Origin: Rhodothermales bacterium
GTDB taxonomy: Bacteria > Bacteroidota > Rhodothermia > Rhodothermales > Bin80
Assembly (NCBI GenBank): GCA_965203305.1
Contig: OZ241874.1
Span: forward strand, 2,865,687-2,929,686
Length of the DNA: 64,000 bases
Direction: 5' to 3'
In this document: piece by piece, positions 1 through 64,000 of the stretch
Layout: the number at the start of each line of letters is the position of its first letter
How positions within the stretch are numbered: the stretch's first letter is position 1
Made by a program: the position numbers and the translations under genes
Notes under the pieces: model-generated
Database searches by the model: none
Told to the model about the DNA's origin: nothing
What the model saw: only the letters and a program-made list of their open reading frames with translations

Positions 1-3000
1 GATACAATTCTGAACCCTGTGATTCTTACCTACCGGGACTTCGGCAAACGACTAAGCCCGGACGGATCACTCTGGGGATGGACCCCACTGCCGGGATTCA
101 TGAATGAAAACCGGCTGGATCCGATTACTGGACAGCGGACCCCAACACCTGCACTCAGTGATGATCCCAGCTCTTGGCCCCGGTTCTGGCCTGACCGCCT
201 GAACAACCCTGATGATCCCGGCTGGGCCGGAAACTGGAACGGATTTTTTGGCCGTGGGGTCTTTAATGCGGATCTGGAGAGTTTCTATGTGATGGATGAC
301 TTTACCGATCAGGAATATGCCGTTGATCCTGATACCCGGCGGCCCAACAGCGAATATGGTGTGTACTATGCCAGCAGTCAGGACTCCACGATTGGGGGCA
401 TGGGCCTGCAAACACAGGTTCGGCTGTTCCAGTGGGCGAATGTTCTGGCAGAAGACCTCATGTTTATCCTGTACCGCATCACAAATGTGACCAACAAGTC
501 TCATTCTGCCCTCTACCTGGGACAAATCATGGATTATGGTCTGGGGAACGAAGAGGGGGACGAAAATGCCGCGTTTGACCCTCAGCAGGATGTTGCCTAT
601 GGCTGGGATCAGGACGGGATAGGTACCCGCCCCACCGGAGGAAACTATTCGCTTGGATATACCGGGTTCGCATTCCTGGAAAGCCCCGCCCGTGCACGGG
701 ACGGAAGGGATAATGATGAAGATGGAATGACGGACGAATCCAGATTCAACGGCCCCGGCACACTTGTACAGGGACAGCAGCAGATCCTGGGGACTGCCAC
801 CGCAATGTATAATCTGGCAAACTTTGAAGCCTACTACGGCCCCATTTCGTCACGCCCTGCCTACACGGCAGGACGGTGGTGGACCGGAGATGAAAATATG
901 GACTGGGTGGGATTCTCTGATGATAATGGCAACGGAGTTCTGGACCCGGGAGAGGCACTGAACAATGATGTGGGACGCGACGGACAGGGACCGTTTGATC
1001 TCGGATACCCCGGCCCTGATGACGGAGAGGCAGACGGAATCCCCACTCCCGGAGAACCGAACTTTGATGAACTGGATGTGGACGAGTCTGATCAGGTTGG
1101 TCTGACTGGATTTGATTTGCAGACACGCCCCTTCTATGAGAGTGGGGACAACCTGCGGGAAGACTCCTGGATGTGGGACCGCATTATTAACCATGCCCAG
1201 TTTCCGCTTGGAACAAAGCCGGAAGCCTTCAAAGCCGACCTGGAACCGTTCATCCTGTTCTCTTCCGGACCCATTGGACTCGAACCGGAGGGAACCGATT
1301 TTTTCTCTACGGCCTGGATCTTTGGGGAAGATGAGCGTGACTTTTTCAAGAATCGCCGCACGGCACAGAGCATTTTCAATGCAGATTACAACTTTGCCCA
1401 GCCTCCCTTCCTTCCCAAGCTCACTGCGGTCGCTGGGGATGGACGCGTGGTGCTCAGCTGGGATACACTCGCTGTTCGCAGCTTTGACCGCTTTACCCAG
1501 GAATTTGACTTTGAAGGATTCAAGCTCTACAAAGGAACCGATCCCCTGCTCTTTGATGCACGTACCATCACCAATCTGGACGGAGTGGCAACATTCTTCA
1601 AGCCGATTGCACAGTGGGATCTGGAGAACGATATAGAAGGAGCCGTGACTGTACTGGAAGGCGAAGCCGTCTACTACCTCGGAGACGATACAGGTCTGCA
1701 ATTTTACTACATTGACGAAAATGTAACGAATGGAATCACCTACTACTATGCGCTGGTCGCCTATGACCGGGGGTTCCGTGATCCTGACGATCCACGCAAG
1801 GAGCCCATTGATCCGCAGGAGAATTCCTTCAATATCAGTGTGAACCAGGCAGGTCGTCTGACCGGATTTTCCCAAAATGCAGCGGTGGTAACTCCCCGAT
1901 CTGTCCCTGCAGGATATGTGGAAGGGGGAGCGAACGAAGACTTGAGTCGCGTGACCGAAGGGATTGGGGCTGGGTCCATCCGTGTAAGACTACTCCAGGA
2001 GGGCATCGCAGATTTTGACGGGGTCTATCGCATCTCCTTCTTCAGCGAACCCGTATCTGATGTCTCTGATCTCTATCGCACGAGAACCTATGAAGTAGTC
2101 AATGTTGCCTCTGGCGAGAAGCTGATTGAATCTTCCCCAATTGTGGAGTCTACTCCGCCCTCTGGCGGATTCGTCATTGACATTAACAATGTTGACTGTC
2201 CCCCTCCCCTTGGCTGCGAACTGGATCGGGTACAGACCGGATTCCTTGCAAACGAAGGTACACAGAACGAAGTCTATGATCTGGATCCACGCAACCTGGA
2301 TGGCTACTCCACGAACTGGGTGGCATCCGTGGATCGGGATACGACAGCGGCGTTTCGGGCATCCCCAGACGATTACAAACTGATCTGGGTATCTCCAAAT
2401 GATTCTCTGTATCGCCCGCCACGATTCTTTGGATATCTGCGGGGAGAGGTTCCCATTTTCACGATCAACGAAACCAAAAATACTCCGGCAGAACTCTTTA
2501 TGGAGGATACGAATGGGAGCGGGGAGTTTGATGCCGGCGATCAGGCGATCATTGCCGAACGTCCCGGCAGACGCGGTCCCTGGCGTTTTCGTTACCGCAT
2601 CCGCTTCAATGCAGCAGACGGTGGAAATTCCACTGCTCCCTCTGCGGGAAACTCCTTTCATATCACCAGCAAAAAACCTTTTGCAACCGGTGACTTCTTC
2701 CAATTTACCCTTCGCTCTTCCCGGATTGACTCCGAACTGGCACAGAACGAGCTGGATCGAATTGCCGTAGTTCCGAATCCCTATGTTGGAACCTCCACGT
2801 TTGAGCCGCGCAGCCAGATTGAAGGCCGGGGAGAGCGAAGAGTCCAGTTTATCCATCTTCCTCCCCAATGCACAATCCGCATCTTTAATATCCGGGGAGA
2901 GCTGATTCGCACCCTTCACCATGATAGCGTAACGAGTGATGGAGCGAGGTGGTGGGATCTGCGCACGGAAGAACAGCAGGATATTGCGTACGGGGTGTAC

Positions 3001-3063
3001 ATATTCCATGTGGAAGCTCCTGGAATTGGAGAACATGTGGGAAAATTTGCGCTGGTTAAATGA
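1..3063 (+). CDS. Large secreted protein, C-terminal 1014+ aa (5' end outside the window), with a type IX secretion (T9SS) C-terminal sorting domain
   Basis: The frame is open from nt 1, with no in-frame stop before the GTG at 19. It has Asp-rich calcium-binding-like repeats (DNDEDGMTDE, DDNGNGVLDPGE, DGEADGIPTPGE). The last ~80 aa (VVPNPYVG..TIRIFNIRGELIRTLHHD..YGVYIFHVEAPG..FALVK) show the beta-sandwich CTD pattern of T9SS cargo. The stop overlaps the next start (ATGA). Confidence 0.7.
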   Translation, partial: DTILNPVILTYRDFGKRLSPDGSLWGWTPLPGFMNENRLDPITGQRTPTPALSDDPSSWPRFWPDRLNNPDDPGWAGNWNGFFGRGVFNADLESFYVMDDFTDQEYAVDPDTRRPNSEYGVYYASSQDSTIGGMGLQTQVRLFQWANVLAEDLMFILYRITNVTNKSHSALYLGQIMDYGLGNEEGDENAAFDPQQDVAYGWDQDGIGTRPTGGNYSLGYTGFAFLESPARARDGRDNDEDGMTDESRFNGPGTLVQGQQQILGTATAMYNLANFEAYYGPISSRPAYTAGRWWTGDENMDWVGFSDDNGNGVLDPGEALNNDVGRDGQGPFDLGYPGPDDGEADGIPTPGEPNFDELDVDESDQVGLTGFDLQTRPFYESGDNLREDSWMWDRIINHAQFPLGTKPEAFKADLEPFILFSSGPIGLEPEGTDFFSTAWIFGEDERDFFKNRRTAQSIFNADYNFAQPPFLPKLTAVAGDGRVVLSWDTLAVRSFDRFTQEFDFEGFKLYKGTDPLLFDARTITNLDGVATFFKPIAQWDLENDIEGAVTVLEGEAVYYLGDDTGLQFYYIDENVTNGITYYYALVAYDRGFRDPDDPRKEPIDPQENSFNISVNQAGRLTGFSQNAAVVTPRSVPAGYVEGGANEDLSRVTEGIGAGSIRVRLLQEGIADFDGVYRISFFSEPVSDVSDLYRTRTYEVVNVASGEKLIESSPIVESTPPSGGFVIDINNVDCPPPLGCELDRVQTGFLANEGTQNEVYDLDPRNLDGYSTNWVASVDRDTTAAFRASPDDYKLIWVSPNDSLYRPPRFFGYLRGEVPIFTINETKNTPAELFMEDTNGSGEFDAGDQAIIAERPGRRGPWRFRYRIRFNAADGGNSTAPSAGNSFHITSKKPFATGDFFQFTLRSSRIDSELAQNELDRIAVVPNPYVGTSTFEPRSQIEGRGERRVQFIHLPPQCTIRIFNIRGELIRTLHHDSVTSDGARWWDLRTEEQQDIAYGVYIFHVEAPGIGEHVGKFALVK

Positions 3064-4118
3064 TGCGAGCCGCTCTACAGACTGTCGCCTGCCAAGTTGC
3101 GCTGCTGTTCGTACTGATCAGTGGCAGTGTGGGAATTGCACTGGCACAAAGCCGTTCGGGGACGACAGCTGCAAATTTTCTGACGATTGGAACTGGAGCA
3201 CGAGGGCAGGCACTGGGACACGCCTACACCGCTCTGGCCACCGGCGCAGATGCACTTTTCTGGAATCCGGCTGGGGCTGCCCGTGCGTATGAAGATAGAG
3301 CTTCGGGCGGGGTGTTCTTATCGCATTCGCGCTGGTTTGCCGACATTCAGTATAACGCCGCTTCTGTCACAGTCCCCGTGTATGGCGATCACGTATTGGG
3401 ACTGAGCGTGGCAGCCGTAAACTACGGGACCATGAAAGTGCGGACCGTAGCGTTCCCGGAAGGGACAGGCGAAACCTTCCGTGCGAGTGATTTCAGTCTG
3501 GGACTGAGCTATGCACAACCTCTCACAGAATCGTTCTACTTTGGAGGCACTGCCAAGTATGTACGCCAGCAGATCAGGGACATGACTGCCAGTACGATTG
3601 GATTTGATATTGGCTTTGTTCTGAAATCTGACTATCTCCGCGGTCTGATTCTGGCGGCATCCATTCAGAATTTCGGGGGGAAAATGCAAATGAGTGGAGT
3701 CAACAGTGTCGTATTCGTTGACATTGACGCCAAGATCAGCGGAAACAACCCCGATATTCCTGCTCGCATTGAGATGGATTCATGGGATCTGCCGCTCTCC
3801 TTCAAATTTGGGCTTGCCATGCCCGTTGTACAGGCTGGCATGATAGAGCTGTCTGCCCTTGCAGACATACAGCAGAGCAACGACAACAGCTTGAACGGAG
3901 ATGCTGGCATGCAACTGCGCATTCACAACCGGACCTTCAATTTTGATGTTCGGGGAGGATACAAGGATCTCTTTCTGGACAATGTGGACAGTCACCTGAC
4001 CTTTGGAGCCGGAATAGATGTGCGGGCATTCGGCGTTCGGCTTGGCTTTGATTATGCGTACACGCCATACAACCTCCTCGGGCAAACGCAAGTGGTGGAC
4101 TTCCGGGTATATTTCTGA
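3060..4118 (+). CDS. PorV/PorQ-family T9SS outer-membrane beta-barrel protein
   Basis: Signal peptide ending ALAQS. N-terminal motif AANFLTIGTGARGQALGHAYTALATGADALFWNPAG is typical of the PorV/PorQ family. Alternating beta-strand pattern and a C-terminal aromatic residue (..RVYF). Sits directly after a CTD cargo gene. Confidence 0.7.
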   Translation: MMRAALQTVACQVALLFVLISGSVGIALAQSRSGTTAANFLTIGTGARGQALGHAYTALATGADALFWNPAGAARAYEDRASGGVFLSHSRWFADIQYNAASVTVPVYGDHVLGLSVAAVNYGTMKVRTVAFPEGTGETFRASDFSLGLSYAQPLTESFYFGGTAKYVRQQIRDMTASTIGFDIGFVLKSDYLRGLILAASIQNFGGKMQMSGVNSVVFVDIDAKISGNNPDIPARIEMDSWDLPLSFKFGLAMPVVQAGMIELSALADIQQSNDNSLNGDAGMQLRIHNRTFNFDVRGGYKDLFLDNVDSHLTFGAGIDVRAFGVRLGFDYAYTPYNLLGQTQVVDFRVYF

Positions 4119-5361
4119 GCCCTGGGGCATACTCCTGATTCTTTTCCTGCTCGCTGGATGCTCTGCATCTCCGGAGGAGCAGGATCAGGCACTGGCGGAC
4201 ATCAACGGACATGTCATTACGGTCGGAGCATTTGAACGCTCCTATGTCCAGGCACTGATCCAGAGCGGCCAGAATGATACTCCAGATGCACGTTATGCGC
4301 ACCTGAACCTTCTCATTGACGAGTACCTCTGGTACGAGGAAGCCCTTCGACACAATCTGGATGCGGACAGCCTACTCCCCGAGTTTGCCGAACTGGCCCT
4401 CAAAAAGGCTACAGGTGGACGTTTCTATGAGCTTGAATTTGTGGAGAAGCTCCCCCCGTTAAAAGATTCAGAAATCCGCCAGGCGTTTGCCCGATACAAG
4501 CAGCCTCTACTCGTCCGCCATCTCTTCTATCGAAACGAAGCGGATGCCCGTACAACACATGCCAGACTTGAGTCTGGACATTCTTTTCTTGATGAAGCGC
4601 AACTTGCGTTCCAGACGGAAGCATTTGATTCCACCGCAGGATGGCTTGGGGAAATCCGTTACTTTCAGGCAGACGATGCATTTGCGGAAGCAGCCTTTGC
4701 ATTGTCTACGGGAGAGTACTCCACCCCGGTTCGCACCCGGCAGGGATGGCATATTGTCAAAGTGGAGGACCGTCTCGGGACTCCCATTATTGTGGAATCA
4801 GAATTTCAGAACCGCAAGGGCGGGATTGCAAGCCTGCTGCGTATCCGCAGGAGGCGACTGGAGGGAGATCGTTTTGTCCGTGCCTACATGGAAGCCAGAT
4901 CTGTACAGATCAACGAAGAGGGGGTTCGGTCACTCCGGGCAGCATTGGGACGAATCATGGAACGGTCTGCTGTCCTGAATGATACCTATGACACCGCAGC
5001 CCGGCCGCTAACCCCGCAGACCCCGCTTGCGATATTCAGGGCAGATGGTGAAATGCGGACATTCACAGCTGAAGACTACTTCTTCTGGTTTTCTGAGCTG
5101 CCCCTTTCCGAAGCGGCTTCCAGCCCGGCCGCATCTCTGGGGCGTGCGATTCGTAACGAGGCCCTTGCACTGGCAGGAATGGCACGTGGCCTTGAAAAGG
5201 ATGTGATTGTACAGGAGGAGGTTGCAATGTCCGGCAGGACATACCTTGCAAACTCCATGCGCAGGCAGCTGGAATCTGACAGCACTGTACTGGGAGCACT
5301 TCGGTCGGCAGCATCAGTCCATGTGGACACGGTGCTGTTCGCGCAAATCATGGTTGATTGA
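4054..5361 (+). CDS. Parvulin-type peptidyl-prolyl isomerase (SurA/PpiC-like) lipoprotein
   Basis: Lipobox LLAGC after a basic N-region. Parvulin core LLVRHLFYRNEADA..GWLGEIRYFQ..FALSTGEYSTPVRTRQGWHIVKVEDR. Start placed at the ATG at 4054. The track start at 4018 overlaps the upstream gene by 100 nt, so the start is uncertain. Confidence 0.7.
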   Translation: MRTRHTTSSGKRKWWTSGYISEPWGILLILFLLAGCSASPEEQDQALADINGHVITVGAFERSYVQALIQSGQNDTPDARYAHLNLLIDEYLWYEEALRHNLDADSLLPEFAELALKKATGGRFYELEFVEKLPPLKDSEIRQAFARYKQPLLVRHLFYRNEADARTTHARLESGHSFLDEAQLAFQTEAFDSTAGWLGEIRYFQADDAFAEAAFALSTGEYSTPVRTRQGWHIVKVEDRLGTPIIVESEFQNRKGGIASLLRIRRRRLEGDRFVRAYMEARSVQINEEGVRSLRAALGRIMERSAVLNDTYDTAARPLTPQTPLAIFRADGEMRTFTAEDYFFWFSELPLSEAASSPAASLGRAIRNEALALAGMARGLEKDVIVQEEVAMSGRTYLANSMRRQLESDSTVLGALRSAASVHVDTVLFAQIMVD

Positions 5362-5759
5362 CTGAATCCGCAGTACACCTCGTCATTGCACGGAGCGTGG
5401 CCTGCAGTGAAATGCATCACCCGAATTCATGCGGGAATTTCCCGTAACAGCCCCAAGGAATATCACCCGAAACCCCGGCCAGATAAATCACGCACGGAAG
5501 GCATCATCATACAAACTTCCAGGACATACCCCCACTTCTGCATGGTGCAGTTTTTGGTTGCTTTTCATTTGACTGAAAGTACATCAAATTGGATCGGGAA
5601 TGTGATCACATTGAAACTGGTTGAACGCAGATCTGTATACGACCTGCGTGTTTTTTGGGGGGGGGGATAAGAAAGTTCTCAAACTACTAATAGTTTGAGA
5701 AGTATTTCCCTGAACTGGAACACGACAGAATTCTCAAATCCCCACATACGGCTGATGAC

Positions 5760-6050
5760 ATGAACGAAGATATGTCCAAAATCAATTACGAAAGCGAAGT
5801 GGGGACCTCTGATGGAGACGTTATGCGCCCTGATTCCGCCAATGCAATTAGAGAGAAGGTGAAAACAGGAAGGTGGCTTCCAAGACAAACTTTCCTGGAT
5901 GTATTGGTTGATGTTCACTGTACCCCTCAAGGACAGGAGTATGACTACGGTTACCATGGTCCACGGGACAGCTTCTTTGAAGCATGGGAAGCTGCAGGTG
6001 CTTATTTGGCGGAAGCGATGAACATCTACGGAAGCAGCCTGAATGACTGA
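5760..6050 (+). CDS. Hypothetical small acidic protein
   Basis: 96-aa ORF with protein-like composition. Its stop overlaps the ATG at 6043 of the next reading frame (ATGACTGA). No recognisable motif. An antisense ORF (5679-5957) competes with it. Confidence 0.35.
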   Translation: MNEDMSKINYESEVGTSDGDVMRPDSANAIREKVKTGRWLPRQTFLDVLVDVHCTPQGQEYDYGYHGPRDSFFEAWEAAGAYLAEAMNIYGSSLND

Positions 6051-6499
6051 TTCAGAATCAAATAGAAGTGAACTTGAGGGGCACGAACCCGAACTGGAGA
6101 AAAATCAAGAATCCGGCATAGTACCTGATACTGAACTTGATTTTGATCAGTCATTTTCCGGGTAGCCCAAATAGGCTTGAGAAGTCTGAGAGAAGAGTAT
6201 CCATCCAATCGTCATTCAGCGGTCCTGTGCCGCCAGCGTCCGAATTAGTCAAATATGAGAATGTCTACCCGGGAGCTGCTGACCGTCTCTTTTCCCTAGC
6301 TGAAAATTCTCAGAGAATACAAGAAAAAGCACTTGATGGACAAATTGGCAATGACAGACGAAAAATAATCTCCTCTACGCTCGTAGCTGTCTGTTTTCCA
6401 TTAGTCATGGCGATACCTGCCTGTCTGGCCATCATATATGACCCAGCTTGGTTGTCAATACTGCTTGGAACAGTGGGCACATCAGGAGGTCTCCTAACT

Positions 6500-7082
6500 A
6501 GTGTCTGTCCGAAAATTTACAGCAACCCCAAATACGGGGGATTCCAGAGGCATTTTTCCACCACAGCGTCATGTATGGCGCGATTCAGATGCTCGTTGCT
6601 ATGAGAGATTCGGGGAAATCTTGCACGAAGATTTCGTGTTTATGGCTGAAGTTACCCCCTAGTTTTTTTGGGGGCTTCAAAAACCGTAATAATTAAGGTT
6701 ATTTGATCCAAATATATAAGAAATAACGGAAAAATGTCGAATTATCCTTAATAATTTAGGGAGTTACATGGGCAGGCATCTGAAAAATCATGCCGTAGAA
6801 AGTACGATTTTTTTAGAGAAAAACTTCAATTATTAAGTATTTTCTCTCATATTATCTTAAAAAGTATCAGAATTTGAACCCTTTTCCTTAAATCTTAGGG
6901 TTGAAATATTTTCAAATACGGGGTAACTTCAGTTATGGACGCCGTTCGGGGATTTGATGCTCCAATCCGCCAAAGGGCTTCCATCTTCGTCAGGAAAAAT
7001 ACCAAAAAATATCTCCAAAAACCCCTCATACGCTCTCGAAACGGCATATATTGGCGATATCCTGAATTTTCTGACGGCCACT
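6500..7082. mobile_element. MITE (copy A1, 583 bp) with termini matching the IS at 34848-36718, carrying a nested second MITE
   Basis: Left end AGTGTCTGTCCGAAAATTT. The reverse complement of the right end is AGTGGCCGTCAGAAAATTC (16/19). Flanked by a 4-bp direct repeat AACT (6496-6499 and 7083-7086). No ORF. The internal sequence is collinear with copy A2 (8808-9086, opposite orientation) except for the 287-bp insert. Confidence 0.75.
6646..6932. mobile_element. Second, unrelated AT-rich MITE (287 bp) nested inside MITE A1
   Basis: Perfect 13-bp terminal inverted repeats: CTGAAGTTACCCC (6646-6658) and GGGGTAACTTCAG (6920-6932). Flanked by the direct repeat TTATGG (6640-6645 and 6933-6938). 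Copy A2 has the uninterrupted site (GTGTTTATAG|ATACTATTCGGGG). Confidence 0.65.
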
Positions 7083-7157
7083 AACTATTCTCCTGCGAGG
7101 TTTGCTCCGAAAAAGAGACAAGAAGAACACATAACTTGTCTTGCGTTTCAGCTATCT

Positions 7158-7175
7158 AGTGTTTGTCCGAAAATT
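7158..7175 (+). repeat. Solo terminal repeat of the same IS/MITE family
   Basis: AGTGTTTGTCCGAAAATT matches the family terminus AGTGTCTGTCCGAAAATT at 17/18 positions. I found no partner end downstream. Confidence 0.5.
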
Positions 7176-7300
7176 ATATTCCGCAATATTGCCTGCGGAG
7201 AAAGCTCAAGCCCTTCCCTGTGGAGTATGATACGGAAGCTGGACATCTCCCGGAAATCTGCTCCCGGCACGAGAGGAAAGTAAAAACAACACTGTAGATC

Positions 7301-8695
7301 TCAAGTTGATACGGCGGTCATCCCTTCCATCAGAGCATCCAGAGACTTGCAAAGCGTATCCACCAGGAATTCAACCTCCTCCTCATTGATGACCAATGGC
7401 GGCGAAATTCCCAGCGTATCTCCCATTGCCCTCAGAATAAGTCCACGGCGAATTGCCTTCGCGCGAAGCTTTGCTCCCATCTGCAAGGAAGCCGGGAACG
7501 GGCTGTACGGTTTCCCCTTGGCAGCGGCCAGCTCCACCCCTGCCACCATGCCCGTACCACGAACCTCTCCCACCAGCGGATGCGGTGCCACACGCTGTCG
7601 CAAACTTTCCTGAAGCTGTGTCCCAATCGTATGGATATGATCAAGAATGTTATCCTGCTCATAGATGTTCAAACATTCCAGTGCAACGGCCGCAGATACA
7701 GGATGCCCTGAATAAGTCAGTCCGTGGGCAAAGACACCAACCTCATCACTCCCATCCTCCAGCACATCATATACCTTCTGGTTGACCATGACCGCCGAAA
7801 TCGGCAGATAGGAAGCTGAAAGTGCCTTGGCGGTGATCAGCATGTCCGGCTCCATCCCCACCGTCTGGCTCCCCCACATATTCCCCGTTCTGCCAAATCC
7901 GCAAATGACCTCATCCGCAACAAGAAGTACGTCATGCTTTCTCAGTACATCCTGGATTGCTGCAAAGTACCCTTCAGGCGGGAGGATGACACCCCCGACT
8001 CCCATGACCGGCTCTGCAATGAATGCGGCAACCGTTTCGGGGCCCTCTTCCAAGATTTGCGCATCCAGTTCTGCGGCCAGACGGACACTGAACTCTCTCT
8101 CTGACTCGCCCTCATGTCCGTACCGGAGATAATGCGGCTTGGATGTATGAAGAAAACCCTGAAGTGGAAGGTCAAACATCTTGTGATTGCGGGGCAGTCC
8201 CGTAAGACTTGCCGATGCAATCAGTGATCCGTGATACGCATCCTGGCGGGCAATAATTTTCTTTTTCTGCGTACGACCAAGAACATTGTTATAAAACCAG
8301 ATCATCTTGACAGCCGAATCCACTGCCTCTGAACCGGAGTTTGCAAAGAACACCTTGGCCATGGGTACAGGTGCAATCTCCAGCAGCTTTTTTGCCAGCG
8401 CAATCCCAACTGGATGGCTGGCCGCCGCAAACATGTGCATGTAGGGCAGTTTTTGCAACTGCCTGTGTGCTGCATCCACCAGTCGCTGTTCACTAAACCC
8501 GAGCGATGCGGACCAAAGTCCGGCTACTCCCTCAAGAAAACGGTTACCGTGTTCATCATAGACCCAGACTCCCTCCCCGTGTGTAATGATCATGGGACGG
8601 TACGTCCCAAGAGCCGTAAAAGGATGCAGGACAGAGGCACGGTCCTCCAGTGAAAGTTCCGTAGGATTCAGCTCAGACTCAGCCATCTTTGTCAT
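7301..8695 (-). CDS. Class-III PLP-dependent aminotransferase (omega-aminotransferase family)
   Basis: Full-length match to the class-III pattern: FANSGSEAVDSAVK, AAFIAEPVMGVGGVI, LLVADEVICGFGRTGNMWG, ITAKALSASYLPISAV (PLP lysine region). Start placed at MTKMAESE (8695). Confidence 0.85.
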   Translation of the reverse strand: MTKMAESELNPTELSLEDRASVLHPFTALGTYRPMIITHGEGVWVYDEHGNRFLEGVAGLWSASLGFSEQRLVDAAHRQLQKLPYMHMFAAASHPVGIALAKKLLEIAPVPMAKVFFANSGSEAVDSAVKMIWFYNNVLGRTQKKKIIARQDAYHGSLIASASLTGLPRNHKMFDLPLQGFLHTSKPHYLRYGHEGESEREFSVRLAAELDAQILEEGPETVAAFIAEPVMGVGGVILPPEGYFAAIQDVLRKHDVLLVADEVICGFGRTGNMWGSQTVGMEPDMLITAKALSASYLPISAVMVNQKVYDVLEDGSDEVGVFAHGLTYSGHPVSAAVALECLNIYEQDNILDHIHTIGTQLQESLRQRVAPHPLVGEVRGTGMVAGVELAAAKGKPYSPFPASLQMGAKLRAKAIRRGLILRAMGDTLGISPPLVINEEEVEFLVDTLCKSLDALMEGMTAVST

Positions 8696-8774
8696 GAGTG
8701 TCTGTGGTTGAACTCCTGGACCATCTCCAGAACATCTGGCGCAGGACTCCTGCGCTGCCAGCCAAGCAAACAAA

Positions 8775-8802
8775 GGGGCTCATATGCGTGAGTGTCCATG
8801 AG
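8775..8802. repeat. Solo copy of the tnpB-element terminal repeat
   Basis: GGGGCTCATATGCGTGAGTGTCCATGAG matches the reverse complement of the 40374-40401 end of tnpB element 2 (GGGGCTCATATACGTGAGGGCCTATGAG) at 24/28 positions. No tnpB follows it. MITE A2 starts 5 bp later. Confidence 0.45.
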
Positions 8803-8807
8803 TATAT

Positions 8808-9086
8808 AATGTCTGTCCGAAAATTCAGAATATCGCCAATATATGCCGTTTAGAGGGCGTATGAGGGGTTTTTGAAAATATTTTTCCTGACAAGGATGAA
8901 GGCTTTGGGGTGGATTTGGAGGTAAAATCCCCGAATAGTATCTATAAACACGCAATCTCCGTGCAAGATTCCCCGAATCTCTCATAGCGAACGAACACCA
9001 GAATCACTCCATACATGATGCTGTGGGGAAAAATCCCCCTGGAATCCCCCGTATTTAGGGTTGCCGTGAATTTTCGGACAGACACT
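8808..9086. mobile_element. MITE (copy A2, 279 bp), same family as 6500-7082
   Basis: The ends AATGTCTGTCCGAAAATTC and the reverse complement AGTGTCTGTCCGAAAATTC match at 18/19 positions. Flanking 4-mers are ATAT and ATAC (3/4). The internal sequence aligns with copy A1 in inverted orientation. No ORF. Confidence 0.75.
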
Positions 9087-9171
9087 ATACGAGCCCCTAC
9101 ACCGTTTTTTACTTCTGTGGAGCGGTTTTCTGCTTCGTTCATCAAAATGCATCAGATCTATTTTCGTAATT

Positions 9172-9381
9172 TCAGTACAGTGCTGCGGGTTGTAACATCT
9201 CCTGTCTTGTGTCCGCCAGCTTAAAATGAGTATCGGGGAAATTAGCAGTGAATGTTCTCAGAGCATCTTCATCCTTATCCAGGGCAAGTGCAAGGTTCAT
9301 CCCGGAATCACGAAAACTGCAACTTGCGCCTCCACACCCGGCAGAGAAGTCGCATGCTGGCCCATTAGCAGTGCTCTCGTT
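9172..9381 (-). pseudogene. N-terminal fragment of a DNA (cytosine-5) methyltransferase
   Basis: Translation ..GPACDFSAGCGGASCSFRDSGMNLALALDKDEDALRTFTANFPDTHF.. carries C5-MTase motif I (F-x-G-x-G-G) and the following A-x-D/E..A..T/Y..NF block. There is no in-frame start (the nearest ATG is in another frame). The frame stops after 69 codons, well before the PC catalytic motif IV. Confidence 0.55.
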
Positions 9382-9405
9382 TCACGAGGGTCTCATTTCT
9401 GAACT

Positions 9406-10092
9406 TCACACCGCAAGGCGTTTTTGTTCCACTGCTCCTTTGATCATTTGAAGGAAGTGATCAACCCCCAGCTTTGTTTCCAGTTTACGGAAATTCTCAT
9501 CTGACACCTCGGGCAAGTCCTCCTTCCTGCACTGCCGCAACACTTTCCCCTTGTGCTGGTCCAGCATAAATATTGCCAGACACTGAGCATCTGGAATATG
9601 GGGCTGTCCATGATCTTCCACCAGCTTTGCATACAGCTCAATCGCATGATTGTCTACTGCTTCCATCTTGCCAACTGCTCCGCCCTTCTTCAAATAGGGA
9701 TTAGGATGAAGACGGAGCAAGATATGTCCAAACGCGATATTCTCGTTCCGTAAATTCGCTGTTTCGCCCAGCTGTTGCTCAAAGTAGTTGTTCTTGTTCT
9801 GCCGGTAGTTTGTCATCACAAATTTGATGCTGACAACCCCCAGCATTGTGTCACCTCGGGAAATGGCGACATCCACACTCTTTGTATAATAATGCCCCTT
9901 TGCTTTCTTCTCTTCCCCGCCCTCTGTCGAAAGCCCCTGTATTGTGTAGGCATTGCCAAGGACCTGCTTAAGCTCTCTGATCACCCACCCGCGGAGAATC
10001 TTGAGCTTTTTGTTATACCGTGGATGTGTCTCCACATACGCCTGGTACGCTTCCTGTACCGCTCGCAGGAATCTGTCTTGCAGGGGAGTCAT
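9406..10092 (-). CDS. Putative type II restriction endonuclease (PD-(D/E)XK-like)
   Basis: Its ATG overlaps the methylase stop (ATGA at 10089-10092), which indicates translational coupling with the methylase. It has a candidate PD-(D/E)XK core (SVDVAISRGDTMLGVVSIKF) but no other recognisable family motif, so the function is inferred mainly from context. Confidence 0.5.
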   Translation of the reverse strand: MTPLQDRFLRAVQEAYQAYVETHPRYNKKLKILRGWVIRELKQVLGNAYTIQGLSTEGGEEKKAKGHYYTKSVDVAISRGDTMLGVVSIKFVMTNYRQNKNNYFEQQLGETANLRNENIAFGHILLRLHPNPYLKKGGAVGKMEAVDNHAIELYAKLVEDHGQPHIPDAQCLAIFMLDQHKGKVLRQCRKEDLPEVSDENFRKLETKLGVDHFLQMIKGAVEQKRLAV

Positions 10093-11584
10093 TGTTCGAG
10101 GGTATATTTCTGAGAAGGGAGGGGGAAATTCTGAATGTAGCGCTTGGCGTAAGAAAACCATCCGCCCTGAAACGGTTGTGCGTAGGTGCGGATGTGTTCC
10201 TCCATTTCAGGACTGTTCAGGGCCGCTACGAGCATCTCCATGCAGTGTCCGTCCCTGGGCTTGATACAATAGCCGGAATAGAACAGCGTATCGGGATCCT
10301 TGCACATCTGAAAGTTCGGGGAGGGATTCATCCCCGAGGTCAGAATCTTCTGTCCGAATCCAGTGCGGATCCCCACTCCTCGGCCATATCCATACCACTT
10401 GGATGGATCCGTTGCTCCCTTGTCCCTTTGGAGGAGCTTTTCCTTATGTTCAAGGAGCCACTGGTATGCCTTGGGAAATCGCTGAGCAAGGGAGGATTCC
10501 GGGAGCAGCTTCCCCGCCTTGTCATAGGGATAGATAATCACGCGATTGACACGGTCCTTCCCATCCTTCATTACCGAGGCCTTAAGTATCTTTCGCACCG
10601 CACTTCGTTCAATCACGAATTCTCTGCCTGCTGCCTTCACGATAATCTCTTTCTGCTTCCACATTACCGCCTCAAGAATAAACACGCGGTCCGCCAATGT
10701 CTGAATCCCGACATGGATGTCGGCAATATCGGACAGACGGGGGGCTGATATTTCCTGTGCAGCATCCCGTGCACATACGGCCCACTGCGGGGATGAGCAG
10801 GCTAGCATCCCAGCCTCCTCAAATCCAGCTTCCCCCCATTGATATACGCGGGGGACGATATCCTTTTTCCCCTTGGCAATCCGGGTAAGACATGTGTATG
10901 TGCTGTATCCGGGAAAGACCTGATGGTCGCGGAAGTCGTGCAGGGATACAATACCATGGTGCTGGGCAAGGTCCTGCCTCATCGGGAGGCCGGCATCATT
11001 TCGCAGCCACCCGCTCGGGGAAATGTAAAGCAGTTCTCCCTGCTGCTTCAGCAGGCGGAGTCCCAGCTCAAAAAAATAATGTACAGATCACTTGCCCCAC
11101 GGAAATATGCCCATCCCCCCTGCTTCACTTGCTCCCGCCGGTGTTTCTCCATGTGCTGAATACGAACATATGGCGGATTCCCGACAACACAGTCACATAT
11201 ACCTTCGTCCTGCTCCCACAGGGAAAGGGCATCGCCTTCCAGTATCCGCCAGGAACATGTGGGGAATGTGCCCCCGAGATACTTCTCGGCGACAAGGGAA
11301 AGCCTCTTGCGACATTCGGAGACAGCACGCGTATCCACATCGTATCCCGTCAGGTTCTGCAGAGTAGACAGATACAGTTTCTTTTGGTATAGGGATGCCC
11401 GCGAGGCTCTCTGGCACACCTCACTGGCCAAAGGCACCAGAAAATCGCCGGTACCGCAGGCAGGATCACAGATCCTGACATTCCTGAGAGAGCCTGCAAA
11501 CACGGGGGCAAGGAGTTGCTCCACGATCCAGCCTGGGGTATAGACCCGCCCGAAGTACTTCGTTGTATCGGTCGCGTGCTCCAT
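10089..11584 (-). pseudogene. N6-adenine DNA methyltransferase (TaqI/Eco57I-like, gamma class), split by a frameshift in an A7/T7 homopolymer
   Basis: The N-terminal frame (11584-11048) has motif I DPACGTGDFL and motif IV NPPYV. It stops 7 codons after the T7 run. Adding one T at 11070-11076 reads ..DLYIIFFELGLRLLKQQGELLYISPSGWLRNDAG.., which is the expected continuation, into the 10982-10089 frame (TaqI_C-like target-recognition domain). Confidence 0.8.
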
Positions 11585-11599
11585 GGATCCTTGCTATTT

Positions 11600-11760
11600 G
11601 GGGCTTATATACCTGAGTGCCCATAGACTATTTGTCTTGGTCCCAGTCTCGTTGACGGGTCATCAGGGAACCCAACGGTTCACCCCTCGCACATCCAGAA
11701 GCCCCAACCCCGGAGGCCAGTATGTTCGCGGCAGCGTTGATGTCCGCGTGTTCCGCATGT
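11600..11760 (-). ncRNA. Putative omega-RNA (reRNA) scaffold region of tnpB element 1
   Basis: In characterised TnpB systems the guide RNA comes from the tnpB 3' end plus the right element end. Here nucleotide blocks are shared with element 2, and one of them is translated in a different frame in the two copies (see findings). The boundaries are guesses. Confidence 0.35.
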
Positions 11761-12902
11761 CCACAGGACATACACTTGAATTTGCGCAGGGAAGCGCGAT
11801 TGCCCGCGTCCCTGTGTCCGCACCGGCTACAGTTCTGGCTCGTGTACGCGGCCACCACAGAGAGAACGAGAACGCACTTGTACCCCAGCATCTGCACCAG
11901 CTGTCCCGGCGCACCTTCCAGCAGAACCCGGTTCATCCCCGCTTTCGCTTTGACATTCTTGCCCGGATTCTCTGTCGTCCCACGGGCCAAGGCGGTCATG
12001 CTTTTCACCTTCAGGTTCTCCACCACCACTACAGGGGCTGCCTTCGCGATTTTCGCACTGTTCTGGTGATTGCGGTTATGACTGAAGTTTGCCAGATAGG
12101 TGCTGCACTTCTGGATCTTGCCCTGTGTCTTCTTCGCCCGGTTCGACATCTTTTTCCGACCGGCCGCTTTCTGCCGGGCAATCTGCTTCGCCAGCTTCCG
12201 CTCATACCTGCATTTGCGCAATCGCACCCGCTTGTCCGCCTCACTCTCCAGCACTTCAGGGTCCCTGCCGTCACTGCAGGCCACGGCGATCATGCCACTG
12301 GCGTTCCGGTCAATTCCCGCCACCACGCCGGTATCTTCTATGAGCACCTCGTCTATCTCGTATGTGATGGTGGCCCACCACTTCCCGCCTTTCCTGTATA
12401 CCGTGATGTCTTTCGTGATTCCCTCCGGGTACGGGTTGCCCCCTTTCCTGCGGAGGATTACCGTGCACATCTCCTTTCCCTTGATCGTCAGCTGGTTCCC
12501 CCTCAACGTGTACCCCGTTTTGTCCGGGATGGTGAAGGACGGCTTGGTCCGGTCTCTGCTGTGAAAGCGGGGAGGCTCCGAAAGCCCCTTGTCGTACCTG
12601 CCCCATGCGTCTGCCTGGTACTTGAATACATACCGTACCGTGGCATACTGGTAGTGTTTCAGCCACGGATACTTTTTCTTCAGGATCCGCATGTACTCGC
12701 TCCCGGTACTGAAGAAGGTGGTGGACGGTCCGTTCTCCCCTCGCTCCCGTGCCTCCTGTTTTCGCTGGAGGGTAATGGCGAGACCTTCGTTCCACATCTT
12801 CCTCCAGACCCCTGCCAGCCGCGCCAGTTTCCGGGCTTTGGTGCCCGATCCCGGCAGGATGCGGTAGGTGATCCTACGGTAGGTCTTGCCTGCCTTTGCC
12901 AT
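11628..12902 (-). CDS. tnpB: TnpB (IS200/IS605-family OrfB, RNA-guided RuvC endonuclease family)
   Basis: RuvC-I GIDRN, RuvC-II VVVENLKVKSM, zinc finger CSRCGH..CMSCGH, and RuvC-III HADINAAANI are all present. 424 aa, apparently intact. Confidence 0.9.
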   Translation of the reverse strand: MAKAGKTYRRITYRILPGSGTKARKLARLAGVWRKMWNEGLAITLQRKQEARERGENGPSTTFFSTGSEYMRILKKKYPWLKHYQYATVRYVFKYQADAWGRYDKGLSEPPRFHSRDRTKPSFTIPDKTGYTLRGNQLTIKGKEMCTVILRRKGGNPYPEGITKDITVYRKGGKWWATITYEIDEVLIEDTGVVAGIDRNASGMIAVACSDGRDPEVLESEADKRVRLRKCRYERKLAKQIARQKAAGRKKMSNRAKKTQGKIQKCSTYLANFSHNRNHQNSAKIAKAAPVVVVENLKVKSMTALARGTTENPGKNVKAKAGMNRVLLEGAPGQLVQMLGYKCVLVLSVVAAYTSQNCSRCGHRDAGNRASLRKFKCMSCGHAEHADINAAANILASGVGASGCARGEPLGSLMTRQRDWDQDK

Positions 12903-13118
12903 GGTGTCTGTCAGTGTTCTCTTCCAACCTGCGGGACATAAAATGGTTCACTTCTCATGGGCCCTTAGGTATATAAGCCCCTGCTATTTCCTGGAACTTA
13001 TAAAGGAAACTCTACCGCGAGAATTCATGCGGCAGTCTTTCTCTCTGTCAATGGAACGTATACTCGGCCCATGTTGACATGGACATTCCGATATACAAGT
13101 CCCCAACAAAATCCGGAC

Positions 13119-13454
13119 TTACAATGCCGCCTTCGCTGCGTCCAGATCATCATAGATCTGGATGATCTGCCCGAACCCGCTGATCTCAAATACTTCCTTC
13201 ACTGCATTGGACAGACCGCAAATGGAAAAGCGTCTGGATTGGCGGAACAGTTTGGCCAGCTCAAGGACGACCCTGAGACCTGCACTGCTAATGTATTCGA
13301 GCCGGCTGAAATCAAGGATCAGTGCACGATCCGTTTCCACAAGTTCGCCAGTAATTGTCTCCTTGAAAGACAGCGCATTACGGCTGTCAACCCGCCCGAT
13401 CAGGGTGGAGGTTCGGATACCATCCTCAAATTCCCAGGTTATGTTTAGACTCAT
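13119..13454 (-). CDS. STAS-domain anti-sigma-factor antagonist (SpoIIAA-like)
   Basis: Length ~111 aa with the pattern LIGRVDS..A..F...I......ALILDFSRLEYISSAGLRVVLEL..........ICGLS..VKEVFEISGF. Confidence 0.8.
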   Translation of the reverse strand: MSLNITWEFEDGIRTSTLIGRVDSRNALSFKETITGELVETDRALILDFSRLEYISSAGLRVVLELAKLFRQSRRFSICGLSNAVKEVFEISGFGQIIQIYDDLDAAKAAL

Positions 13455-13630
13455 CTGCAGATTCTGCTTGAAAGGTTTAAGCACAAAAATATCCGGCCAG
13501 CATCAGACTGACATTGATGCATGCCAAGATACTGTATTTTATTCATTCAGTTCTTGAACCCTCCGAGCAGAGACTTGTTGCATTGGAATACACTTGATAC
13601 AGTCATCGCACATTGGATTCATAGAGATTT

Positions 13631-15421
13631 ATGTCCAAATCTCCATATCTGGTCACAGCACGCAAGTATCGTCCACAGCGTTTTTCGGAGCTCATCGCAC
13701 AAGAACATGTGGAACAGGGGCTCAAAAATGCCCTCCGTCTGGGACGAATTGCACATGCCTACCTCTTCACAGGCCCCCGTGGAGTAGGGAAAACAACCGC
13801 CGCCAGAATCCTGGCAAAAGCAATTAACTGTACCGGCAATCAGGATGGCGAGGTGGAGCCCTGCCTGCGCTGTCCTTCCTGTGATGATTTTGAGACGCAG
13901 CGGAGTCTGAGCATCTTTGAAATTGATGCAGCCTCCAATAACAAAGTGGAGGATATTCGGGAACTGCGAGAGAATGTTCGGATTCCTCCACAAGAAGGCC
14001 GCCGCAAGGTCTATATCGTAGACGAAGTCCATATGCTCAGCAATGCGGCGTTTAATGCACTCCTGAAAACTCTGGAAGAGCCTCCCCCGCATGTGCTGTT
14101 CATTTTTGCGACGACGGAACCGCACAAGGTTCTTCCAACGATCCTCTCCCGATGCCAGCGTTTTGATTTTCGACGGATCCCCGCAGGCGAGATTGTTACC
14201 CATCTGGCCACAATTTGCAAACATGAAGGGATCAGAGCGGATGATGATGCCCTCCATCTGATTGCACACAAGGGAGACGGAGCATTGCGGGATGCGCTGA
14301 GTGTCTTTGATCAGGCTGTCGCTCTTTGCGGATCCGATTTGCAGTATTCCATACTGACCAGTGCACTGCGTGTCGTGGATGCAGACCTGTATTTTGAGGC
14401 AACCCGCTACATTGCAGACCGCGCAACAGGCCCCATCCTCCGTCTTGCCGAGAAAGTTGTATCCGGCGGATATGACATTAGAGAATTTCTGGATGGACTG
14501 GCAGAACACACACGCAATCTTCTGGTGGCGAGTACGCTTGGGGCAGATGCAATGGTTGACATAAGCGGGAACCTTAGGGAACGGTATGCCGAATCTGCCA
14601 GGACATTTACGGAAACAACCCTGCTCCGCCTGCTGATGGTCATGGACGAGACACAGGCCAGGCTTCCTCTGTCCTCTGCCCCCCGGCTGACACTCGAGCT
14701 TGCACTCGTCAAAATGACGCGCATGGCAGACAGTGTTGACCTGTCGGAGGCCCTGAAGCAGATTCAGGGGCTGAAGCAAAGCGCGAATGGAGTGCCGCGG
14801 CAACCACACGAAACCCAGACGGATGCCAGGACCAGAACGGCACCTGCACCACCTGTACACACTCCGCCCGAGCAGAAAAACACTTCTGATACGGAGACAG
14901 CTGCCAGGCAGCCTAGGCCCGGCATTGGTGCTACCGCCCTTGGCGGCAAGCCGGCCCTGACACCACGAAGGGGAAAAACAAATGCCCCTGTGCATACGGG
15001 AACAGCGGTACAGAATCACCAGTCCAGAACCACAGAACCTGTCCAGACCGGAACCAGCCTGCAGGAGAACTGGAACCGCATACTGGCAAGAATTGAACAA
15101 CACAGGGAGGTGCAGGGAAGCGGTACGCTGAGAAACTCCAAGGCCATGAGAATCCATGAGCAGGTTCTGGAAATTGCCGTCCCCAACACAATCGTGAAAA
15201 TGGTCACACAGAATCATGCAATGAGAAGCCTGATCAAGGGAACGATGCAGATCATTCCAGAGTTTGCTCACCTGCTTGTACAGTTCATTGTCCGACCAGA
15301 CCTGTTCCCCGAATTGGAAATAACCCCGGATGCCGAGTTTCAGAAACTCAAGGAAAACTCTCCTGTAGTTCAGCAACTTGATGCAGCCTTCAGACTTCGC
15401 ATGGCTAATCCCCCTGCCTGA
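13631..15421 (+). CDS. dnaX: DNA polymerase III subunit gamma/tau
   Basis: ARKYRPQRFSELIAQEHV, Walker A GPRGVGKTT, zinc module CLRCPSCDDF, and box VYIVDEVHMLS. Confidence 0.95.
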   Translation: MSKSPYLVTARKYRPQRFSELIAQEHVEQGLKNALRLGRIAHAYLFTGPRGVGKTTAARILAKAINCTGNQDGEVEPCLRCPSCDDFETQRSLSIFEIDAASNNKVEDIRELRENVRIPPQEGRRKVYIVDEVHMLSNAAFNALLKTLEEPPPHVLFIFATTEPHKVLPTILSRCQRFDFRRIPAGEIVTHLATICKHEGIRADDDALHLIAHKGDGALRDALSVFDQAVALCGSDLQYSILTSALRVVDADLYFEATRYIADRATGPILRLAEKVVSGGYDIREFLDGLAEHTRNLLVASTLGADAMVDISGNLRERYAESARTFTETTLLRLLMVMDETQARLPLSSAPRLTLELALVKMTRMADSVDLSEALKQIQGLKQSANGVPRQPHETQTDARTRTAPAPPVHTPPEQKNTSDTETAARQPRPGIGATALGGKPALTPRRGKTNAPVHTGTAVQNHQSRTTEPVQTGTSLQENWNRILARIEQHREVQGSGTLRNSKAMRIHEQVLEIAVPNTIVKMVTQNHAMRSLIKGTMQIIPEFAHLLVQFIVRPDLFPELEITPDAEFQKLKENSPVVQQLDAAFRLRMANPPA

Positions 15422-15443
15422 CCAAACAACCAAACTGAGAATT

Positions 15444-15764
15444 ATGCTTGATACAATCAAACGGGTCGCCGAAATAAAAAACTCCCTTGTCAAAGCGCAG
15501 GAGATGCTGCAACGGATTACCGCCACGGCAGAAGTCGGCGGAGGCATGGTGAAAGTAACGGCTAACGGAAACCATCAAATCATCAAGATTGAGATGGATC
15601 CCGAAATTGTTGACAAAAGCGACATGACAATGCTGCAAGACCTGATTGTTGCCGGAGTCAACAAGGCACTGCAGGAGGCTGCCGAAGCCGGGGAGAAGGA
15701 ACTGCGTAATCACACCCGAAGCTTCTTGCCCAAGGACATAGACTTGTCCGAAATAGGTCTCTGA
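15444..15764 (+). CDS. ybaB: Nucleoid-associated protein YbaB/EbfC
   Basis: Canonical dnaX-ybaB-recR order. GGGMVKVTANGNHQIIKIEMDPEIV..D..MLQDLIVAGVNKAL. Start placed at MLDTIKR. Confidence 0.9.
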   Translation: MLDTIKRVAEIKNSLVKAQEMLQRITATAEVGGGMVKVTANGNHQIIKIEMDPEIVDKSDMTMLQDLIVAGVNKALQEAAEAGEKELRNHTRSFLPKDIDLSEIGL

Positions 15765-15767
15765 TCC

Positions 15768-16403
15768 ATGCAGTTTTCCTCGGAGTCTGTGGAAAACTTG
15801 ATTGAACAGTTTTCCAAACTCCCTACGATTGGACGCAAAAGTGCACAGCGCCTCGCTGCGCATGTTCTCAAAATGCCGGAAACAGAAGTATCACGGCTGG
15901 CAAATGCGCTCATAGAAGCCAAAGAGCGCGTACGGGAGTGCAGCATATGCTGGAATGTGACCGACACGGAAATTTGTATTATCTGCAACTCAACCAAACG
16001 GGATACTGGTATGGTTTGCGTTGTGCAGGATGCAGAGGATATTGTTGTTCTGGAGCGCACCGGCGAGTATCGCGGGACTTACCATGTTTTGGGAGGGGTG
16101 ATCTCCCCACTGGATGGAGTTGGCCCGGATGATCTTCATATTCGTCCGCTATTAGAACGTGTTCGTGCACCTGATTCGAAGATTACTGAAGTCATTCTTG
16201 CAGTGAGTCCCACGGTAGAAGGAGAAACGACCGCACTTTATCTGGCCCAGGAGCTGGAGATTTTTTCAGTAAAAATCACACGCCTGGCACGCGGAATCCC
16301 CGTTGGCATTACTCTGACCTATGCAGACGAGGCCACTCTGTCGCGTGCGATTGCCGGACGGGATATCATCTCACAACCTCAAGAGGAGAAGACAGAAGGT
16401 TGA
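15768..16403 (+). CDS. recR: Recombination protein RecR
   Basis: [13 protein letters not shown] helix-hairpin-helix, C4 zinc finger CSICWNV..CIIC, and Toprim [28 protein letters not shown]. Confidence 0.95.
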
Positions 16404-16633
16404 CGGCGGTCCTGTCCTGCGGAGGCATCACCAGAACAGCCCCTGGCATGGATCAGGGAAGAACAATACAAATCTGTGAACAGCCGCTGTCAGAGATCTT
16501 CGTGCCACTGAGATGCATCTGGGGAGCCAGCCAAACACCCGGACCATCAAGAGAAAATTTGCTGAACTGAGGGACACATGCGTCTCTGAGAAGTCAGGGT
16601 GCAGTCCGTGAACGGTCTGGGTTCGTGCAGGTA

Positions 16634-17278
16634 CTACCGTGTGCCGTACGCTTGCAGCACCGTTCCGCTCAGTGCCCTGGCAGGTTCAGAGCACAGCCGC
16701 ATGGCCATCTGTACCAAATCGTCCGCATGAACCCCCGGGGCATCTGTATCCCGATAATGGATGACGGATGGAGCAAGCGCACAGACATTCAGAGCTGGAT
16801 ATTCCGCGGCAACAGCTTCCACCAGACGAAGCAGCCCTGCCTTGCTTGCCGCATAGGCACCTCCACGGGCACCCGCCGCCTCAAGACCCGAGCGAGCGCA
16901 GATTCCGATGATCGTTCCCCCGGCCGCCATGTGCCGGACCGCCTCGCGAAAACACAGAAACGCCGTCGTAAGATTGACCCGCATCATGCGCTCCCAGTCT
17001 TTGAGGCCTGTCTCCAGAAGAGGCCATTCATTCCACATTCCAACTGCATGGACCAGAACATCCACACGGCCCCGCTCACGCTGAACCTTTGCAAACGCTT
17101 CTGCAACCTCTGTCTCGCTGGACAAGTCCAGTATCAAATCTTCCGTCCCTTCATTGCCCGCCGTAATTACATGCGCCCCTGCCTCTGTAAATCCTGTGCA
17201 CAACCCCTGTCCCAGTCGTCCGCCCCCGCCAGTTACAATTACGACCTTGCCCTGCAAAAACGAACAATTAGACATCAT
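16634..17278 (-). CDS. SDR-family oxidoreductase
   Basis: Rossmann motif VVIVTGGGGRLGQ and catalytic YAASKAG. Confidence 0.8.
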   Translation of the reverse strand: MMSNCSFLQGKVVIVTGGGGRLGQGLCTGFTEAGAHVITAGNEGTEDLILDLSSETEVAEAFAKVQRERGRVDVLVHAVGMWNEWPLLETGLKDWERMMRVNLTTAFLCFREAVRHMAAGGTIIGICARSGLEAAGARGGAYAASKAGLLRLVEAVAAEYPALNVCALAPSVIHYRDTDAPGVHADDLVQMAMRLCSEPARALSGTVLQAYGTR

Positions 17279-17751
17279 TCTGCATCCTCGTGTGGTTCAG
17301 GTTTTGCGTCCGCAGAGGTGTGATCATGTATGATTCGCCAGCCATCCCTGGTGCGCTCTGCAATCAGGGTAAACAGCCCCGAAGGTCTGTCCCCGTCACG
17401 TTCCAGCATGTACGCGCCAAAAATCATCGCATGACGAGAACCCAACATGCGGATTTCCCGAAGATCAAAGGAAAGAACACCCATGGACTGACGGTCAGGG
17501 TACGACGCGGAGTATCGCTCCAGAGTGGGCTGCCAGCCCCGGACTTCTCCTCCTGAACCTACAAAGCGGAGACTGTCACTGTTCAGATACCCCTGCATAA
17601 ACGTTTTTATGTCTCCGGCATTCCATGCGTTCTGCTGTTCCTGCAGAACATTGCGGATTTCCTGTTCCTGCGAAATCGTGGTACAACCTGCGATCAAGGC
17701 TGGAAGGAAAATGAACCCTGGAAAGAATGCTGATCTGAACATGGTGATCAT
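17275..17751 (-). CDS. SnoaL/DUF4440-like (NTF2-fold) lipoprotein
   Basis: Lipobox LIAGC. Pattern Q..AWNAGD...F...Y......F......V.G........Y ... DGWRIIHDHTS is typical of DUF4440. There is a 4-nt overlap with the SDR gene. Confidence 0.6.
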   Translation of the reverse strand: MITMFRSAFFPGFIFLPALIAGCTTISQEQEIRNVLQEQQNAWNAGDIKTFMQGYLNSDSLRFVGSGGEVRGWQPTLERYSASYPDRQSMGVLSFDLREIRMLGSRHAMIFGAYMLERDGDRPSGLFTLIAERTRDGWRIIHDHTSADAKPEPHEDAE

Positions 17752-17882
17752 GATTGCGTTGCAACGCCCAAGCCGCTGAGTGTTTTCAACCTGTTAAAAA
17801 GAGGTTCTGTCTATCTGCATTTACTGATACGAGCACAAGTGTCCACGAACAACAGAGCAAGCATGGCTCGTCAGCAGGATAT

Positions 17883-20800
17883 ATGCACCTGAGCAGGCAC
17901 CAATTTTCTGTCATACGCCAATTCGCAGTATACTCCGCAGGGGCCCTGCTGGTTTGCATTCTTCTGGCGCATGCCGCGGCACTGGGAGACCATCCGAGGC
18001 AGGGATGGCAGAGCATTGCGCCAGCAGACACGGACAGTGTCACACTGCATCAGGTGGATTCGCTCCGTGCACTGCTTGCCCGCCTGGGTCGCGATTCGGT
18101 TCGCAGCATGGTTCTGAATTTGGGACTGGACAGTCTTCTTCTAGCACAAATTGATTCGCTTTCCCCGCCGGATACGAACGAACGTGCCAAACGATATTTT
18201 TCGATCCTGACGCGCCCGCGGCGCGTTTCCAGTATATTTCCACAAGAACGACGATCACTGGGAGCGAATCCTCCGGGAGGCTGGGACCACCAGATTGAGC
18301 TGGACAGTACGGGGACATTCTACAGAGTCAGGGAACAGGTCGCTGGAAAAGATGTCCGACATGCGACTCGGGTAACACGCGAACAGTATCAGGCCGAGCG
18401 ACTCTCGCGAAGCCTGGATCGCAACTGGAAGCAACTCCTTGAAAGGCAAAGGAGCCTGGAGCAGCGCAGGCGACGGGGGCTAGGACTGTCCATTTCGGTT
18501 CCCGGAGGAAGGGAAAGCGGATTCTCTACTATTTTCGGCAAGAATGAGGTGGATCTGCGCGTGAATGGCAGTGCCGATATCCGCCCCGCATTCATCTATG
18601 AAAAGACGGCGCAGCGAGCACTCCTCGGACAAGGCTCCCAGTTAACTCCAGAATTTCGAATGGACTTGCGTCTGGGAGTAACTGGAACGATTGGGGACAA
18701 AATGAAGGTCAATGTTGACTGGGATACCAACCGTGACTTTGATTTTCAGAACCAGCTCGAGCTGGTGTACACAGGATATGAGGACGAGATTATCCAGAGC
18801 ATTGAAGCAGGGAATGTCTTTCTGCAGACCCCTTCTACACTGATCCGGGGCGGACAGAGCCTGTTCGGAATCAAATCTGAACTGCAAGTGGGAGATTTGC
18901 ATCTCACTACTGTTGTCAGCCAACAAGAAGGACAGTCCAACAGCCTCTCCCTTGATGGCGGTGCCGAAACCTCTTCCTTCAGCCGGCGGCCAACCGACTA
19001 CAGCCAGCGAAAATTCTACTTCCTCAGCTATTACTTCCGCAACCGATGGAACGAGGCACTGAGTGATCCGCCCAATATTATCCTGGATGCGGTCTTTTCA
19101 CATATCACGGATATTGAGGTATGGAAACTTACTCCTGTCGCCCCCGAAGAGCAGAATGTCCGGCAGGTGGTCGCGGTTGTGGACCTTGGCGAACCCGCAG
19201 AGATCATTCAAAGCGCGGACCGCTATACCCGGGAGCGTCACCCCAATAGCAATCTGGACCAGTATGACAGAGCAGAGTTGCAAAACGAATTGCGCACAGG
19301 CGCAGCCGTGCCGCAGGATTACCTAGAGAGCAGTGCCATGGAACAGCCTCTGACAACCGTGGATTATCAGGTCGGACAGTTCAAGAAACTTGAGCTCGGA
19401 CGCGATTATGACCTAGATGAAACGCTGGGATACATCACGCTGCGGCAAACCATCCAGGAAAGCGAAGCACTTGCTGTGTCCTTCCGTTATCTGGCAGGGG
19501 GAACAGAGGTGCAGGTGGGAGACTTCTCCAGCCAGACCGGCGGCGGGGACAATAGTCAAACTGGAGATCGCCTCGTTCTGAAACTGCTCAAGCCGGTCAA
19601 CCTCCAGCAGCCGGCAAATCTGGGAGAGGCAAACCAGCTTAACCCGGCCGCCTGGTACCTGGAAATGCGCAATATCTATGAACTCAACCGCGGGCTGCTC
19701 CCTACGGACTTTGTTCTGGATATCAGCTTTGAACCGCCTGGACGTGCTTCCACCGAAACGATTCCCGGAATCACCGGACAGCAGACGCTGATTCAGGTGC
19801 TCGGACTGGACCGGCTCAATGAGGACGGTGCACAAACCCCGGACAACCTGTTTGACTTTCTGCCGAACTATTCCATCGTGCCCGGAGATGGACTGCTCAT
19901 CTTCCCCTACCTGGAACCATTCGGGGACCGTATGGAAGCTCTGATTGATGCCAGCGGACTCAATGACGCAGAGAAGGCCGAGGCAAAGGGACTGTATGTA
20001 TTCAAGGAGCTGTATACCCAGAAGCGTCTGAATGCAACCCGAAATACGGCAAAGAATGTATACCTGATTGAAGGATCCCACAAGGGAGGAATCCCCTCCT
20101 TTTATGACCTCAAAGCCTATTCCGGACTGATTGAGGGATCGGTACGGGTCACCTCGGGAGGCAATACACTCATTGAAGGAAGTGACTATATTGTAGACTA
20201 TCTGGGAGGAACCGTGACCATCATCAATGACTCCTACATCATTGCTGGGCGTGATATTGAGATTGACTACGAAGAAAATGCATTTATCAATCTTCAGCAA
20301 AAAACACTGCTTGGTGCCCGGCTGGAATATCTTCCAAGAGATGAGTTTTCGGCAGGCGGAACCATCATGCGGCTCAGTCAAAAATCCATTACCGACAAAT
20401 TTCGCGTCGGCGACGAGCCCATCTCTAATCTGATCTGGGGAGTTGATTCACGACTGGAACTCGAGCCTGAGTGGCTCACGCGCGCCATTGACTGGCTTCC
20501 GCTGATTCAAACGAAGGAACCCAGCTCCCTCACCATAGCCGGAGAGTTTGCGCAGCTTCGTCCAAGTCATGTACTCACGAATGCATTTAAGGACCAGCGT
20601 CGCGAACTCCGAAAAGACGGACGAGACTTCTATCCCGATGAGACGCAGGGAATTTCGTATGTAGATGACTTTGAAGGATTCGAGAATTTGATTTCTCTGA
20701 CACGTCAGGGAGCCTGGATTCTGAGCAGTGCGCCCGTACTTGGGGTTCACCACGAACTCGGAGGGGCCGAAAAAGACTTGAGCAATGACGGGCGCGGCGT

Positions 20801-23800
20801 GATGGGCTGGTATACGCTCAATGCCTCCTCCCTGAAACAATTCCCGGGAAACCTTCCTCCGGCCGTGCAGCTCGTCACTCCGCAACAGGTGTTCCCCAAT
20901 CGGGAAACCCTTCAGAGTGAACGGGTTCTGACGACACTTGACCTGTACTTCTCTCCACATGGACGGGGCCCCTATAACTACAACCGTGATCTTGGCCGTT
21001 TCCTGGACAATCCGCGTGAGGCCTGGGGAGGAATGACCCAGCGTCTGACCGAAGGCAATACCGACTTCACATCCAAAAACATTGAGTTTGTCGAGTTTGT
21101 CATGCAACCGTTTCCCGGAGGAGGAGAGACGGACCGGGAGGCAAAATTGATCATTGACATCGGACGAATCAGCGAGGATATTATCCCGGACAACAAACTG
21201 AATACAGAGGATGGACTGTCCCTCTCGGAAGTCGGAAGCGTTGGAGCACTGGCGCGACTGTCCACCGGACAGCAAAATCAAAAGATCAATCCTGTTGGCG
21301 ACAACGAGCGGATCACAGAAGACCTCGGGCTGGATGGGCTGCCTTCCTTCCCCAACAACAAGTTTGAGATAGAGGGAGGGGCGGGGACCGAGCGGGTGGT
21401 ATTTGCCGATTTTCTTGCGTCCCTGGACAATACCGTCAGCGTCCGCTACCCCGAACTGCTCGCCCGGGAAAAGGCAAAGGCACTTCTGGACCCCTCTGCG
21501 GATGACTATTATTACTTCCTGAACGAAAGTTTTTTTGGCAACAGCCAGTTCTTTCCGGGAGGCGCATCAGTTCAGGAGAGATTCACCCGATTCTTCCCGG
21601 GACATGAGTTAAACACCTTTGATGCACACAAGAAACTGGGGCCTGCCGGGGACAATACCGGAAATTCACGCTTGCCAGATACCGAAGATATTAACCTGAA
21701 CTCTGCATCCGATACAGAGAATAGTTACTTTCAATATGAAGTCCCGCTTAATCTTGGCATTCTTGATGATCTTGCCCGACCCGAGAATACCAATGATTAC
21801 ATCATCAACGAGATTGAGTCCCCGAATAGCGGAGGAACCGGATGGTATCTGGTTCGGATCCCTGTCCGAAACTTTACGCGTCGAGTCGGAGAAATTCAGG
21901 ATTTCACGCTCATGGAATCTATTCGCATCTGGACGACCGGACACACTTCTCCCATTACTGTGCGGTTTGCAACACTTGAACTTGTCGGCAGTCAGTGGAG
22001 AGCCAGTGAAGCAGTGAATGCAACGGATTCGAACGGAGACATGATTCCTCCCGAAGACCCGATCACAGGAGCACGGATCACGATTGAAAGCGTGAACAAC
22101 GAGGAGAACCCCAGCTACGAAATCCCCAAAGGAGCCGTCCGCAATCGGGTCCGAGAGCCGCAGTCCGGCTCTATCCGGGATGCCCGGGAACAGTCCATGG
22201 TCATCCGTGCCAGCAAGCTCCGTCCCAACCGGCATCTGGCAGTATATCGTACCTATACCTCTTCGCAGAATCTTCTGCAGTACAAAAATATGCGGATGTT
22301 TGTCCATCTGAACGGACAGATGAACAATCGGCCGCTCCGGGCTGAGGACCGGGGTGCGGTAAAATTCTTTATCCGGCTTGGAGCAAACGAAGATTCTGAT
22401 TATTACGAATATGAGCAGTCCCTGACTCCCAGTCCCTTAAGCGAGATGCCCGCAGAGTCCAGCCTGAAAGCAGATTACCTGTGGCGTACAAACCAGCCCA
22501 ACCCTGATTCCGACGGGGAGGCTTTTGTGGATATCAACTCTGTAAATATTCTTCTGAGCTCCCTGAACCAGATGAAATTCCTGCGTGACTCCTATGAGGA
22601 TGAGTCCGGTTCCACATTTGACCCCAACGAAGTGTTCTGGAGTGATGTGCATGGAAATTTTCAGTCTACTATTGCTGAATTTGCGCCTCCTGGTACACGG
22701 ATTGGCGTTCGGGGGACTCCAAGCCTCAGCCGTATTACAACGATTGTTATCGGGGTTCGCAATGCATCTGGAGAAGAAAGTGTACTGGATGAGGTCAACA
22801 TCTGGGTCAATGAACTTCGCATGTCTGGCTATGATCAAGAGGTTGGATATGCAGCCTATGGGACAGCAGATGTCAAACTGGCAGACCTGGCGCGAGTGAA
22901 ACTGTCCATGCGTACCCAGTCAGACGGATTCGGATCTCTTTCCAGTACACTGTCCGACCGTCAGCAGCTGAACATCCTGAACTGGACTGTCAACTCCCAG
23001 CTCAGTGTTGACAAGTTCATTCCAGAACGATACGGATGGAGATTGCCTGTAAGTCTGGAGGTCAAGGAAAGCTCAAGCATTCCCCGGTTTGATCCGAACC
23101 GGGGAGACATACGCGTAACCAGTCTCCAGGGTGCGATTGAAGCGGACTCAACCCTGACTGCAGAAGCAATTGCCGACAGGAAACAGAAGATCCGTGAAGA
23201 GGCACAGACATTTTCCACGACTTCCTCCTACTCCGCACGGGTCAGCAAAGGAAAGTCACGCTCTCGCCTGTTACGCAACACGGTGGATGGGCTGGGCTTC
23301 ACCTACTCCTACTCTACTACAGAGGGGCGTACACCTACCCAGCTGTTTCGATCTTCCTGGCGATGGAACACATCCGTAAGCTACCGCCTTCAGGTGAGAA
23401 ATCCCAGGGTCCTGCGATTGTTCAGTTGGCTGGAGGGGGTTCCTGTTTTACGAATTCTGAGCAATCTCGGGCTGAATTACCTTCCCTCTTCACTGGATTA
23501 CAGCCTGGGGGCAAACCGGACATTCTCCTCCTCCAAGCAGCGAGAAGACCCTGTCCGTCAGCGCAGCTCTGAGTTGCCTGCAGATGTACAGTTCCCTGTT
23601 CGCGAACAGCACAGCTTTGCACATAACCGGCGGTTCAGCTTCCAGTACAGCCCGTTCAGCTTCCTTGATCTGGGGATGGAATCCAATACGAATCAAAGTT
23701 TGAATGCTCTCGGAGTGGACACACTGTATTCCGTGATTCTGGTTGATTCAACTGGAGAAGAATCACGCCTGGAAAATACGAATCTGGCCTCGCTGATCCG

Positions 23801-25814
23801 AGAAGGATCCATAGACAGTACCCAGATCGGGGTCAGTGCATTTGAACTGACGGATCTTGAGCATCGAAAATTTGGACGGGTATTCCGGCAGGCACTTGGC
23901 GGAAGTGTGCCCGGGGCACCCAGGATTCGCACAGAATCCTATACCTCCAGATTCAGCGTTACCTTCCGGCCGAACCTGCGAAATTATCAGTCCCTTGCAT
24001 GGATTCAGCTTCAGGATATAGGGTATACGGCAAATTTTGACTGGTCCAATGGATCTGTCGGCAACAATACTGGCGCACAAACGCGTGTGAGCACCTCTTT
24101 CCGTGCAGGGCTGACCCTGACCCCCCGTGATCTGTTACAGAAATTCGGGTTCTATCAGCGACTGCAGGACTCCCAGCGTGCAGCGGAGTCTGCCGCACAG
24201 GCCCGCCGCGCCCAAAGAAAGCAGGAACGAGAGCGCAGACGTGAAGAGAGACGAAAAGAGCGAGAACGCCAAAAACAGGCAGAGGCAGACACCACAGCAA
24301 ATGATGGCGTACAGATGGATCTGCCAAGCGAAGAAGAAGATATAGATCCGGGGGAAGCTGATCCGATGAATCAACCTGCAATACCACAGGTACAGGAAGA
24401 AGATACAACCCGGACACCCAGAATAACATGGCCCCAGAGCCTGACCCCCAAAGCACTGACACGCCGGCTGCTTCTTGCGGTCACAGGACTCAATGACATA
24501 TCCATCACATACAATGGTACCCGTCAAGGCTCGGCAAACAATATTGGGGTGCTGGACGAATCTGGAAATGTCCGGGTGTATTATAGCCTGTATGATGCCC
24601 TGTTTAACGGCCAGGGACCATCTTTCAGATACCGGCTGGGACTGGACCGCACGATTCTGCCGGAAGACGGGCGAATCATTAATGAACGGATCCAGGTAAC
24701 GGATGCTCTCAGTGATGCAGACCGATGGTCCGGCAGAGTGTCCCTGAACCTGTCCAAACAATTGCGAATTTCCCTGAACTGGCGAATGGAAGAGGGGGCT
24801 CGTGAGAATCTGACCTATCGCATTCTGGATGACGGCAAACCCGCCGCAGACACGACCCGGGCCAGTGACATCTCTGTCTCTGCCTGGTCTTTTTCTGCCT
24901 CCTATGCAGACCTGTTTCAATCGCAACTGAATCAGTACCGATCAGATTGCGGAGAGTCCTGCTCATCTGGAGGTATCCTGCCGGATACACTGCAATCAAC
25001 GGTTCTGACCAATCGCCAAATCTATTCCAGCTTTCAGTCAAGTTACCTTGCGTTTGGAAGCCGGGGGCGCATGCCTGTCCCCCTTCCCAGCTGGAATCTG
25101 AGCTATTCTGGAATTTCCAGTTGGCCACTGATTCGGAGCATCTTCCAGAGTGCTACCTTGCGGCATGGCTACTCCAGCACCTTTTCAGCTGATTTTCGGT
25201 CAAATCTTCGCGGGGGGGAGAGGAGTGATTTTGCTCTGGGAGCAGGTCCCGTGATTTCCTTTGAGGTACCTGGAGAAGAAGTGGATGCTGTACGAATCAA
25301 CGAACGTTTTCAGCCACTCATTGCCGTAGACCTTACGATCAAGGGGAATATCCAGACCAGCATCGCTTGGAACAAGACAAATTCCTATTCGCTAAGTACG
25401 ACAAACAATGTCGTCAACGAAAACCGCAGCAATGAGATTTCCGTAACAGCGTCTTGGGCCAAGTCTGGATTACGGCTTCCATTCTTCGGTCGCAAACTCA
25501 ATAACCGCATCAATTTCTCGCTTACGCTGTCCCGGACTGCCAATGATGACCGCAGTTTTTATATTCGGCGGGCAATGGAAGTGGCCGCTCTGGACCCGGA
25601 GTTTGATGCAGCACTGGTTCTTGAGGAGCCCTATGTAGATGTCCTGACCAGTACGGCAAGAATCCAGGCACAACCCAAGATCGCCTATCAGTTCAGCAAT
25701 GTTGTTTCGGCAGACATGTTTGTTCAGTACGAGGACTTCATTGGTGACAGCCGCCGCCTCCCCTATACAACCATTAACGGGGGATTCAACTTACGCGTAA
25801 ACTTTTCTCATTGA
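17883..25814 (+). CDS. sprA: T9SS translocon protein SprA
   Basis: ~2640 aa, with a signal-like N-terminus and beta-rich outer-membrane composition ending ..GGFNLRVNFSH. The size and overall pattern fit SprA of gliding Bacteroidota. Start placed at MHLSRHQF and uncertain. Confidence 0.8.
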   Translation: MHLSRHQFSVIRQFAVYSAGALLVCILLAHAAALGDHPRQGWQSIAPADTDSVTLHQVDSLRALLARLGRDSVRSMVLNLGLDSLLLAQIDSLSPPDTNERAKRYFSILTRPRRVSSIFPQERRSLGANPPGGWDHQIELDSTGTFYRVREQVAGKDVRHATRVTREQYQAERLSRSLDRNWKQLLERQRSLEQRRRRGLGLSISVPGGRESGFSTIFGKNEVDLRVNGSADIRPAFIYEKTAQRALLGQGSQLTPEFRMDLRLGVTGTIGDKMKVNVDWDTNRDFDFQNQLELVYTGYEDEIIQSIEAGNVFLQTPSTLIRGGQSLFGIKSELQVGDLHLTTVVSQQEGQSNSLSLDGGAETSSFSRRPTDYSQRKFYFLSYYFRNRWNEALSDPPNIILDAVFSHITDIEVWKLTPVAPEEQNVRQVVAVVDLGEPAEIIQSADRYTRERHPNSNLDQYDRAELQNELRTGAAVPQDYLESSAMEQPLTTVDYQVGQFKKLELGRDYDLDETLGYITLRQTIQESEALAVSFRYLAGGTEVQVGDFSSQTGGGDNSQTGDRLVLKLLKPVNLQQPANLGEANQLNPAAWYLEMRNIYELNRGLLPTDFVLDISFEPPGRASTETIPGITGQQTLIQVLGLDRLNEDGAQTPDNLFDFLPNYSIVPGDGLLIFPYLEPFGDRMEALIDASGLNDAEKAEAKGLYVFKELYTQKRLNATRNTAKNVYLIEGSHKGGIPSFYDLKAYSGLIEGSVRVTSGGNTLIEGSDYIVDYLGGTVTIINDSYIIAGRDIEIDYEENAFINLQQKTLLGARLEYLPRDEFSAGGTIMRLSQKSITDKFRVGDEPISNLIWGVDSRLELEPEWLTRAIDWLPLIQTKEPSSLTIAGEFAQLRPSHVLTNAFKDQRRELRKDGRDFYPDETQGISYVDDFEGFENLISLTRQGAWILSSAPVLGVHHELGGAEKDLSNDGRGVMGWYTLNASSLKQFPGNLPPAVQLVTPQQVFPNRETLQSERVLTTLDLYFSPHGRGPYNYNRDLGRFLDNPREAWGGMTQRLTEGNTDFTSKNIEFVEFVMQPFPGGGETDREAKLIIDIGRISEDIIPDNKLNTEDGLSLSEVGSVGALARLSTGQQNQKINPVGDNERITEDLGLDGLPSFPNNKFEIEGGAGTERVVFADFLASLDNTVSVRYPELLAREKAKALLDPSADDYYYFLNESFFGNSQFFPGGASVQERFTRFFPGHELNTFDAHKKLGPAGDNTGNSRLPDTEDINLNSASDTENSYFQYEVPLNLGILDDLARPENTNDYIINEIESPNSGGTGWYLVRIPVRNFTRRVGEIQDFTLMESIRIWTTGHTSPITVRFATLELVGSQWRASEAVNATDSNGDMIPPEDPITGARITIESVNNEENPSYEIPKGAVRNRVREPQSGSIRDAREQSMVIRASKLRPNRHLAVYRTYTSSQNLLQYKNMRMFVHLNGQMNNRPLRAEDRGAVKFFIRLGANEDSDYYEYEQSLTPSPLSEMPAESSLKADYLWRTNQPNPDSDGEAFVDINSVNILLSSLNQMKFLRDSYEDESGSTFDPNEVFWSDVHGNFQSTIAEFAPPGTRIGVRGTPSLSRITTIVIGVRNASGEESVLDEVNIWVNELRMSGYDQEVGYAAYGTADVKLADLARVKLSMRTQSDGFGSLSSTLSDRQQLNILNWTVNSQLSVDKFIPERYGWRLPVSLEVKESSSIPRFDPNRGDIRVTSLQGAIEADSTLTAEAIADRKQKIREEAQTFSTTSSYSARVSKGKSRSRLLRNTVDGLGFTYSYSTTEGRTPTQLFRSSWRWNTSVSYRLQVRNPRVLRLFSWLEGVPVLRILSNLGLNYLPSSLDYSLGANRTFSSSKQREDPVRQRSSELPADVQFPVREQHSFAHNRRFSFQYSPFSFLDLGMESNTNQSLNALGVDTLYSVILVDSTGEESRLENTNLASLIREGSIDSTQIGVSAFELTDLEHRKFGRVFRQALGGSVPGAPRIRTESYTSRFSVTFRPNLRNYQSLAWIQLQDIGYTANFDWSNGSVGNNTGAQTRVSTSFRAGLTLTPRDLLQKFGFYQRLQDSQRAAESAAQARRAQRKQERERRREERRKERERQKQAEADTTANDGVQMDLPSEEEDIDPGEADPMNQPAIPQVQEEDTTRTPRITWPQSLTPKALTRRLLLAVTGLNDISITYNGTRQGSANNIGVLDESGNVRVYYSLYDALFNGQGPSFRYRLGLDRTILPEDGRIINERIQVTDALSDADRWSGRVSLNLSKQLRISLNWRMEEGARENLTYRILDDGKPAADTTRASDISVSAWSFSASYADLFQSQLNQYRSDCGESCSSGGILPDTLQSTVLTNRQIYSSFQSSYLAFGSRGRMPVPLPSWNLSYSGISSWPLIRSIFQSATLRHGYSSTFSADFRSNLRGGERSDFALGAGPVISFEVPGEEVDAVRINERFQPLIAVDLTIKGNIQTSIAWNKTNSYSLSTTNNVVNENRSNEISVTASWAKSGLRLPFFGRKLNNRINFSLTLSRTANDDRSFYIRRAMEVAALDPEFDAALVLEEPYVDVLTSTARIQAQPKIAYQFSNVVSADMFVQYEDFIGDSRRLPYTTINGGFNLRVNFSH

Positions 25815-25815
25815 A

Positions 25816-26571
25816 GTGGTGCACTTGCAACCCGCTGTAGCCTGCTGTCTGGGGCATGTGGCCTATCAGCCGACCTGGAAACTCCAGGAGGCAATCAGGG
25901 ATCGCCTTATCCAGGCAAAAAAGGATGACCCGCAGCTGCCCCATGTACTTCTTCTCCTGGAGCATCCCCCCGTATTCACCATGGGAAAAAGCGGGAATGA
26001 CCTGCATCTGCTTGCACCGGGCGATGCCGAGGTAGTGCATATTAACCGTGGCGGGGATGTCACCTACCATGGTCCCGGGCAACTTGTCGTGTATTTTCTG
26101 CTGGATCTCAACAGGTTCTATCGGGATCTGCATCGTTTCATGCGTGACCTTGAAGAGATTGCTCTGCGCACACTTGATGAATATAATCTGGCGGGGTTTC
26201 GTGTACCGGGACGAACAGGGGTATGGGTGGGGGAAGAAGGAGCGGAAAGAAAAATCTGTGCATTTGGCATTCATACCAGCCGATGGGTAACCATGCACGG
26301 ACTGGCTCTGAACGTGAATCCAGATTTGGACTATTTCCGCAGGATCACCCCCTGCGGAATTACAGACCGGGGAGTTACCTCTCTTGTTCAGGAACTGGAA
26401 CACTCCTGCGACACGGAGGAGGCAGCCAGTTTTATTGTGCGTCATTTTGATGAGGTGTTCGGTGCTGCCTCCCAGACACTTTGCGGCAGCGAGGCATACG
26501 AGTATCTGGAAGGCCTAACCAGGCAGCAGCATCTCCAGGAGAATTTAGCCGCACAGGAGAACCGGGAATAA
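25816..26571 (+). CDS. lipB: Lipoyl(octanoyl) transferase
   Basis: LLLEHPPVFTMGKSG, NRGGDVTYHGPGQLVVY, and RKICAFGI (catalytic Lys region). Confidence 0.9.
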   Translation: MVHLQPAVACCLGHVAYQPTWKLQEAIRDRLIQAKKDDPQLPHVLLLLEHPPVFTMGKSGNDLHLLAPGDAEVVHINRGGDVTYHGPGQLVVYFLLDLNRFYRDLHRFMRDLEEIALRTLDEYNLAGFRVPGRTGVWVGEEGAERKICAFGIHTSRWVTMHGLALNVNPDLDYFRRITPCGITDRGVTSLVQELEHSCDTEEAASFIVRHFDEVFGAASQTLCGSEAYEYLEGLTRQQHLQENLAAQENRE

Positions 26572-26592
26572 TCTGCCACCGTCCCTGACAGC

Positions 26593-26937
26593 ATGGGTAT
26601 TCCGTTTTCTGATTCCTTCATCCTTGAAATGCTCCAGGAATGGTTCTTGAATGCTCCCTCCAGGGATTTTGAGCATGCCGAGGTGATTCTGTACGACCCT
26701 GAGTCCCGAACAACCATCTATCAGGCCTGCTACTCTGAGGAGGAGGAAACCTTCGTGCTCTACAAAGTGGCGCAATGGGACGAGGATTCCGAAGGCACAA
26801 TCATACCTCTTGTTGTTGATGAAGTGGAAACCTTCTCCATACTCGCTGACCTGTGTCGTGCGGTCATTCGCACAGCCCGGGAGGAACAACTGTTTCCTCA
26901 ACTTGGGGTATTTCAGACGGATACAGACGAGAGTTGA
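26593..26937 (+). CDS. Hypothetical acidic protein
   Basis: 114-aa ORF with protein-like composition and no recognisable motif. Confidence 0.4.
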   Translation: MGIPFSDSFILEMLQEWFLNAPSRDFEHAEVILYDPESRTTIYQACYSEEEETFVLYKVAQWDEDSEGTIIPLVVDEVETFSILADLCRAVIRTAREEQLFPQLGVFQTDTDES

Positions 26938-27192
26938 ATTTCCGGCCTGGGAGAAGGAGCCTGCAGAAGTGCCCAAGGGGTTCACATCAACTCCCTAAAA
27001 CCGTAGAGATACAGGAGAATCCGATGATCTGGTAACACTCTCCTCCCTGATACTGCCTTACCCGCCTCTGAAAGATTCCTGATGGATGGTCGCAGATTCT
27101 GTTCCCCACACACCTCGGTTCTACGGCAGGGATCCCCCGTGAGCTACATCTGGACTTCTCTGCCCAGACATAGCCCACAGGGGTTCAATCCT

Positions 27193-30100
27193 TTACTTGA
27201 CCAGAATCATGGATTTGGCACCAATCACCTTTCCGTTGGCCTCCATCCGGTAGATGTACTGTCCACTGCTTGCTGACGAGGCATTCCACTGTACCTGATG
27301 GGTTCCTCTTGTGTATTGCTGATCCGCAAGCGTCGCTACTTTACGCCCCAGCACATCAAAGACCGTGACCCGAACATGGCTATTCTCTGCCACCCTGAAG
27401 GAAATATTTGTGGTCGGATTGAACGGATTGGGATAGTTCTCACGGAGTTCAAAGGAGTTCGGCAATTCAGATGCCTCCTCTTCGGAAGCAGTCTGTACTT
27501 CCGCAATATTCAGGGTCCAGACTCCCCGTCCATGTGTGGCCAGTATGATTTCGTCATCAATTATACGAAGCCGCCAGATGCTCACAGCCGGCAACCCATT
27601 GTCCGCATAGGCCCAGGTTTCCCCGTGATCACGGGATTCAAAGAGACCCAAGTCAGTACCAGCCCAGATGATTTTCGGCTTGTCCGGGAAGACTTCCAGA
27701 TCCCATACCTTGGCATTGGGAAATCCATTGCTGCTTTCGCAATTATCCTGATCGTCATCAAATCCCGAGAGGTTCTCCCAGGTCCTTCCCATATCTTCGG
27801 TCCTTGCCAGTTTGGGCAGACACGAAGCAGAAAACATCACATAGGCGGTGGCACGAGCATACGGATGGGTTGCCAGGCCGGTAATGGTGGAGGTGGGGGC
27901 CCAACCCGGGACATTCACTCGGCGCATGCGTACCGCGTCAGATACTCCCTCGCCTGGGGTCGGATTCAGGGCATTTTCGGATACATAGAGAGTTCGCATG
28001 GTATAGCCTGCCCAGAGAACCTCGGGGGTTGCCAGAGAGAGTCTCACTTTACCATTTCTCACTCCCCCGGAAAAAGCCTGCCGGCTTTGATGAATTCTAT
28101 GCCATGAAGCCCCGAAATCAGTAGAGCGAAGTGCTCCCGCTGCCGGAGAAATGGAAAAGACAACTTTGCCCGACTTTGGTGTCCATGCAAGCGAGGTCAG
28201 GAACTGTCCAGACCAGTCGCCAATATTTCCGGCTACACTCCAGCTGGTTCCCCCGTTAAGTGACCTTCGAATATTATTCCCCTGAATGGAACCCATAAGC
28301 GAGTCCGCACTGTTCCATATGACATCAAACCCGTCCCCTCCCAGCATATCCCGCCAGCCCCGCCTGTTGTTTGCCTTATTGTACGAGGCCCAGGTTCCAT
28401 TGTCCTGCATACCACCGAGATACATCTCAAAGCCAGGCCGCTTGGTAGCATCATAAAACTGGGATGTGTTATAGCCCGCAGATGCATCTCCCTCCCGCCA
28501 GGTTTCCCCACCGTTACGCGAATAGGCAAAGCCGCCATCGTTTCCATTCAGGATATGAAATTCGTTATTGCCAGCAGGGACAGCGACAAGAGCATGATGA
28601 TCAACATGCACATTGCCATTTTCCCAAGTTTCCATATCGTACTGCTCTTTCAAAATTTCCACACTGGTAAAATCAATGTCTACGACTCCGGGAGAGGGAG
28701 CATTGGGATTCCACTCGGTAGCTTCGTCATCCTCGTTCAGGATCGGCCAGAAAAAATACATCAGACCTTTTCGGAGTCCCCCATTTGCAGCCAGATCAGG
28801 ATGTGGAGCGGAATCCTTGTACACATATTTGGAAATAAGCACATACTCCCGACTGTGTGTCACGCCGGGACCAGCTGTGTTTCTGGCAATCAGGCTCCAC
28901 CCCCCATCACGCGCCTGATCCCGGAAGGAGACCATCAACTGGCGATTGGCATCCGTATCCCAGACCTGAAAGGGGACCTCTACGTAATCCGCGTATACAT
29001 ACTCGGGAAGATTGATCCCCGCGCCTCCATCGCTTGCTGTTCCCCCATTCGGAGGCACTGTAAACCGGTGCGCTTTTTGCGTGAGCCCTGGACCAAACCG
29101 GATTTCCACAGACCTCATATCCGCAATCTCTATCTCCTGCACATCATCTGCTGCATCTGAGTTCAGGAATCCCAAGGAAAGCCGTCTCCCTGCCGCATTG
29201 CCCCCAGTAAACACAACAAAGTCCATAAAATCTGCAGTGTTATTAAAGCGGTTCACTGTACCAACAGACAGGGGGGTTGCTTCGCTATCTCCGTCCACCC
29301 ACGCTTTGTAGCGTATGATACCGCCAAGGTATACAGTATCCGGGGAAAATGGATGGACCAGAATGGAATTGTCATACCATCCTTGGCTCCCCAGGAAAGC
29401 GGAAAGGCCCACATCCGTATCCTCCGAGCGATCAATGAATCGCCAGGAATTCCCGCCATCTATGGAACGATAGAGATCTGCTATGGGCTGTGCATTAAAA
29501 ATGCCAACAACCCTGCCTCCCCCTGAACCCTCAACCGATGCCCAGATTACATTCGGATTGGACTGCGAAATTGCGATTTCGATACGCTGTGGAGGGTACG
29601 GAAATGCAGCCAGCGACTCTTTCCAGGTCTTCCCTCCATCCGTTGAGCGCAGAATTGCAGTACTATTTACCGTAGCGAACAGAATATTGAAATTATTCGG
29701 GTTTGCTCGCAAATCCTGCACCGGATTCGTTGCGTCATATACTTTTGAGAATGTTTGCCCTCCATCTTCGGTGCGAAAAATGGCCTCATTCGTAGCAACC
29801 ACTACAATATCCGGGTTATCCGGGTGCACAGCCAACCGGTTAATGTACCGCCAGTCCGCATTGCCGGCAACGGATGTCCTGGGCAAATGTGTCCAGGTCT
29901 GTCCTCTGTCGGTTGTCTTGAACATTCCCTGCCCCCCGGAGGCATCAATATTCCCGAACCCCTCCCCGGTTCCGAGATACATGACATCCGGGTTATTGCG
30001 GGACATGTCCAGTGCCGTTGCAGCGAGACTGGGCAGATGGTCAGTGAGCGGAGTCCATTCAATCTTCTCCTGGTCAAACTCGTCAATGAAACGACGAGCT

Positions 30101-30528
30101 TTCCAAACCCCGCCTCCCACAGACGCGACATACCATGTATTTGACTGTGGATCCGTCGGGTCCATGACAACCGCACGAGTCCTTCCCCCCACAGTCCCCG
30201 GACCTCGCTCTACCCAATCCAGATCAACCGATCTGCCTCCGCTTCGCTTCTTCTGGAGTGCTTTTTGAAACTCCCGTATCTTGTGTCCGTGCGGATAAGG
30301 CTTGTATCCCACATCTAGCCCTTCGGCCGCCTCAAAGTACTCGATGAATTTGTCAGGGTATCCATATGGATCCTTGACATGTTTTGACTTTTCTGATCTT
30401 GGCTCAGGATCCACTTGGGAAATTCCCGGGAAGAAAAACAAAACACCAATCACTGATGCGACCAGAAGCAAGCTCCCGAAACTGATAAACGTGGCCTCTC
30501 GGCGAAAAGTAGCAGGTACAGAATTCAT
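27193..30528 (-). CDS. BNR/Asp-box (sortilin/VPS10-type) beta-propeller protein with T9SS C-terminal sorting domain
   Basis: Repeated S.DGG.TW Asp-boxes (TTDRGQTW, TEDGGQTF, STDGGKTW, SIDGGNSW, SRNGGETW, SLNGGTSW, STDFGASW, TEDMGRTW, SRDHGETW). C-terminus ENYPNPFNPTT..VTVFDVLGRKVATL..SGQYIYRMEANG is a type A T9SS CTD. Confidence 0.8.
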   Translation of the reverse strand: MNSVPATFRREATFISFGSLLLVASVIGVLFFFPGISQVDPEPRSEKSKHVKDPYGYPDKFIEYFEAAEGLDVGYKPYPHGHKIREFQKALQKKRSGGRSVDLDWVERGPGTVGGRTRAVVMDPTDPQSNTWYVASVGGGVWKARRFIDEFDQEKIEWTPLTDHLPSLAATALDMSRNNPDVMYLGTGEGFGNIDASGGQGMFKTTDRGQTWTHLPRTSVAGNADWRYINRLAVHPDNPDIVVVATNEAIFRTEDGGQTFSKVYDATNPVQDLRANPNNFNILFATVNSTAILRSTDGGKTWKESLAAFPYPPQRIEIAISQSNPNVIWASVEGSGGGRVVGIFNAQPIADLYRSIDGGNSWRFIDRSEDTDVGLSAFLGSQGWYDNSILVHPFSPDTVYLGGIIRYKAWVDGDSEATPLSVGTVNRFNNTADFMDFVVFTGGNAAGRRLSLGFLNSDAADDVQEIEIADMRSVEIRFGPGLTQKAHRFTVPPNGGTASDGGAGINLPEYVYADYVEVPFQVWDTDANRQLMVSFRDQARDGGWSLIARNTAGPGVTHSREYVLISKYVYKDSAPHPDLAANGGLRKGLMYFFWPILNEDDEATEWNPNAPSPGVVDIDFTSVEILKEQYDMETWENGNVHVDHHALVAVPAGNNEFHILNGNDGGFAYSRNGGETWREGDASAGYNTSQFYDATKRPGFEMYLGGMQDNGTWASYNKANNRRGWRDMLGGDGFDVIWNSADSLMGSIQGNNIRRSLNGGTSWSVAGNIGDWSGQFLTSLAWTPKSGKVVFSISPAAGALRSTDFGASWHRIHQSRQAFSGGVRNGKVRLSLATPEVLWAGYTMRTLYVSENALNPTPGEGVSDAVRMRRVNVPGWAPTSTITGLATHPYARATAYVMFSASCLPKLARTEDMGRTWENLSGFDDDQDNCESSNGFPNAKVWDLEVFPDKPKIIWAGTDLGLFESRDHGETWAYADNGLPAVSIWRLRIIDDEIILATHGRGVWTLNIAEVQTASEEEASELPNSFELRENYPNPFNPTTNISFRVAENSHVRVTVFDVLGRKVATLADQQYTRGTHQVQWNASSASSGQYIYRMEANGKVIGAKSMILVK

Positions 30529-30892
30529 TATAGCAGGGGGATATTGAGGTAATGAGAACTAGGGACTTCTACGAAATGCAACTACCGAGGTCTGATAATG
30601 CTTGCTGGTTCCAAATGTTCTTTTTTGATCTGGCTGGATTTTACTCACAGGACAGTGGGTATACTCATTGGCAACGGGAATGATTGCCCCTGAGCAGGAA
30701 ATCCGGCCACCACTGAACAGCATTGCCTTCTGGAAACAAACAAAATCCACATGCTACCATCATAATACAATCTCTCATTCAGGCTTGCAGCGGCATGGTT
30801 CTGCGGTCTTTCCACCCAGATATCATTGAACAAAACACTGGATGCATGCAAAACCGGATTTTCACAGGAGCCTGAAATGCATGATCATTCCC

Positions 30893-31399
30893 CTAGCCCG
30901 CTTCAGCCTGCCGAACTGTAAAAGGCACGGACTCGTCATTGAGCTTGAGCGAATAGCTCCCCCGTGCAAACCCGCCCTCCAGCATCAGATACAGCCTGTA
31001 AGGACGACGTACGGTTGCACATACGCGTGATCCAGGCCGGCGCATCTGCAATGTTGCCGTGATGATGTTTCCTGTTCTTTTCTGATCAAACGCATGCAGT
31101 TCCATGCACGCATCAGGCATACTGCCCTTGACCAGTATCTCTACGGCAACCGTATCCTGTTCTGACTTAAGCATATCTGGACGTACAATTACACGGTCAA
31201 ATGTGGCTGGAAAGTACGTGAATTCCAGTTCCTCCTCTGGGACACTGATTGTAATAGTGTTGTATCCATCTGGAGGCGTTCCTTCGTAACGGTGTCCGAA
31301 CTGTCTGTCGGGATCCGCTGAAACCATGCCACTAGGACCGCTGCAGGCAACTGCAAATACAGACAGAATCACAGTAAGTGAAACATGCACCCCCCTCAT
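30893..31399 (-). CDS. Hypothetical lipoprotein
   Basis: Signal peptide with lipobox (FAVAC). No other motif recognised. Confidence 0.5.
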   Translation of the reverse strand: MRGVHVSLTVILSVFAVACSGPSGMVSADPDRQFGHRYEGTPPDGYNTITISVPEEELEFTYFPATFDRVIVRPDMLKSEQDTVAVEILVKGSMPDACMELHAFDQKRTGNIITATLQMRRPGSRVCATVRRPYRLYLMLEGGFARGSYSLKLNDESVPFTVRQAEAG

Positions 31400-31830
31400 G
31401 AACCAAGCATTTTCACACGGCCTTCGTGAACCTTTTCTGTCGGGGCATCACTCCAGAGCCGCTCAAGGTCATAAAATTCCCGTCTCTCTGGCGTGAATAT
31501 GTGAACGACCAGATCAACATAGTCGAGCAGTATCCACTGACGGTGTTCTGCCCCCTCAACATGCCATGGCATCTCCTGACACTCACGCTTCAGCCGCGTT
31601 TCAACAGACTCCTTGACTGCCCTGACCTGAATATCAGATGTGCCGGAGCACAGGATAAAGTAGTCTGCCAGTCCACTGACCTCATGCATATCCATGATGA
31701 CCACATCCGACGCTTTCTTTTCCTGTATGGCCGTCAGGGCTTCCCGTGCAAGAACCTGTACCGATATCTGGCCCGAACGCTTCTTCTCAGGCTCAGCAAC
31801 AGATGTGTGCAATCGTTCAGTTTCCGTCAT
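31396..31830 (-). CDS. rsfS: Ribosome silencing factor RsfS
   Basis: KKA.DVVIMDM...S.LADYFILCSG.S..QV.A......, ..EG.....W.LLDY.D.VVHIF....R.FY.LE.LW. Confidence 0.85.
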   Translation of the reverse strand: MTETERLHTSVAEPEKKRSGQISVQVLAREALTAIQEKKASDVVIMDMHEVSGLADYFILCSGTSDIQVRAVKESVETRLKRECQEMPWHVEGAEHRQWILLDYVDLVVHIFTPERREFYDLERLWSDAPTEKVHEGRVKMLGS

Positions 31831-32335
31831 GCGTGTCCTGATTTTGGGCAGTTTTCTCGGGATTGGCGAATGGAGGAATCAGCCCGTAATCCTTGCCAAG
31901 AATTACCGAAGCATCCAGATGAAACTCTCTGCCCACATCTTTCTGAATACGTTCGGAAGACAGGCCTAGGGATGCGGCAACCTGACGGGCAATCTCGGGA
32001 TTGCCGATCCGGTCTACGACAACCGTTCGTTTAACGTCAAATGAGGAGTGATTTCCCACATCTACCACATCATATCCTTTCGAGCGCAGGTAGATACGCA
32101 TCTGCTCTGCCAAACCTTGAACACCTACTCCGTTACGAACTCCAATCTGATAGGCATCCGCAGCACCGGGATGCTCCACTTCGGAAGTAATTTCAACTGT
32201 TGAAGCAACCTGATTCGGTAAAACCGCCTCCCTTACGAGAGGAATGTTTACCAGAAAGGACACGACCAGAACAGTCACTGTGATCCCCAACAAAGTCAGG
32301 AATATGTCAAGACCAAAGACCTTCAATCGGCTCAT
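31817..32335 (-). CDS. LytR_C-domain membrane protein
   Basis: N-terminal TM helix, then IGVRNGVGVQGLAEQMRIYLRSKGYDVVDVGN....V.RTVVVDR........VA..LG, typical of the LytR C-terminal domain. Confidence 0.7.
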   Translation of the reverse strand: MSRLKVFGLDIFLTLLGITVTVLVVSFLVNIPLVREAVLPNQVASTVEITSEVEHPGAADAYQIGVRNGVGVQGLAEQMRIYLRSKGYDVVDVGNHSSFDVKRTVVVDRIGNPEIARQVAASLGLSSERIQKDVGREFHLDASVILGKDYGLIPPFANPEKTAQNQDTHDGN

Positions 32336-32356
32336 GCGTACTCCGACCGGTTCCTG

Positions 32357-32875
32357 CTAAAACCAGGTGTTCCTTCCGTACAGCCCGGCATGCCTGTGCC
32401 CGTATCCGTAAGGGCCGTACCCCATCATCCCGCGGTACGCATAGGGATTCTGCCTGATCTGAACATGCAGCTGAAATCGCTCGGACGGTTTCCATGCCAC
32501 CTCGGCATTGCGCAAAAAGATCTGGGGATGCTGCTGGCCGAAACCCGCGTTGCGAGCGATCCGATTCTGCGGAGAGTATGCAACTGCGACATCCATTCGG
32601 GCCGCCAGTTTGGGGCTGAACCTCCAAGCCATCGTATTCGTGTACATTCCCATAGAATATCCATTCCCTCCGAATGATCCGGCCGTCATTTCAAGGCTAT
32701 GGCTCATTTGAAAGACACTCGGGTTGAATATCCTGTTTAAGAACGCACCAACCTTACCAGACGTATCATAAAGCCTAGTTTGGGGGAACTCACTTGGAGC
32801 GGTTCCTCTGAACTGTGCCTCCGCAGAAAATGTCAGAGAGGCGAATATGGCAATAAGAAATAAATTCCGGTGCAT
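32357..32875 (-). CDS. Hypothetical secreted protein
   Basis: Clear signal peptide (..SLTFSAEAQ). Gly/aromatic-rich. No recognised family. Confidence 0.5.
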   Translation of the reverse strand: MHRNLFLIAIFASLTFSAEAQFRGTAPSEFPQTRLYDTSGKVGAFLNRIFNPSVFQMSHSLEMTAGSFGGNGYSMGMYTNTMAWRFSPKLAARMDVAVAYSPQNRIARNAGFGQQHPQIFLRNAEVAWKPSERFQLHVQIRQNPYAYRGMMGYGPYGYGHRHAGLYGRNTWF

Positions 32876-32997
32876 GATCAGAACGTATCTTGCAGGTTAA
32901 AGATAAGACAGGGCAACATTTTTATCTGTACTTGGCAGTACCACGTTTGTTCACCTAACCACATTCAGAGCATTATGTTCACATTTCAACTACACCT

Positions 32998-33306
32998 ATG
33001 AAGCCTGAACCTTCATTGCAATCCGTCTCAAAAAAAGACTTGAAACCATTCAGGGCACAGATTGATGAAGTAGACCAACAGCTGGTCAAGCTCTTGAACG
33101 AGCGTTCAGTTCTGGCAAACAAAATTGGACATGTCAAGCAACAACTGGGACTTCCAATCTACATGCCTGCCAGAGAGAAGGAAGTTCTTGAGAATGTAAT
33201 TCAGGCAAATCCCGGCCCCCTCCCCCCCGAGGCTATCCGAAGACTATTTGAGCGGATTATTGACGAGACACGTGCGCTGGAACGCAAAAAATATCAATCC
33301 AAGTGA
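32998..33306 (+). CDS. Chorismate mutase (AroQ class)
   Basis: L..FR..ID..D..L..LLNER......IG..K.......Y.P.RE..VL.... Confidence 0.85.
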   Translation: MKPEPSLQSVSKKDLKPFRAQIDEVDQQLVKLLNERSVLANKIGHVKQQLGLPIYMPAREKEVLENVIQANPGPLPPEAIRRLFERIIDETRALERKKYQSK

Positions 33307-33312
33307 GCTGAC

Positions 33313-34350
33313 ATGCGCAAGATTGTAATTCTCGTATCTGGCGTTGCGCTTCTCGCAGGAATGGGAGCAGCATCTGTCTGGATGGCATGGTTTCCAAATA
33401 CGCCATCTTTTGATGACTCCCCATCTCTGTATATTCCGAGAGGCAGTTCCTTCACTGATGTAATGGATTCGTTGGAAACCCGAAATCTGCTCATCAATCC
33501 ATGGACTTTCCGCCTCGTGGCTCATGCGACAGGATGGAAAGACCAGGTAAAGGCAGGACACTATACCATTTCCTCCAGACAGTCGAATATTCGTCTTTTG
33601 CAAACCCTTCGAAGAGGGTTACAGACTCCGGTCTCTGTGAGAATTCCTGCCGGATCCCGACGCGACAGAGTTGCCCATGCCGCGGCTGCAAATATGAATT
33701 TTGAACCGGAGGATTTTATCGCAGCACTTCAAGACACTGCTTTGGCAACAGAGCTCAATACGGATACCCTCCACCTGTTCAGTTACATGCTCCCGGAAAC
33801 CTATCAGTTCTATTGGTTAACCGAAGCGGAGGATGTGGTTCGGCGCATCAAACATGAGTTTGATTCCTTTTATGAGCGTGAAATAGCCGCCGGAGCACTG
33901 GAACGTGGCCTCGTGCGCGAAGCAGTCGTAAGCCTGGCTGCAATTGTTGAATGGGAGACAAGGCTGGACTCCGAAAAATCCCGTATTGCCGGAGTGTATC
34001 TGAATCGTCTGCAGAAAAATTGGCCCCTGCAGGCAGATCCGACGGTGCAGTATGCTTTACTTGAACTGGAAGGCAGCAAGCGTCGCCTATTTTATCGCGA
34101 TTATCGTATTCAGCATCCGTACAATACTTATCGGTACCGGGGACTGCCTCCTGGCCCGATCACCAATCCTTCCCCTTCATCTCTGAAATCAACCGCGGCG
34201 GCGGAAAAACATGACTACATGTTTTTCGTAGCGAGCCCTGAAGGTGGACATTCCTTCAATGTTGATCTCCGGGGGCATAACCGGGACGCAGCTGTTCTGC
34301 GACGTTATGTATCAGAGCGCAGGCGCGATCAAACCCGCCGTGATCGCTGA
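33313..34350 (+). CDS. mltG: Endolytic murein transglycosylase MltG (YceG-like)
   Basis: N-terminal TM helix. SLAAIVEWETRLDSEKSRIAGVYLNRL...WPLQADPTVQYAL and YNTYRYRGLPPGPITNP. Confidence 0.9.
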   Translation: MRKIVILVSGVALLAGMGAASVWMAWFPNTPSFDDSPSLYIPRGSSFTDVMDSLETRNLLINPWTFRLVAHATGWKDQVKAGHYTISSRQSNIRLLQTLRRGLQTPVSVRIPAGSRRDRVAHAAAANMNFEPEDFIAALQDTALATELNTDTLHLFSYMLPETYQFYWLTEAEDVVRRIKHEFDSFYEREIAAGALERGLVREAVVSLAAIVEWETRLDSEKSRIAGVYLNRLQKNWPLQADPTVQYALLELEGSKRRLFYRDYRIQHPYNTYRYRGLPPGPITNPSPSSLKSTAAAEKHDYMFFVASPEGGHSFNVDLRGHNRDAAVLRRYVSERRRDQTRRDR

Positions 34351-34616
34351 TGGTCATCATTGCAGGCTCTCCCTCCTATGCAATGCAATAACCTCACACG
34401 AGCCAGATCCTCCTTGCACAACCATAACACCATGTAGAGGCCATTGACTCAATTCTGAAGCCTGCACACAAGCAAAAGATGTGCTGCTGTGATCTTTGCG
34501 GATCATGATTCCGTTTTTCATACACAGTCACTTCCGGTTCTTTTCCGTCTCCGAATCGTGGAGAGGCCACTTTTTGTGCTTTCACACGGATCCAGGTCAG
34601 TCCCTTGGCTGTGTGT

Positions 34617-34847
34617 TCATTTCTTCGCCTTCTTGTTCTGAATAACGATTCTTGCAAACTTCTCTTTCCCATTTACGCGGAATCTGCTCTGCTTGCCTGT
34701 TAATTGCGTGATGAGTGGTCTATCCATTCCGACAATCTCAAACTGTTCTGGATTGTACTTGTCCAGAAAAGTAATTGGCACCCCCATTGCTCCATCCCAA
34801 TCCATGGGGATATCCTTCGTTTTACTCACCTCAATGGCATCGTAGTT
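34617..34847 (-). pseudogene. 3' fragment of an EcoRI-family adenine methyltransferase gene, separated from its 5' part by an IS
   Basis: Encodes ..NYDAIEVSKTKDIPMDWDGAMGVPITFLDKYNPEQFEIVG..IVIQNKKAKK-stop. It continues the 36719-37466 frame exactly once the IS and one AGTT copy are removed (..PKYDN|YDAIEV..). Confidence 0.75.
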
Positions 34848-36718
34848 AGTGTCTGTCCGAAAACACGGGATATATGGGTTTGCGCTGGTTCCTGTGCGCA
34901 TTTTTGGGGATATTTCTTTTCTAAAGAAGTCCACTTTTTGGGGGATATGATCGTATAAGCCCTGAAACCCGTTCATCTTTTTCCTTTTGCTGAGATGAGA
35001 AAAGTCATTGAACCTCAACTTGAGATTGGATGGAAGCCTCTGGAAGAGATCACGCTGCCCCTTCACAATCGGGATGATTTCTATCTGTGCATGACGGCCA
35101 TTTTGCATCTTTACCATGATGTTTTGCTGCGTGCGCGTCTGTTTTCCCGGTTGGCGGAGATTTTTCCTGCGGGGGTTCGGACGGATCGGGGGCGTCCGGG
35201 GATGTTTGCATGGCGCATCTTCGTGCTGGGGGTGCTGAAGCAGGTTCTTCGGTGCGACTATCAGAGACTGGCCATGCTGGCCACGGAAGTGCAGGTTTTG
35301 CGACAGATTCTGTTCCATTCCGAATTTGACGATACGGTCTACTGTCCGCAGACCTTGCAGGACAATCTTTCTCTTCTGACCTCCGAGATTCTGGCAGAAT
35401 TCATTCAAATGGTGGCAGAGTGCGGACAGAAGGTGGCGGGAAAGCAGGAGGGGGAGGTGTTGCAGGGGCGGTGCGATTCCAAGGTGTGCAAGACCAATGT
35501 GGAGTTTCCCTCTGATCTGCGCCTTCTTCGGGATTCTGTCTGCGGGGGACTTCGGGAATGTGCCAAAACCGCGGATGCGCTGGATGTACCGGGCTGGCAG
35601 CAGATACAGCATCTGATGAAGACGGTAGAGAAGGCCCACAAGCCGGTATGTATCGCCAGGAAATACAAATCCCGTCCGGGCAAGGTTCGCTATTTCTTGC
35701 GTCTGTGTCGGAAGCGGGGCAGAAAAGTAGTGGACTTTCTGCGGAACCTGCATGACAGGAAAACAGAGCTGGAGCGGAAACAGGCAACGGGTTCGCTCAC
35801 CAAGGCGGAAGAGAAGATGCTGAACACCGTGCTCCGTGCGATGCAGCGCATCTATTCTTTTCTGGGGTATATGGCGGTATTGCACGATCAGGTGCGTCGT
35901 CGGGTCTTGCATGGAGAGAAGATTCCGCATCGTGAGAAGATATTTTCGATCACCAAGCCGTTTACCCGCTGGATCGTGAAAGGGAAAGAAGGGGTGCTGT
36001 GCGAGTTGGGGGTTCCGGTGGCGATTATAGAAGATCAGTACCAGTTTATTCTGGGGCATGAGATTCTGTGGACGGGGACGGACAAGGATGTGGCGGTCTC
36101 GCTCACGGGGAGCGTGCAGGAGCAGTTTCCTTCCCTGCGTGAATGTTCGTATGATCGGGGTTTTTACAGTCCGGAGGTTCGGGAGAAGTTGGATGAGATG
36201 CTGGATGTGAATGCGATGCCGAAGAAAGGGAGGATGACGAAGGAAGAGCAGGAGCGGCAAAGCGATCCTGCCTTCCAGCGCGCAAGGAAACGCCATCCGG
36301 GCGTGGAATCCGCGCTGAACAACCTGGATCATCGGGGCTGGAATCTGGTGCGGGAAACAAGCCGGGAAGGCTTTGCCCGAGTCGTAGCGACCGCTATTCT
36401 GGCCGCCAATGTCCACCGACTGGGGAGGCTGCTCCGGGAACAGGAGATCATCAAGAAAGCGAAACGACGACGAAAGCTCGCCGCATAGGCGTGCATCCCC
36501 CCTTTCTTGCGGATTGACGAGGTGCCAAATTCAGGTGAATGCCAGAGGTACGTCCGATTCCTGCGAAGGAGGCACAAATGTACACCAATTCCCCCAAAAT
36601 CCGCCCTCAAAACGGGAAGAATCTCCCCACTCCAGTCCATTTTGCGTCCAATATGACAGGAGATCTGCCCCGCCCCTGTTGCCAGTTCCCGAAAATCGGC
36701 AATTTTCGGATGGACACT
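34848..36718 (+). mobile_element. IS element (1871 bp), IS5/IS1182-superfamily-like, the candidate autonomous partner of the MITEs at 6500 and 8808
   Basis: Ends are AGTGTCTGTCCGAAAA and, as reverse complement, AGTGTCCATCCGAAAA (14/16). The 4-bp direct repeat AGTT sits at 34844-34847 and 36719-36722. One transposase ORF. Confidence 0.8.
34995..36488 (+). CDS. DDE transposase (IS5/IS1182-like)
   Basis: 497 aa. The N-terminal region is like the InsH/DUF772 module (..FAWRIFVLGVLKQVLRCDYQRLAMLATEVQVLRQIL..). The first catalytic-Asp block CDSKVCKTNVEFPSDLRLL resembles the D-S-T...I.YPTD..LL signature of IS5-type enzymes. Family assignment is by eye only. Confidence 0.7.
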   Translation: MRKVIEPQLEIGWKPLEEITLPLHNRDDFYLCMTAILHLYHDVLLRARLFSRLAEIFPAGVRTDRGRPGMFAWRIFVLGVLKQVLRCDYQRLAMLATEVQVLRQILFHSEFDDTVYCPQTLQDNLSLLTSEILAEFIQMVAECGQKVAGKQEGEVLQGRCDSKVCKTNVEFPSDLRLLRDSVCGGLRECAKTADALDVPGWQQIQHLMKTVEKAHKPVCIARKYKSRPGKVRYFLRLCRKRGRKVVDFLRNLHDRKTELERKQATGSLTKAEEKMLNTVLRAMQRIYSFLGYMAVLHDQVRRRVLHGEKIPHREKIFSITKPFTRWIVKGKEGVLCELGVPVAIIEDQYQFILGHEILWTGTDKDVAVSLTGSVQEQFPSLRECSYDRGFYSPEVREKLDEMLDVNAMPKKGRMTKEEQERQSDPAFQRARKRHPGVESALNNLDHRGWNLVRETSREGFARVVATAILAANVHRLGRLLREQEIIKKAKRRRKLAA

Positions 36719-37466
36719 AGTTATCATATTTCGGGTATTCTTCCGAAGAGTACTCCCTGTACAGTATCAGCTCCTCGTTACGCTTTCTATGCTCCAGATT
36801 GGTAAACCAATGAACACCTGACACACGAATCATTCCTTCTTTTCTGTCCGAGGCGGTGGCATAGTCTTCATACCTGCTCATAAAATGCGCCGCTCCGCCC
36901 TGAAACCCATAACCCAACCATATCCTGTTCGCCTTGATGAGAGGGAAAATCTCCTTGTACGTAATCGCATTTTGATGGCCGATGATCAGAAACTTCTTCT
37001 CATACTCCATCAACTGGGCCACATACTCCCGAAATAGTGAAAACGGAGGGTTAGTGACCACGATATCTGCCTGTTTCAGTAGCTCAATACATTCCGGGCT
37101 TCGGAAATCTCCATCTCCCTGCAAGCGGTGAACTTCAATTTCATGGGGATCCGGCATCCGGTTTCCGTCCTTGTCCCCTGTGTACTCCAGCCAGATTGCC
37201 TGCTCGGCATCATGCCGCGAAAACAGGTCCCTCTGCTGATTCTTGTAGCAGGTGGTGATCAGCCGTTTCAGCCCCAAATGCTCAAAGTTGAGGGAAAAGT
37301 ATTTGAAAAAGTTGCTCACCCGTGGATCATCACAGTTGCAGTAGATCACCTTCCCCCGGAAATGCTCCTTGTAGTGCCGTAATTCCTTCTCAATATCAAT
37401 GAGCTGTGTATAGAACTCATCCTTTGCAGCTCTCCTCGCTACATGCAGGTTTCTATTTTCTGACAT
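36719..37466 (-). pseudogene. 5' part of the IS-interrupted EcoRI-family adenine methyltransferase gene
   Basis: DEFYTQ..IEKEL..Y...F.GKVIYCNCDDPRVSNFFKYF and catalytic NPPFSLFREY. The frame runs straight into the IS terminus at 36718. Confidence 0.75.
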
Positions 37467-37571
37467 CAGGAGGAGCGGTATGACCATTCAGGATACAATC
37501 CATCATTCGAATTTGTGACTTCTGGTCAGAGAGCATGCTGATGGATGAACAGATTGCAGATGGAAACTGGG

Positions 37572-38330
37572 CTAATGGACATAACTGCCTGCGTTGATAT
37601 CAATGGAGGTCCCCGTAGCATGATCTGCCAAGCCACTGGCTAAAAGTGTTACCATCGGGGCGATATTTTCCGGCTCGGTGAGATGATTCAGTGCAATATC
37701 TTTCAGAATAAACTCCTCTCCGTACGAGTGGACTGCCTCCTTGGCCATATCTGTGCGGACGAAACCCGGAGCAACGACAAAAGCCTTGATCCCGTCTTTC
37801 CCATACGCGCGGGCGATACTTCTTGTCAGCGAGACAACGGCTCCCTTTGATGCTGCATAAATTGCATATTCTGCCGTATCTCCGCGGAACGCAGCCCGCG
37901 ATGCGATATTGATAATGTGCCCACCTCCCTGCTTCCGGTACTGTTCAATGGCAAGACGGCACAAGATCGCAGTTGCTCTGGCATTGATCGCCATCGTTTG
38001 TTCCCATACGTGAAGCCACCTCTTCGCAGATGCCTTCTCGTCAACGAATTGGGCGATACCCGCATTGTTGACCAGTATGTCCAGCTGTCCATAATTCGCA
38101 AGTACATCTTTCAGAAGATTCTCACATGCGTCTGCATCCGCCAAATCCGCCTGAAATACATCCGCTCGATTTCCAATCTCTGCAACAATTTTCTCCGCCA
38201 GGGAAGCATTCCTGTTGCCGTGTACTGCAACGCTTGCACCAGATTGCGCCAGATGAGTAGCGACCGCTTTTCCAATACCACGACTGGCACCCGTGACCAG
38301 TGCAACCTTGCCTTCAAGTTCAACCTTCAT
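37572..38330 (-). CDS. SDR-family oxidoreductase (FabG-like 3-oxoacyl reductase type)
   Basis: KVALVTGASRGIGKA, NNAG, and YAASKGAV. Confidence 0.85.
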   Translation of the reverse strand: MKVELEGKVALVTGASRGIGKAVATHLAQSGASVAVHGNRNASLAEKIVAEIGNRADVFQADLADADACENLLKDVLANYGQLDILVNNAGIAQFVDEKASAKRWLHVWEQTMAINARATAILCRLAIEQYRKQGGGHIINIASRAAFRGDTAEYAIYAASKGAVVSLTRSIARAYGKDGIKAFVVAPGFVRTDMAKEAVHSYGEEFILKDIALNHLTEPENIAPMVTLLASGLADHATGTSIDINAGSYVH

Positions 38331-38491
38331 CTGCGGTGAAGGAGCATTTATCTTCCTGCCTGTAACAAAATCCAGAAGGCCGTGAACTGGCGTACATGGT
38401 CAAGCAAATGAGAACACTCTTACGCTTTTTCCGATTTTCGTGGCAACTCTGCCAGCTCCCACAAACAGGATAGCCGGCCGTACATGGAGCA

Positions 38492-39013
38492 TCAATGTAG
38501 ATCCTTCTTGGGGCAACGCCAGACTGGCACACTTGAGCAAGGTTCGCCAAACATGACTTTGCGAGCTACTTTCTGCAGTTCTCTCATTGCCTTCGCATAG
38601 GCACTTTCGGGTACAATCCCTGAACCGCAGCCTTTCACAACAACCGTTCTGTCAGAAAATCTCTCCCAATCCTCTTGTTCCATTGCCATTACAAACTGCT
38701 CCCGAATCACATCGCCTCTCCGTCCCATTGTAATACTCCTGGCCATATCCAGATGCGAAGTGATGAGCATGTACGCCCACATAGGAACCAGTGCATCTGT
38801 ACTGCAAAAAAGCGCGACATGCACATCACTGAACCCCTGCCAGTCATGATCAGCTACCTGTAACCGAAACGGCTTCTCCCTCAACAGGATTCCATTCTCA
38901 AGAAACGGAGCTACGTCCAGCTCCCTGATCTCATGCCCTTCCCAGAGCAGTTCCAGATCATAGACTTCAATCCCACTCCGGGCCACACGATTCACGATTT
39001 CCATCTGACTCAT
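38492..39013 (-). CDS. DUF2480-family protein
   Basis: IVNRVA.S.IEVYDLE..., HDWQ.F.D.HVALFCSTDALVPMWAYML, and VVVKGC......P.SAY......LQ.VA..VMFGEPCSSVP match the conserved Bacteroidota DUF2480 pattern, which is commonly found beside Fe-S or cysteine desulfurase genes. Confidence 0.7.
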   Translation of the reverse strand: MSQMEIVNRVARSGIEVYDLELLWEGHEIRELDVAPFLENGILLREKPFRLQVADHDWQGFSDVHVALFCSTDALVPMWAYMLITSHLDMARSITMGRRGDVIREQFVMAMEQEDWERFSDRTVVVKGCGSGIVPESAYAKAMRELQKVARKVMFGEPCSSVPVWRCPKKDLH

Positions 39014-39026
39014 ACAGCTTTATCAT

Positions 39027-39190
39027 GGGGCTTATATACGTGAGGGCCCATATTAAGATGGAACCGGTACACGTACACTTGACGGGTCATCGGGGTCCCC
39101 ACCGGGAACGCCCCTCGCACGTCCAGATGCCCCATGCCCTGGGGCCCGCAAGATGTTCGCGGCCGCATTCAGATCCGCGTGTTCTTCGTA
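39027..39190 (-). ncRNA. Putative omega-RNA scaffold region of tnpB element 2
   Basis: Same reasoning as for 11600-11760. The boundaries are guesses. Confidence 0.3.
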
Positions 39191-40321
39191 ACCACAGCCC
39201 AGGCACACAAACTTGCGCAATGTGACCCGGCTGTTCCTGTCTACATGTCCGCACAGACTGCAGGTCTGGCTGGTGTACGCTGCCACCACATAGAGAACGA
39301 GAACGCACTTGTACCCCAGCATCTGTACCAGCTGGGCGGGGGCTCCTTCCAGCAAAACCCGGTTCAGCCCCGTTTTCTGCCGGACATTCGTGCCCGGATT
39401 CTCTATCGTTCCCCCGGCAGATCCGGTCATTCCCTTGATGGACAGCTTCTCCACTTTTACCGTGGATGCCTTCTCCGCAATCCGGGCACTGTTCTGATGG
39501 TTCCGGTTGTGCCGGCAGTTCGCCTCTTTTCTGCTGAGCCTGGCAATCTGCTGTTGCGTCTTCTTTGCCCGGTTCGACGTCTCTGTGCGTCCGTCCTTCT
39601 CCTGCCGGTCCAGTTGCCCGGCCAGCTTCCGCTGCTTGCGCTTTTTCCTGGTCTCATAGACCGGGTTGGTGGGATGATCCAGCACCTCATCCGGCGTGTC
39701 ATCCGAGTAGGCCACCGCGATCATGCCACTGGTGTTCCGGTCAATCCCCGCCGTGACTCCATTGTCCACCCGCACCCGCTCGTCAATCTCATAGGTCACC
39801 GAGACATACCAGTTCTTCCCCTGCTTGTAGACGCGGGCCTGTTTCGGGACTCCATCGGGATACGGATTCTCACCCCGTCGACGGAGCCGCACCTTCCCGA
39901 CTCTGGGGATGTGAATCTTCCCGGCCGCAATCCTGACGTGATCGGGAATTGTGAAGGAGGGAGTCGTTTTATGCTTGGCCTTAAACCGGGGCTTGCCGGC
40001 CGGGCTATCAAAGGAGTTCTTGAAAGCCTGGGACAGATGTTTTAGCGTATGGCGAACACAGGCACAGGAGTATTCCTGCAGCCACGCATACTCTGGATCG
40101 TTGCGCAACTGCGTAAACTCGCTGGAGAGATCCTCGTACCTTATGGACGGAGTCGGGGTGCCGTTCGCCTGCGACTCCGCATATTCTTTCTGGTTCCTGG
40201 CAAGGAAGAAATTCCAGACGAAGCGGCAGGCCCCGCACATCCCATGGAGCTGGTGTTCCTGCTCCTCATCGGGAAGCATACGGTAGGTGATGCCGCGATA
40301 GGTCTTGCCTGCCTTTGCCAT
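39053..40321 (-). CDS. tnpB: TnpB (second, diverged copy)
   Basis: GIDRN, VKVEKLSIKGM, CSLCGH..CLGCGY, and HADLNAAANI are all present. It shares the N-terminus MAKAGKTYR.ITYR.LP and the block LNRVLLEGAP.QLVQMLGYKCVLVL.VVAAYTSQ.CS.CGH with copy 1, but is clearly diverged elsewhere. Confidence 0.9.
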   Translation of the reverse strand: MAKAGKTYRGITYRMLPDEEQEHQLHGMCGACRFVWNFFLARNQKEYAESQANGTPTPSIRYEDLSSEFTQLRNDPEYAWLQEYSCACVRHTLKHLSQAFKNSFDSPAGKPRFKAKHKTTPSFTIPDHVRIAAGKIHIPRVGKVRLRRRGENPYPDGVPKQARVYKQGKNWYVSVTYEIDERVRVDNGVTAGIDRNTSGMIAVAYSDDTPDEVLDHPTNPVYETRKKRKQRKLAGQLDRQEKDGRTETSNRAKKTQQQIARLSRKEANCRHNRNHQNSARIAEKASTVKVEKLSIKGMTGSAGGTIENPGTNVRQKTGLNRVLLEGAPAQLVQMLGYKCVLVLYVVAAYTSQTCSLCGHVDRNSRVTLRKFVCLGCGYEEHADLNAAANILRAPGHGASGRARGVPGGDPDDPSSVRVPVPS

Positions 40322-40374
40322 GGTGACGATGGAATTCCTCTGTCAACCTGCGGGCCCATAAAATGGTTCAGTCC

Positions 40375-41538
40375 TCATAGGCCCTCACGTATATGAGCCC
40401 CTTTATTTTGCAATCCATGTACAGCCCTTCCAAATAATTCAGAAGCTCGAAAAATTTCTTCTTCGGTTGTTGGACGACCGAGGCTAATTCGCAATGTCTG
40501 CCCGGCAATATCTGCCCCGACTCCCATGGCCGAGAGAACCCGACTAGGCATGCGCTGCCCCGATCCACAGGCACTTCCTGTCCCTACTGCCAAAGGCCGA
40601 ATGGACAGCAAAAGTCGCTCCACATTCAAATTCGGGAATGATATGCTGCTCGTCTGCGGAAGTCTCTCGACTTCTCTGCCATGAATTTGAATCTCGGTAT
40701 TCTCCTTCATTATGCTGTGCTCAAATCTGTCACGCAAAGCAGAAAGCCGTATTCCATCCTCCTCACACTCCAGTTTTGCCAGTCGAAAGGCTTCTCCCAT
40801 CCCGACGATGCCTGGCACATTATGGGTACCGCCACGGTGCCCCTGTTCCTGCCCTCCACCGTCTATTAGTGGGGTGTATCGAATGCGTCCTCGAACAAAT
40901 GTTGCACCTACCCCCTTGGGTCCATAGACCTTGTGCGCACAGCAAACCAGAATGTCTACATCTTCAACGGACACCGGCACCTTTCCAATTGCCTGTGTGG
41001 CATCGGTCATCAGTGGAATCCCTCGTCCCCGAACCAGCTCTGCAATCTCCGGGATCGAATTTATCACCCCTGTCTCATTATTCGCCCACATTACGCAAAC
41101 CACGATTGTATCCTCTGTCAGGCTTCGTTCCAGATCGTCAAAACCCAGAAGTCCATTTGCATCAACGGGCAAGTAGGTGACACGCCAGCCGCGCTGCTCC
41201 AGGTGCTTGCACGCGTGGGTAACAGCACTGTGCTCTGTCTGTACGGTTATGATATGCTGCCCCTGACGGCAACGGGATTCCGCCAGCCCCTTGATTGCCG
41301 CATTAATGCCCTCTGTTGCGCCGCTTGTGAATACAATTTCACTGGGGCGGGATGCACCAAGACACTCAGCCACTTCTATGCGTGCTTTCTCAACCGCGGC
41401 ACTTGCTGTCCACCCGTACATATGTGCCTGACTGGATGGATTGCCATAATGCTCTGTGAAATAGGGCAACATCTTTTCCATGACACGGGGATCCACCGGT
41501 GTCGTGGCATTGTAATCCAGATAGATCGTCTCAGCCAT
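40375..41538 (-). CDS. Cysteine desulfurase (NifS/IscS-like, class V aminotransferase), with a 3' end rebuilt by the tnpB element
   Basis: IYLDYNATTPVDPRV, GNPSS.H, FTSGATEGIN, HKVYGPKGVGA (PLP Lys), and GTGSACGSG (catalytic Cys loop). The last 8 codons (GAHIREGL) and the stop are encoded by the element terminus at 40375-40401. Confidence 0.9.
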   Translation of the reverse strand: MAETIYLDYNATTPVDPRVMEKMLPYFTEHYGNPSSQAHMYGWTASAAVEKARIEVAECLGASRPSEIVFTSGATEGINAAIKGLAESRCRQGQHIITVQTEHSAVTHACKHLEQRGWRVTYLPVDANGLLGFDDLERSLTEDTIVVCVMWANNETGVINSIPEIAELVRGRGIPLMTDATQAIGKVPVSVEDVDILVCCAHKVYGPKGVGATFVRGRIRYTPLIDGGGQEQGHRGGTHNVPGIVGMGEAFRLAKLECEEDGIRLSALRDRFEHSIMKENTEIQIHGREVERLPQTSSISFPNLNVERLLLSIRPLAVGTGSACGSGQRMPSRVLSAMGVGADIAGQTLRISLGRPTTEEEIFRASELFGRAVHGLQNKGAHIREGL

Positions 41539-41655
41539 GGCATAAAAATCGCATGGTTACTACCCTGTCTGAAAAGATGAGGTTCCAAGAGAATCTACGC
41601 AAATCTGTTCCCGCGTGGCAACCCGAAGACACATGTACGGGTACAAGTCTCCTCT

Positions 41656-41728
41656 GCCGCGTTCGTCTAGGGGTCCAGGACGCCGGCCTCTCACGCTGGT
41701 AACACGGGTTCAAATCCCGTACGCGGTA
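41656..41728 (+). tRNA. tRNA-Glu (anticodon CTC)
   Basis: Folded by hand. Acceptor stem GCCGCGT/ACGCGGT, D arm GTCT-AGGGGTCCA-GGAC, anticodon stem CCGGC/GCTGG with loop CTCTCAC, T arm ACGGG-TTCAAAT-CCCGT, discriminator A. CCA is not encoded. Confidence 0.85.
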
Positions 41729-41731
41729 CAC

Positions 41732-42415
41732 CTACTTCTTCCCCGGCAATGCCTGGGGTTCCAGCACATTGTCAATCAGTCCGTACTCCTTCGCCTCCTG
41801 GGAACCAAGCCAGTAGTCCCGGTCCGCATCTTTGGCAATCGTATCGGTGTCTTGTCCGGTATGTTGGGCCAGAATCTCGTACAGGCGTTGTTTCAGCCAC
41901 AAGATTTCCCGAGCCTGTATTTCGATATCAGACGCTTGCCCTTGCGCCCCGCCCAACGGTTGATGTAGCATGATACGGGAGTTCGGAAGCGCGGCACGAC
42001 GACCTTTGGTTCCCGCTGCCAGCAAGACTGATCCCAGAGATGCCGCCAGGCCCACACAAATGGTCGCAACCGGACAGGATACATACTGGATCGTATCATA
42101 AACACCAAGCCCGCTGTAAACCATTCCACCGGGTGAATTGATATAGATATTGATGTCCCGCTCTGGGTCTTCGCTGGTCAAATACAGAAGTTGGGCAATC
42201 GCGAGGTTTGCAACTACATCATTGATGGGGGTCCCGACAATAATGATTCGGTCTTTGAGCAGACGACTGAATATGTCATAGGCCCGCTCTCCACGGGATG
42301 TCTGTTCTACCACGATTGGGACGAGACTGCCGATGGACTGCTCCCCCAGTCCTTTTTTGCAGATGCTCTCGGACAGATGTAGGCTCTTGGAAAAACTGAT
42401 AAAATCTTGCACCAT
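41732..42415 (-). CDS. clpP: ATP-dependent Clp protease proteolytic subunit
   Basis: [39 protein letters not shown] (Ser), and IMLHQP (His). Start placed at the internal Met (42415). Confidence 0.9.
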
Positions 42416-42452
42416 TTTAATCACAGTGATGTGGTTTTGTAGATCCGTGGTA

Positions 42453-43736
42453 TCATCTTTTGGGAGATTCTGGATCATGCTCTGCCATCAGGGCAAACAT
42501 GTCCCAACCAGACAGGGGAATATGCCTGATCTCAAACATTTCCAGCAACCGGCCAATGATCTTTTCCTCCAGAAGATCTATGTTCTCTTCACTTGACGTT
42601 GGGTATGTGGACTTTTCGGAAAAACCTTCGCCCAACTGTCCTCTGATGCCTCTGAAAAGAAGTTCCCAACATAGTTGCCTATTGATTGGCTTCGCCTTGT
42701 CATTTTCTCCAACAATAATGCTTGGGGAAACATCCATTTCCTCCTCTGAAAATTTATTTGACAGTGCCAGAGGAATCGAAAAGGGATGTAAATCCAGCAT
42801 GCGCTCTATCAGATATGTTTTCAGAATTTCCTGATTTATGCGCTCGAACTCTTCTGTGATTTCTGCTTGAATCCAGTTATGGAGTATTTCTGCAGACCTC
42901 ACCTCATTCTTGGTGATCTTGCTAGCCCACTCATCATTAATTTCTGGAAAGTCAAAACGATGGGCCTCCAAAATCTTGACACGATAATCCAGTTCTTGCA
43001 ATTCGACCTGAATGGATGATGTATCTCTATCCGCATCAATCTTGTCAATAAGTACTTCATCCCCAACGACACATCCCATAAATGCCTCTGCGTACTCACT
43101 GTATCCGTCTATACCGGAGTACCTGAAATGACCGTAATCAAACACTCGTACTGCAGCTTCAGTATCCCGACCAATCAGCACGCGCCCCGTATTCCGATCA
43201 ACTTCGACCAGTTCATACGTTACACGATCAAGTGCCCCATCACGTCCTCTGCCAATTCGTTCCATGTTGTTCAGGGGTCTGGGTTTCAAGTGAGCTGCCA
43301 TCCGCTTTTTGATGAAAAATTCAATCACATCATCGGTAACCTCACCAGCAGGAACCTCAAGCACTTGTCCAGAAAGGTCCTTAAGCTCTATCTCAGGAGC
43401 TACAAAAAACTCAATCTGAACCTCAAGATCTTGATCCAGCCTATAGTTTTGATGGATTATATCAGGTGACCCGAATACCTGATATTCATCGTTTCCTTCT
43501 ATCATATCTTCATATACCTCCTGGATCAAATCGCCCACTACGATATTTTCTACTTCTTTCGCATATACACGACGAATCATCTTCACAGGCACACGCCCCG
43601 GTCGAAATCCACGCAATGTCGCCATAGATTTCTGCTTCTTTAATGCCAGACGAACATCTGTTTCCAGATCCGAGGCATCAGCCTTGATCTCCAGAACGCG
43701 AACCATATCACCTGTCTTGCGCACAAGGGTCTCCAT
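42453..43736 (-). CDS. tig: Trigger factor
   Basis: The N-terminal ribosome-binding pattern ..[10 protein letters not shown].. and the tig-clpP order. Start placed at METLVRK. Confidence 0.9.
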
Positions 43737-43795
43737 TTCGTTGCAAAGTGTAAATTTACGGGGAAACTGTCCAGACTGACTGAAACGCTCACCCC

Positions 43796-44308
43796 ATGCC
43801 AATTGTCCCATCAAGCCTCACATGCGGTGTCATCCCAAAAACACCGATTGGCTCACTCACGCTCATATTTTCAACTCGTGGGCTTATACGCATAGAATTC
43901 GGAAGTGCACCCGAACATGAGCCTTCTGGTGCTCCCTTTGAAAGGGCTGCAGAAGAGCTGGAGGCATATTTTTCTGGGACGCTAACCTCCTTCTCCATAG
44001 AACTTGATGCACACGGAACAAGGTTTCAGAGGCGCGTGTGGGCATTATTACAAACCATTCCTTACGGTGAAACCCGCTCGTACGGACACCTCGCCCGAGT
44101 GCTCGGTGATGCAAATTTGGCGCGTGCCGTGGGGCATGCAAACGGCTCTAATCCTATTCCCATTCTGTACCCCTGTCATCGCGTAGTTGGTTCGAATCGG
44201 CATCTCACGGGATACCGTGGGGGACTCCATCGCAAGGATATCCTTCTGCAACTGGAAGCACGGCATACAAGGCCAGAGTTATTCCGTCACCCTGTGGATC
44301 CCCTGTGA
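43796..44308 (+). CDS. ogt: Methylated-DNA--protein-cysteine methyltransferase
   Basis: FQRRVW..L..IPYGETRSYG.LA, AVG.ANG.NP, and the active site PCHRV. Confidence 0.85.
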   Translation: MPIVPSSLTCGVIPKTPIGSLTLIFSTRGLIRIEFGSAPEHEPSGAPFERAAEELEAYFSGTLTSFSIELDAHGTRFQRRVWALLQTIPYGETRSYGHLARVLGDANLARAVGHANGSNPIPILYPCHRVVGSNRHLTGYRGGLHRKDILLQLEARHTRPELFRHPVDPL

Positions 44309-44634
44309 ATGTCATTGAGAAACCCTGACTGTAACAGCCAGCCAGTATACACCGCAGAACAGCTCGTGGCAAGTATCTGATCAATGCACAGGAAGGGGAT
44401 ATTGTCGCCCGAATCCATCAACATCTGATCACCTTTCGTTCCGTTCTTAGTACAGTTTCCTACATAATTCCCTTCTCAAACATCACCTAGCTCGTACACA
44501 ATTCCTGCCGTAGCCACACGGTGAATTTGAAAATAAACCAGATCGTGGACACAATCAAGGAAGTGAAATTTTTTGAGTAAATTCCGAAAATACTCCGTGG
44601 GGTTTTCTGAGACTGCTCATGTTATAAACCACAA

Positions 44635-45255
44635 ATGAATCAAATCGTCATTCTTGGCTTGGTGCTACCCGTGATGTTCCTCACCGCAAACAGTTTTGCA
44701 CAAAGTGATCGCTCAATTGATGAACAGATAGTTGATGTGAAAATTACCCTTGAACGCAAGGATCCCATTTGCATGCTAGGCGGGATACAGAACCTTGAGT
44801 ACGGCACACTGCAAGCCCCAACCTCCGGCATAGGGACGGCTTCATTTGATCCTGCAGTCAAGGGCGGAAAACTCATGTACGAGGACAATTCCGGCAATCC
44901 TCTCACATCCAGGGGCAACCCGATAATCGGTACCATGTTTATGAGGACAGGACTGTGGACCGAGAGAATACACCCTGAAATCTTTGAGCTTAATGAGGAG
45001 GTTGTACTCCGCCGTTGCGATGGAGATTCAGACACATCTGGGGGGAGATGCTGGATTAGCTATTCGCTTGCTATAGGAGCCTCATGTGAAAAGTCTGCAG
45101 ACAATTGGGTCCGGCAGGGAATAGGCCGCTTGCCCAAATGCACGGGGATCCCTCGGACCGTATACTTCCAGATCGGCGGCGATGTCATCGTTCCCGAGAA
45201 GACACCTGCAGGAACATATGAGGGTACGCTAAACGCTATGCTCACTTGTGAGTGA
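44635..45255 (+). CDS. Secreted hypothetical protein, possibly DUF4402-like
   Basis: Signal peptide (..ANSFAQS). C-terminal IGGDVIVPEKTPAGTYEGTLNAMLTCE resembles the G..L.V......G.Y.G...V.V.Y ending of DUF4402 proteins. This is a weak, by-eye call. Confidence 0.45.
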   Translation: MNQIVILGLVLPVMFLTANSFAQSDRSIDEQIVDVKITLERKDPICMLGGIQNLEYGTLQAPTSGIGTASFDPAVKGGKLMYEDNSGNPLTSRGNPIIGTMFMRTGLWTERIHPEIFELNEEVVLRRCDGDSDTSGGRCWISYSLAIGASCEKSADNWVRQGIGRLPKCTGIPRTVYFQIGGDVIVPEKTPAGTYEGTLNAMLTCE

Positions 45256-46174
45256 GGCGTGAGCTAGATTATCGCAAGACAAGAAGGTTGTCCTGCTTTT
45301 CTGCACGGAGACCGTTTATACGACGAAGGCGGGGACTACCACAAGAGTATGAGCAGGGAGGTTACAGTTTCTCCATGCATCATCCTGATATTCCTGTAAT
45401 TCCCAAACTTTTCCACAGGCACCTCCGCTCCCCCCCTCTTTGGACGGCAGCCGAGAATGTCCCATTTGCTGCCTCCAGGCACAAAAGCACCGCCTGCTTG
45501 CATAACCGCCAAGCCATTGGCTGCTGGAAATCTGTTATATTGGCCAATCCTATCTGGTCATACAGAAAGCCGAACGCCTCATGGAATCCCATGCAGATTC
45601 GGGAGACTTCTTCCAGCTTCTGGGCATCGGCAATGGGCAGAGGGTTGCTTCCCTGCGGAGGCTTTCTTGCCTGGACGATGCGTTTGGCACGAGATTCATT
45701 CGGGTAGAGAGAGGATCTTGTCTCCTGGGCGGAGAATCTCTCGTTCCGCCAGCCGAACCAGATTTTGTACCATGGGGACAGGGGGACGCTTCCCATCGTT
45801 CGGACTACGCGCTGTCAAGAGGTTCCTTTCTAGTCGCGGTAGTACTGAGAGATCTGGACACACATAATGGAAACAGAAAATTTCTGCCCGCAAAGCACGG
45901 AAATGCAGGGTTGTAACGAAATATCAAACCAGAGCCGTCAAAATCAGGATCTCAATGCGGACACACCTGCCAGTTTCAGAAGGCTGAGTCCCGCAGACTT
46001 CTGGAATCTTCCAGACATTGGAACCTCTTGCAAAAATCGTGGATGACAGAGAAGTATTGCTCTGGAAATGCTTACAGACACATCGGATCAGGTATGAGGA
46101 TGTTTTTGCAAGAGCTTCATTGATGTATCTTGTACAACATAAATCCGTTATACCATTGCAGACCAGAGACATAT

Positions 46175-47947
46175 ATGATGCAGGATTCACAACATGAGTC
46201 AAGGCTTGGTCGGCATATCGCACAGTACCCGGAATGGGCCCAGCTGCTGGCCCGCAAGTACTTCACCAAGACTCTGATCCAGTTTATTCTTCATGGGAAT
46301 GTCCGTGACCTTGTACGATGCGAAAACCTCAAGTCGGAACAGACAGATTATGTTGGACTCGTACGTTTCTTGACAGATGAATTGTTTGCCTCCAGAGATA
46401 TCATAGTCCTGTATGACCGCGCGGCAGGGATTCATTTTCCTGACTCGGAAATGCAGCAAGATTTCAATCGTGCTGTGGCAGGACGTGACAGCCTGATCGG
46501 AACCGATTTTGCACGCAAACGTCCTCGCAATCCCTCTCAGGTGCTGTCCATCCTGGACAGTTATTTTCGCTTGCGCATCCGATCTGGAAAGAGAATTGCC
46601 TGTATTATTGACTATGCAGAAACAATCATTCCTATGGCTGAAGCCTCCATGTATTCGGCTGAAGATCGAAGTGCTCTTGTGAACTTGCAACGCTGGGCGC
46701 ATGACCCGATGTTTCTGCAACATGATTTTACGATCTGCCTGATCACAGAAAACCTCAGTGATCTGAACCAGCAGCATGTACAGAGTCCATGGACCGCTGA
46801 GATCAACATTCCCCTTCCCGAACAGGAGGAGCGTCTGGTATTCGCTCAGTGGTCCACCCGGGAGGATACTGCTCTCTTTGAAGAACACTCTGATTTAAGT
46901 CTGGCGAATTTTTCACGAAACACTTCAGGGCTCGGATATACCCAGTTGGGAACCATCCTCGCAGACACGCTGGAGAATAAGACGCGTCTCAGCTATGACA
47001 GTCTGTTACAGCGCAAGAAAACTCTGATAGAGGAGTCCGCATTTGGGATGCTGGAATTCGTAGAATCAAAACATGGACTGGATGCTGTAGCAGGGCATTC
47101 TGAGGCAAAAAATCACCTGCGCCAAGTCGCACTTGCACTGCGTCAGGGGATTCGTGATGTGATCCCGATGGGGTATCTGGTTAGCGGGCCGGTTGGAACG
47201 GGCAAAACATTCTTGATCACATGTTTTGCGAAAGAAATTGGAGTCCCAATGGTCAAACTCAAGAATTTCCGATCCCAGTGGCAAGGCCAAACAGAGGGCA
47301 ATCTGGAACGGATTCTCAACCTTCTGGAAGCCATGCCGCCGGTTGCTGTTATGATTGATGAAGCGGATGCAGCTCTGGGAAATCGGGAAGCCGAGGGAGA
47401 TTCGGGAGTCTCCAAGCGCGTGTTTGGACAGATGGCATCTTTTATGAGCAGACCGGAACACCGGGGACGAATCCTGTTCTTTCTGATCACGGCCCGCCCT
47501 GATCTGGTGCCTGTTGACCTGAAACGCCAGGGACGCGCAGAAGAGCATCTTTCACTTTTTTATCCCTCTACCAAGGAAGATCGGCTGGAACTTCTACGCG
47601 TGATGATGAAGAGGAAAGAAATTGACCTCATGGATGAGGACATCCGGCACGGTGCACTCTTGAGCGGGGAGACGATTTATAGCGGAGCGGATATGGAGGC
47701 CCTGCTCACACGTGCAAAATTTCGTGCCGCCGCAGAAAAGGGCGATCCCAGTGCCGTGACACCAGACATTCTGGATGCGGTTGTCACTGATTTTATTTCG
47801 CCTGAAAACAGCGAAGAGAAGGAGTTGCAGAAGCTGGTTGCCGTCCTGGAGAGTACAAGCAGGGAGTCTCTTCCCGAAGCCTACAGATCTCTGGATCGCG
47901 CCAAAATTTCGCAGCGCGTAAATGAACTGAAGCTGCTACTCTCGTGA
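46175..47947 (+). CDS. AAA+ ATPase with one active C-terminal AAA module
   Basis: Walker A GPVGTGKT, Walker B VMIDEAD, and second-region-of-homology-like ITARPDLVPVDLKRQGR. A long N-terminal domain has no P-loop. Confidence 0.8.
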   Translation: MMQDSQHESRLGRHIAQYPEWAQLLARKYFTKTLIQFILHGNVRDLVRCENLKSEQTDYVGLVRFLTDELFASRDIIVLYDRAAGIHFPDSEMQQDFNRAVAGRDSLIGTDFARKRPRNPSQVLSILDSYFRLRIRSGKRIACIIDYAETIIPMAEASMYSAEDRSALVNLQRWAHDPMFLQHDFTICLITENLSDLNQQHVQSPWTAEINIPLPEQEERLVFAQWSTREDTALFEEHSDLSLANFSRNTSGLGYTQLGTILADTLENKTRLSYDSLLQRKKTLIEESAFGMLEFVESKHGLDAVAGHSEAKNHLRQVALALRQGIRDVIPMGYLVSGPVGTGKTFLITCFAKEIGVPMVKLKNFRSQWQGQTEGNLERILNLLEAMPPVAVMIDEADAALGNREAEGDSGVSKRVFGQMASFMSRPEHRGRILFFLITARPDLVPVDLKRQGRAEEHLSLFYPSTKEDRLELLRVMMKRKEIDLMDEDIRHGALLSGETIYSGADMEALLTRAKFRAAAEKGDPSAVTPDILDAVVTDFISPENSEEKELQKLVAVLESTSRESLPEAYRSLDRAKISQRVNELKLLLS

Positions 47948-48024
47948 GTGCCTTCTTCCACTCGTTCCGGGCAGAGGCTTCCGTCTTCTCCCCGGTGCAC
48001 GGGTACAACGCGGAAACTTCTCCA

Positions 48025-48276
48025 TTATTCAGACCGCTCAATGGAGACCGTATAGTCTTCCATAATTGGATTGGCCAAGAGCTTCTCACAGGCGGAATCC
48101 GCAACGGATTTTGCAGATTCCGCCGTATCCGCAGAAATCTCAAGCTCTATATACTTGCCAATTCGAACAGAATTTATGTGTTCGAATCCAAGGTTCTGCA
48201 AAGCCTGCTGTGCAGCCTTGCCTTGCGGATCCAGTATCGCTGGGCGAAGTGTTATTTTAATATGCGCTTTGTACAT
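48025..48276 (-). CDS. purS: Phosphoribosylformylglycinamidine synthase subunit PurS
   Basis: 83 aa. V.I.LRPAILDPQGKA...AL..LGF......VR.GK.IEL. Confidence 0.9.
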   Translation of the reverse strand: MYKAHIKITLRPAILDPQGKAAQQALQNLGFEHINSVRIGKYIELEISADTAESAKSVADSACEKLLANPIMEDYTVSIERSE

Positions 48277-48461
48277 CCTGTGGTACTTTAGGAAATGACA
48301 ATACTGAGAAGATTATTATGTATGACCATGTTTGCCGAGGCAATCTCTTCAAAGTTACGGAAAGGTAGCCAGAGTGCCTGAATTCATCAAACAGAAACAC
48401 TGTCCCGATACACTGTTTTTCCGATTTAACCGATGGCAAACAGCCCGTTTTACCCACCTGT

Positions 48462-49385
48462 CTACTCTTCTCGCCCGGACAGTGCCATGAGAGACCGAAC
48501 AGATCGAATTGACGCATGAGCAAGTCCGATCAGGATATACACTAAAATAGTCAGAAGCAGTCCTGAATATGGGAAGATTGCCATGAATAGCACAGAAGCA
48601 ATATAGGCACCTGAAGCGACTGGATATTGACGAAGGTAATCAAAAGAAATTCTTGGAACGCCATCAAAGCGGATCATGGACACCATTAACAGGGACAGAA
48701 TCACGACAACAGGAATAAAAAATCCTGTGTCCAGAACTCCCGATTGTACGAGCCATGTTTCCTGATCAATGTTGAGCACAATAGCGACAACAAAGTACGC
48801 GTATATGGATATTGGCAACCCATCAAAATCCAGCTTTTTTTCTGGTAAAGTCTGCAGATTGAATCGTGCCAGACGTACTGCACCACACATTACAGGCAGA
48901 GTGCTGACAATAAGTCCAAAGGTTCCGCTGGACTCCAGGATTCTGGCATAAACTAGGTAGGCAGGAGCGACTCCGAAAGAGACAGCATCGCACAAGGAGT
49001 CCAGCTCTACGCCAAACTGGCTTGTCCCATGCATCAAGCGTGCCACAATTCCGTCCAGCAGATCAAAAAGTCCAGCAAAAATAATCAGATAACACGCATA
49101 CGCGAACTGCTCCTGATGTACCTGGGTGATCGCCACGAACCCGCAGAACATGTTCATAAGCGTAAAAAAAGAAGGAACCGCGACACGGACTTTGTTTCCC
49201 TGACTTGCCTCCGATACTTGTTCAGAAGAACCGGACTGAAAAGATTTTCTGCTATCATCCATGAGAATTCTCAAATAATCCGCAATCTGGCGAGCGAGGA
49301 GTGATAGGAACTCATTGCGATTTCCCGCCTTCGGGGGAATATCAGGGCGTAATCGTGAAAACCCTGAACCAAAGGATGTTGACAT
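48462..49385 (-). CDS. pssA: CDP-diacylglycerol--serine O-phosphatidyltransferase
   Basis: CDP-alcohol phosphatidyltransferase motif DLLDGIVAR....S.FG.ELDSLCD. Multiple TM segments. Adjacent to psd. Confidence 0.85.
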   Translation of the reverse strand: MSTSFGSGFSRLRPDIPPKAGNRNEFLSLLARQIADYLRILMDDSRKSFQSGSSEQVSEASQGNKVRVAVPSFFTLMNMFCGFVAITQVHQEQFAYACYLIIFAGLFDLLDGIVARLMHGTSQFGVELDSLCDAVSFGVAPAYLVYARILESSGTFGLIVSTLPVMCGAVRLARFNLQTLPEKKLDFDGLPISIYAYFVVAIVLNIDQETWLVQSGVLDTGFFIPVVVILSLLMVSMIRFDGVPRISFDYLRQYPVASGAYIASVLFMAIFPYSGLLLTILVYILIGLAHASIRSVRSLMALSGREE

Positions 49386-49438
49386 GGATTCCGCCCCGCA
49401 TACTCACAGGTGCCTGCCGTGAACAGAGATCCGAAACT

Positions 49439-50143
49439 TTATGAGTCAGACTGATTCGGCTCATCGGTTTCTTTGAACTCGGGATGTATGGCCCCAAGTA
49501 CGCTTACACCGGCAGATACTCTCTCATTAACCTTTACTTTGACAGGAAGGTCAGCAGGAAACAAAACATCCATCCGGGATCCAAACCTTATCAGCCCAAA
49601 CCGCCTGCCCGCCTTGACCTGATCTCCCTCACTAACGTGAAAAACAACACGCCGGGCCAGAGTGCCTGCAATTTGCTTGAATAAGACTCTCTTTCCATTG
49701 GAATGCTCTATCCCTATCTGAGACTGCTCATTAAGAGTGGAGGATTTCGAATCCCATGCCAGGCGAAATTCTCCAGACTTGTAGGTCAGGTAGCGCACGA
49801 TTCCGCTGATCGGAATGCGATTTACGTGGACATCCAGTATGGAAAGAAAGATGGAAATCCGCCAAGCAGATCCCCCGACAAACAGTGACTCTTCCTCTTG
49901 TACAATCTCCAGAATTTTACCATCTGCGGGAGAGAGAATCAGGGAGTCAGCATCCTCTGGCAAAACCCTTTCTGGATCTCTGAAGAAGCAAGCTACCATG
50001 AGTCCAAGCCCTGGCAGCAGAAGTGGAACAAGGATAAGCTCAAGCCTCACGGGTATGCCAGGAATGAGCAGGAGTAATCCGGACAGGATCAATCCGAAAA
50101 AAAGTGCTATGACAACAAATATCCAGCCCTCACGAGCGATCAT
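49439..50143 (-). CDS. psd: Phosphatidylserine decarboxylase proenzyme (short form)
   Basis: LDVHVNRIPISG and the self-cleavage region RFGSRMD. Start placed at the ATG at 50143 (the track start is a TTG). Confidence 0.8.
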   Translation of the reverse strand: MIAREGWIFVVIALFFGLILSGLLLLIPGIPVRLELILVPLLLPGLGLMVACFFRDPERVLPEDADSLILSPADGKILEIVQEEESLFVGGSAWRISIFLSILDVHVNRIPISGIVRYLTYKSGEFRLAWDSKSSTLNEQSQIGIEHSNGKRVLFKQIAGTLARRVVFHVSEGDQVKAGRRFGLIRFGSRMDVLFPADLPVKVKVNERVSAGVSVLGAIHPEFKETDEPNQSDS

Positions 50144-50269
50144 GTCCTCTGCCTGCAAAGAAACCTCCCCATATTCTTCAGACACGATGGTCTGCTGAGT
50201 TGATACAAGAATGACATAGCTAAACAAAATAAGTATGCAGTCATTCTATCAGATTCAAACCGTCCATTG

Positions 50270-51565
50270 ATGAATCGGGTTTCATTTCATACGCTGGGTT
50301 GCAAACTGAATTTTGCTGAGACGAGCAGTCTGAGGAGGCAGTTTGAGAAGCGAGGGTTTGAGGCAGTTAACCCAAAAGATGCCTGCGATATTTCCATCAT
50401 CAATACCTGCTCGGTTACGGCAGAGGCAGACCGAAAGTGCCGCCAGATTATACGCCGTACTCATCGCTTGAACCCGGATGCATTTATTGTAGTCACCGGA
50501 TGCTATGCGCAACTCCGTCCGAAAGAGGTAGCCTCTATGGAAGGAGTTCATGCTGTACTGGGAAATGCAGAAAAAGCGCATCTCTTTGACCTGCTGAATG
50601 ATTTTTTGCCAAAAGAAAACCCGCATGTCAATGTGTCCTGCACAGGGAGCACCTCATCGTTTGATCCTGCCCTGTTGTCTGATGATCGTACCCGCGCATT
50701 CCTGAAGGTACAGGACGGATGCGACTATTCATGTTCCTTCTGCACAATTCCCATGGCTCGAGGAAAGAGTCGTTCTGCTTCCCCGGACCAGATCATTAAC
50801 CAGGCTAAAGATCTTGCAGAGCGCGGCACTAAAGAGATTGTTCTGACAGGAGTCAATATAGGACTCTATGGACAGGGCAGTCAAGACAGGAAAACGGATA
50901 TGAACCTGCTCCGGCTCCTGCATGAATTAGCTAAAGTAGACGGAATCCTGCGCTACCGGATCTCCTCCATTGAACCCAATCTGCTCACGGAAGAGATTAT
51001 TGACTATGTTGCTGAAAATCCTGTTATGGTACCTCATTTCCATATTCCCCTGCAGAGCGGGGATAATGCCACACTGGGAGCAATGCGACGGCGATATCAG
51101 AGAGAGCTGTACATGCAACGACTGAATTACATTCATACGCGCATGCCTGATGCAGGGATTGGCGCAGATGTTATTGTTGGCTTTCCTGCCGAAACTCCTG
51201 AACGCTTCGCAGAAACACACGCGTTTCTGGCAGATTTGCCAGTCACTTATCTGCATGTATTCACCTATTCGGAACGGCCCGGCACAACCTCCGCAGCACA
51301 ATCCTGCAGGCCTGTCCCACCCTCCGAATGCACAGCCCGCAATCAAAGACTTCAGGAACTCTCCAATCGCAAACAGAGAATGTTTCGGGAGCGATTTTAC
51401 GGTCAAACACGGCCGGTGCTCTGGGAGCACAGCACAAAATCTGGAAAGATGCACGGATATACGGACAATTATATCCGGGTTTCCTGTCCCTTTGACAGGC
51501 AGCGTGTCGGAGTAGTTGAACATGTCAGACTGGGCACCAGGGAGGCGGCTTTCGTCGCCGACTAG
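50270..51565 (+). CDS. mtaB: Radical-SAM methylthiotransferase, MtaB-like (MiaB/RimO family)
   Basis: N-terminal UPF0004 Cys triad (HTLGCKLN..NTCSVT..TGC) and the radical-SAM motif CDYSCSFC. Confidence 0.8.
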   Translation: MNRVSFHTLGCKLNFAETSSLRRQFEKRGFEAVNPKDACDISIINTCSVTAEADRKCRQIIRRTHRLNPDAFIVVTGCYAQLRPKEVASMEGVHAVLGNAEKAHLFDLLNDFLPKENPHVNVSCTGSTSSFDPALLSDDRTRAFLKVQDGCDYSCSFCTIPMARGKSRSASPDQIINQAKDLAERGTKEIVLTGVNIGLYGQGSQDRKTDMNLLRLLHELAKVDGILRYRISSIEPNLLTEEIIDYVAENPVMVPHFHIPLQSGDNATLGAMRRRYQRELYMQRLNYIHTRMPDAGIGADVIVGFPAETPERFAETHAFLADLPVTYLHVFTYSERPGTTSAAQSCRPVPPSECTARNQRLQELSNRKQRMFRERFYGQTRPVLWEHSTKSGKMHGYTDNYIRVSCPFDRQRVGVVEHVRLGTREAAFVAD

Positions 51566-52998
51566 CTGCCACACGCAGCTTCCACATCCTGGACGGTTTT
51601 GGGAATCGGCGGGCCCATAATTCTGCATCCTTCGGGAGTTACCTCAATATTCTCCTCAATACGCACTCCACCAAAGCCTTTCCAGGCAGACAGCTTTTCG
51701 TAATTGATAAAATTTTCGTGCCTCTGTTCACGTTCCCACTGGTCAATCAATGGACCAATAAAATAGCATCCTGGCTCAACGGTCAGTACAAATCCCGGCG
51801 CAGGAGATCTTCCAAACCGCAGAGATCTGAATCCAAATTGACTGCTTCTCTGCACTTCATCATCATAGCCAACCAGGTCTTCTCCCAGATTTTCCATGTC
51901 ATGTACATCCAGCCCCATCATGTGCCCCAGTCCATGCGGAAAGAACAGTGCATGAGCACCTGCGTCCACCGACTCCTCCAAATCCCCTCGCATCAGCCCA
52001 ATTTGCTGAAGCCTGTCTGTTAGTGTACGAGCAGCAGTCAGGTGACTTTCCCGAAACGGACGATACGGATGAATACTTGACAGTGCATCTGTCAACGAAT
52101 CCAGAACAGCCTGATAAATCTCGGTTTGACGAGAAGAAAATTTGCCCTGAACCGGGTAGGTTCTTGTAATATCACTGGCATACCCCTTCAGTGTTGCTGC
52201 TCCGCTATCCTGCACAACGAGATCACCTTGTTTAAGCTGACGGTGATAATGGTGATTATGCAAAACCTGCCCCTTTCCGGTCAAAATGCATGGATATGCC
52301 AGACGGCCTCCACCACTAATTGCAATCCCCTCCACAACACCGGCAATCTCTCGTTCAAACTTGCCTGCCTGAACGGATCGCATTGCTGCACGATACATCT
52401 CCCCTGTAACCTCGAGGGCTGCTTCTATCTCTGCCAGCTCCTTCGGCTCCTTGACGGAACGCTGACTAATCACGGCACGAGCGAGAACTTCCGAGTGTCC
52501 GTGAAGGCTCTCCCCTCGCTCCAGTTTCAGAAAATCTTCCAGTCCTTGGGCAGTTTCTGTGCGGTATGGAGGCAAATAGTGAATGTCTCGTTTCTGCGTC
52601 TGTGCCTGCTGAAGTATTCCGGGAATATCTGACAACTCACACACCTGATCAACTCCTGAGAGTTCTCCCAGCTCCGCCAGACTCAGCTGTGAACCAGACC
52701 AGATAATATCGTCTATTGTGGGTTCCCTGCCAAAGAGTATAGCCTGATTCTGATCTGCATCAATCATCAGAAACAGATCATGTTTGCCGATTCCCGCATA
52801 ATACAGGAACGTACTGTCCTGCCGGAATGGATAGGTGTTGTCCGCATAATTCATTGGACTCTCCACATTCCCCGGAAAAAGCGCAATTCCACTCCCCATA
52901 GACTCTATCAATTTCCTGCGGCGTGTGCGATACACATCAGCACTGAACATGGATTCTGAGTCCATCGTGTTAGAGATAGCTTTTAAAATGCTCGTCAA
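51562..52998 (-). CDS. Xaa-Pro aminopeptidase (M24B family)
   Basis: Metal ligands in DSGA....YASDITRT, HGLGHMMGLDVHD, VLTVEPG, and IEEN. Confidence 0.85.
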   Translation of the reverse strand: MTSILKAISNTMDSESMFSADVYRTRRRKLIESMGSGIALFPGNVESPMNYADNTYPFRQDSTFLYYAGIGKHDLFLMIDADQNQAILFGREPTIDDIIWSGSQLSLAELGELSGVDQVCELSDIPGILQQAQTQKRDIHYLPPYRTETAQGLEDFLKLERGESLHGHSEVLARAVISQRSVKEPKELAEIEAALEVTGEMYRAAMRSVQAGKFEREIAGVVEGIAISGGGRLAYPCILTGKGQVLHNHHYHRQLKQGDLVVQDSGAATLKGYASDITRTYPVQGKFSSRQTEIYQAVLDSLTDALSSIHPYRPFRESHLTAARTLTDRLQQIGLMRGDLEESVDAGAHALFFPHGLGHMMGLDVHDMENLGEDLVGYDDEVQRSSQFGFRSLRFGRSPAPGFVLTVEPGCYFIGPLIDQWEREQRHENFINYEKLSAWKGFGGVRIEENIEVTPEGCRIMGPPIPKTVQDVEAACGS

Positions 52999-53082
52999 GA
53001 TTGTTTTTGATGCCTGCCTACGAAGCGGAATGAGAACAATTTAGCAATTTTCCAGTAGAGGCCGGTTCTCTGAATCGTTCCC

Positions 53083-53544
53083 ATGCTTGCAAGAGGTCTC
53101 ATACTGACTCTGATGGCATTGTTCTGTGCGACCTGCAAGTCTCCCACAGCACCTGTTCCCTCGGACCCCAAGAATATTTCTGTCCCCCGTGCAGTCGCCG
53201 AAGAAGATTATGTTCAGCTGGACAATGGACTGAAATACTATGATTTCAAGGAAGGGACAGGGGATCCTGCAAAAAATCAGGACATCCTGAGCGTCCATTA
53301 TCATGGCTGGCTGACAGACAGCACCCTCTTTGATACGTCCTATCTCAAAGAGCAGCCCCATGTGTTCCGACTGGGGGCTGGAAATGTCATAGCAGGATGG
53401 GATCAGGGCCTTGTAGGGATGCGCCAGGGTGGAGAGCGTCAACTGGTGATTCCCCCCGAACTTGCCTATGGAGAGAGCGGCCGGGGTTCCATCCCGGCAA
53501 ATGCAACCCTGATCTTTGAGGTGATCCTGACCTCTATTGACTGA
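53083..53544 (+). CDS. FKBP-type peptidyl-prolyl isomerase
   Basis: V.VHY.G.L.D...FDTS......F.LG.G.VI.GWD.G...M..GG.R.L.IPPELAYG. Confidence 0.9.
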   Translation: MLARGLILTLMALFCATCKSPTAPVPSDPKNISVPRAVAEEDYVQLDNGLKYYDFKEGTGDPAKNQDILSVHYHGWLTDSTLFDTSYLKEQPHVFRLGAGNVIAGWDQGLVGMRQGGERQLVIPPELAYGESGRGSIPANATLIFEVILTSID

Positions 53545-56500
53545 TCCCTGCAGCATCCTCCTGAAGTACTGAGTCCAAAGTTTCGACAAGTCTGGCAGCA
53601 TCAGACCTGTTGAACACCATTGGCGGCTTGATCTTCAGCACATTGTGAAGTGGCCCGTCCGTTGAAACCAGAATGCCCCGATCCCGCATGCGGTTGGCGA
53701 TGTACTCTGCCTCCCGGTCTGCCGGCTCCAGTGTCCTGGAATCTCTCACCAGCTCGACTCCCAGAAATAATCCCTTCCCCCGCACATCTCCAATAATCGG
53801 ATGTTTCCCCTTCAAGGATTCAAGAACTCGCTTTAGAAAATCTCCCGTGGCCCGTGCATTTTCCTGAAGATTTTCTGATTCAATTACATCCAGCACTGCC
53901 ATCCCCGTCATGCAGGAAACCGGATTCCCTCCGAATGTGCTGAAAAATTCCATCCCGTTATCAAAGGACTGTGCGATCTCGGGAGTCGTCACAACGCCGG
54001 CAAGGGGGTGCCCGTTGCCCATAGGCTTGCCAAGTACAACAATATCTGGAATCACCTTCTGCGACTGGAACCCCCAGAAATCACTCCCTGTGCGCCCGAA
54101 TCCTACCTGTACCTCATCAGCAATGCAGATTCCTCCTGCCGTGCGTACATGCGCATACACTTCCTTCAGATATCCCTGTGGCAACTCAATCTGCCCGCCA
54201 CAACCAAGAAGAGACTCACAGATAAAAGCGGCAATCCCGCTGGAGACGGAGTTGATCTTTGATTGCACTGCCCGGGCATACTGTCCTCCCGCATCAGCTC
54301 CGCGAAACTGCCCCCGGTATACATCCGGAACCGGAACGAGATGAACATATGGAGGAGCACCTGTGCCGCCGGGGCCATCAAACTTGTACGGACTGATCGC
54401 AATCAGGGAACTCAAATGACCATGATAGGCACCCTCCAGAACAACAATATCCCGACGACCTGTGTGTGCAAACGCCAAACGCAATGCCAGATCATTGGCC
54501 TCGCTCCCCGAATTCACGAAATAACATACGCCCAGTGGATCTGGCATGGTCGCAGCCAGCCGCTCCGCATACTCTACAAGGGTTCGATGCAGGTATCGTG
54601 TGTTCGTATTCAAAACTCGCATCTGGCGAATCGCTGCGGCATTTACCCGGGGGTGACTATGCCCTACATGAGGGACATTGTTTACCGCGTCAAGGAATGC
54701 CCGACCAGTCTCATCGTACAGGTACTGACGATGTCCACGCACAATCTGCAGCGGGGTTCGGTAAGAAATACTGAGATTCCCCCCAATACATTCTTTTCTA
54801 CGAGAGTGAATGTTCTGCGTGGAAGGTTCCGGGACAGACAGTTGCTCATCACGGATTCCAAGCAAAAGGTTAGGATCTGGACAGACGGAGAGCCATGTGT
54901 CTCGCTGACTTGCGGGTGCTACTCCCCAGTATGCACCGGACTGGCCCAGCAGATCCGCAATCACCTGAAAATGCAAATGGGGAATCCATCCACCATTTTC
55001 CTCGGGGCTTCCAAGATGCGCAAATTGTTCTCCCTGATCTATTTCCTGTCCCGGCTGAAGCTGCCGGACGGAATCCTGGCTAAGATGACCGTACAGTGTG
55101 TAGAAGCTCTCTCCTCCTGTCACATGCTCCAGAATTACAAGTCCCCCGAAATCCATCGGATTTTGACGGAACGAAAGGCTGTGCACATGACCCGCAACGG
55201 GAGCATAAACTGGTGTCCCGGACTCCTTGAACAAATCTATGCCCAAATGAATGGTTCGGCTCTCATCAAAATCATTACTGAAGAATTGATAATGCTCTGC
55301 CGTATAGACAGTTCTGGGTTCATTGTACCGTCCAACTCCAATCTCAGCACCCGCACGACGAATTCTCCGAAACCATGCCGCTGAGGCTTTTTCCGGATCC
55401 GGCTGCCTGTCAGAAGGCGTGACCAGAGGACTGCTGACACTGAGGTCCAGTACCAGAGGAGCCTGTGTGCACAGGTCTGGCTGCATTACTGGTGCAAATA
55501 CCTGCTTTTGAAGCTGGCTGACGAGGCGTTTATTTTTCGGACATGGTTCCATGCCACAGGCCGATCTCCACCGATACTCTGCCAGTGACGAGGATTCTGC
55601 ACACAGATACTCAAGCAGAGACCATGCTCCCTTTTCTGATACAAGAATGTATTCATTTTCCGGATCCAATGCCCCCCTGTACGCCGAAACCAGTACACTG
55701 CAACAGAGGCGAGCTCTGATCAACCCGTGCAGGACAGCAATCTCCGTCTCTTCCAGGGGAAATGCCTTGTGATAGCCATGGACAACTTCCGCCGCCGCTC
55801 CAACCGGATCCCGCTTCATCATCATCACATAGGCTGCCGCAATGGCCAGCTCTGCAATTGTGGCTGTGCGCAGCGCATCCCCAAAATCAATGAGCCCACA
55901 AACACGGGTCTGATAGCCCGTGCCCTGAACAAGGATATTATGATCATTGGCATCGTGATGAATCACGCTCTGTCGAAACTGATCAAAGGAGGATAAAACT
56001 TCATTCTGGAAGAAGTCCAGTGAATTCTCCACCAGTCTGCGCTTTCCGGCATCCTGGACATGCTCTAGATATTCGGAGAAGTGGACCGCTTTGCGCAAAT
56101 CCCATTCATAATCACGGCGCGCCGATTCATGCCTGAAACCTTCCAGTGTCCGGTCAAGTGATCCGAGAAAGTATCCCATATCCTGTAATAGCGGCCCCAG
56201 TACGGGGTTTACGTTTGCCAGCGTTCGCCCGGCAAGCCAGGTGACCATCCATGCCTGATGATGCTCTCCCGTCCTGCCCTCCACAATTACTTTTGGATCC
56301 CCTCCCTGAGAAGGCACAACAGTCGGGAAACAGACCCGTGTGTCATTCTCTTGCAGATACGAGATAACAGCCTGCTGAAAATCTACATAATCGGAGTCTG
56401 CCGCTGCATTGGCAATCTTCAGGACATAGGATCCTGTGTTTGTTTTCAGACGAAAATTTTGATCCAGATGACTGGGCAGCTCCGACACAGCACCGCTGAG

Positions 56501-56569
56501 TCCAAAATACTCCTGCGCTAGGGACTGAGCCTCAGAAGACGAAAAATCTGGTGCAGCGTTCTTGATCAT
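53534..56569 (-). CDS. Three-domain fusion protein: APH-type kinase, M23 metallopeptidase-like domain, and class-III aminotransferase-fold (AGXT2L-type phospho-lyase-like) domain
   Basis: Kinase domain: [11 protein letters not shown] and IDFGDA. M23 domain: HLGIDL (HxxxD) and HLHFQV (HxH). C-terminal domain: [54 protein letters not shown], and [10 protein letters not shown]. Confidence 0.85.
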
Positions 56570-56861
56570 GGATAATTGCCGCCTGAAATTTGATCAAACT
56601 TGTGTCATGTTCACCCTGTGCAACCGTACATGCCCTGGATTATCCTGGATTGGAGCAGTGACTGGGGAGTGACGAAGTCTCTCATCCGTGTCCAAAGCAG
56701 AATTCGCAATCCAGTCTGCATGTTTCTGAATAAATTCTGCTTGGGAACGCCCTGCCTGGAGAATAGATCAGGGGCTAGTAGTGTGTACCCGTTTCTTCCA
56801 TCAGGGTATGGGAAGGTCTGCAATGTTACGATCCTTGCAAGGATCCTGCCCCCGAGCATAT

Positions 56862-58019
56862 CTATTCAGACGAGATCCGTCGAACCCGTGCCTCAATCCC
56901 CCGACCGAGTACATGAATATGGGGACTTCGGTGATATCTCTGTTCATATTCCACTGCAACAGATTCCGTAATGAACTGCACATCTTCCTCCTTCACCAGA
57001 CTGACAATGCACCCGCCAAACCCTCCCCCTATCATCCGTGCTCCAAAAACTCCGGGAAGCTCCCTGGCACACGCAACCATAAAATCCAGTTCTTCACAAC
57101 TCACCTCATAGTCATCTCTCAGGCTTGCGTGTGATGCACTCAGAATATGCCCCAGACCGAACCAGTCCAAATCTTCTATGGTACTGCAGGCCTTCTTCAC
57201 CCGCTCATTCTCATGAAGTACATGCCGGATGCGTCGTCGTAAAAGAGTATCCCTGAGATGCAATACATGATGGTGCTCTGCATGACGGAGTGACCGAATG
57301 GATGGATCTGCGGCACACAGATGCTGCAGTGCCCTCTGACATTCAGCCCGTCGTTCATTATACTTTGAGCCGGCAAGCTGTCTCTCCACTCTGCTATCCA
57401 TAACAACAAACCGTATGTCCTTATTTGGGAGTGGGATATGCTGCCACTCCAGCGTGTGACAGTCCAGAAAAAGAGCATGGTCTGGACGACCAACTCGCGA
57501 GACAATCTGATCCATAATTCCGCATTGAACATTGAGGTACCGATGCTCCACCACCTGACCGATTCTGGCAAGCTCCATCGGATTTTCTGGAATGCCGCGC
57601 AACTCTTCCAATGCAAGTCCGACTGCGATCTCTAGTGCCGCGGAGGAGCCTAGTCCTGCTCCTGTGGGAATGTCCCCGATAATCAGCATCTCAACAGGAG
57701 CTGGAGGAGGCAGTTCTCGTATCATGCCTGCCACATACGATGCCCAGTGTACTTGCGGCACCCCGGACCACTCCCCTGATAAAAAGGACACTTCTTCCTG
57801 GTAATTCCAGGAACGGAAATGATGGCTGCCTTTTATGCTGAGTCGTGCAGCAACATACACAGCTCTGTCCATGATCATCGGCAGTGCCAGCCCGTCATTG
57901 TAATCCGTATGATCTCCGATCAGATTGACTCTGCCGGGGGCACATGCCAGAATTAAGTGGTGGGCATTTCCCCGCCAGCTGGAGAATGCTTCTATGGCGG
58001 TCTGCTCCAGATCAGCCAT
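56862..58019 (-). CDS. galK: Galactokinase
   Basis: GRVNLIGDHTDYNDG signature and the GHMP motif PTGAGLGSSAA. Confidence 0.9.
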   Translation of the reverse strand: MADLEQTAIEAFSSWRGNAHHLILACAPGRVNLIGDHTDYNDGLALPMIMDRAVYVAARLSIKGSHHFRSWNYQEEVSFLSGEWSGVPQVHWASYVAGMIRELPPPAPVEMLIIGDIPTGAGLGSSAALEIAVGLALEELRGIPENPMELARIGQVVEHRYLNVQCGIMDQIVSRVGRPDHALFLDCHTLEWQHIPLPNKDIRFVVMDSRVERQLAGSKYNERRAECQRALQHLCAADPSIRSLRHAEHHHVLHLRDTLLRRRIRHVLHENERVKKACSTIEDLDWFGLGHILSASHASLRDDYEVSCEELDFMVACARELPGVFGARMIGGGFGGCIVSLVKEEDVQFITESVAVEYEQRYHRSPHIHVLGRGIEARVRRISSE

Positions 58020-58201
58020 GTTTCCTCTGAAATTCTATACTTGTCAGGAGCGGTTCCCCTGTCTGCGACTCATACGCGAAAATAGCGGACCGGCTCACAT
58101 CGGTCCCATTCTTTATAAACCTGCTATTGCCGGGACTGTAAGGAACACAAGAAACTACATGCCTTAGCATTCGTAAAGTAGATTAGACAAGATACTGCCC
58201 G

Positions 58202-59356
58202 ATGGAACGCGGTTTCATATTCGCACCTTTCTTCCTGTCCATTCTGTTCTTTGGATGTCAGCAGAGTGCACAGTCCCAGGAACAGGTATCCCCCGCGGAG
58301 CCGGCCATTTCCGTAGATCAGTCCATCACACTCAGCCGCCAGACTGCAATCACACGGGCTGTAGAAGCCGCAACGCCTGCCATTGTCAGTATCAATGTCA
58401 TTGAGTTGCAGCAGGTGGTATATCAAGATCCCTTTGCAGATTTTTTGCAGGATCCCTTTTTCGGACAGTTCTTTTCCGAAAGACAGTCCAGAGTGATTGA
58501 ACGGCGGGTACAGAACCTGGGGAGTGGATTTCTGATATCACCGGATGGCTATATCGTAACAAATCATCATGTGGCCGGCAATGCCACCAAGGTTACGGTT
58601 TCGCTCACGGACGGACAGACTCTGGAAGCAGAGCTGATTGGGGGCGACAAGGCGACCGACCTGGCACTTCTAAAGGTCTCTCCCGAACGCCCTCTCAAGT
58701 ACTTGCGCTTTTCTGACTCTCAGGAACCCATTGTGGGAGAGTGGGCCATTGCCCTCGGCAATCCCTTTGGCCTCTTTGAAGCAGCGGCTCCCAGTGTTAC
58801 CGTAGGAGTCGTCAGTGCCGCCAGGAGAGATCTGGGAAGTCAGGACGGGCGCATCTATCACGACATGATCCAAACAGATGCCGCAATCAACCGGGGGAAC
58901 TCCGGTGGTCCGCTCATCAATGCACTTGGGGAGGTGATTGGCGTGAACTCTGCAATCTACAGCGAAAGCGGAGGATCCGTTGGACTCGGGTTCGCTGTTC
59001 CCGCTGCCAAGGCCCAGCGAATTATCAATGAACTGCGGGATACCGGCCAGGTAGATCGCTCCTATTACACTGGCATCAGCTTCGTTGCTGTCACTGCACG
59101 TATCGCCGAAGCACTGGATCTGACGGACACCAGAGGGCTTCTGATTGCTGATGTAGACTCCGGCTCTCCCGCCGAAGAAGCCGGGCTCCTGCCATACGAT
59201 CTGATTGTGTCTGTGGAAGGAGAGCAGATATCAAACCAGGATGACTATATTGCCCGAATCTTTGATTTCCGGCCCGGGGATATCGTTACCTATCATGTGC
59301 TGAGGGACAATCGGAGGGTGGAGTTACGTCTGCGAATTGGACGGCTGGAAAGCTGA
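58202..59356 (+). CDS. HtrA/DegQ-family serine protease with PDZ domain
   Basis: Catalytic triad context TNHHV, DLALLKV, and GNSGGPL. C-terminal PDZ (GLLIADVDSGSPAEEAGL). Confidence 0.9.
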   Translation: MERGFIFAPFFLSILFFGCQQSAQSQEQVSPAEPAISVDQSITLSRQTAITRAVEAATPAIVSINVIELQQVVYQDPFADFLQDPFFGQFFSERQSRVIERRVQNLGSGFLISPDGYIVTNHHVAGNATKVTVSLTDGQTLEAELIGGDKATDLALLKVSPERPLKYLRFSDSQEPIVGEWAIALGNPFGLFEAAAPSVTVGVVSAARRDLGSQDGRIYHDMIQTDAAINRGNSGGPLINALGEVIGVNSAIYSESGGSVGLGFAVPAAKAQRIINELRDTGQVDRSYYTGISFVAVTARIAEALDLTDTRGLLIADVDSGSPAEEAGLLPYDLIVSVEGEQISNQDDYIARIFDFRPGDIVTYHVLRDNRRVELRLRIGRLES

Positions 59357-59361
59357 CAGGT

Positions 59362-60393
59362 CTGTCTCATATTCGCTCTGCCTGTCTGCCCCTCGGCTTT
59401 TGCATCCTGTTGACAGGGTGCTTCCCGTCATCCTGTCGGCGCATTGAATCCAGGGCAGTATCTCCGGCCGACTCTGTTTCCCGGGCAATTGCCGCAGATA
59501 TCTCGCCTGACACACTGGCACCCCCAACAGTTCTTGGCGAAATTCATCTGGAATACCCCCGAACCGTACTGTTCGGGAACGATGAGCGGATTTACGTGAG
59601 TGACACGAAGAATGGCCACATCCATGTCTTTGCACCACAAGGCAAACTTGAGTCTTCCTTCACACTTCCTGGCACCGAATTTCCCTACCTTGCCGGATGG
59701 CGATCCGACTCACTTATTGTCTTTGACCCGGAAGGCCGCAGGTTTCATCTTGTTGTTGACACATTGAGTGTCATGTCTGTAACTGCTGCAAAGACTCCCG
59801 AAAATTCATTGCACTATGCACTGGCAAGCGGATCCCGGTTCTATCTCAAGGCAGTGACGCGGGATACAACCCATTTTCTGTGGACATTTGACCGGGCCGG
59901 AGCTCCGATCCATGAATCCGTGCTACACGGTTCTTCTTGGGAACACGCAGGGTTTCTGCGCCAATTTAACGGCAAGGTAGTGAGCCTGAGCGGATTTTAC
60001 CCCTGGGCCCTGAACTGGTCGGAAGACTTGTCGGATGGACCGGACACATTGCGCTGGCGCGGATTTGACTCCCCAATGCTACGACGTACCTATGTATTTG
60101 ATCAGGGACAGGGACGCGGGCCCCCTCTCATCACGAGTTCGGCCGCATTCGCAGGGGAGTTCTGGTTCGTACTTAACCAGCGGGCCGGCTGGCTTCGCGT
60201 GGATCTCTACGATACCTCCGGTATGCTTCAGCATATACTGGTGGAGGCCAGTCCGGAATATCTCAAGGAATTTTACCCGATTGATCTCGCCGCACATCTG
60301 AATCTGGATGGAACCTATCAACTGGCGATCGCACTGGTAGCACCAAAACCCTCTGTACGGGTGTACAAGTGGACACGCCCAAAACAACTATGA
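59362..60393 (+). CDS. Hypothetical lipoprotein, probably using a non-canonical start
   Basis: The first ATG/GTG/TTG in frame is the TTG at 59410, which lies inside a lipoprotein signal peptide (..SHIRSACLPLGFCILLTGC). A CTG at 59362 or an ATT at 59371 would supply the full signal. The stop overlaps the next gene start (ATGA). Confidence 0.5.
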   Translation: MSHIRSACLPLGFCILLTGCFPSSCRRIESRAVSPADSVSRAIAADISPDTLAPPTVLGEIHLEYPRTVLFGNDERIYVSDTKNGHIHVFAPQGKLESSFTLPGTEFPYLAGWRSDSLIVFDPEGRRFHLVVDTLSVMSVTAAKTPENSLHYALASGSRFYLKAVTRDTTHFLWTFDRAGAPIHESVLHGSSWEHAGFLRQFNGKVVSLSGFYPWALNWSEDLSDGPDTLRWRGFDSPMLRRTYVFDQGQGRGPPLITSSAAFAGEFWFVLNQRAGWLRVDLYDTSGMLQHILVEASPEYLKEFYPIDLAAHLNLDGTYQLAIALVAPKPSVRVYKWTRPKQL

Positions 60394-61892
60394 GCACCGT
60401 GAACATCAAACGCAAAGACATCAAGACACTCGGAGACTTGCGCTCCTTTTCCTGGAAAGTGGAATCCGTAAAGGATGAGTTACGACGGAACCTGCTGGAA
60501 CGCCTTCGGAATGGAAAAGAAGTGTTTCCAGGAATTCTCGGCTATAACCAGAGTGTCATTCCGCAGCTCCAGAATGCGATTCTGAGCCGCCATGACATTC
60601 TCTTGCTCGGACTGCGAGGACAGGCAAAAAGCCGGATTCTGCGACTGATTCCCCTCCTCCTTGACGAATATATCCCTGTGGTCGCAGGCAGTGATCTCAA
60701 TGACAATCCTTTTGCTCCCCTGTCAAAATATGCATGTGATCTCATCGCCAGCGAAGGAGATGATACGCCCATCAACTGGCTTCACCGGAGCGAACGGTAC
60801 GCAGAAAAACTGGCAACGCCGGACACCTCTATTGCCGACCTGATAGGAGATATTGACCCCATAAAAGCAGCACACAATCGACTTACCTATGCAGATGAGG
60901 AGGTGATTCATTTTGGAATTATTCCGCGTACAAATCGCGGGGTATTCGCAATTAATGAACTCCCCGATCTGCAGGCACGAATACAGGTGGGACTGCTCAA
61001 TATTCTGGAAGAGCAGGATATCCAGATTCGGGGATTTAATGTCCGGTTTCCTCTGGACCTGATGATGGTATTCAGTGCCAACCCGGAAGACTACACCAAC
61101 CGGGGAAACATCATCACTCCACTGAAAGACCGTATCGACTGCCAGGTTCTGACCCACTACCCCAGAGACCTTGGTATTGCGATGGAGATCACGAACCAGG
61201 AAGCCTGGCAGAAGCGGGGAGAGATTCAGGTGTCCATTCCGCAGTTCATTCGACAGATCATTGAAGTCATTGCCTTTGAGGCCCGTGCGAGCGAGTATGT
61301 GGACCAGAAATCAGGAGTGTCTGCACGGATGACCCGCTCTGCACTTGAGATGCTGATTGCCAATGCCGAACGCAGAGCCGCCCTTTACGGAAAATCACGA
61401 GTATCGGTGAGAGTCAGTGATCTCTACTGTGTGGAGTCAGCCATCACTGGCAAACTGGAGCTGGTGTATGAAGGAGAACAGGAAGGACCACAAAAAGTGG
61501 CCCGCCTTCTCACTGGAAAAGCTGTCCGCAAAGTGTTTGCCGAGTATTTTCCAGATCCAAACCAGAAAGGAAAAGAGCGGGAAGCCTACAATGCAATACT
61601 GGACTGGTTCGCTAAAGGCAAGACTCTGACACTGGATCCTGAACTGTCTGATACCGAATTCAGGAAACAGCTGGCGGCTGTTTCCGGGCTAGACAAGTTG
61701 ATCAGCCGCCACCTCTCCGCCGCAGAAAAGCCCCCGGTAGCCAGGAAGGATGCCTGGATTCTCAAGGAATTCATCCTTGAGGGACTTCACCAGTCCTCCA
61801 TGCTCGGCAAGGACGAACAGACGTATTCCGACATGATGGGAAGCATGCTAGGCTCGCTGGATCTCGGGGAAGAGGAGGGCGACTTTGAATGA
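60390..61892 (+). CDS. ChlI/BchI-like (Mg-chelatase-type) AAA+ ATPase
   Basis: ILGYNQSVIPQLQNAILSRHDILLLGLRGQAKSR (degenerate P-loop typical of the family), VFAINELPDL, and LLNILEE..IQIRGF. Confidence 0.7.
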   Translation: MSTVNIKRKDIKTLGDLRSFSWKVESVKDELRRNLLERLRNGKEVFPGILGYNQSVIPQLQNAILSRHDILLLGLRGQAKSRILRLIPLLLDEYIPVVAGSDLNDNPFAPLSKYACDLIASEGDDTPINWLHRSERYAEKLATPDTSIADLIGDIDPIKAAHNRLTYADEEVIHFGIIPRTNRGVFAINELPDLQARIQVGLLNILEEQDIQIRGFNVRFPLDLMMVFSANPEDYTNRGNIITPLKDRIDCQVLTHYPRDLGIAMEITNQEAWQKRGEIQVSIPQFIRQIIEVIAFEARASEYVDQKSGVSARMTRSALEMLIANAERRAALYGKSRVSVRVSDLYCVESAITGKLELVYEGEQEGPQKVARLLTGKAVRKVFAEYFPDPNQKGKEREAYNAILDWFAKGKTLTLDPELSDTEFRKQLAAVSGLDKLISRHLSAAEKPPVARKDAWILKEFILEGLHQSSMLGKDEQTYSDMMGSMLGSLDLGEEEGDFE

Positions 61893-61962
61893 ATGCCATG
61901 CACATCCATGGAAAATGCAGCCTTGCCCCAGTCCTGTATTGTTTCTGTCACTTCAGATGAAC

Positions 61963-62256
61963 TCATTTTGGAACGATTCGACCGTCTGGGGTAATCCTCT
62001 CATTCTCCGCAGGCGGTCGCCTTGGAAACGCGGAAATGGGAACCCGAAGATCACGGTCCTTGGGGACATAATGTGAATGATCTCCATGCGGGATTTCGGC
62101 ATACTCACTGTCTCCAAAAGGATTCAGAACCCGCTGCATCACAAAGAACAGCAAAATGGCTGCCGTGATCAGACAAAATACACGAAACCACACCCGTCCT
62201 GAAGATACTTTTCTGGAATCTTGAGGAGCCTTTTCTGAGGAAAATGATGTCGTCAT
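61963..62256 (-). CDS. Small membrane-anchored protein with one histidine-triad (HxxHxH) motif
   Basis: TM helix FRVFCLITAAILLFFVM followed by IPHGDHSHYVPKDRDL, which resembles the HGDH(Y/F)HYIPK motif of streptococcal Pht zinc-binding proteins. Confidence 0.5.
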   Translation of the reverse strand: MTTSFSSEKAPQDSRKVSSGRVWFRVFCLITAAILLFFVMQRVLNPFGDSEYAEIPHGDHSHYVPKDRDLRVPISAFPRRPPAENERITPDGRIVPK

Positions 62257-62396
62257 CTTCTCACTTTGAATCTTTTGCTGATACGGACAGAAAACTGAAA
62301 CCACAGGAACACCCAAATGCCTTCATAGTTCCACAGCCATCTGTCCGGTGGTTTTCAGGCCGGTCCCTCAACCTTGACAAAAAAAAACGCTTGGCA

Positions 62397-64000
62397 ATGC
62401 GCCTCTTGTTCAGCCTGATTCTCCCCGTCTTCTTTTTAACTGCGCATGTTGCCCAAGCCCAGAATGCAGTTCTTCGGGGATTTGTCCGGGATGCCTCCGA
62501 CGGACAGCCCATGCAGAGTGTCAATGTGATTCTGACGAATGACGGAGATGCCTTCATTGGTGCTGCAACTGATCGAGACGGGTTTTTTGCGCTGAGCGGA
62601 ATCGTCCCAGGACGCTATTACCTGGTCGCTTCCTTCATTGGCTATATATCTCACCGGGACACACTGGATTTTGCCCCGAATGATATCAGGACGTACAACA
62701 TTGAACTGCCTCTCTCCGAGGACCTGCTGGATGAACTTGTTGTGGAATCGGAGCGGGAAGGCTCTGGGGTAGCCGGCATAACTGGCGGACTCCAGTCCAT
62801 TACTCCCCGCGAAATTGCCCTGATTCCCTCCCCTGACATTTCCGGCGACTTGGCCAGCTATCTGGCAACATTGCCGGGAGTGGTTGCCAGTGGAGACCAG
62901 GGTGGCCAGCTGTTTATCCGCGGAGGAGAACCGACGCAGAACCAGGTTCTTCTGGACGGCATGACCGTATTTCAGCCGTTTCACCTGATTGGATTCTACT
63001 CTGCGTTTCCGTCCAGTATCCTGAATGTCACGGATGTATATGCGGGCGGATTTGGTCCCCGGTATGGCGGGCGACTCTCGTCTGTCATTGATATTGCGAC
63101 ACGCAATGGAAACAAGCGGCGGTTTGCTGGAGAGATCTCTGCTGCCCCCTTTATCAGTGCAGCACTGCTGGAAGGCCCGATTGTTTCGGGGCGGGTTTCT
63201 GCGCTGGTCTCTGGCAGATTTTCGGTAATTGATCAAGGAGCATCCCGCATTCTTGACCGTCCGCTTCCCTATGACTTCAATGACCAGTTCTTCAAGCTGC
63301 ATGCTGACCTGTCCCAGAATAGCCAGGCATCCGTCAGTGGGATACGTTCCTATGACAGTGGCATTATCGGTACACTCAAAGACACTGATACCGAAGATAC
63401 CCGAAACACCGTAGAGTGGATCAGCCAGGCCTATGGAGCACGTTATATACTGCTTCCAACACGTATTCCTGTTCAGGCGGAACTCCTCCTGTCCTACTCC
63501 TCTGTGGAAAATACATTCGGGCAGTCCCAGGAACCTTCCCGAAGCTCCGGTTCCAGCGAAATCAACCTTTCTGCCAATGTGACCCACTATAACCAGCGAA
63601 TTGACATCTCATGGGGGCTTCTGGCACGTTTTGGCGAACTGAGCAGCGAGCTTGGCGGACTTTTTCAGAATGTGGCACAGGATACCGAGTTCATCAGCGA
63701 GGCCGGGGGGTATGTTCTCCTTGACCTGAAAGGACTTGAAGGATTGAGTTTTCAGCCGGGGGTTCGCATCTCATCCTTTCCAAGCAAGGGACGAAATTTT
63801 ATAGAACCCCGCGTGCGCATGATCTATAATCTGGGAATCCACCAGTTTAGTGTAGCTGGCGGAATTTATCACCAGGAAATCGTCGGACTGACGGATCGTC
63901 GCGATGCCGGCGATGTATTCACTGCCTGGACTACTTCCCCCTTCGGAAAAGTCCCCCGTGCAATTCACGGACTCGCTGGCTATCAGATTCGTCCTGCTTC
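62397..64000 (+). CDS. TonB-dependent receptor with N-terminal carboxypeptidase-regulatory-like domain (3' end outside the window)
   Basis: It is absent from the ORF track because it has no stop in the window. I translated it by hand and it is open from the ATG at 62397 to nt 64000. Signal peptide ..AHVAQAQ. CarboxypepD_reg pattern LRGFVRDASDGQPMQSVNVIL..TDRDGFFALSGIVPGRYYLVASFIGY. Plug domain LPGVVASGDQGGQLFIRGGEPTQNQVLLDGMTVFQPFH. Confidence 0.85.
   Translation, partial: MRLLFSLILPVFFLTAHVAQAQNAVLRGFVRDASDGQPMQSVNVILTNDGDAFIGAATDRDGFFALSGIVPGRYYLVASFIGYISHRDTLDFAPNDIRTYNIELPLSEDLLDELVVESEREGSGVAGITGGLQSITPREIALIPSPDISGDLASYLATLPGVVASGDQGGQLFIRGGEPTQNQVLLDGMTVFQPFHLIGFYSAFPSSILNVTDVYAGGFGPRYGGRLSSVIDIATRNGNKRRFAGEISAAPFISAALLEGPIVSGRVSALVSGRFSVIDQGASRILDRPLPYDFNDQFFKLHADLSQNSQASVSGIRSYDSGIIGTLKDTDTEDTRNTVEWISQAYGARYILLPTRIPVQAELLLSYSSVENTFGQSQEPSRSSGSSEINLSANVTHYNQRIDISWGLLARFGELSSELGGLFQNVAQDTEFISEAGGYVLLDLKGLEGLSFQPGVRISSFPSKGRNFIEPRVRMIYNLGIHQFSVAGGIYHQEIVGLTDRRDAGDVFTAWTTSPFGKVPRAIHGLAGYQIRPA

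Follow-up and report, generated by a model that had tools for sequence, protein, structure and literature searches.

The window analyzed here is a 64-kb stretch of DNA, and it contains a compact element, copy 1, whose only gene encodes a TnpB nuclease. The features of the element are listed below, where the right end is the one on the 3′ side of tnpB.

11600-12981: element copy 1, about 1.4 kb, with tnpB as its sole gene and without a transposase
11592-11599, unstranded: target-site duplication, copy at the right end, TGCTATTT, 8/8 identical to 12982-12989
11600-11624, minus strand: right-end terminal inverted repeat, beside the 3′ end of tnpB; inward sequence GGGGCTTATATACCTGAGTGCCCAT
11628-12902, minus strand: tnpB coding sequence of copy 1, 424 aa, with RuvC residues D198/E295/D387 and zinc-finger residues C358/C361/C377/C380
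11654-11717, minus strand: structured RNA block within the tnpB 3′ end, four helices, 17 base pairs
12957-12981, minus strand: left-end terminal inverted repeat, on the 5′ side of tnpB; inward sequence on the minus strand GGGGCTTATATACCTAAGGGCCCAT
12982-12989, unstranded: target-site duplication, copy at the left end, TGCTATTT

The inverted ends of copy 1 span 25 bp and match at 23 of 25 positions (92% complementary in an inverted-repeat search), and the 8-mers outside them agree at all eight positions. Both features had been described in an earlier sequence-only reading of the locus, and our analysis confirms them together with its description of one intact tnpB, including the D/E/D residues and both CxxC pairs. 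A degenerate 25-mer of the ends has four matches in the window, compared with 0.00 expected from 100 shuffles. The chance of an exact 8/8 flank match is about 1.5e-5 for uniform bases and about 2e-4 when AT-richness is allowed for. Since the same arrangement also recurs in independent insertions, a chance origin of the ends and duplication of copy 1 is excluded. The window holds no matching transposase, as that reading had also stated: a tblastn query with an IS1595 transposase gave no match in the 64 kb, no ORF with the DDE_Tnp_IS1595 domain (PF12762) lies in the element or elsewhere in the window, and no ORF of at least 70 aa inside it has a family match other than tnpB.

The stop codon of tnpB is located 3 nt from the inverted repeat. 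No other long ORF matches a protein family; this gene scores 63 bits against Pfam Cas12f1-like_TNB (PF07282) and 23.9 bits against OrfB_IS605, the latter being below the 30.5 cut-off. D198, E295, D387 and the four cysteines are invariant in an alignment with 12 relatives (31-67% identical to copy 1), and judged by its residues the tnpB of copy 1 is catalytically intact. In the more distant cassette lineages (25-35% identical), too, the tnpB ORF is full-length and both Pfam domains are retained. The TnpBs bounded by terminal inverted repeats (TIRs) all fall on one side of a single split in the tree, and this placement suggests a long and stable association. Annotated plasmids contain only canonical TnpBs at 31-33% identity and no curated close relative; the label 'IS1595 family transposase' is generic there, with identities of at most 43%.

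In the RNA block, 94.6% of cells are paired and compensatory changes occur in 8 of the 17 pairs. None of 500 shuffles reaches these values, and the slide controls collapse. We interpret this block as the putative scaffold of a guide RNA (omega RNA), and the pairing of tnpB with a 3′ guide RNA is the arrangement of the IS1341 group. An Rfam scan of 11000-13500 at a permissive threshold gave no match, and the TnpB guide RNA of the copy 1 clade is not a curated family. The covariation-supported scaffold ends 39-100 nt short of the element tip, a distance that varies between lineages, so a guide located past the repeat would need both the linker and the repeat within the RNA. Base pairing between the linker and the inner repeat is common. 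For the right end this hairpin reaches p = 0.006, with weak shuffle z-scores and a similar left-end hairpin in the window clade; we therefore dropped it from a right-end-specific RNA feature to a suggestive one, and it hints weakly at a bridge across the gap between scaffold and tip. A pseudoknot between the tip AAGCCCC and the internal UUGGGGCUU (inverted repeat I20) was rejected, because the internal GGGGC covaries instead with an upstream GCCUC (GCGUC/GGCGC in L053, L055 and L057).

Two further traces of such cassettes are present in the window.

39027-40401, minus strand: cassette copy 2, a diverged member of the same family with the same inverted ends
40321-39053, minus strand: tnpB of copy 2, 422 aa, 52% identical to copy 1
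12993-13050, plus strand: remnant of a sister tnpB cassette, about 60 bp from its right end, with a different inverted repeat (GGGASTTATAAAGGAAACTGTA)

The 8-mers flanking copy 2, TTTATCAT and TTTATTTT, match at only six of eight positions. The remnant matches locus L210 at 38 of its first 40 nt, and the insertion point of copy 1 is 3 bp from the tip of this remnant.

A scan of a genome collection for further copies of the ends, which the sequence-only reading had suggested, returned 45 loci, and some of these encode a DDE transposase. Three kinds of element lie between such ends: complete IS1595-family transposons, a miniature element of 149 bp and tnpB cassettes that belong to several lineages. 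Its 22-nt form is spread over Rhodothermales, Acidobacteriota, Flavobacteriaceae, Chloroflexota, Latescibacterota and Proteobacteria, and this spread across many phyla points to active horizontal exchange of the elements. Phage carriage is unsupported, since the end pattern is essentially absent from viral contigs. The names of several MAGs among the end-bearing genomes suggest sponge association.

The link to the IS1595 family is given by transposons that share these ends. In L048 (611-4393), GGGGCTTATATACTTTAGTGCC stands at both ends, the duplication TATTTTTG is 8/8 and an IS1595-family DDE transposase is encoded at 706-1641; compared by eye, the right end of copy 1 agrees with the L048 ends at 20 of 22 positions. 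L027 is a repeat-to-repeat element with a PF12762 DDE_Tnp_IS1595 match of 130 bits and restriction-modification cargo, and the transposase-bearing element L049 (4143-12981) has flanks with an 8/8 duplication. Transposases with DDE_Tnp_IS1595 occur within shared ends in L027, L048, L049, L021 and L031, and relatives sharing the ends encode a transposase that combines a zinc ribbon with this domain.

The duplications recur in the same way. One set of paired elements includes 12 with 8/8 flanks. Among tnpB cassettes, perfect 8/8 duplications, each of a different sequence, flank L003, L019, L020, L022, L030, L033, L037, L039 and L044, and further ones with differing 8-mers are found at L046, L055, L060 and L210-L212. 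At least 15 independent tnpB cassettes besides copy 1 have differing perfect 8-mers, and most paired elements score 8/8. The 8 bp duplicated on insertion are AT-rich and differ with the site. According to the sequence-only reading, its case would fall if other copies never showed a duplicated 8-mer, and at least 15 cassettes show one. It had also allowed that TIRs with a target-site duplication (TSD) might be standard for the clade; this is the standard for the TnpB lineage of copy 1, and the proviso applies in part, leaving the finding real and less novel than it had been scored.

Transposase and tnpB were found in separate elements. About 12 transposase-bearing loci, as well as the cassettes, were sampled through the end pattern or TnpB similarity; no transposase lies between the ends of the cassettes examined, and no tnpB lies between the ends of the roughly 12 transposase-bearing elements. 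By its ends, which are common to DDE-transposase elements, copy 1 belongs with the DDE-associated TnpBs, and the union of tnpB and transposase within one element was absent from the loci sampled. A 6.3-Mb Acidobacteriota contig contains nine tnpB cassettes and no transposase-bearing element matching the end pattern. In a protein search with the L027 transposase, none of the best 120 of more than 8000 matches is located on the contigs with the closest tnpB copies (3.67 and 3.83 Mb). No empty site was recovered: a query with the STAS neighbour returned a related strain with the same insertion, and the exact window TnpB, the methylase fragment and the copy 2 neighbour each had no database record.

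These features place copy 1 relative to the known families. IS607 elements have a serine-recombinase TnpA, no inverted repeats and no duplication, and copy 1 does not conform to them. It also departs from IS200/IS605 elements, which lack terminal inverted repeats and duplications and insert at a fixed tetra- or pentanucleotide. Its repeats open with GGGGCTTATATAC, in keeping with the GG/GGGG start of IS1595 ends, and its duplication has the 8-bp, usually AT-rich form of that family; the family's own transposase (PF12762, usually with an N-terminal zinc ribbon) is missing. Copy 1 is thus a derivative rather than an autonomous IS1595 member, because a transposase is absent from it and present in elements sharing its ends. 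Since the same ends bound IS1595 transposons and most duplications are perfect and site-variable, we conclude that copy 1 is probably a non-autonomous, transposase-less cassette of an IS1595-family DDE transposon, with tnpB and its guide scaffold as passengers and a TnpB that would re-cut the empty site. Mobilization occurs presumably in trans, a step we infer since no trans-acting transposase was located in the source genome. The earlier proposal of tnpB as cargo in a DDE-type TIR element moved in trans therefore stands for the cargo and the element type, through the shared ends, the IS1595 transposase and the 8-bp duplications, and keeps the rank of a presumption for the movement.

A further regularity concerns the base next to the left duplication.

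12990-12990, minus strand: G on the tnpB strand, adjoining the left duplication on its 5′ side; a candidate for a minimal target-adjacent motif

In tnpB orientation, this G is present in 28 of 30 tnpB cassettes, whereas the mirrored position on the right has it in 5 of 26 (Fisher p = 1e-8). At the ends of transposase elements, a control of only 12 ends from other subfamilies, it occurs in 4 of 12 (p = 1.5e-4 against the cassette left ends). The two cassettes without the left G are the two with decayed duplications, and one further copy, L216, has it. The one-sided G fits a guide taken from the right flank in combination with a minimal G target-adjacent motif, and it is a signature of retention or selection, short of proof of cleavage. 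A single-base target-adjacent motif is unusual for TnpB, which counts against our explanation.

The guide expected under this explanation is the following.

11580-11599, minus strand: predicted guide segment, AAAUAGCAAGGAUCCAUGGA, based on the flank asymmetry and the known organization of TnpB guide RNAs

First, an IS1595-type transposase from elsewhere, whose gene would be expected between GGGGCTTATATAC... or GGGAGTTATAAAGG... ends, would bind the ends of the cassette and move it by staggered 8-bp target cuts. The scaffold transcript would then extend across the right inverted repeat and enter the flank, and the guide would start with the 8-bp duplication; its portion past 11600 would comprise 16-20 nt and read AAAUAGCAAGGAUCC... 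TnpB with this guide would cut the unoccupied site, composed of G, 8-mer and flank, either once the cassette has been excised or on another copy of the chromosome, sister or competing. For copy 1, such an empty site would read ...CCATGGATCCTTGCTATTTCCTGGAACTTATAAAGG... Repair from the occupied copy would restore or spread the cassette. The occupied site would be protected at both ends: on the right, the bases before the flank are the repeat tip ...CCCC instead of G, and the guide match at the left end would be limited to 8 nt. We propose only tentatively, at rather less than even confidence, that this TnpB lineage is adapted to TSD-making IS1595 transposons, with read-through guides that start with the duplication, a single-G motif and protection by the CCCC tip.

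Alternatively, tnpB may be a passive hitch-hiker, an IS1341-type unit that landed in an IS1595 miniature element and whose TnpB and RNA have no effect on its spread. In its favour, unrelated cargo (restriction-modification genes, for example) travels within the same ends, cassettes lacking an internal transposase spread nonetheless, and PMC13565253 argues that a homing nuclease appears superfluous where DDE excision has itself left a double-strand break. However, the gene is intact with invariant catalytic residues, distant lineages keep full-length ORFs and compensatory changes maintain the RNA scaffold. The single tree split, with the long stable association it suggests, and the one-sided G, which passive carriage leaves unexplained, also oppose this reading, and we regard it as unlikely.

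Somewhat more doubtful still is a fixed internal guide. Here, the scaffold would end with ...GACCCGUCAA (at about 11650), and the next 16-20 nt (CGAGACUGGGACCAAGACAA in copy 1) would form an invariant guide, a relic of the flank from when capture occurred, with a constant target or a regulatory role. The lineage-variable gap of 39-100 nt between the covariation-supported structure and the tip agrees with this, as does the end of the conserved block in TCAA or TGAT-like motifs, which presumably resemble the right-end cleavage motifs of IS200/IS605 elements. On the other hand, the strong, orientation-specific G by the left duplication links TnpB to each particular insertion site, and the common pairing of linker and inner repeat gives the impression that the RNA continues to the tip. 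Finally, a canonical IS200/IS605 (IS1341-group) element moved single-stranded by a Y1 TnpA in trans, with coincidental ends and 8-mer, would agree with the usual TnpB domains and with nearest annotated relatives (31-33% identity) that sit in IS200/IS605 elements, but is hardly credible given inverted ends matching at 23/25 (four in the window against zero expected), the same ends around IS1595 transposase genes, a family described in PMC13565253 as having neither inverted ends nor duplications, and more than 15 independent insertions with different perfect 8-bp duplications, which already refute it.

The transposase-less IS1595 cassette, our preferred reading, is of a kind already published. 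Altae-Tran et al. (2023, PNAS; PMC10691335, main text) described DDE-associated TnpB branches (DDE-1 to DDE-6) with inverted terminal repeats, as well as solo TnpBs that have the ends of transposase-bearing elements and were inferred to move in trans. As in copy 1, tnpB in these branches is enclosed by inverted terminal repeats, in place of the asymmetric ends of IS605, and its 3′ end is near the transposon end. The partners differ: the main text of PMC10691335 names IS630, the accessible text of a 2026 review (PMC13565253) names ISL2, IS630 and IS1031, and IS1595 is mentioned in neither. Some of the published branches hold tnpB and a transposase together, whereas the association here is through shared ends only. 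The searchable literature, including the main text of PMC10691335, contains no report of an IS1595-tnpB partnership, nor does it contain one of a one-sided G beside the duplication.

IS1595 elements are marked by an 8-bp duplication, GG(GG) tips and AT-rich targets (PMC8101967, PMC12561309). The GGGG-starting ends and AT-rich 8-bp duplications of the family (Siguier et al. 2009), which includes ISApl4 with the end GGGGCTGTACTAGA, are shared by copy 1. The family tends to carry passenger genes; in copy 1, the transposase is lacking, and what is carried is an RNA-guided nuclease together with its guide RNA. We take the group consensus of the ends to be ISNwi1-like, 'ggnnatTAT'. The IS1341 group of IS200/IS605 resembles copy 1 in its single tnpB with RuvC and zinc-finger motifs and its structured 3′ guide RNA. 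However, IS200/IS605 elements are characterized by subterminal hairpins and by insertion on the 3′ side of a fixed 4-5 nt motif (PMC13565253), whereas copy 1 shows inverted ends of 25 bp and 8-bp duplications that vary. Fanzor1 (HERMES) is likewise a TnpB-family nuclease in DDE-type TIR/TSD transposons. Its guide RNA, which overlaps the terminal repeat, reaches into the flanking DNA, the equivalent of which is predicted for copy 1, and its target-adjacent motif matches the insertion site; copy 1 differs in being bacterial and in having an ordinary-sized TnpB. IS1595 is a bacterial relative of the eukaryotic Merlin superfamily, and the Fanzor literature examined contains no Merlin-Fanzor association. 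The concept of the mobile insertion cassette, in which IS ends flank transposase-less passengers moved in trans, reportedly goes back to De Palmenaer et al. in 2004. Such cassettes (MICs, for example MIC231 of Bacillus cereus) have the same layout as copy 1 and differ in IS family and cargo.

Cas12 descends from TnpB. What TnpB does biologically is understood only in IS605 and IS607 elements, whose excision leaves no scar, and a 2026 review asks why a guide-RNA nuclease pays inside a cut-and-paste DDE transposon (PMC13565253). The present family offers a tractable bacterial case, with many recent copies, perfect duplications and a covariation-supported scaffold, and it yields the clear prediction that the guide would consist of the duplication plus flank, with a single-G adjacent motif. 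If the proposed adaptation is true, nearly any insertion site would be re-cuttable when empty, and the family would be a bacterial counterpart of the partnership between Fanzor1 and TIR transposons. It would also represent a naturally near-motif-free TnpB, and a minimal motif, if real, would be of interest to genome editors, since the motif requirement is a main limit on target choice.

Reading the sequence alone had suggested that copy 1, a tnpB-only element (11600-12981), is bounded by 25-bp terminal inverted repeats and an 8-bp target-site duplication, and that its TnpB retains the RuvC D/E/D residues and both CxxC pairs. Both points were borne out. The two arms (inverted repeat I1) match at 23/25 positions (92% complementary), and the same 8-mer lies on either flank. 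A degenerate 25-mer built from both arms occurs four times in the window, compared with 0.00 expected from 100 dinucleotide-preserving shuffles, and the remaining two occurrences bound copy 2, a second, diverged tnpB cassette (39027-40401).

Features of the two tnpB cassettes in the window
11592-11599 and 12982-12989: target duplication of copy 1, both TGCTATTT
11600-11624: right inverted repeat of copy 1 (tnpB 3′ side), GGGGCTTATATACCTGAGTGCCCAT
12957-12981: left inverted repeat of copy 1, reverse complement GGGGCTTATATACCTAAGGGCCCAT
12902..11628, minus strand: tnpB of copy 1, 424 aa, the sole ORF with a family match
40321..39053: tnpB of copy 2, 422 aa, 52% identical to the copy 1 protein
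11717->11654 (copy 1) and 39145->39081 (copy 2): conserved RNA block

The copy 1 TnpB scores 63 bits against Cas12f1-like_TNB in Pfam and 23.9 bits against OrfB_IS605, under the family cut-off of 30.5 bits. The RuvC residues D198, E295 and D387 and the zinc-finger residues C358, C361, C377 and C380 are all present and are unchanged across an alignment with 11 relatives. The closest annotated relatives, on plasmids, are ordinary IS200/IS605 TnpBs of 31-33% identity. A tblastn search with an IS1595 transposase query gave no match anywhere in the window, in line with the earlier remark that no matching transposase is present there.

An exact-pattern scan with GGGGCTYATATACNTNAGNGCC, covering one genome per species, recovered 45 loci in MAGs of Rhodothermales, Acidobacteriota, Flavobacteriaceae, Caldilineaceae, Latescibacterota, Arenicellales, Spongiisociaceae and others; the names of several host MAGs suggest a sponge association. 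Although the ends are shared, the interiors vary among tnpB of several kinds, a miniature element and transposase genes.

Elements with ends of the copy 1 type
Two Acidobacteriota genomes: 1244-bp element, 391-aa TnpB, present in many copies
L039: 1383-bp element with a 367-aa TnpB
Among the 45 loci: Rhodothermales tnpB elements and deletion derivatives
L038, 3672-3820 (Arenicellales genome): 149-bp miniature inverted-repeat element, perfect 8-bp duplication CAATTTTT
Among loci with such ends: transposase-encoding elements

The sequence-only reading proposed looking for a copy that also encodes a DDE transposase, and elements with these ends and such a gene were found. L027 is a 4714-bp contig spanning precisely repeat to repeat (1-4714); its first ORF matches PF12762 (DDE_Tnp_IS1595) at 130 bits and the IS1595 zinc ribbon weakly (20 bits, below the 25.4 cut-off), and is followed by a restriction-modification methylase and then a specificity subunit. 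Close relatives of this transposase led to two flanked elements, L048 and L049. L048 (611-4393) has GGGGCTTATATACTTTAGTGCC at both ends and the duplication TATTTTTG (8/8), carries a transposase (706-1641) and a methylase, and its ends are identical to the right end of copy 1 at 20/22 positions. L049 (4143-12981) is flanked by the duplication ATAAAAAA (8/8). No transposase occurs in any tnpB cassette examined, and no tnpB in any transposase-bearing element examined.

Perfect 8/8 flanks with unrelated 8-mers were found for 12 pairs among the paired ends of these first 45 loci and the window. An element 95% identical to copy 1 in a 3.67-Mb genome (L046) has the duplication AATTTATA (8/8), and two metagenomic members (L055, L060) have 8/8 duplications of other 8-mers. 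The sister subclade L210-L212, with TnpBs 64-68% identical, uses a second (type-2) inverted end, GGGAGTTATAAAGGAAACTGTAAC, and its 8-bp duplications are perfect in 3/3. A third end, the 28-bp inverted repeat TGGCTCTAATCACTTTGTTGTGGAAT, bounds L073 (3808-5376) and L075 (3846-5406). These two belong to the same TnpB group; their repeat is unrelated to the other ends, and their 8-bp flanks nearly match. The 8-bp duplication is therefore the rule among paired elements and not a coincidence, and this TnpB lineage seems to have swapped transposon ends more than once.

IS1595-family elements make 8-bp duplications, have GG or GGGG tips, prefer AT-rich targets and are related to eukaryotic Merlin (PMC8101967, PMC12561309). 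Inverted ends and duplications are both absent from IS200/IS605 and IS607 elements (PMC13565253), and for this reason copy 1 fails membership of both families; its protein and putative RNA are of that type, whereas its ends and duplications differ. The proposal of tnpB as cargo in a TIR-type DDE element is thus supported and narrowed to the IS1595 family, with ends common to L027 and L048. By these comparisons copy 1 is a transposase-less IS1595-family cassette of a widespread lineage that carries tnpB and a putative guide-RNA scaffold and is presumably mobilised in trans.

In two Acidobacteriota genomes, the cassettes (L003, L011, L019, L020, L022, L030, L033, L035, L037 and L044) encode proteins 95-97% identical and have mostly perfect duplications, pointing to recent activity. 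On their contigs the end-pattern scan did not pick up any element that has a matching end and encodes a transposase.

Thirteen cassettes, both main end types among them, were aligned over their final 300 nt in the tnpB sense. Past the last catalytic motif lies a nucleotide block whose conservation exceeds what the diverging protein tail explains, and for which RNAalifold predicts four helices. Paired cells amount to 94.6% (82.7% in shuffles), with two-sided changes at 8/17 pairs; 0/500 shuffles attain these values, and sliding the partners by 1-3 columns lowers pairing to 31-59%. We read this block as a predicted omega-RNA scaffold. It stops 39-100 nt short of the element tip, and the linker often pairs with the right repeat's inner half, a weakly supported feature. 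This hairpin is more pronounced at right ends (p = 0.006, with weak shuffle z-scores) than at left ones, and the window clade has a comparable hairpin at the left end too. At right ends of tnpB cassettes, for example window 39027-39075, L055 ~5185-5235 and L210 ~2755-2807, sequence just interior to the repeat complements its inner 10-18 nt; this sequence changes in step with the repeat and leaves only ~7-12 nt unpaired before the flank.

The flanks themselves are asymmetric. With cassettes oriented by tnpB, 28/30 non-redundant left flanks have G as the base directly 5′ of the left duplication; the pattern holds in the Rhodothermales, Acidobacteriota and window-clade lineages, with either main end type and among the metagenomic members. 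On the right side, the mirrored base outside the duplication is G in 5/26 (Fisher p = 1e-8), and transposase-bearing elements have it at 4/12 of their ends (p = 1.5e-4). The exceptions are copy 2, with no G 5′ of its left duplication, and L213, both cassettes with decayed duplications; L216, fetched afterwards, has the G. Acidobacteriota copies have G at 10/10 left flanks and mixed bases on the right within the same elements. If a transposase treated two almost identical ends alike, its preference should be symmetric; the preference for G instead tracks the orientation of tnpB.

Read most simply, these site statistics suggest a guide whose transcription would continue across the right repeat and on into the flank, so that it would start with the duplicated 8-mer. 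The target would be the unoccupied site, G + 8-mer + flank, with G as a minimal target-adjacent motif, and the repeat tip ...CCCC would shield the occupied site. In copy 1 this predicts the guide AAAUAGCAAGGAUCCAUGGA (11599->11580), with the G complementary to base 12990. As proposed for copy 1, eukaryotic Fanzor RNAs extend over the terminal repeat and out into the flank, and the motifs adjacent to their targets agree with the insertion site (PMC13565253).

In a rough neighbour-joining tree of the 167 TnpBs collected here, one split, on a short branch without bootstrap and with sampling biased by how loci were found, sets 35 TnpBs apart from the other 132, which form a clade. Among the 35 are seven unflagged TnpBs and every one of the 28 flagged for GGGR.T.ATA-type ends on one or both sides (19 on both); the clade of 132 has one chance one-sided match. 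That a single split holds all flagged TnpBs suggests one long-standing association with these ends, possibly followed by exchange of end types.

Copy 2, whose flanking 8-mers TTTATCAT and TTTATTTT match at only 6/8, belongs to the same family as copy 1, as either an older or a rearranged element. On the left, copy 2 overlaps ORF 41538..40375 at the 3′ end of that ORF, and its inverted repeat supplies the last codons. Solo type-2 ends (GGGASTTATAAAGGAAACTGTA) lie at 12993-13050 and 44449-44472. The former is a ~60-bp right-end remnant, its first 40 nt matching L210 at 38/40 and its tip 3 bp from copy 1; no tnpB adjoins the latter. A diverged type-1-like end, GGGGCTCATATGCGTGAGTGTCCAT (8775-8799), has a possible partner at ~13079-13104 (reverse complement GGGGACTTGTATATCGGAATGTCCAT). 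The pair encloses genes 9406-11584 (DNA-methylase fragments included), copy 1 and the type-2 remnant, and might represent an IS1595-type cargo element of greater age that resembles L027 or L048; the alignment of the two ends is poor, and no clean duplication is seen in their flanks, CAAACAAA and AACAAAAT.

The DNA-methylase gene beside copy 1 (fragment 11584..11048; PF07669, PF02384) is probably inactivated or severed from its promoter, because its start codon lies 7 bp downstream of the insertion. In the interval 10089-11584 (minus strand) the methylase is broken into two ORFs, of 178 aa (Eco57I/N6_Mtase matches) and 297 aa (no Pfam match). A related strain (L214) has the same insertion, and no empty site for the window cassettes was recovered among the related sequences retrieved.

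TnpB in DDE-type inverted-repeat elements is a kind already published: the main text of Altae-Tran et al. 2023 (PMC10691335) describes six DDE transposase-associated branches, all with inverted terminal repeats, and solo TnpBs with ends almost the same as in systems that encode a transposase, which implies mobilisation in trans. Partners named there (IS630) and in PMC13565253 (ISL2, IS630, IS1031) do not include IS1595, and full-text searches found no link of TnpB to IS1595, ISXO2 or Merlin. To the extent of the literature covered, neither the partnership with IS1595 nor the G on one side has been reported. The passengers of L027, L048 and L049 are restriction-modification genes (N6 methylase, specificity subunit, methylase-HNH); autonomous IS1595-type elements carry such genes, and therefore one transposon family ferries both defence genes and RNA-guided nucleases.

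Follow-up and report, generated by a model that had tools for sequence, protein, structure and literature searches.

A tnpB-bearing element with IS1595-type ends, probably moved in trans, separates a conserved cysteine desulfurase/DUF2480 gene pair in a sponge-associated Rhodothermales bacterium

The window analysed here is a 64-kb stretch (64,000 nucleotides) of the genome of a sponge-associated Rhodothermales bacterium. At positions 39027-40401 it harbors a 1.4-kb element whose sole gene is tnpB (39053..40321, minus strand, 422 aa). The element is bounded by 25-bp terminal inverted repeats (TIRs) that match at 23 of 25 positions. Its right end (RE), downstream of tnpB, occupies 39027..39051 on the minus strand and reads GGGGCTTATATACGTGAGGGCCCAT; the left end (LE) lies at 40377..40401, also on the minus strand, and its reverse complement is GGGGCTCATATACGTGAGGGCCTAT. 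All coordinates and counts given for these ends in an earlier note on this DNA were reproduced. Between left end and gene, a subterminal region including the tnpB 5´ leader (40322..40376, minus strand) contains an imperfect hairpin (…GAGGGCCTAT…ATGGGCCCGCAGG) and is conserved in a second element of the window, element 1, as well as in relatives L094 and L095. Element 1 (11592..12989 with its duplications, minus strand) has the same architecture: its tnpB lies at 11628-12902, its TIRs at 11600-11624 and 12957-12981, and the element proper (11600-12981) is flanked by a perfect 8-bp target site duplication (TSD), TGCTATTT, at 11592-99 and 12982-89. The two TnpB proteins are 52% identical, which agrees with the earlier description of them as diverged. 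The end motif occurs five times in the window and in none of 100 shuffled versions. A seemingly solitary end at 8775 proved to be a mini pair of ends of about 40 bp, split by a MITE of an ISNCY element; that it belongs to a larger element was thereby ruled out. The scan for promoters and terminators gave no signal exceeding chance.

The element separates two genes on the same strand, a cysteine desulfurase (class V aminotransferase; 40375..41538, minus strand; Aminotran_5, 1.7e-75) and a DUF2480 gene (38492..39013, minus strand), which now lies 1383 bp from its upstream partner. The desulfurase has a chimeric C-terminus: its frame terminates in ...GLQNKGAHIREGL followed by a stop, and the last eight codons (GAHIREGL) and the stop lie inside the left end. 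In 23 related Rhodothermales loci the desulfurase directly adjoins DUF2480 (…NKAA-stop, then the start codon), and in none of the orthologues examined there was the GAHIREGL tail present; the element-derived origin of this tail, as the earlier note had it, is thus upheld, and conservation of the tail in species without the element, the outcome that would have spoken against it, was looked for and not seen. Compared with every orthologous junction, the eight nucleotides at 39019..39026 are surplus. When the element and one 8-mer are deleted, the reconstructed empty site, ATAATAAAGCTGTATGAGTC (..NKAV-stop), is codon-for-codon colinear with the closest orthologous junctions, ...GGACTTTATAACAAAGCTGCATGACTCAGATGGAA (..GLYNKAA-stop). 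The ancestral tail was proposed to be ..QNKAV; only ..NKAV-stop holds, and ..GLHNKAV is most likely, because the Q goes back to a substitution in the duplicated 8-mer that is specific to the window. The proposed translational coupling by an ATGA overlap likewise stands in part. The overlap is present in the window and in four orthologous loci (L001, L002, L006 and L016) and is not general among relatives. The conserved start of DUF2480 is probably the second ATG (39004, MEIVNRV), because in three loci (L003-L005) the first ATG is followed by an in-frame stop and the Pfam DUF2480 model begins at residue 4. With these alternative starts, the pair is best described as tightly packed (4-nt overlap or 6-nt gap) and not always ATGA-coupled.

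In the window the 8-mers flanking the element agree at 6 of 8 positions, as had been claimed (TTTATCAT at 39019..39026, beside the right end, and TTTATTTT at 40402..40409, beside the left end). This is more than a chance resemblance, because a strain from metagenome run X6, about 2% diverged, differs by 39024 C>T and 40408 T>A and has TTTATTAT in both copies (8/8). Since the duplication is perfect in a strain of such divergence and decayed in the window, the insertion is old, as suspected previously. Metagenome contigs cross both element junctions in runs X1, X3, X4 and X6 and one junction in X5, X8 and X9, and in these seven runs no empty-site allele was seen. The insertion is older than the split of the sampled strains from one another and appears to be fixed.

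The 422-aa protein has the domain architecture expected of TnpB (HTH/WED-REC, split RuvC, zinc ribbon), with Pfam domains HTH_OrfB_IS605, OrfB_IS605 and Cas12f1-like_TNB (PF12323, PF01385, PF07282). It scores 239.6 bits on the NCBIfam model guided_TnpB (NF040570; cutoff 100) and matches the ISDra2 TnpB structures 8h1j/8exa over residues 11-393 (E = 8e-19). The RuvC triad (D194, E291, D383) and the C4 zinc finger (C354, C357, C373, C376) are intact, and their columns are invariant in an alignment of 32 sequences. By homology it would be an RNA-guided RuvC nuclease, presumably active. An exact look-up of this TnpB and of the closest cluster representative (P0001) returned no recorded match.

The last ~115 nt of the element in tnpB orientation (39027..39141, minus strand), comprising the tnpB 3´ end and the right end, show an RNA structure supported by covariation. 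Conserved helices are formed by ~39120-39123 with 39081-39084 and by a hairpin at 39092-39114. Helix cells are paired in 93.7% of cases, against 76% in shuffles and 31-50% when the partners are slid; compensatory changes occur in 9 of 12 pairs, and one pair, CG in 21 sequences and GC in 13, is never broken. A structured 3´ region of this kind is consistent with a guide (omega) RNA that runs into the flank. Judging from characterised TnpB and Fanzor systems, it would represent the omega-RNA scaffold, and the guide would then be read from the flank, that is, from the duplication and the start region of DUF2480. Such a presumed guide would have the two mismatches of the right-side TSD copy in its TAM-proximal part, which we count against our own explanation. 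At gathering thresholds, an Rfam scan of the whole window returned one tRNA only and no omega-RNA family, and no RNA from the region was found in one putative RNA run (X18). We also considered a pseudoknot that would pair the terminal 6 nt of the right end with a GGGAYT motif ~125 nt upstream; it is paired in 85% overall with weak covariation, is poorly formed in the element at 39027-40401, and was rejected.

Both elements belong to a large family. Around TnpB relatives of 34-49% identity we found 60 pairs of TIRs with the same core, in genomes of sponge symbionts from several phyla; the elements range from 1.25 to 1.6 kb, and tnpB is their sole gene. Perfect 8-bp TSDs of variable sequence flank 33 of the 60 pairs, and 10 more match at 7 of 8 positions. 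The closest paralogue (L095, 92%) has the TSD TTGTTTAT. Three members (L094, L098, L108) have no TSD, presumably due to recombination between copies. Species-representative genomes contain at least 569 relatives, and the family's sponge-symbiont hosts belong to at least six phyla. One 90% protein cluster (P0016), which occurs in a 5.9-Mb genome, comprises 212 sequences, and in metagenome runs the element is sequenced at 10-170x the depth of its flank. When genomes were scanned for the full 25-nt end pattern, 14 loci turned up in Rhodothermales. Each was the left end of a member or derivative of a third tnpB subfamily (468 aa), and none of the 14 contained a transposase.

What moves these elements? 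The end sequence GGGRMTTATATAC… is also found at the termini of elements with an IS1595-family DDE transposase gene, which likewise make 8-bp duplications. Four transposase-carrying loci (L196, L193, L139 and L191) have such ends. L196 measures 2.9 kb and encodes an IS1595 transposase; its ends, GGGAATTATATACGTGAGTAACCC, have TTATATACGTGAG in common with the element at 39027-40401, and its TSD is TTAAATAT (8/8). The ends of L193 are GGGGATTACATACCTGAGTACCCA, and L194 has the TSD TAATTTTT (8/8). Both L139 and L191 contain a transposase gene (318 aa; Pfam DDE_Tnp_IS1595, 1e-37, and Zn_ribbon_IS1595; NCBIfam NF033547, 184.9 bits, cutoff 75), which lies some 120 bp inward of an end that almost matches the left end of the tnpB elements in the same genome. 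In L139, the outer ends of a unit comprising transposase and tnpB share the TSD TAACAAAT. The IS1595 family is described with TIRs starting GG(GG), A/T-rich 8-bp TSDs and passenger genes (Siguier et al. 2009, via PMC8101967 and PMC12561309). Eight-base-pair TSDs are usual for its members (PMC8101967), and in ISApl4, for example, the ends are GGGGCTGTACTAGA and the 8-bp repeats are A/T-rich (PMC12561309). Other passengers, among them methyltransferases and a SocA_Panacea protein, occur in relatives whose ends are the same. The element differs from typical IS1595 members in having no transposase (neither the DDE_Tnp_IS1595 domain nor the N-terminal zinc ribbon) and in carrying as passenger an RNA-guided nuclease together with a predicted non-coding RNA overlapping the right end.

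We therefore consider it highly probable that the element is a non-autonomous, cut-and-paste type derivative of the IS1595 (DDE) family, with tnpB as passenger, moved in trans. As it has no transposase ORF, it could not be an autonomous IS, and its insertion would have required an IS1595-family transposase supplied from another locus; by tblastn, none is present in the element or in the 64-kb window. The shared ends and the common TSD of the L139 unit point to such mobilisation in trans. Among the 120 best transposase matches, none comes from the two genomes holding the closest TnpB paralogues. In the proposed course of events, an IS1595-family transposase from elsewhere would recognise the 25-bp inverted ends and cut in a staggered manner, 8 bp apart, in the A/T-rich site ATAATAAA (tnpB orientation), three codons ahead of the desulfurase stop. 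As a result, the desulfurase ends in eight codons of the element's left end, and DUF2480 now follows tnpB in the same orientation, 1.38 kb further downstream. The structured RNA would be encoded by the 3´ part of tnpB together with the right end, and its guide would be taken from the flank.

An alternative is that TnpB and its guide RNA are themselves the main cause of persistence and spread: unoccupied alleles would be cut and repaired from an occupied copy, and the ends would be mainly scaffold. The intact catalytic residues, the RNA structure extending into the right end and the very high copy number are all in line with this. Further, there is a one-sided base preference: in 38 of 44 sites a G directly precedes the duplication on the side upstream of tnpB, against a C at the mirror position in 15 of 44. 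Yet the element at 39027-40401 and L095 carry C, not G, at this position, and homing cannot produce new, unrelated insertions with 8-bp duplications, of which the 44 different occupied sites are examples. TnpB-driven spread would thus supplement DDE-mediated insertion and not replace it, and as a replacement it appears improbable.

Could the ends belong to another DDE family (IS630-like, ISNCY, ISL3 or IS4/IS5), whose transposase is the real partner? An IS630-associated branch of TnpB is reported in a 2023 survey (PNAS, PMC10691335). Several transposase genes do lie close to family members: an IS630-like pair (HTH + DDE_3) between left end and tnpB in L158, an ISNCY inside L114, a DDE_Tnp_1 in L119 and an ISL3 adjoining L110. 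The duplications made by IS630 elements are TA, not 8 bp. The L158 unit is a nested insertion: it is bounded by separate ends (AGCACGYGGCC) with a TA duplication, and the sister copies L082 and L083 lack it. We rejected it as an example of the published "DDE-6" arrangement. The ISNCY element of the window has ends TAGTGTCTGTCCGAAAA, unrelated to those of the tnpB elements (GGGRMTTATATA, with 8-bp TSDs), and the ISL3 element in L110, an insertion into recA, likewise has unrelated ends; both transposases were discarded as partners. This makes a partner from another DDE family very improbable. Least probable of all is a classical IS200/IS605-family element of the IS1341 group, peeled and pasted as a single strand by a Y1 (HUH) TnpA 3´ of a fixed tetra- or pentanucleotide: its TnpB does score on the IS200/IS605 model NF038281 (164 bits, under the cutoff of 425) and the left end contains a subterminal hairpin, but that family has neither TIRs nor target duplications (PMC13565253), the inverted ends and 8-bp duplications described here exclude classical IS200/IS605 transposition and indicate a DDE transposase, no conserved 4-5-nt motif adjoins the left end (only the G at position -1 is enriched among the 44 sites), and no tnpA was seen in about 100 loci examined.

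The passenger reading has precedents among known systems. Prokaryotic TnpB branches with DDE transposases, inverted ends and solo copies mobilised in trans have been described as "DDE-1" to "DDE-6" (Altae-Tran et al., PNAS 2023, PMC10691335). They resemble the present family in having tnpB within symmetrical inverted ends, its 3´ end within 250 bp of the transposon end, and solo tnpB copies beside transposase-bearing copies with the same ends, an arrangement that speaks for mobilisation in trans. In the texts consulted, the named DDE partners are IS630 (main text of PMC10691335) and ISL2, IS630 and IS1031 (a 2026 review, PMC13565253). IS1595 is not mentioned in the survey's main text, whereas our element would have an IS1595-family partner and has 8-bp duplications; TnpB is stated there to lack clusters of more than 30 copies, whereas the present family is highly proliferated. 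Tnp­B-only IS1341-group elements (e.g. solo copies related to ISDra2/ISHp608) share the single gene, the size of 1.3-1.5 kb, the protein architecture and a structured RNA at the tnpB 3´ end; unlike the element at 39027-40401 with its TIRs and 8-bp TSDs, they have asymmetric hairpin ends and no TIR or TSD and insert beside a fixed TAM. The eukaryotic cut-and-paste transposons with Fanzor1/Fanzor2* (Yoon et al., NAR 2023, PMC10711439) are likewise non-autonomous, with TIRs and TSDs and the nuclease as sole gene. In contrast to them, our element is bacterial and its TnpB is of typical size, and the variable TSD of its family would more likely provide the first 8 nt of the guide than a part of the scaffold.

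The TnpB/omega-RNA module might also be functionally coupled to the IS1595-derived DDE transposon, with the duplication plus right flank as guide and the G at -1 as (part of) the TAM. The unoccupied allele (..G, duplication, flank) would then be cut and the occupied one (..CCC, duplication, flank) spared. We regard this coupling as a tentative and rather unlikely proposal. For the putative cleavage by TnpB, the only hint of a TAM is the G at -1 in 38 of 44 sites.

At the locus itself, an ordinary, old and apparently fixed insertion has rewritten the C-terminal tail of the desulfurase and uncoupled a conserved gene pair. In the prevailing view, nearly all TnpBs belong to scarless transposons of the HUH or serine-recombinase type, and prokaryotic DDE associations are described as rare. 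Here, a large, very prolific family has tnpB on IS1595-type ends. It provides compact TnpBs that may recognise an unusually short TAM, and a natural system for the role of an RNA-guided nuclease in a cut-and-paste transposon. If the coupling is true, then it would represent a bacterial counterpart of Fanzor-bearing TIR transposons and could explain the exceptional copy numbers and the cross-phylum spread of the family in sponge microbiomes.

On the minus strand, a cysteine desulfurase gene (40375-41538; Aminotran_5, 1.7e-75) is followed by the element under study (39027-40401, 1375 bp) and then by a DUF2480 gene (38492-39013; PF10652, 2e-55). The element is bounded by 25-bp terminal inverted repeats (TIRs) agreeing at 23/25 positions, and five copies of their end motif are present in the window against none in 100 shuffles. 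Its sole ORF, on the same strand, is tnpB (39053-40321, 422 aa; HTH, OrfB_IS605 and zinc-ribbon domains). The protein scores 239.6 bits on NCBIfam guided_TnpB and resembles solved ISDra2 TnpB structures (8e-19); its RuvC residues D194, E291 and D383 and four zinc-finger cysteines are invariant in 32 relatives. The flanking 8-mers, TTTATCAT and TTTATTTT, match at 6/8 positions, and the desulfurase reading frame continues across the left-side one into the TIR, ending ...QNKGAHIREGL*. Element 1 (11600-12981) has the same architecture and a perfect 8-bp target-site duplication (TSD), TGCTATTT. An earlier note had described the coordinates, the TIRs, the 8-mers, the chimeric tail and the likeness to element 1, all of them correctly, and had called the two TnpBs clearly diverged; they share 52% identity. 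Despite this, a stretch of about 60 nt in tnpB (…CAGATGCTGGGGTACAAGTGCGTTCTCGTTCTCT…) is near-identical between 39200-39340 and 11790-11930, and the same stretch is also the peak of metagenome depth.

When the DUF2480 protein was scanned against species-representative genomes, the window was placed in Rhodothermales (top match 80% identity) and 23 Rhodothermales loci were found in which the desulfurase directly abuts DUF2480. At the closest orthologous junctions the sequence is GGACTTTATAACAAAGCTGCATGACTCAGATGGAA (…GLYNKAA*), and the TGA stop overlaps an ATG. The window without the element and one 8-mer reads GGATTGCAAAATAAAGCTGTATGAGTCAGATGGAA and is codon-for-codon colinear with them, which is the uninterrupted junction the earlier note had predicted; the GAHIREGL tail, which it derived from the element, occurs in none of the orthologues. 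Positions 39019-39026 are 8 nt extra relative to the orthologues and are therefore the duplicated target. Two details need correction. Firstly, the reconstructed tail GLQNKAV-stop holds in its NKAV* junction, but the ancestral desulfurase C-terminus was most likely …GLHNKAV*, with H instead of Q. Secondly, the ATGA overlap of a supposedly coupled pair is present at the reconstructed junction but is not universal among the relatives, all of which nevertheless have the two genes tightly packed. The second ATG (39004) is probably the conserved start of DUF2480, since the first is followed by an in-frame stop in orthologous loci L003-L005 and replaced by TTG in L007-L015, and the Pfam model begins at residue 4. 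With these small changes the earlier interpretation is supported, and the local insertion event is an ordinary one.

Public runs with window sequence include sponge metagenomes. Contigs cross the element junctions in seven runs (both junctions in X1, X3, X4 and X6, one in X5, X8 and X9), and none of the seven yielded a direct flank-to-flank contig of an empty site. In the X6 strain, whose flanks are about 2% diverged from the window, 39024 C>T and 40408 T>A make both 8-mers TTTATTAT. The TSD was therefore once a perfect 8-bp repeat, and each of its copies in the window has since acquired one substitution, leaving the 6/8 match. Judged from these contigs, the insertion is older than the divergence of the strains, which agrees with its earlier description as an older insertion.

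The usual tnpB carriers, IS200/IS605 and IS607, have neither inverted ends nor a sequence-variable 8-bp TSD (PMC13565253). Both features recur in the present family. The closest paralogue copy available (L095, 92% TnpB identity) has the perfect TSD TTGTTTAT, and distant relatives (38-44% identity; Caldilineaceae, Paracoccaceae), with ends beginning GGGGCTTATATAG, GGGACTTATATAC or GGGAATTATATA, have 8-bp TSDs too. A profile-based scan found at least 569 TnpB relatives, and one 90% protein cluster of the family comprises 212 sequences. Paired ends were recovered for 60 of the best 80 relatives (L111-L190), most of them 1.25-1.6 kb apart and enclosing tnpB only; 33 pairs have perfect 8-bp TSDs and 10 more match at 7/8. 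Nearly all of these 80 come from long-read MAGs (Rhodothermales, Paracoccaceae, Caldilineaceae, Thermodesulfobacteriota, Dadabacteria, Porisulfidus, Arenicellales and others). At least six phyla are represented, almost entirely by lineages characteristic of marine sponges, which suggests horizontal spread within the sponge microbiome. Relative to its flanks, the element has a k-mer depth 10-170 times as high, a value that sums all family members in a sample. At one relative locus (L189:529-5232), two inverted tnpB elements surround a Fic/DOC gene and another ORF. Judging by its outer ends, which are 25/25 identical and have the common TSD ATTTCAAA, this is a 4.7-kb composite transposon that moved as one unit.

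The tnpB-only copies encode no transposase, and longer TIR-bounded units were examined for one. Loci L139 and L191, both from a 5.9-Mb Rhodothermales genome, carry an ORF of 318 aa some 120 bp inward of the end GGGAGTTATATAGCTGACTGCCCACGCGTT, which nearly equals the left end of that genome's tnpB elements. This ORF is an IS1595-family transposase (DDE_Tnp_IS1595, 1e-37; Zn_ribbon_IS1595; NF033547, 184.9 bits with a cutoff of 75). The outer ends of the transposase-plus-tnpB unit at L139 have the common TSD TAACAAAT and so were used together in one event. A 2.9-kb element (L196) combines an IS1595-family transposase with a methyltransferase-HNH passenger; its ends are GGGAATTATATACGTGAGTAACCC, its 13-mer TTATATACGTGAG is common with the studied element and its TSD TTAAATAT is perfect. 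The same pattern is found in L194 (TSD TAATTTTT, toxin-antitoxin-like passengers) and L193 (C5-methylase passenger). Members of the IS1595 family usually generate 8-bp TSDs (PMC8101967); ISApl4, with ends GGGGCTGTACTAGA, has A/T-rich repeats of 8 bp (PMC12561309). Other transposases near family members have ends of their own and were rejected as partners, being nested or adjacent insertions. In the 64-kb window of this particular genome, tblastn found no IS1595-type transposase as a partner. From these sequence comparisons we take the element to be a tnpB-carrying, non-autonomous derivative of the IS1595 family, probably mobilised in trans. The unit at L139 (1556-5273) and L191 is a recurrent one of 3.7 kb, made of the IS1595-transposase element, a 470-bp captured methylase fragment and a tnpB element; the L139 tnpB copy is disrupted.

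A long-range helix, CTG[C/G]ACG…CGT[G/C]AA, is supported by an alignment of the last 115 nt before the right (tnpB-downstream) boundary from 34 diverse members of the family; one of its pairs is C-G in 21 sequences and G-C in the other 13, and is never broken. The helix encloses a hairpin, GAGGGGC…(A)CCCCT, with abundant compensatory changes in its inner stem. The paired fraction of cells is 93.7% overall, compared with 76% in column shuffles and 31-50% when partners are slid, and double changes occur in 9 of 12 pairs. Since the TnpB C-terminus is encoded by the same stretch, this covariation is best explained by RNA constraint. There is weak support for a pseudoknot in which the last 6 nt of the right end would pair with a GGGAYT further upstream, and no matching Rfam family was found for the region. 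Lying directly against the right end, the region occupies the place expected of an omega RNA (the TnpB guide RNA), for which it is a candidate. A guide starting at the element boundary would read AUGAUAAAGCUGUAUGAGUC, the TSD and then the start region of DUF2480.

Symmetric ends are expected to give a symmetric target logo. Over 44 independent sites with TSDs of at least 7/8 (42 paired loci of L111-L190, element 1 and L095), the TSD logo is indeed symmetric and A/T-rich (WWWNNWWW). The base directly 5´ of the TSD on the tnpB-upstream side, however, is G in 38/44 sites, and the mirror position is C in only 15/44. This one-sided base, next to the would-be guide target, may resemble a TAM, the short motif beside TnpB targets; the asymmetry itself is unexplained. 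In the occupied site that position reads CCC. The base directly 5´ of the TSD is C, not G, in the studied element and in L095. The complete tnpB-free IS1595 elements L194 and L196 have T, two cases being too few.

Several other mobile elements and gene remnants lie elsewhere in the window. An ISNCY-family insertion sequence (34846-36721; ends TAGTGTCTGTCCGAAAA; transposase 34995-36488, NF033593, 337 bits) interrupts an EcoRI-like adenine methyltransferase, with the N-terminal part at 36717-37487 (minus strand) and the C-terminal part upstream of 34846. Two MITE-like derivatives with its end sequence (6499-7177 and 8805-9089) lie in opposite orientation around a class-III aminotransferase gene (7301-8773), a layout like that of a composite transposon. 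The second splits a mini element of about 40 bp (8775-8804 plus 9090-9097) that consists of tnpB-type ends only (GGGGCTCATATGCGTGAGTGTCCAT… / …CGAGCCCC), without matching 8-bp flanks. ORFs at 9406-11584 resemble remnants of a restriction-modification system; on the minus strand they include ORFs of 251 aa (9406-10161) and 297 aa (10089-10982) and an N6-methylase N-terminal fragment (11048-11584) ending 16 nt from element 1. Between the desulfurase and clpP, immediately upstream of the former, is a tRNA gene (41656-41728, plus strand). In a related Rhodothermales MAG (L110), an ISL3-family transposase (2126-3409) interrupts recA, and beyond the recA stop lies a solo left end of a tnpB-type element.

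Altae-Tran et al. (PNAS 2023, PMC10691335) tied six TnpB branches to DDE transposases, with inverted ends and solo copies apparently mobilised in trans; IS1595 is not mentioned in the main text. A 2026 review considers TnpB-DDE associations rare and names ISL2, IS630 and IS1031 (PMC13565253). In its general kind our family is like those branches, and thus already known, and it may be one of the unnamed ones. It differs from known DDE-linked TnpBs in its IS1595 partnership, 8-bp TSD, extreme proliferation and restriction to sponge-symbiont genomes, all of which appear to be new. The family is of moderate interest to researchers of TnpB and OMEGA systems.
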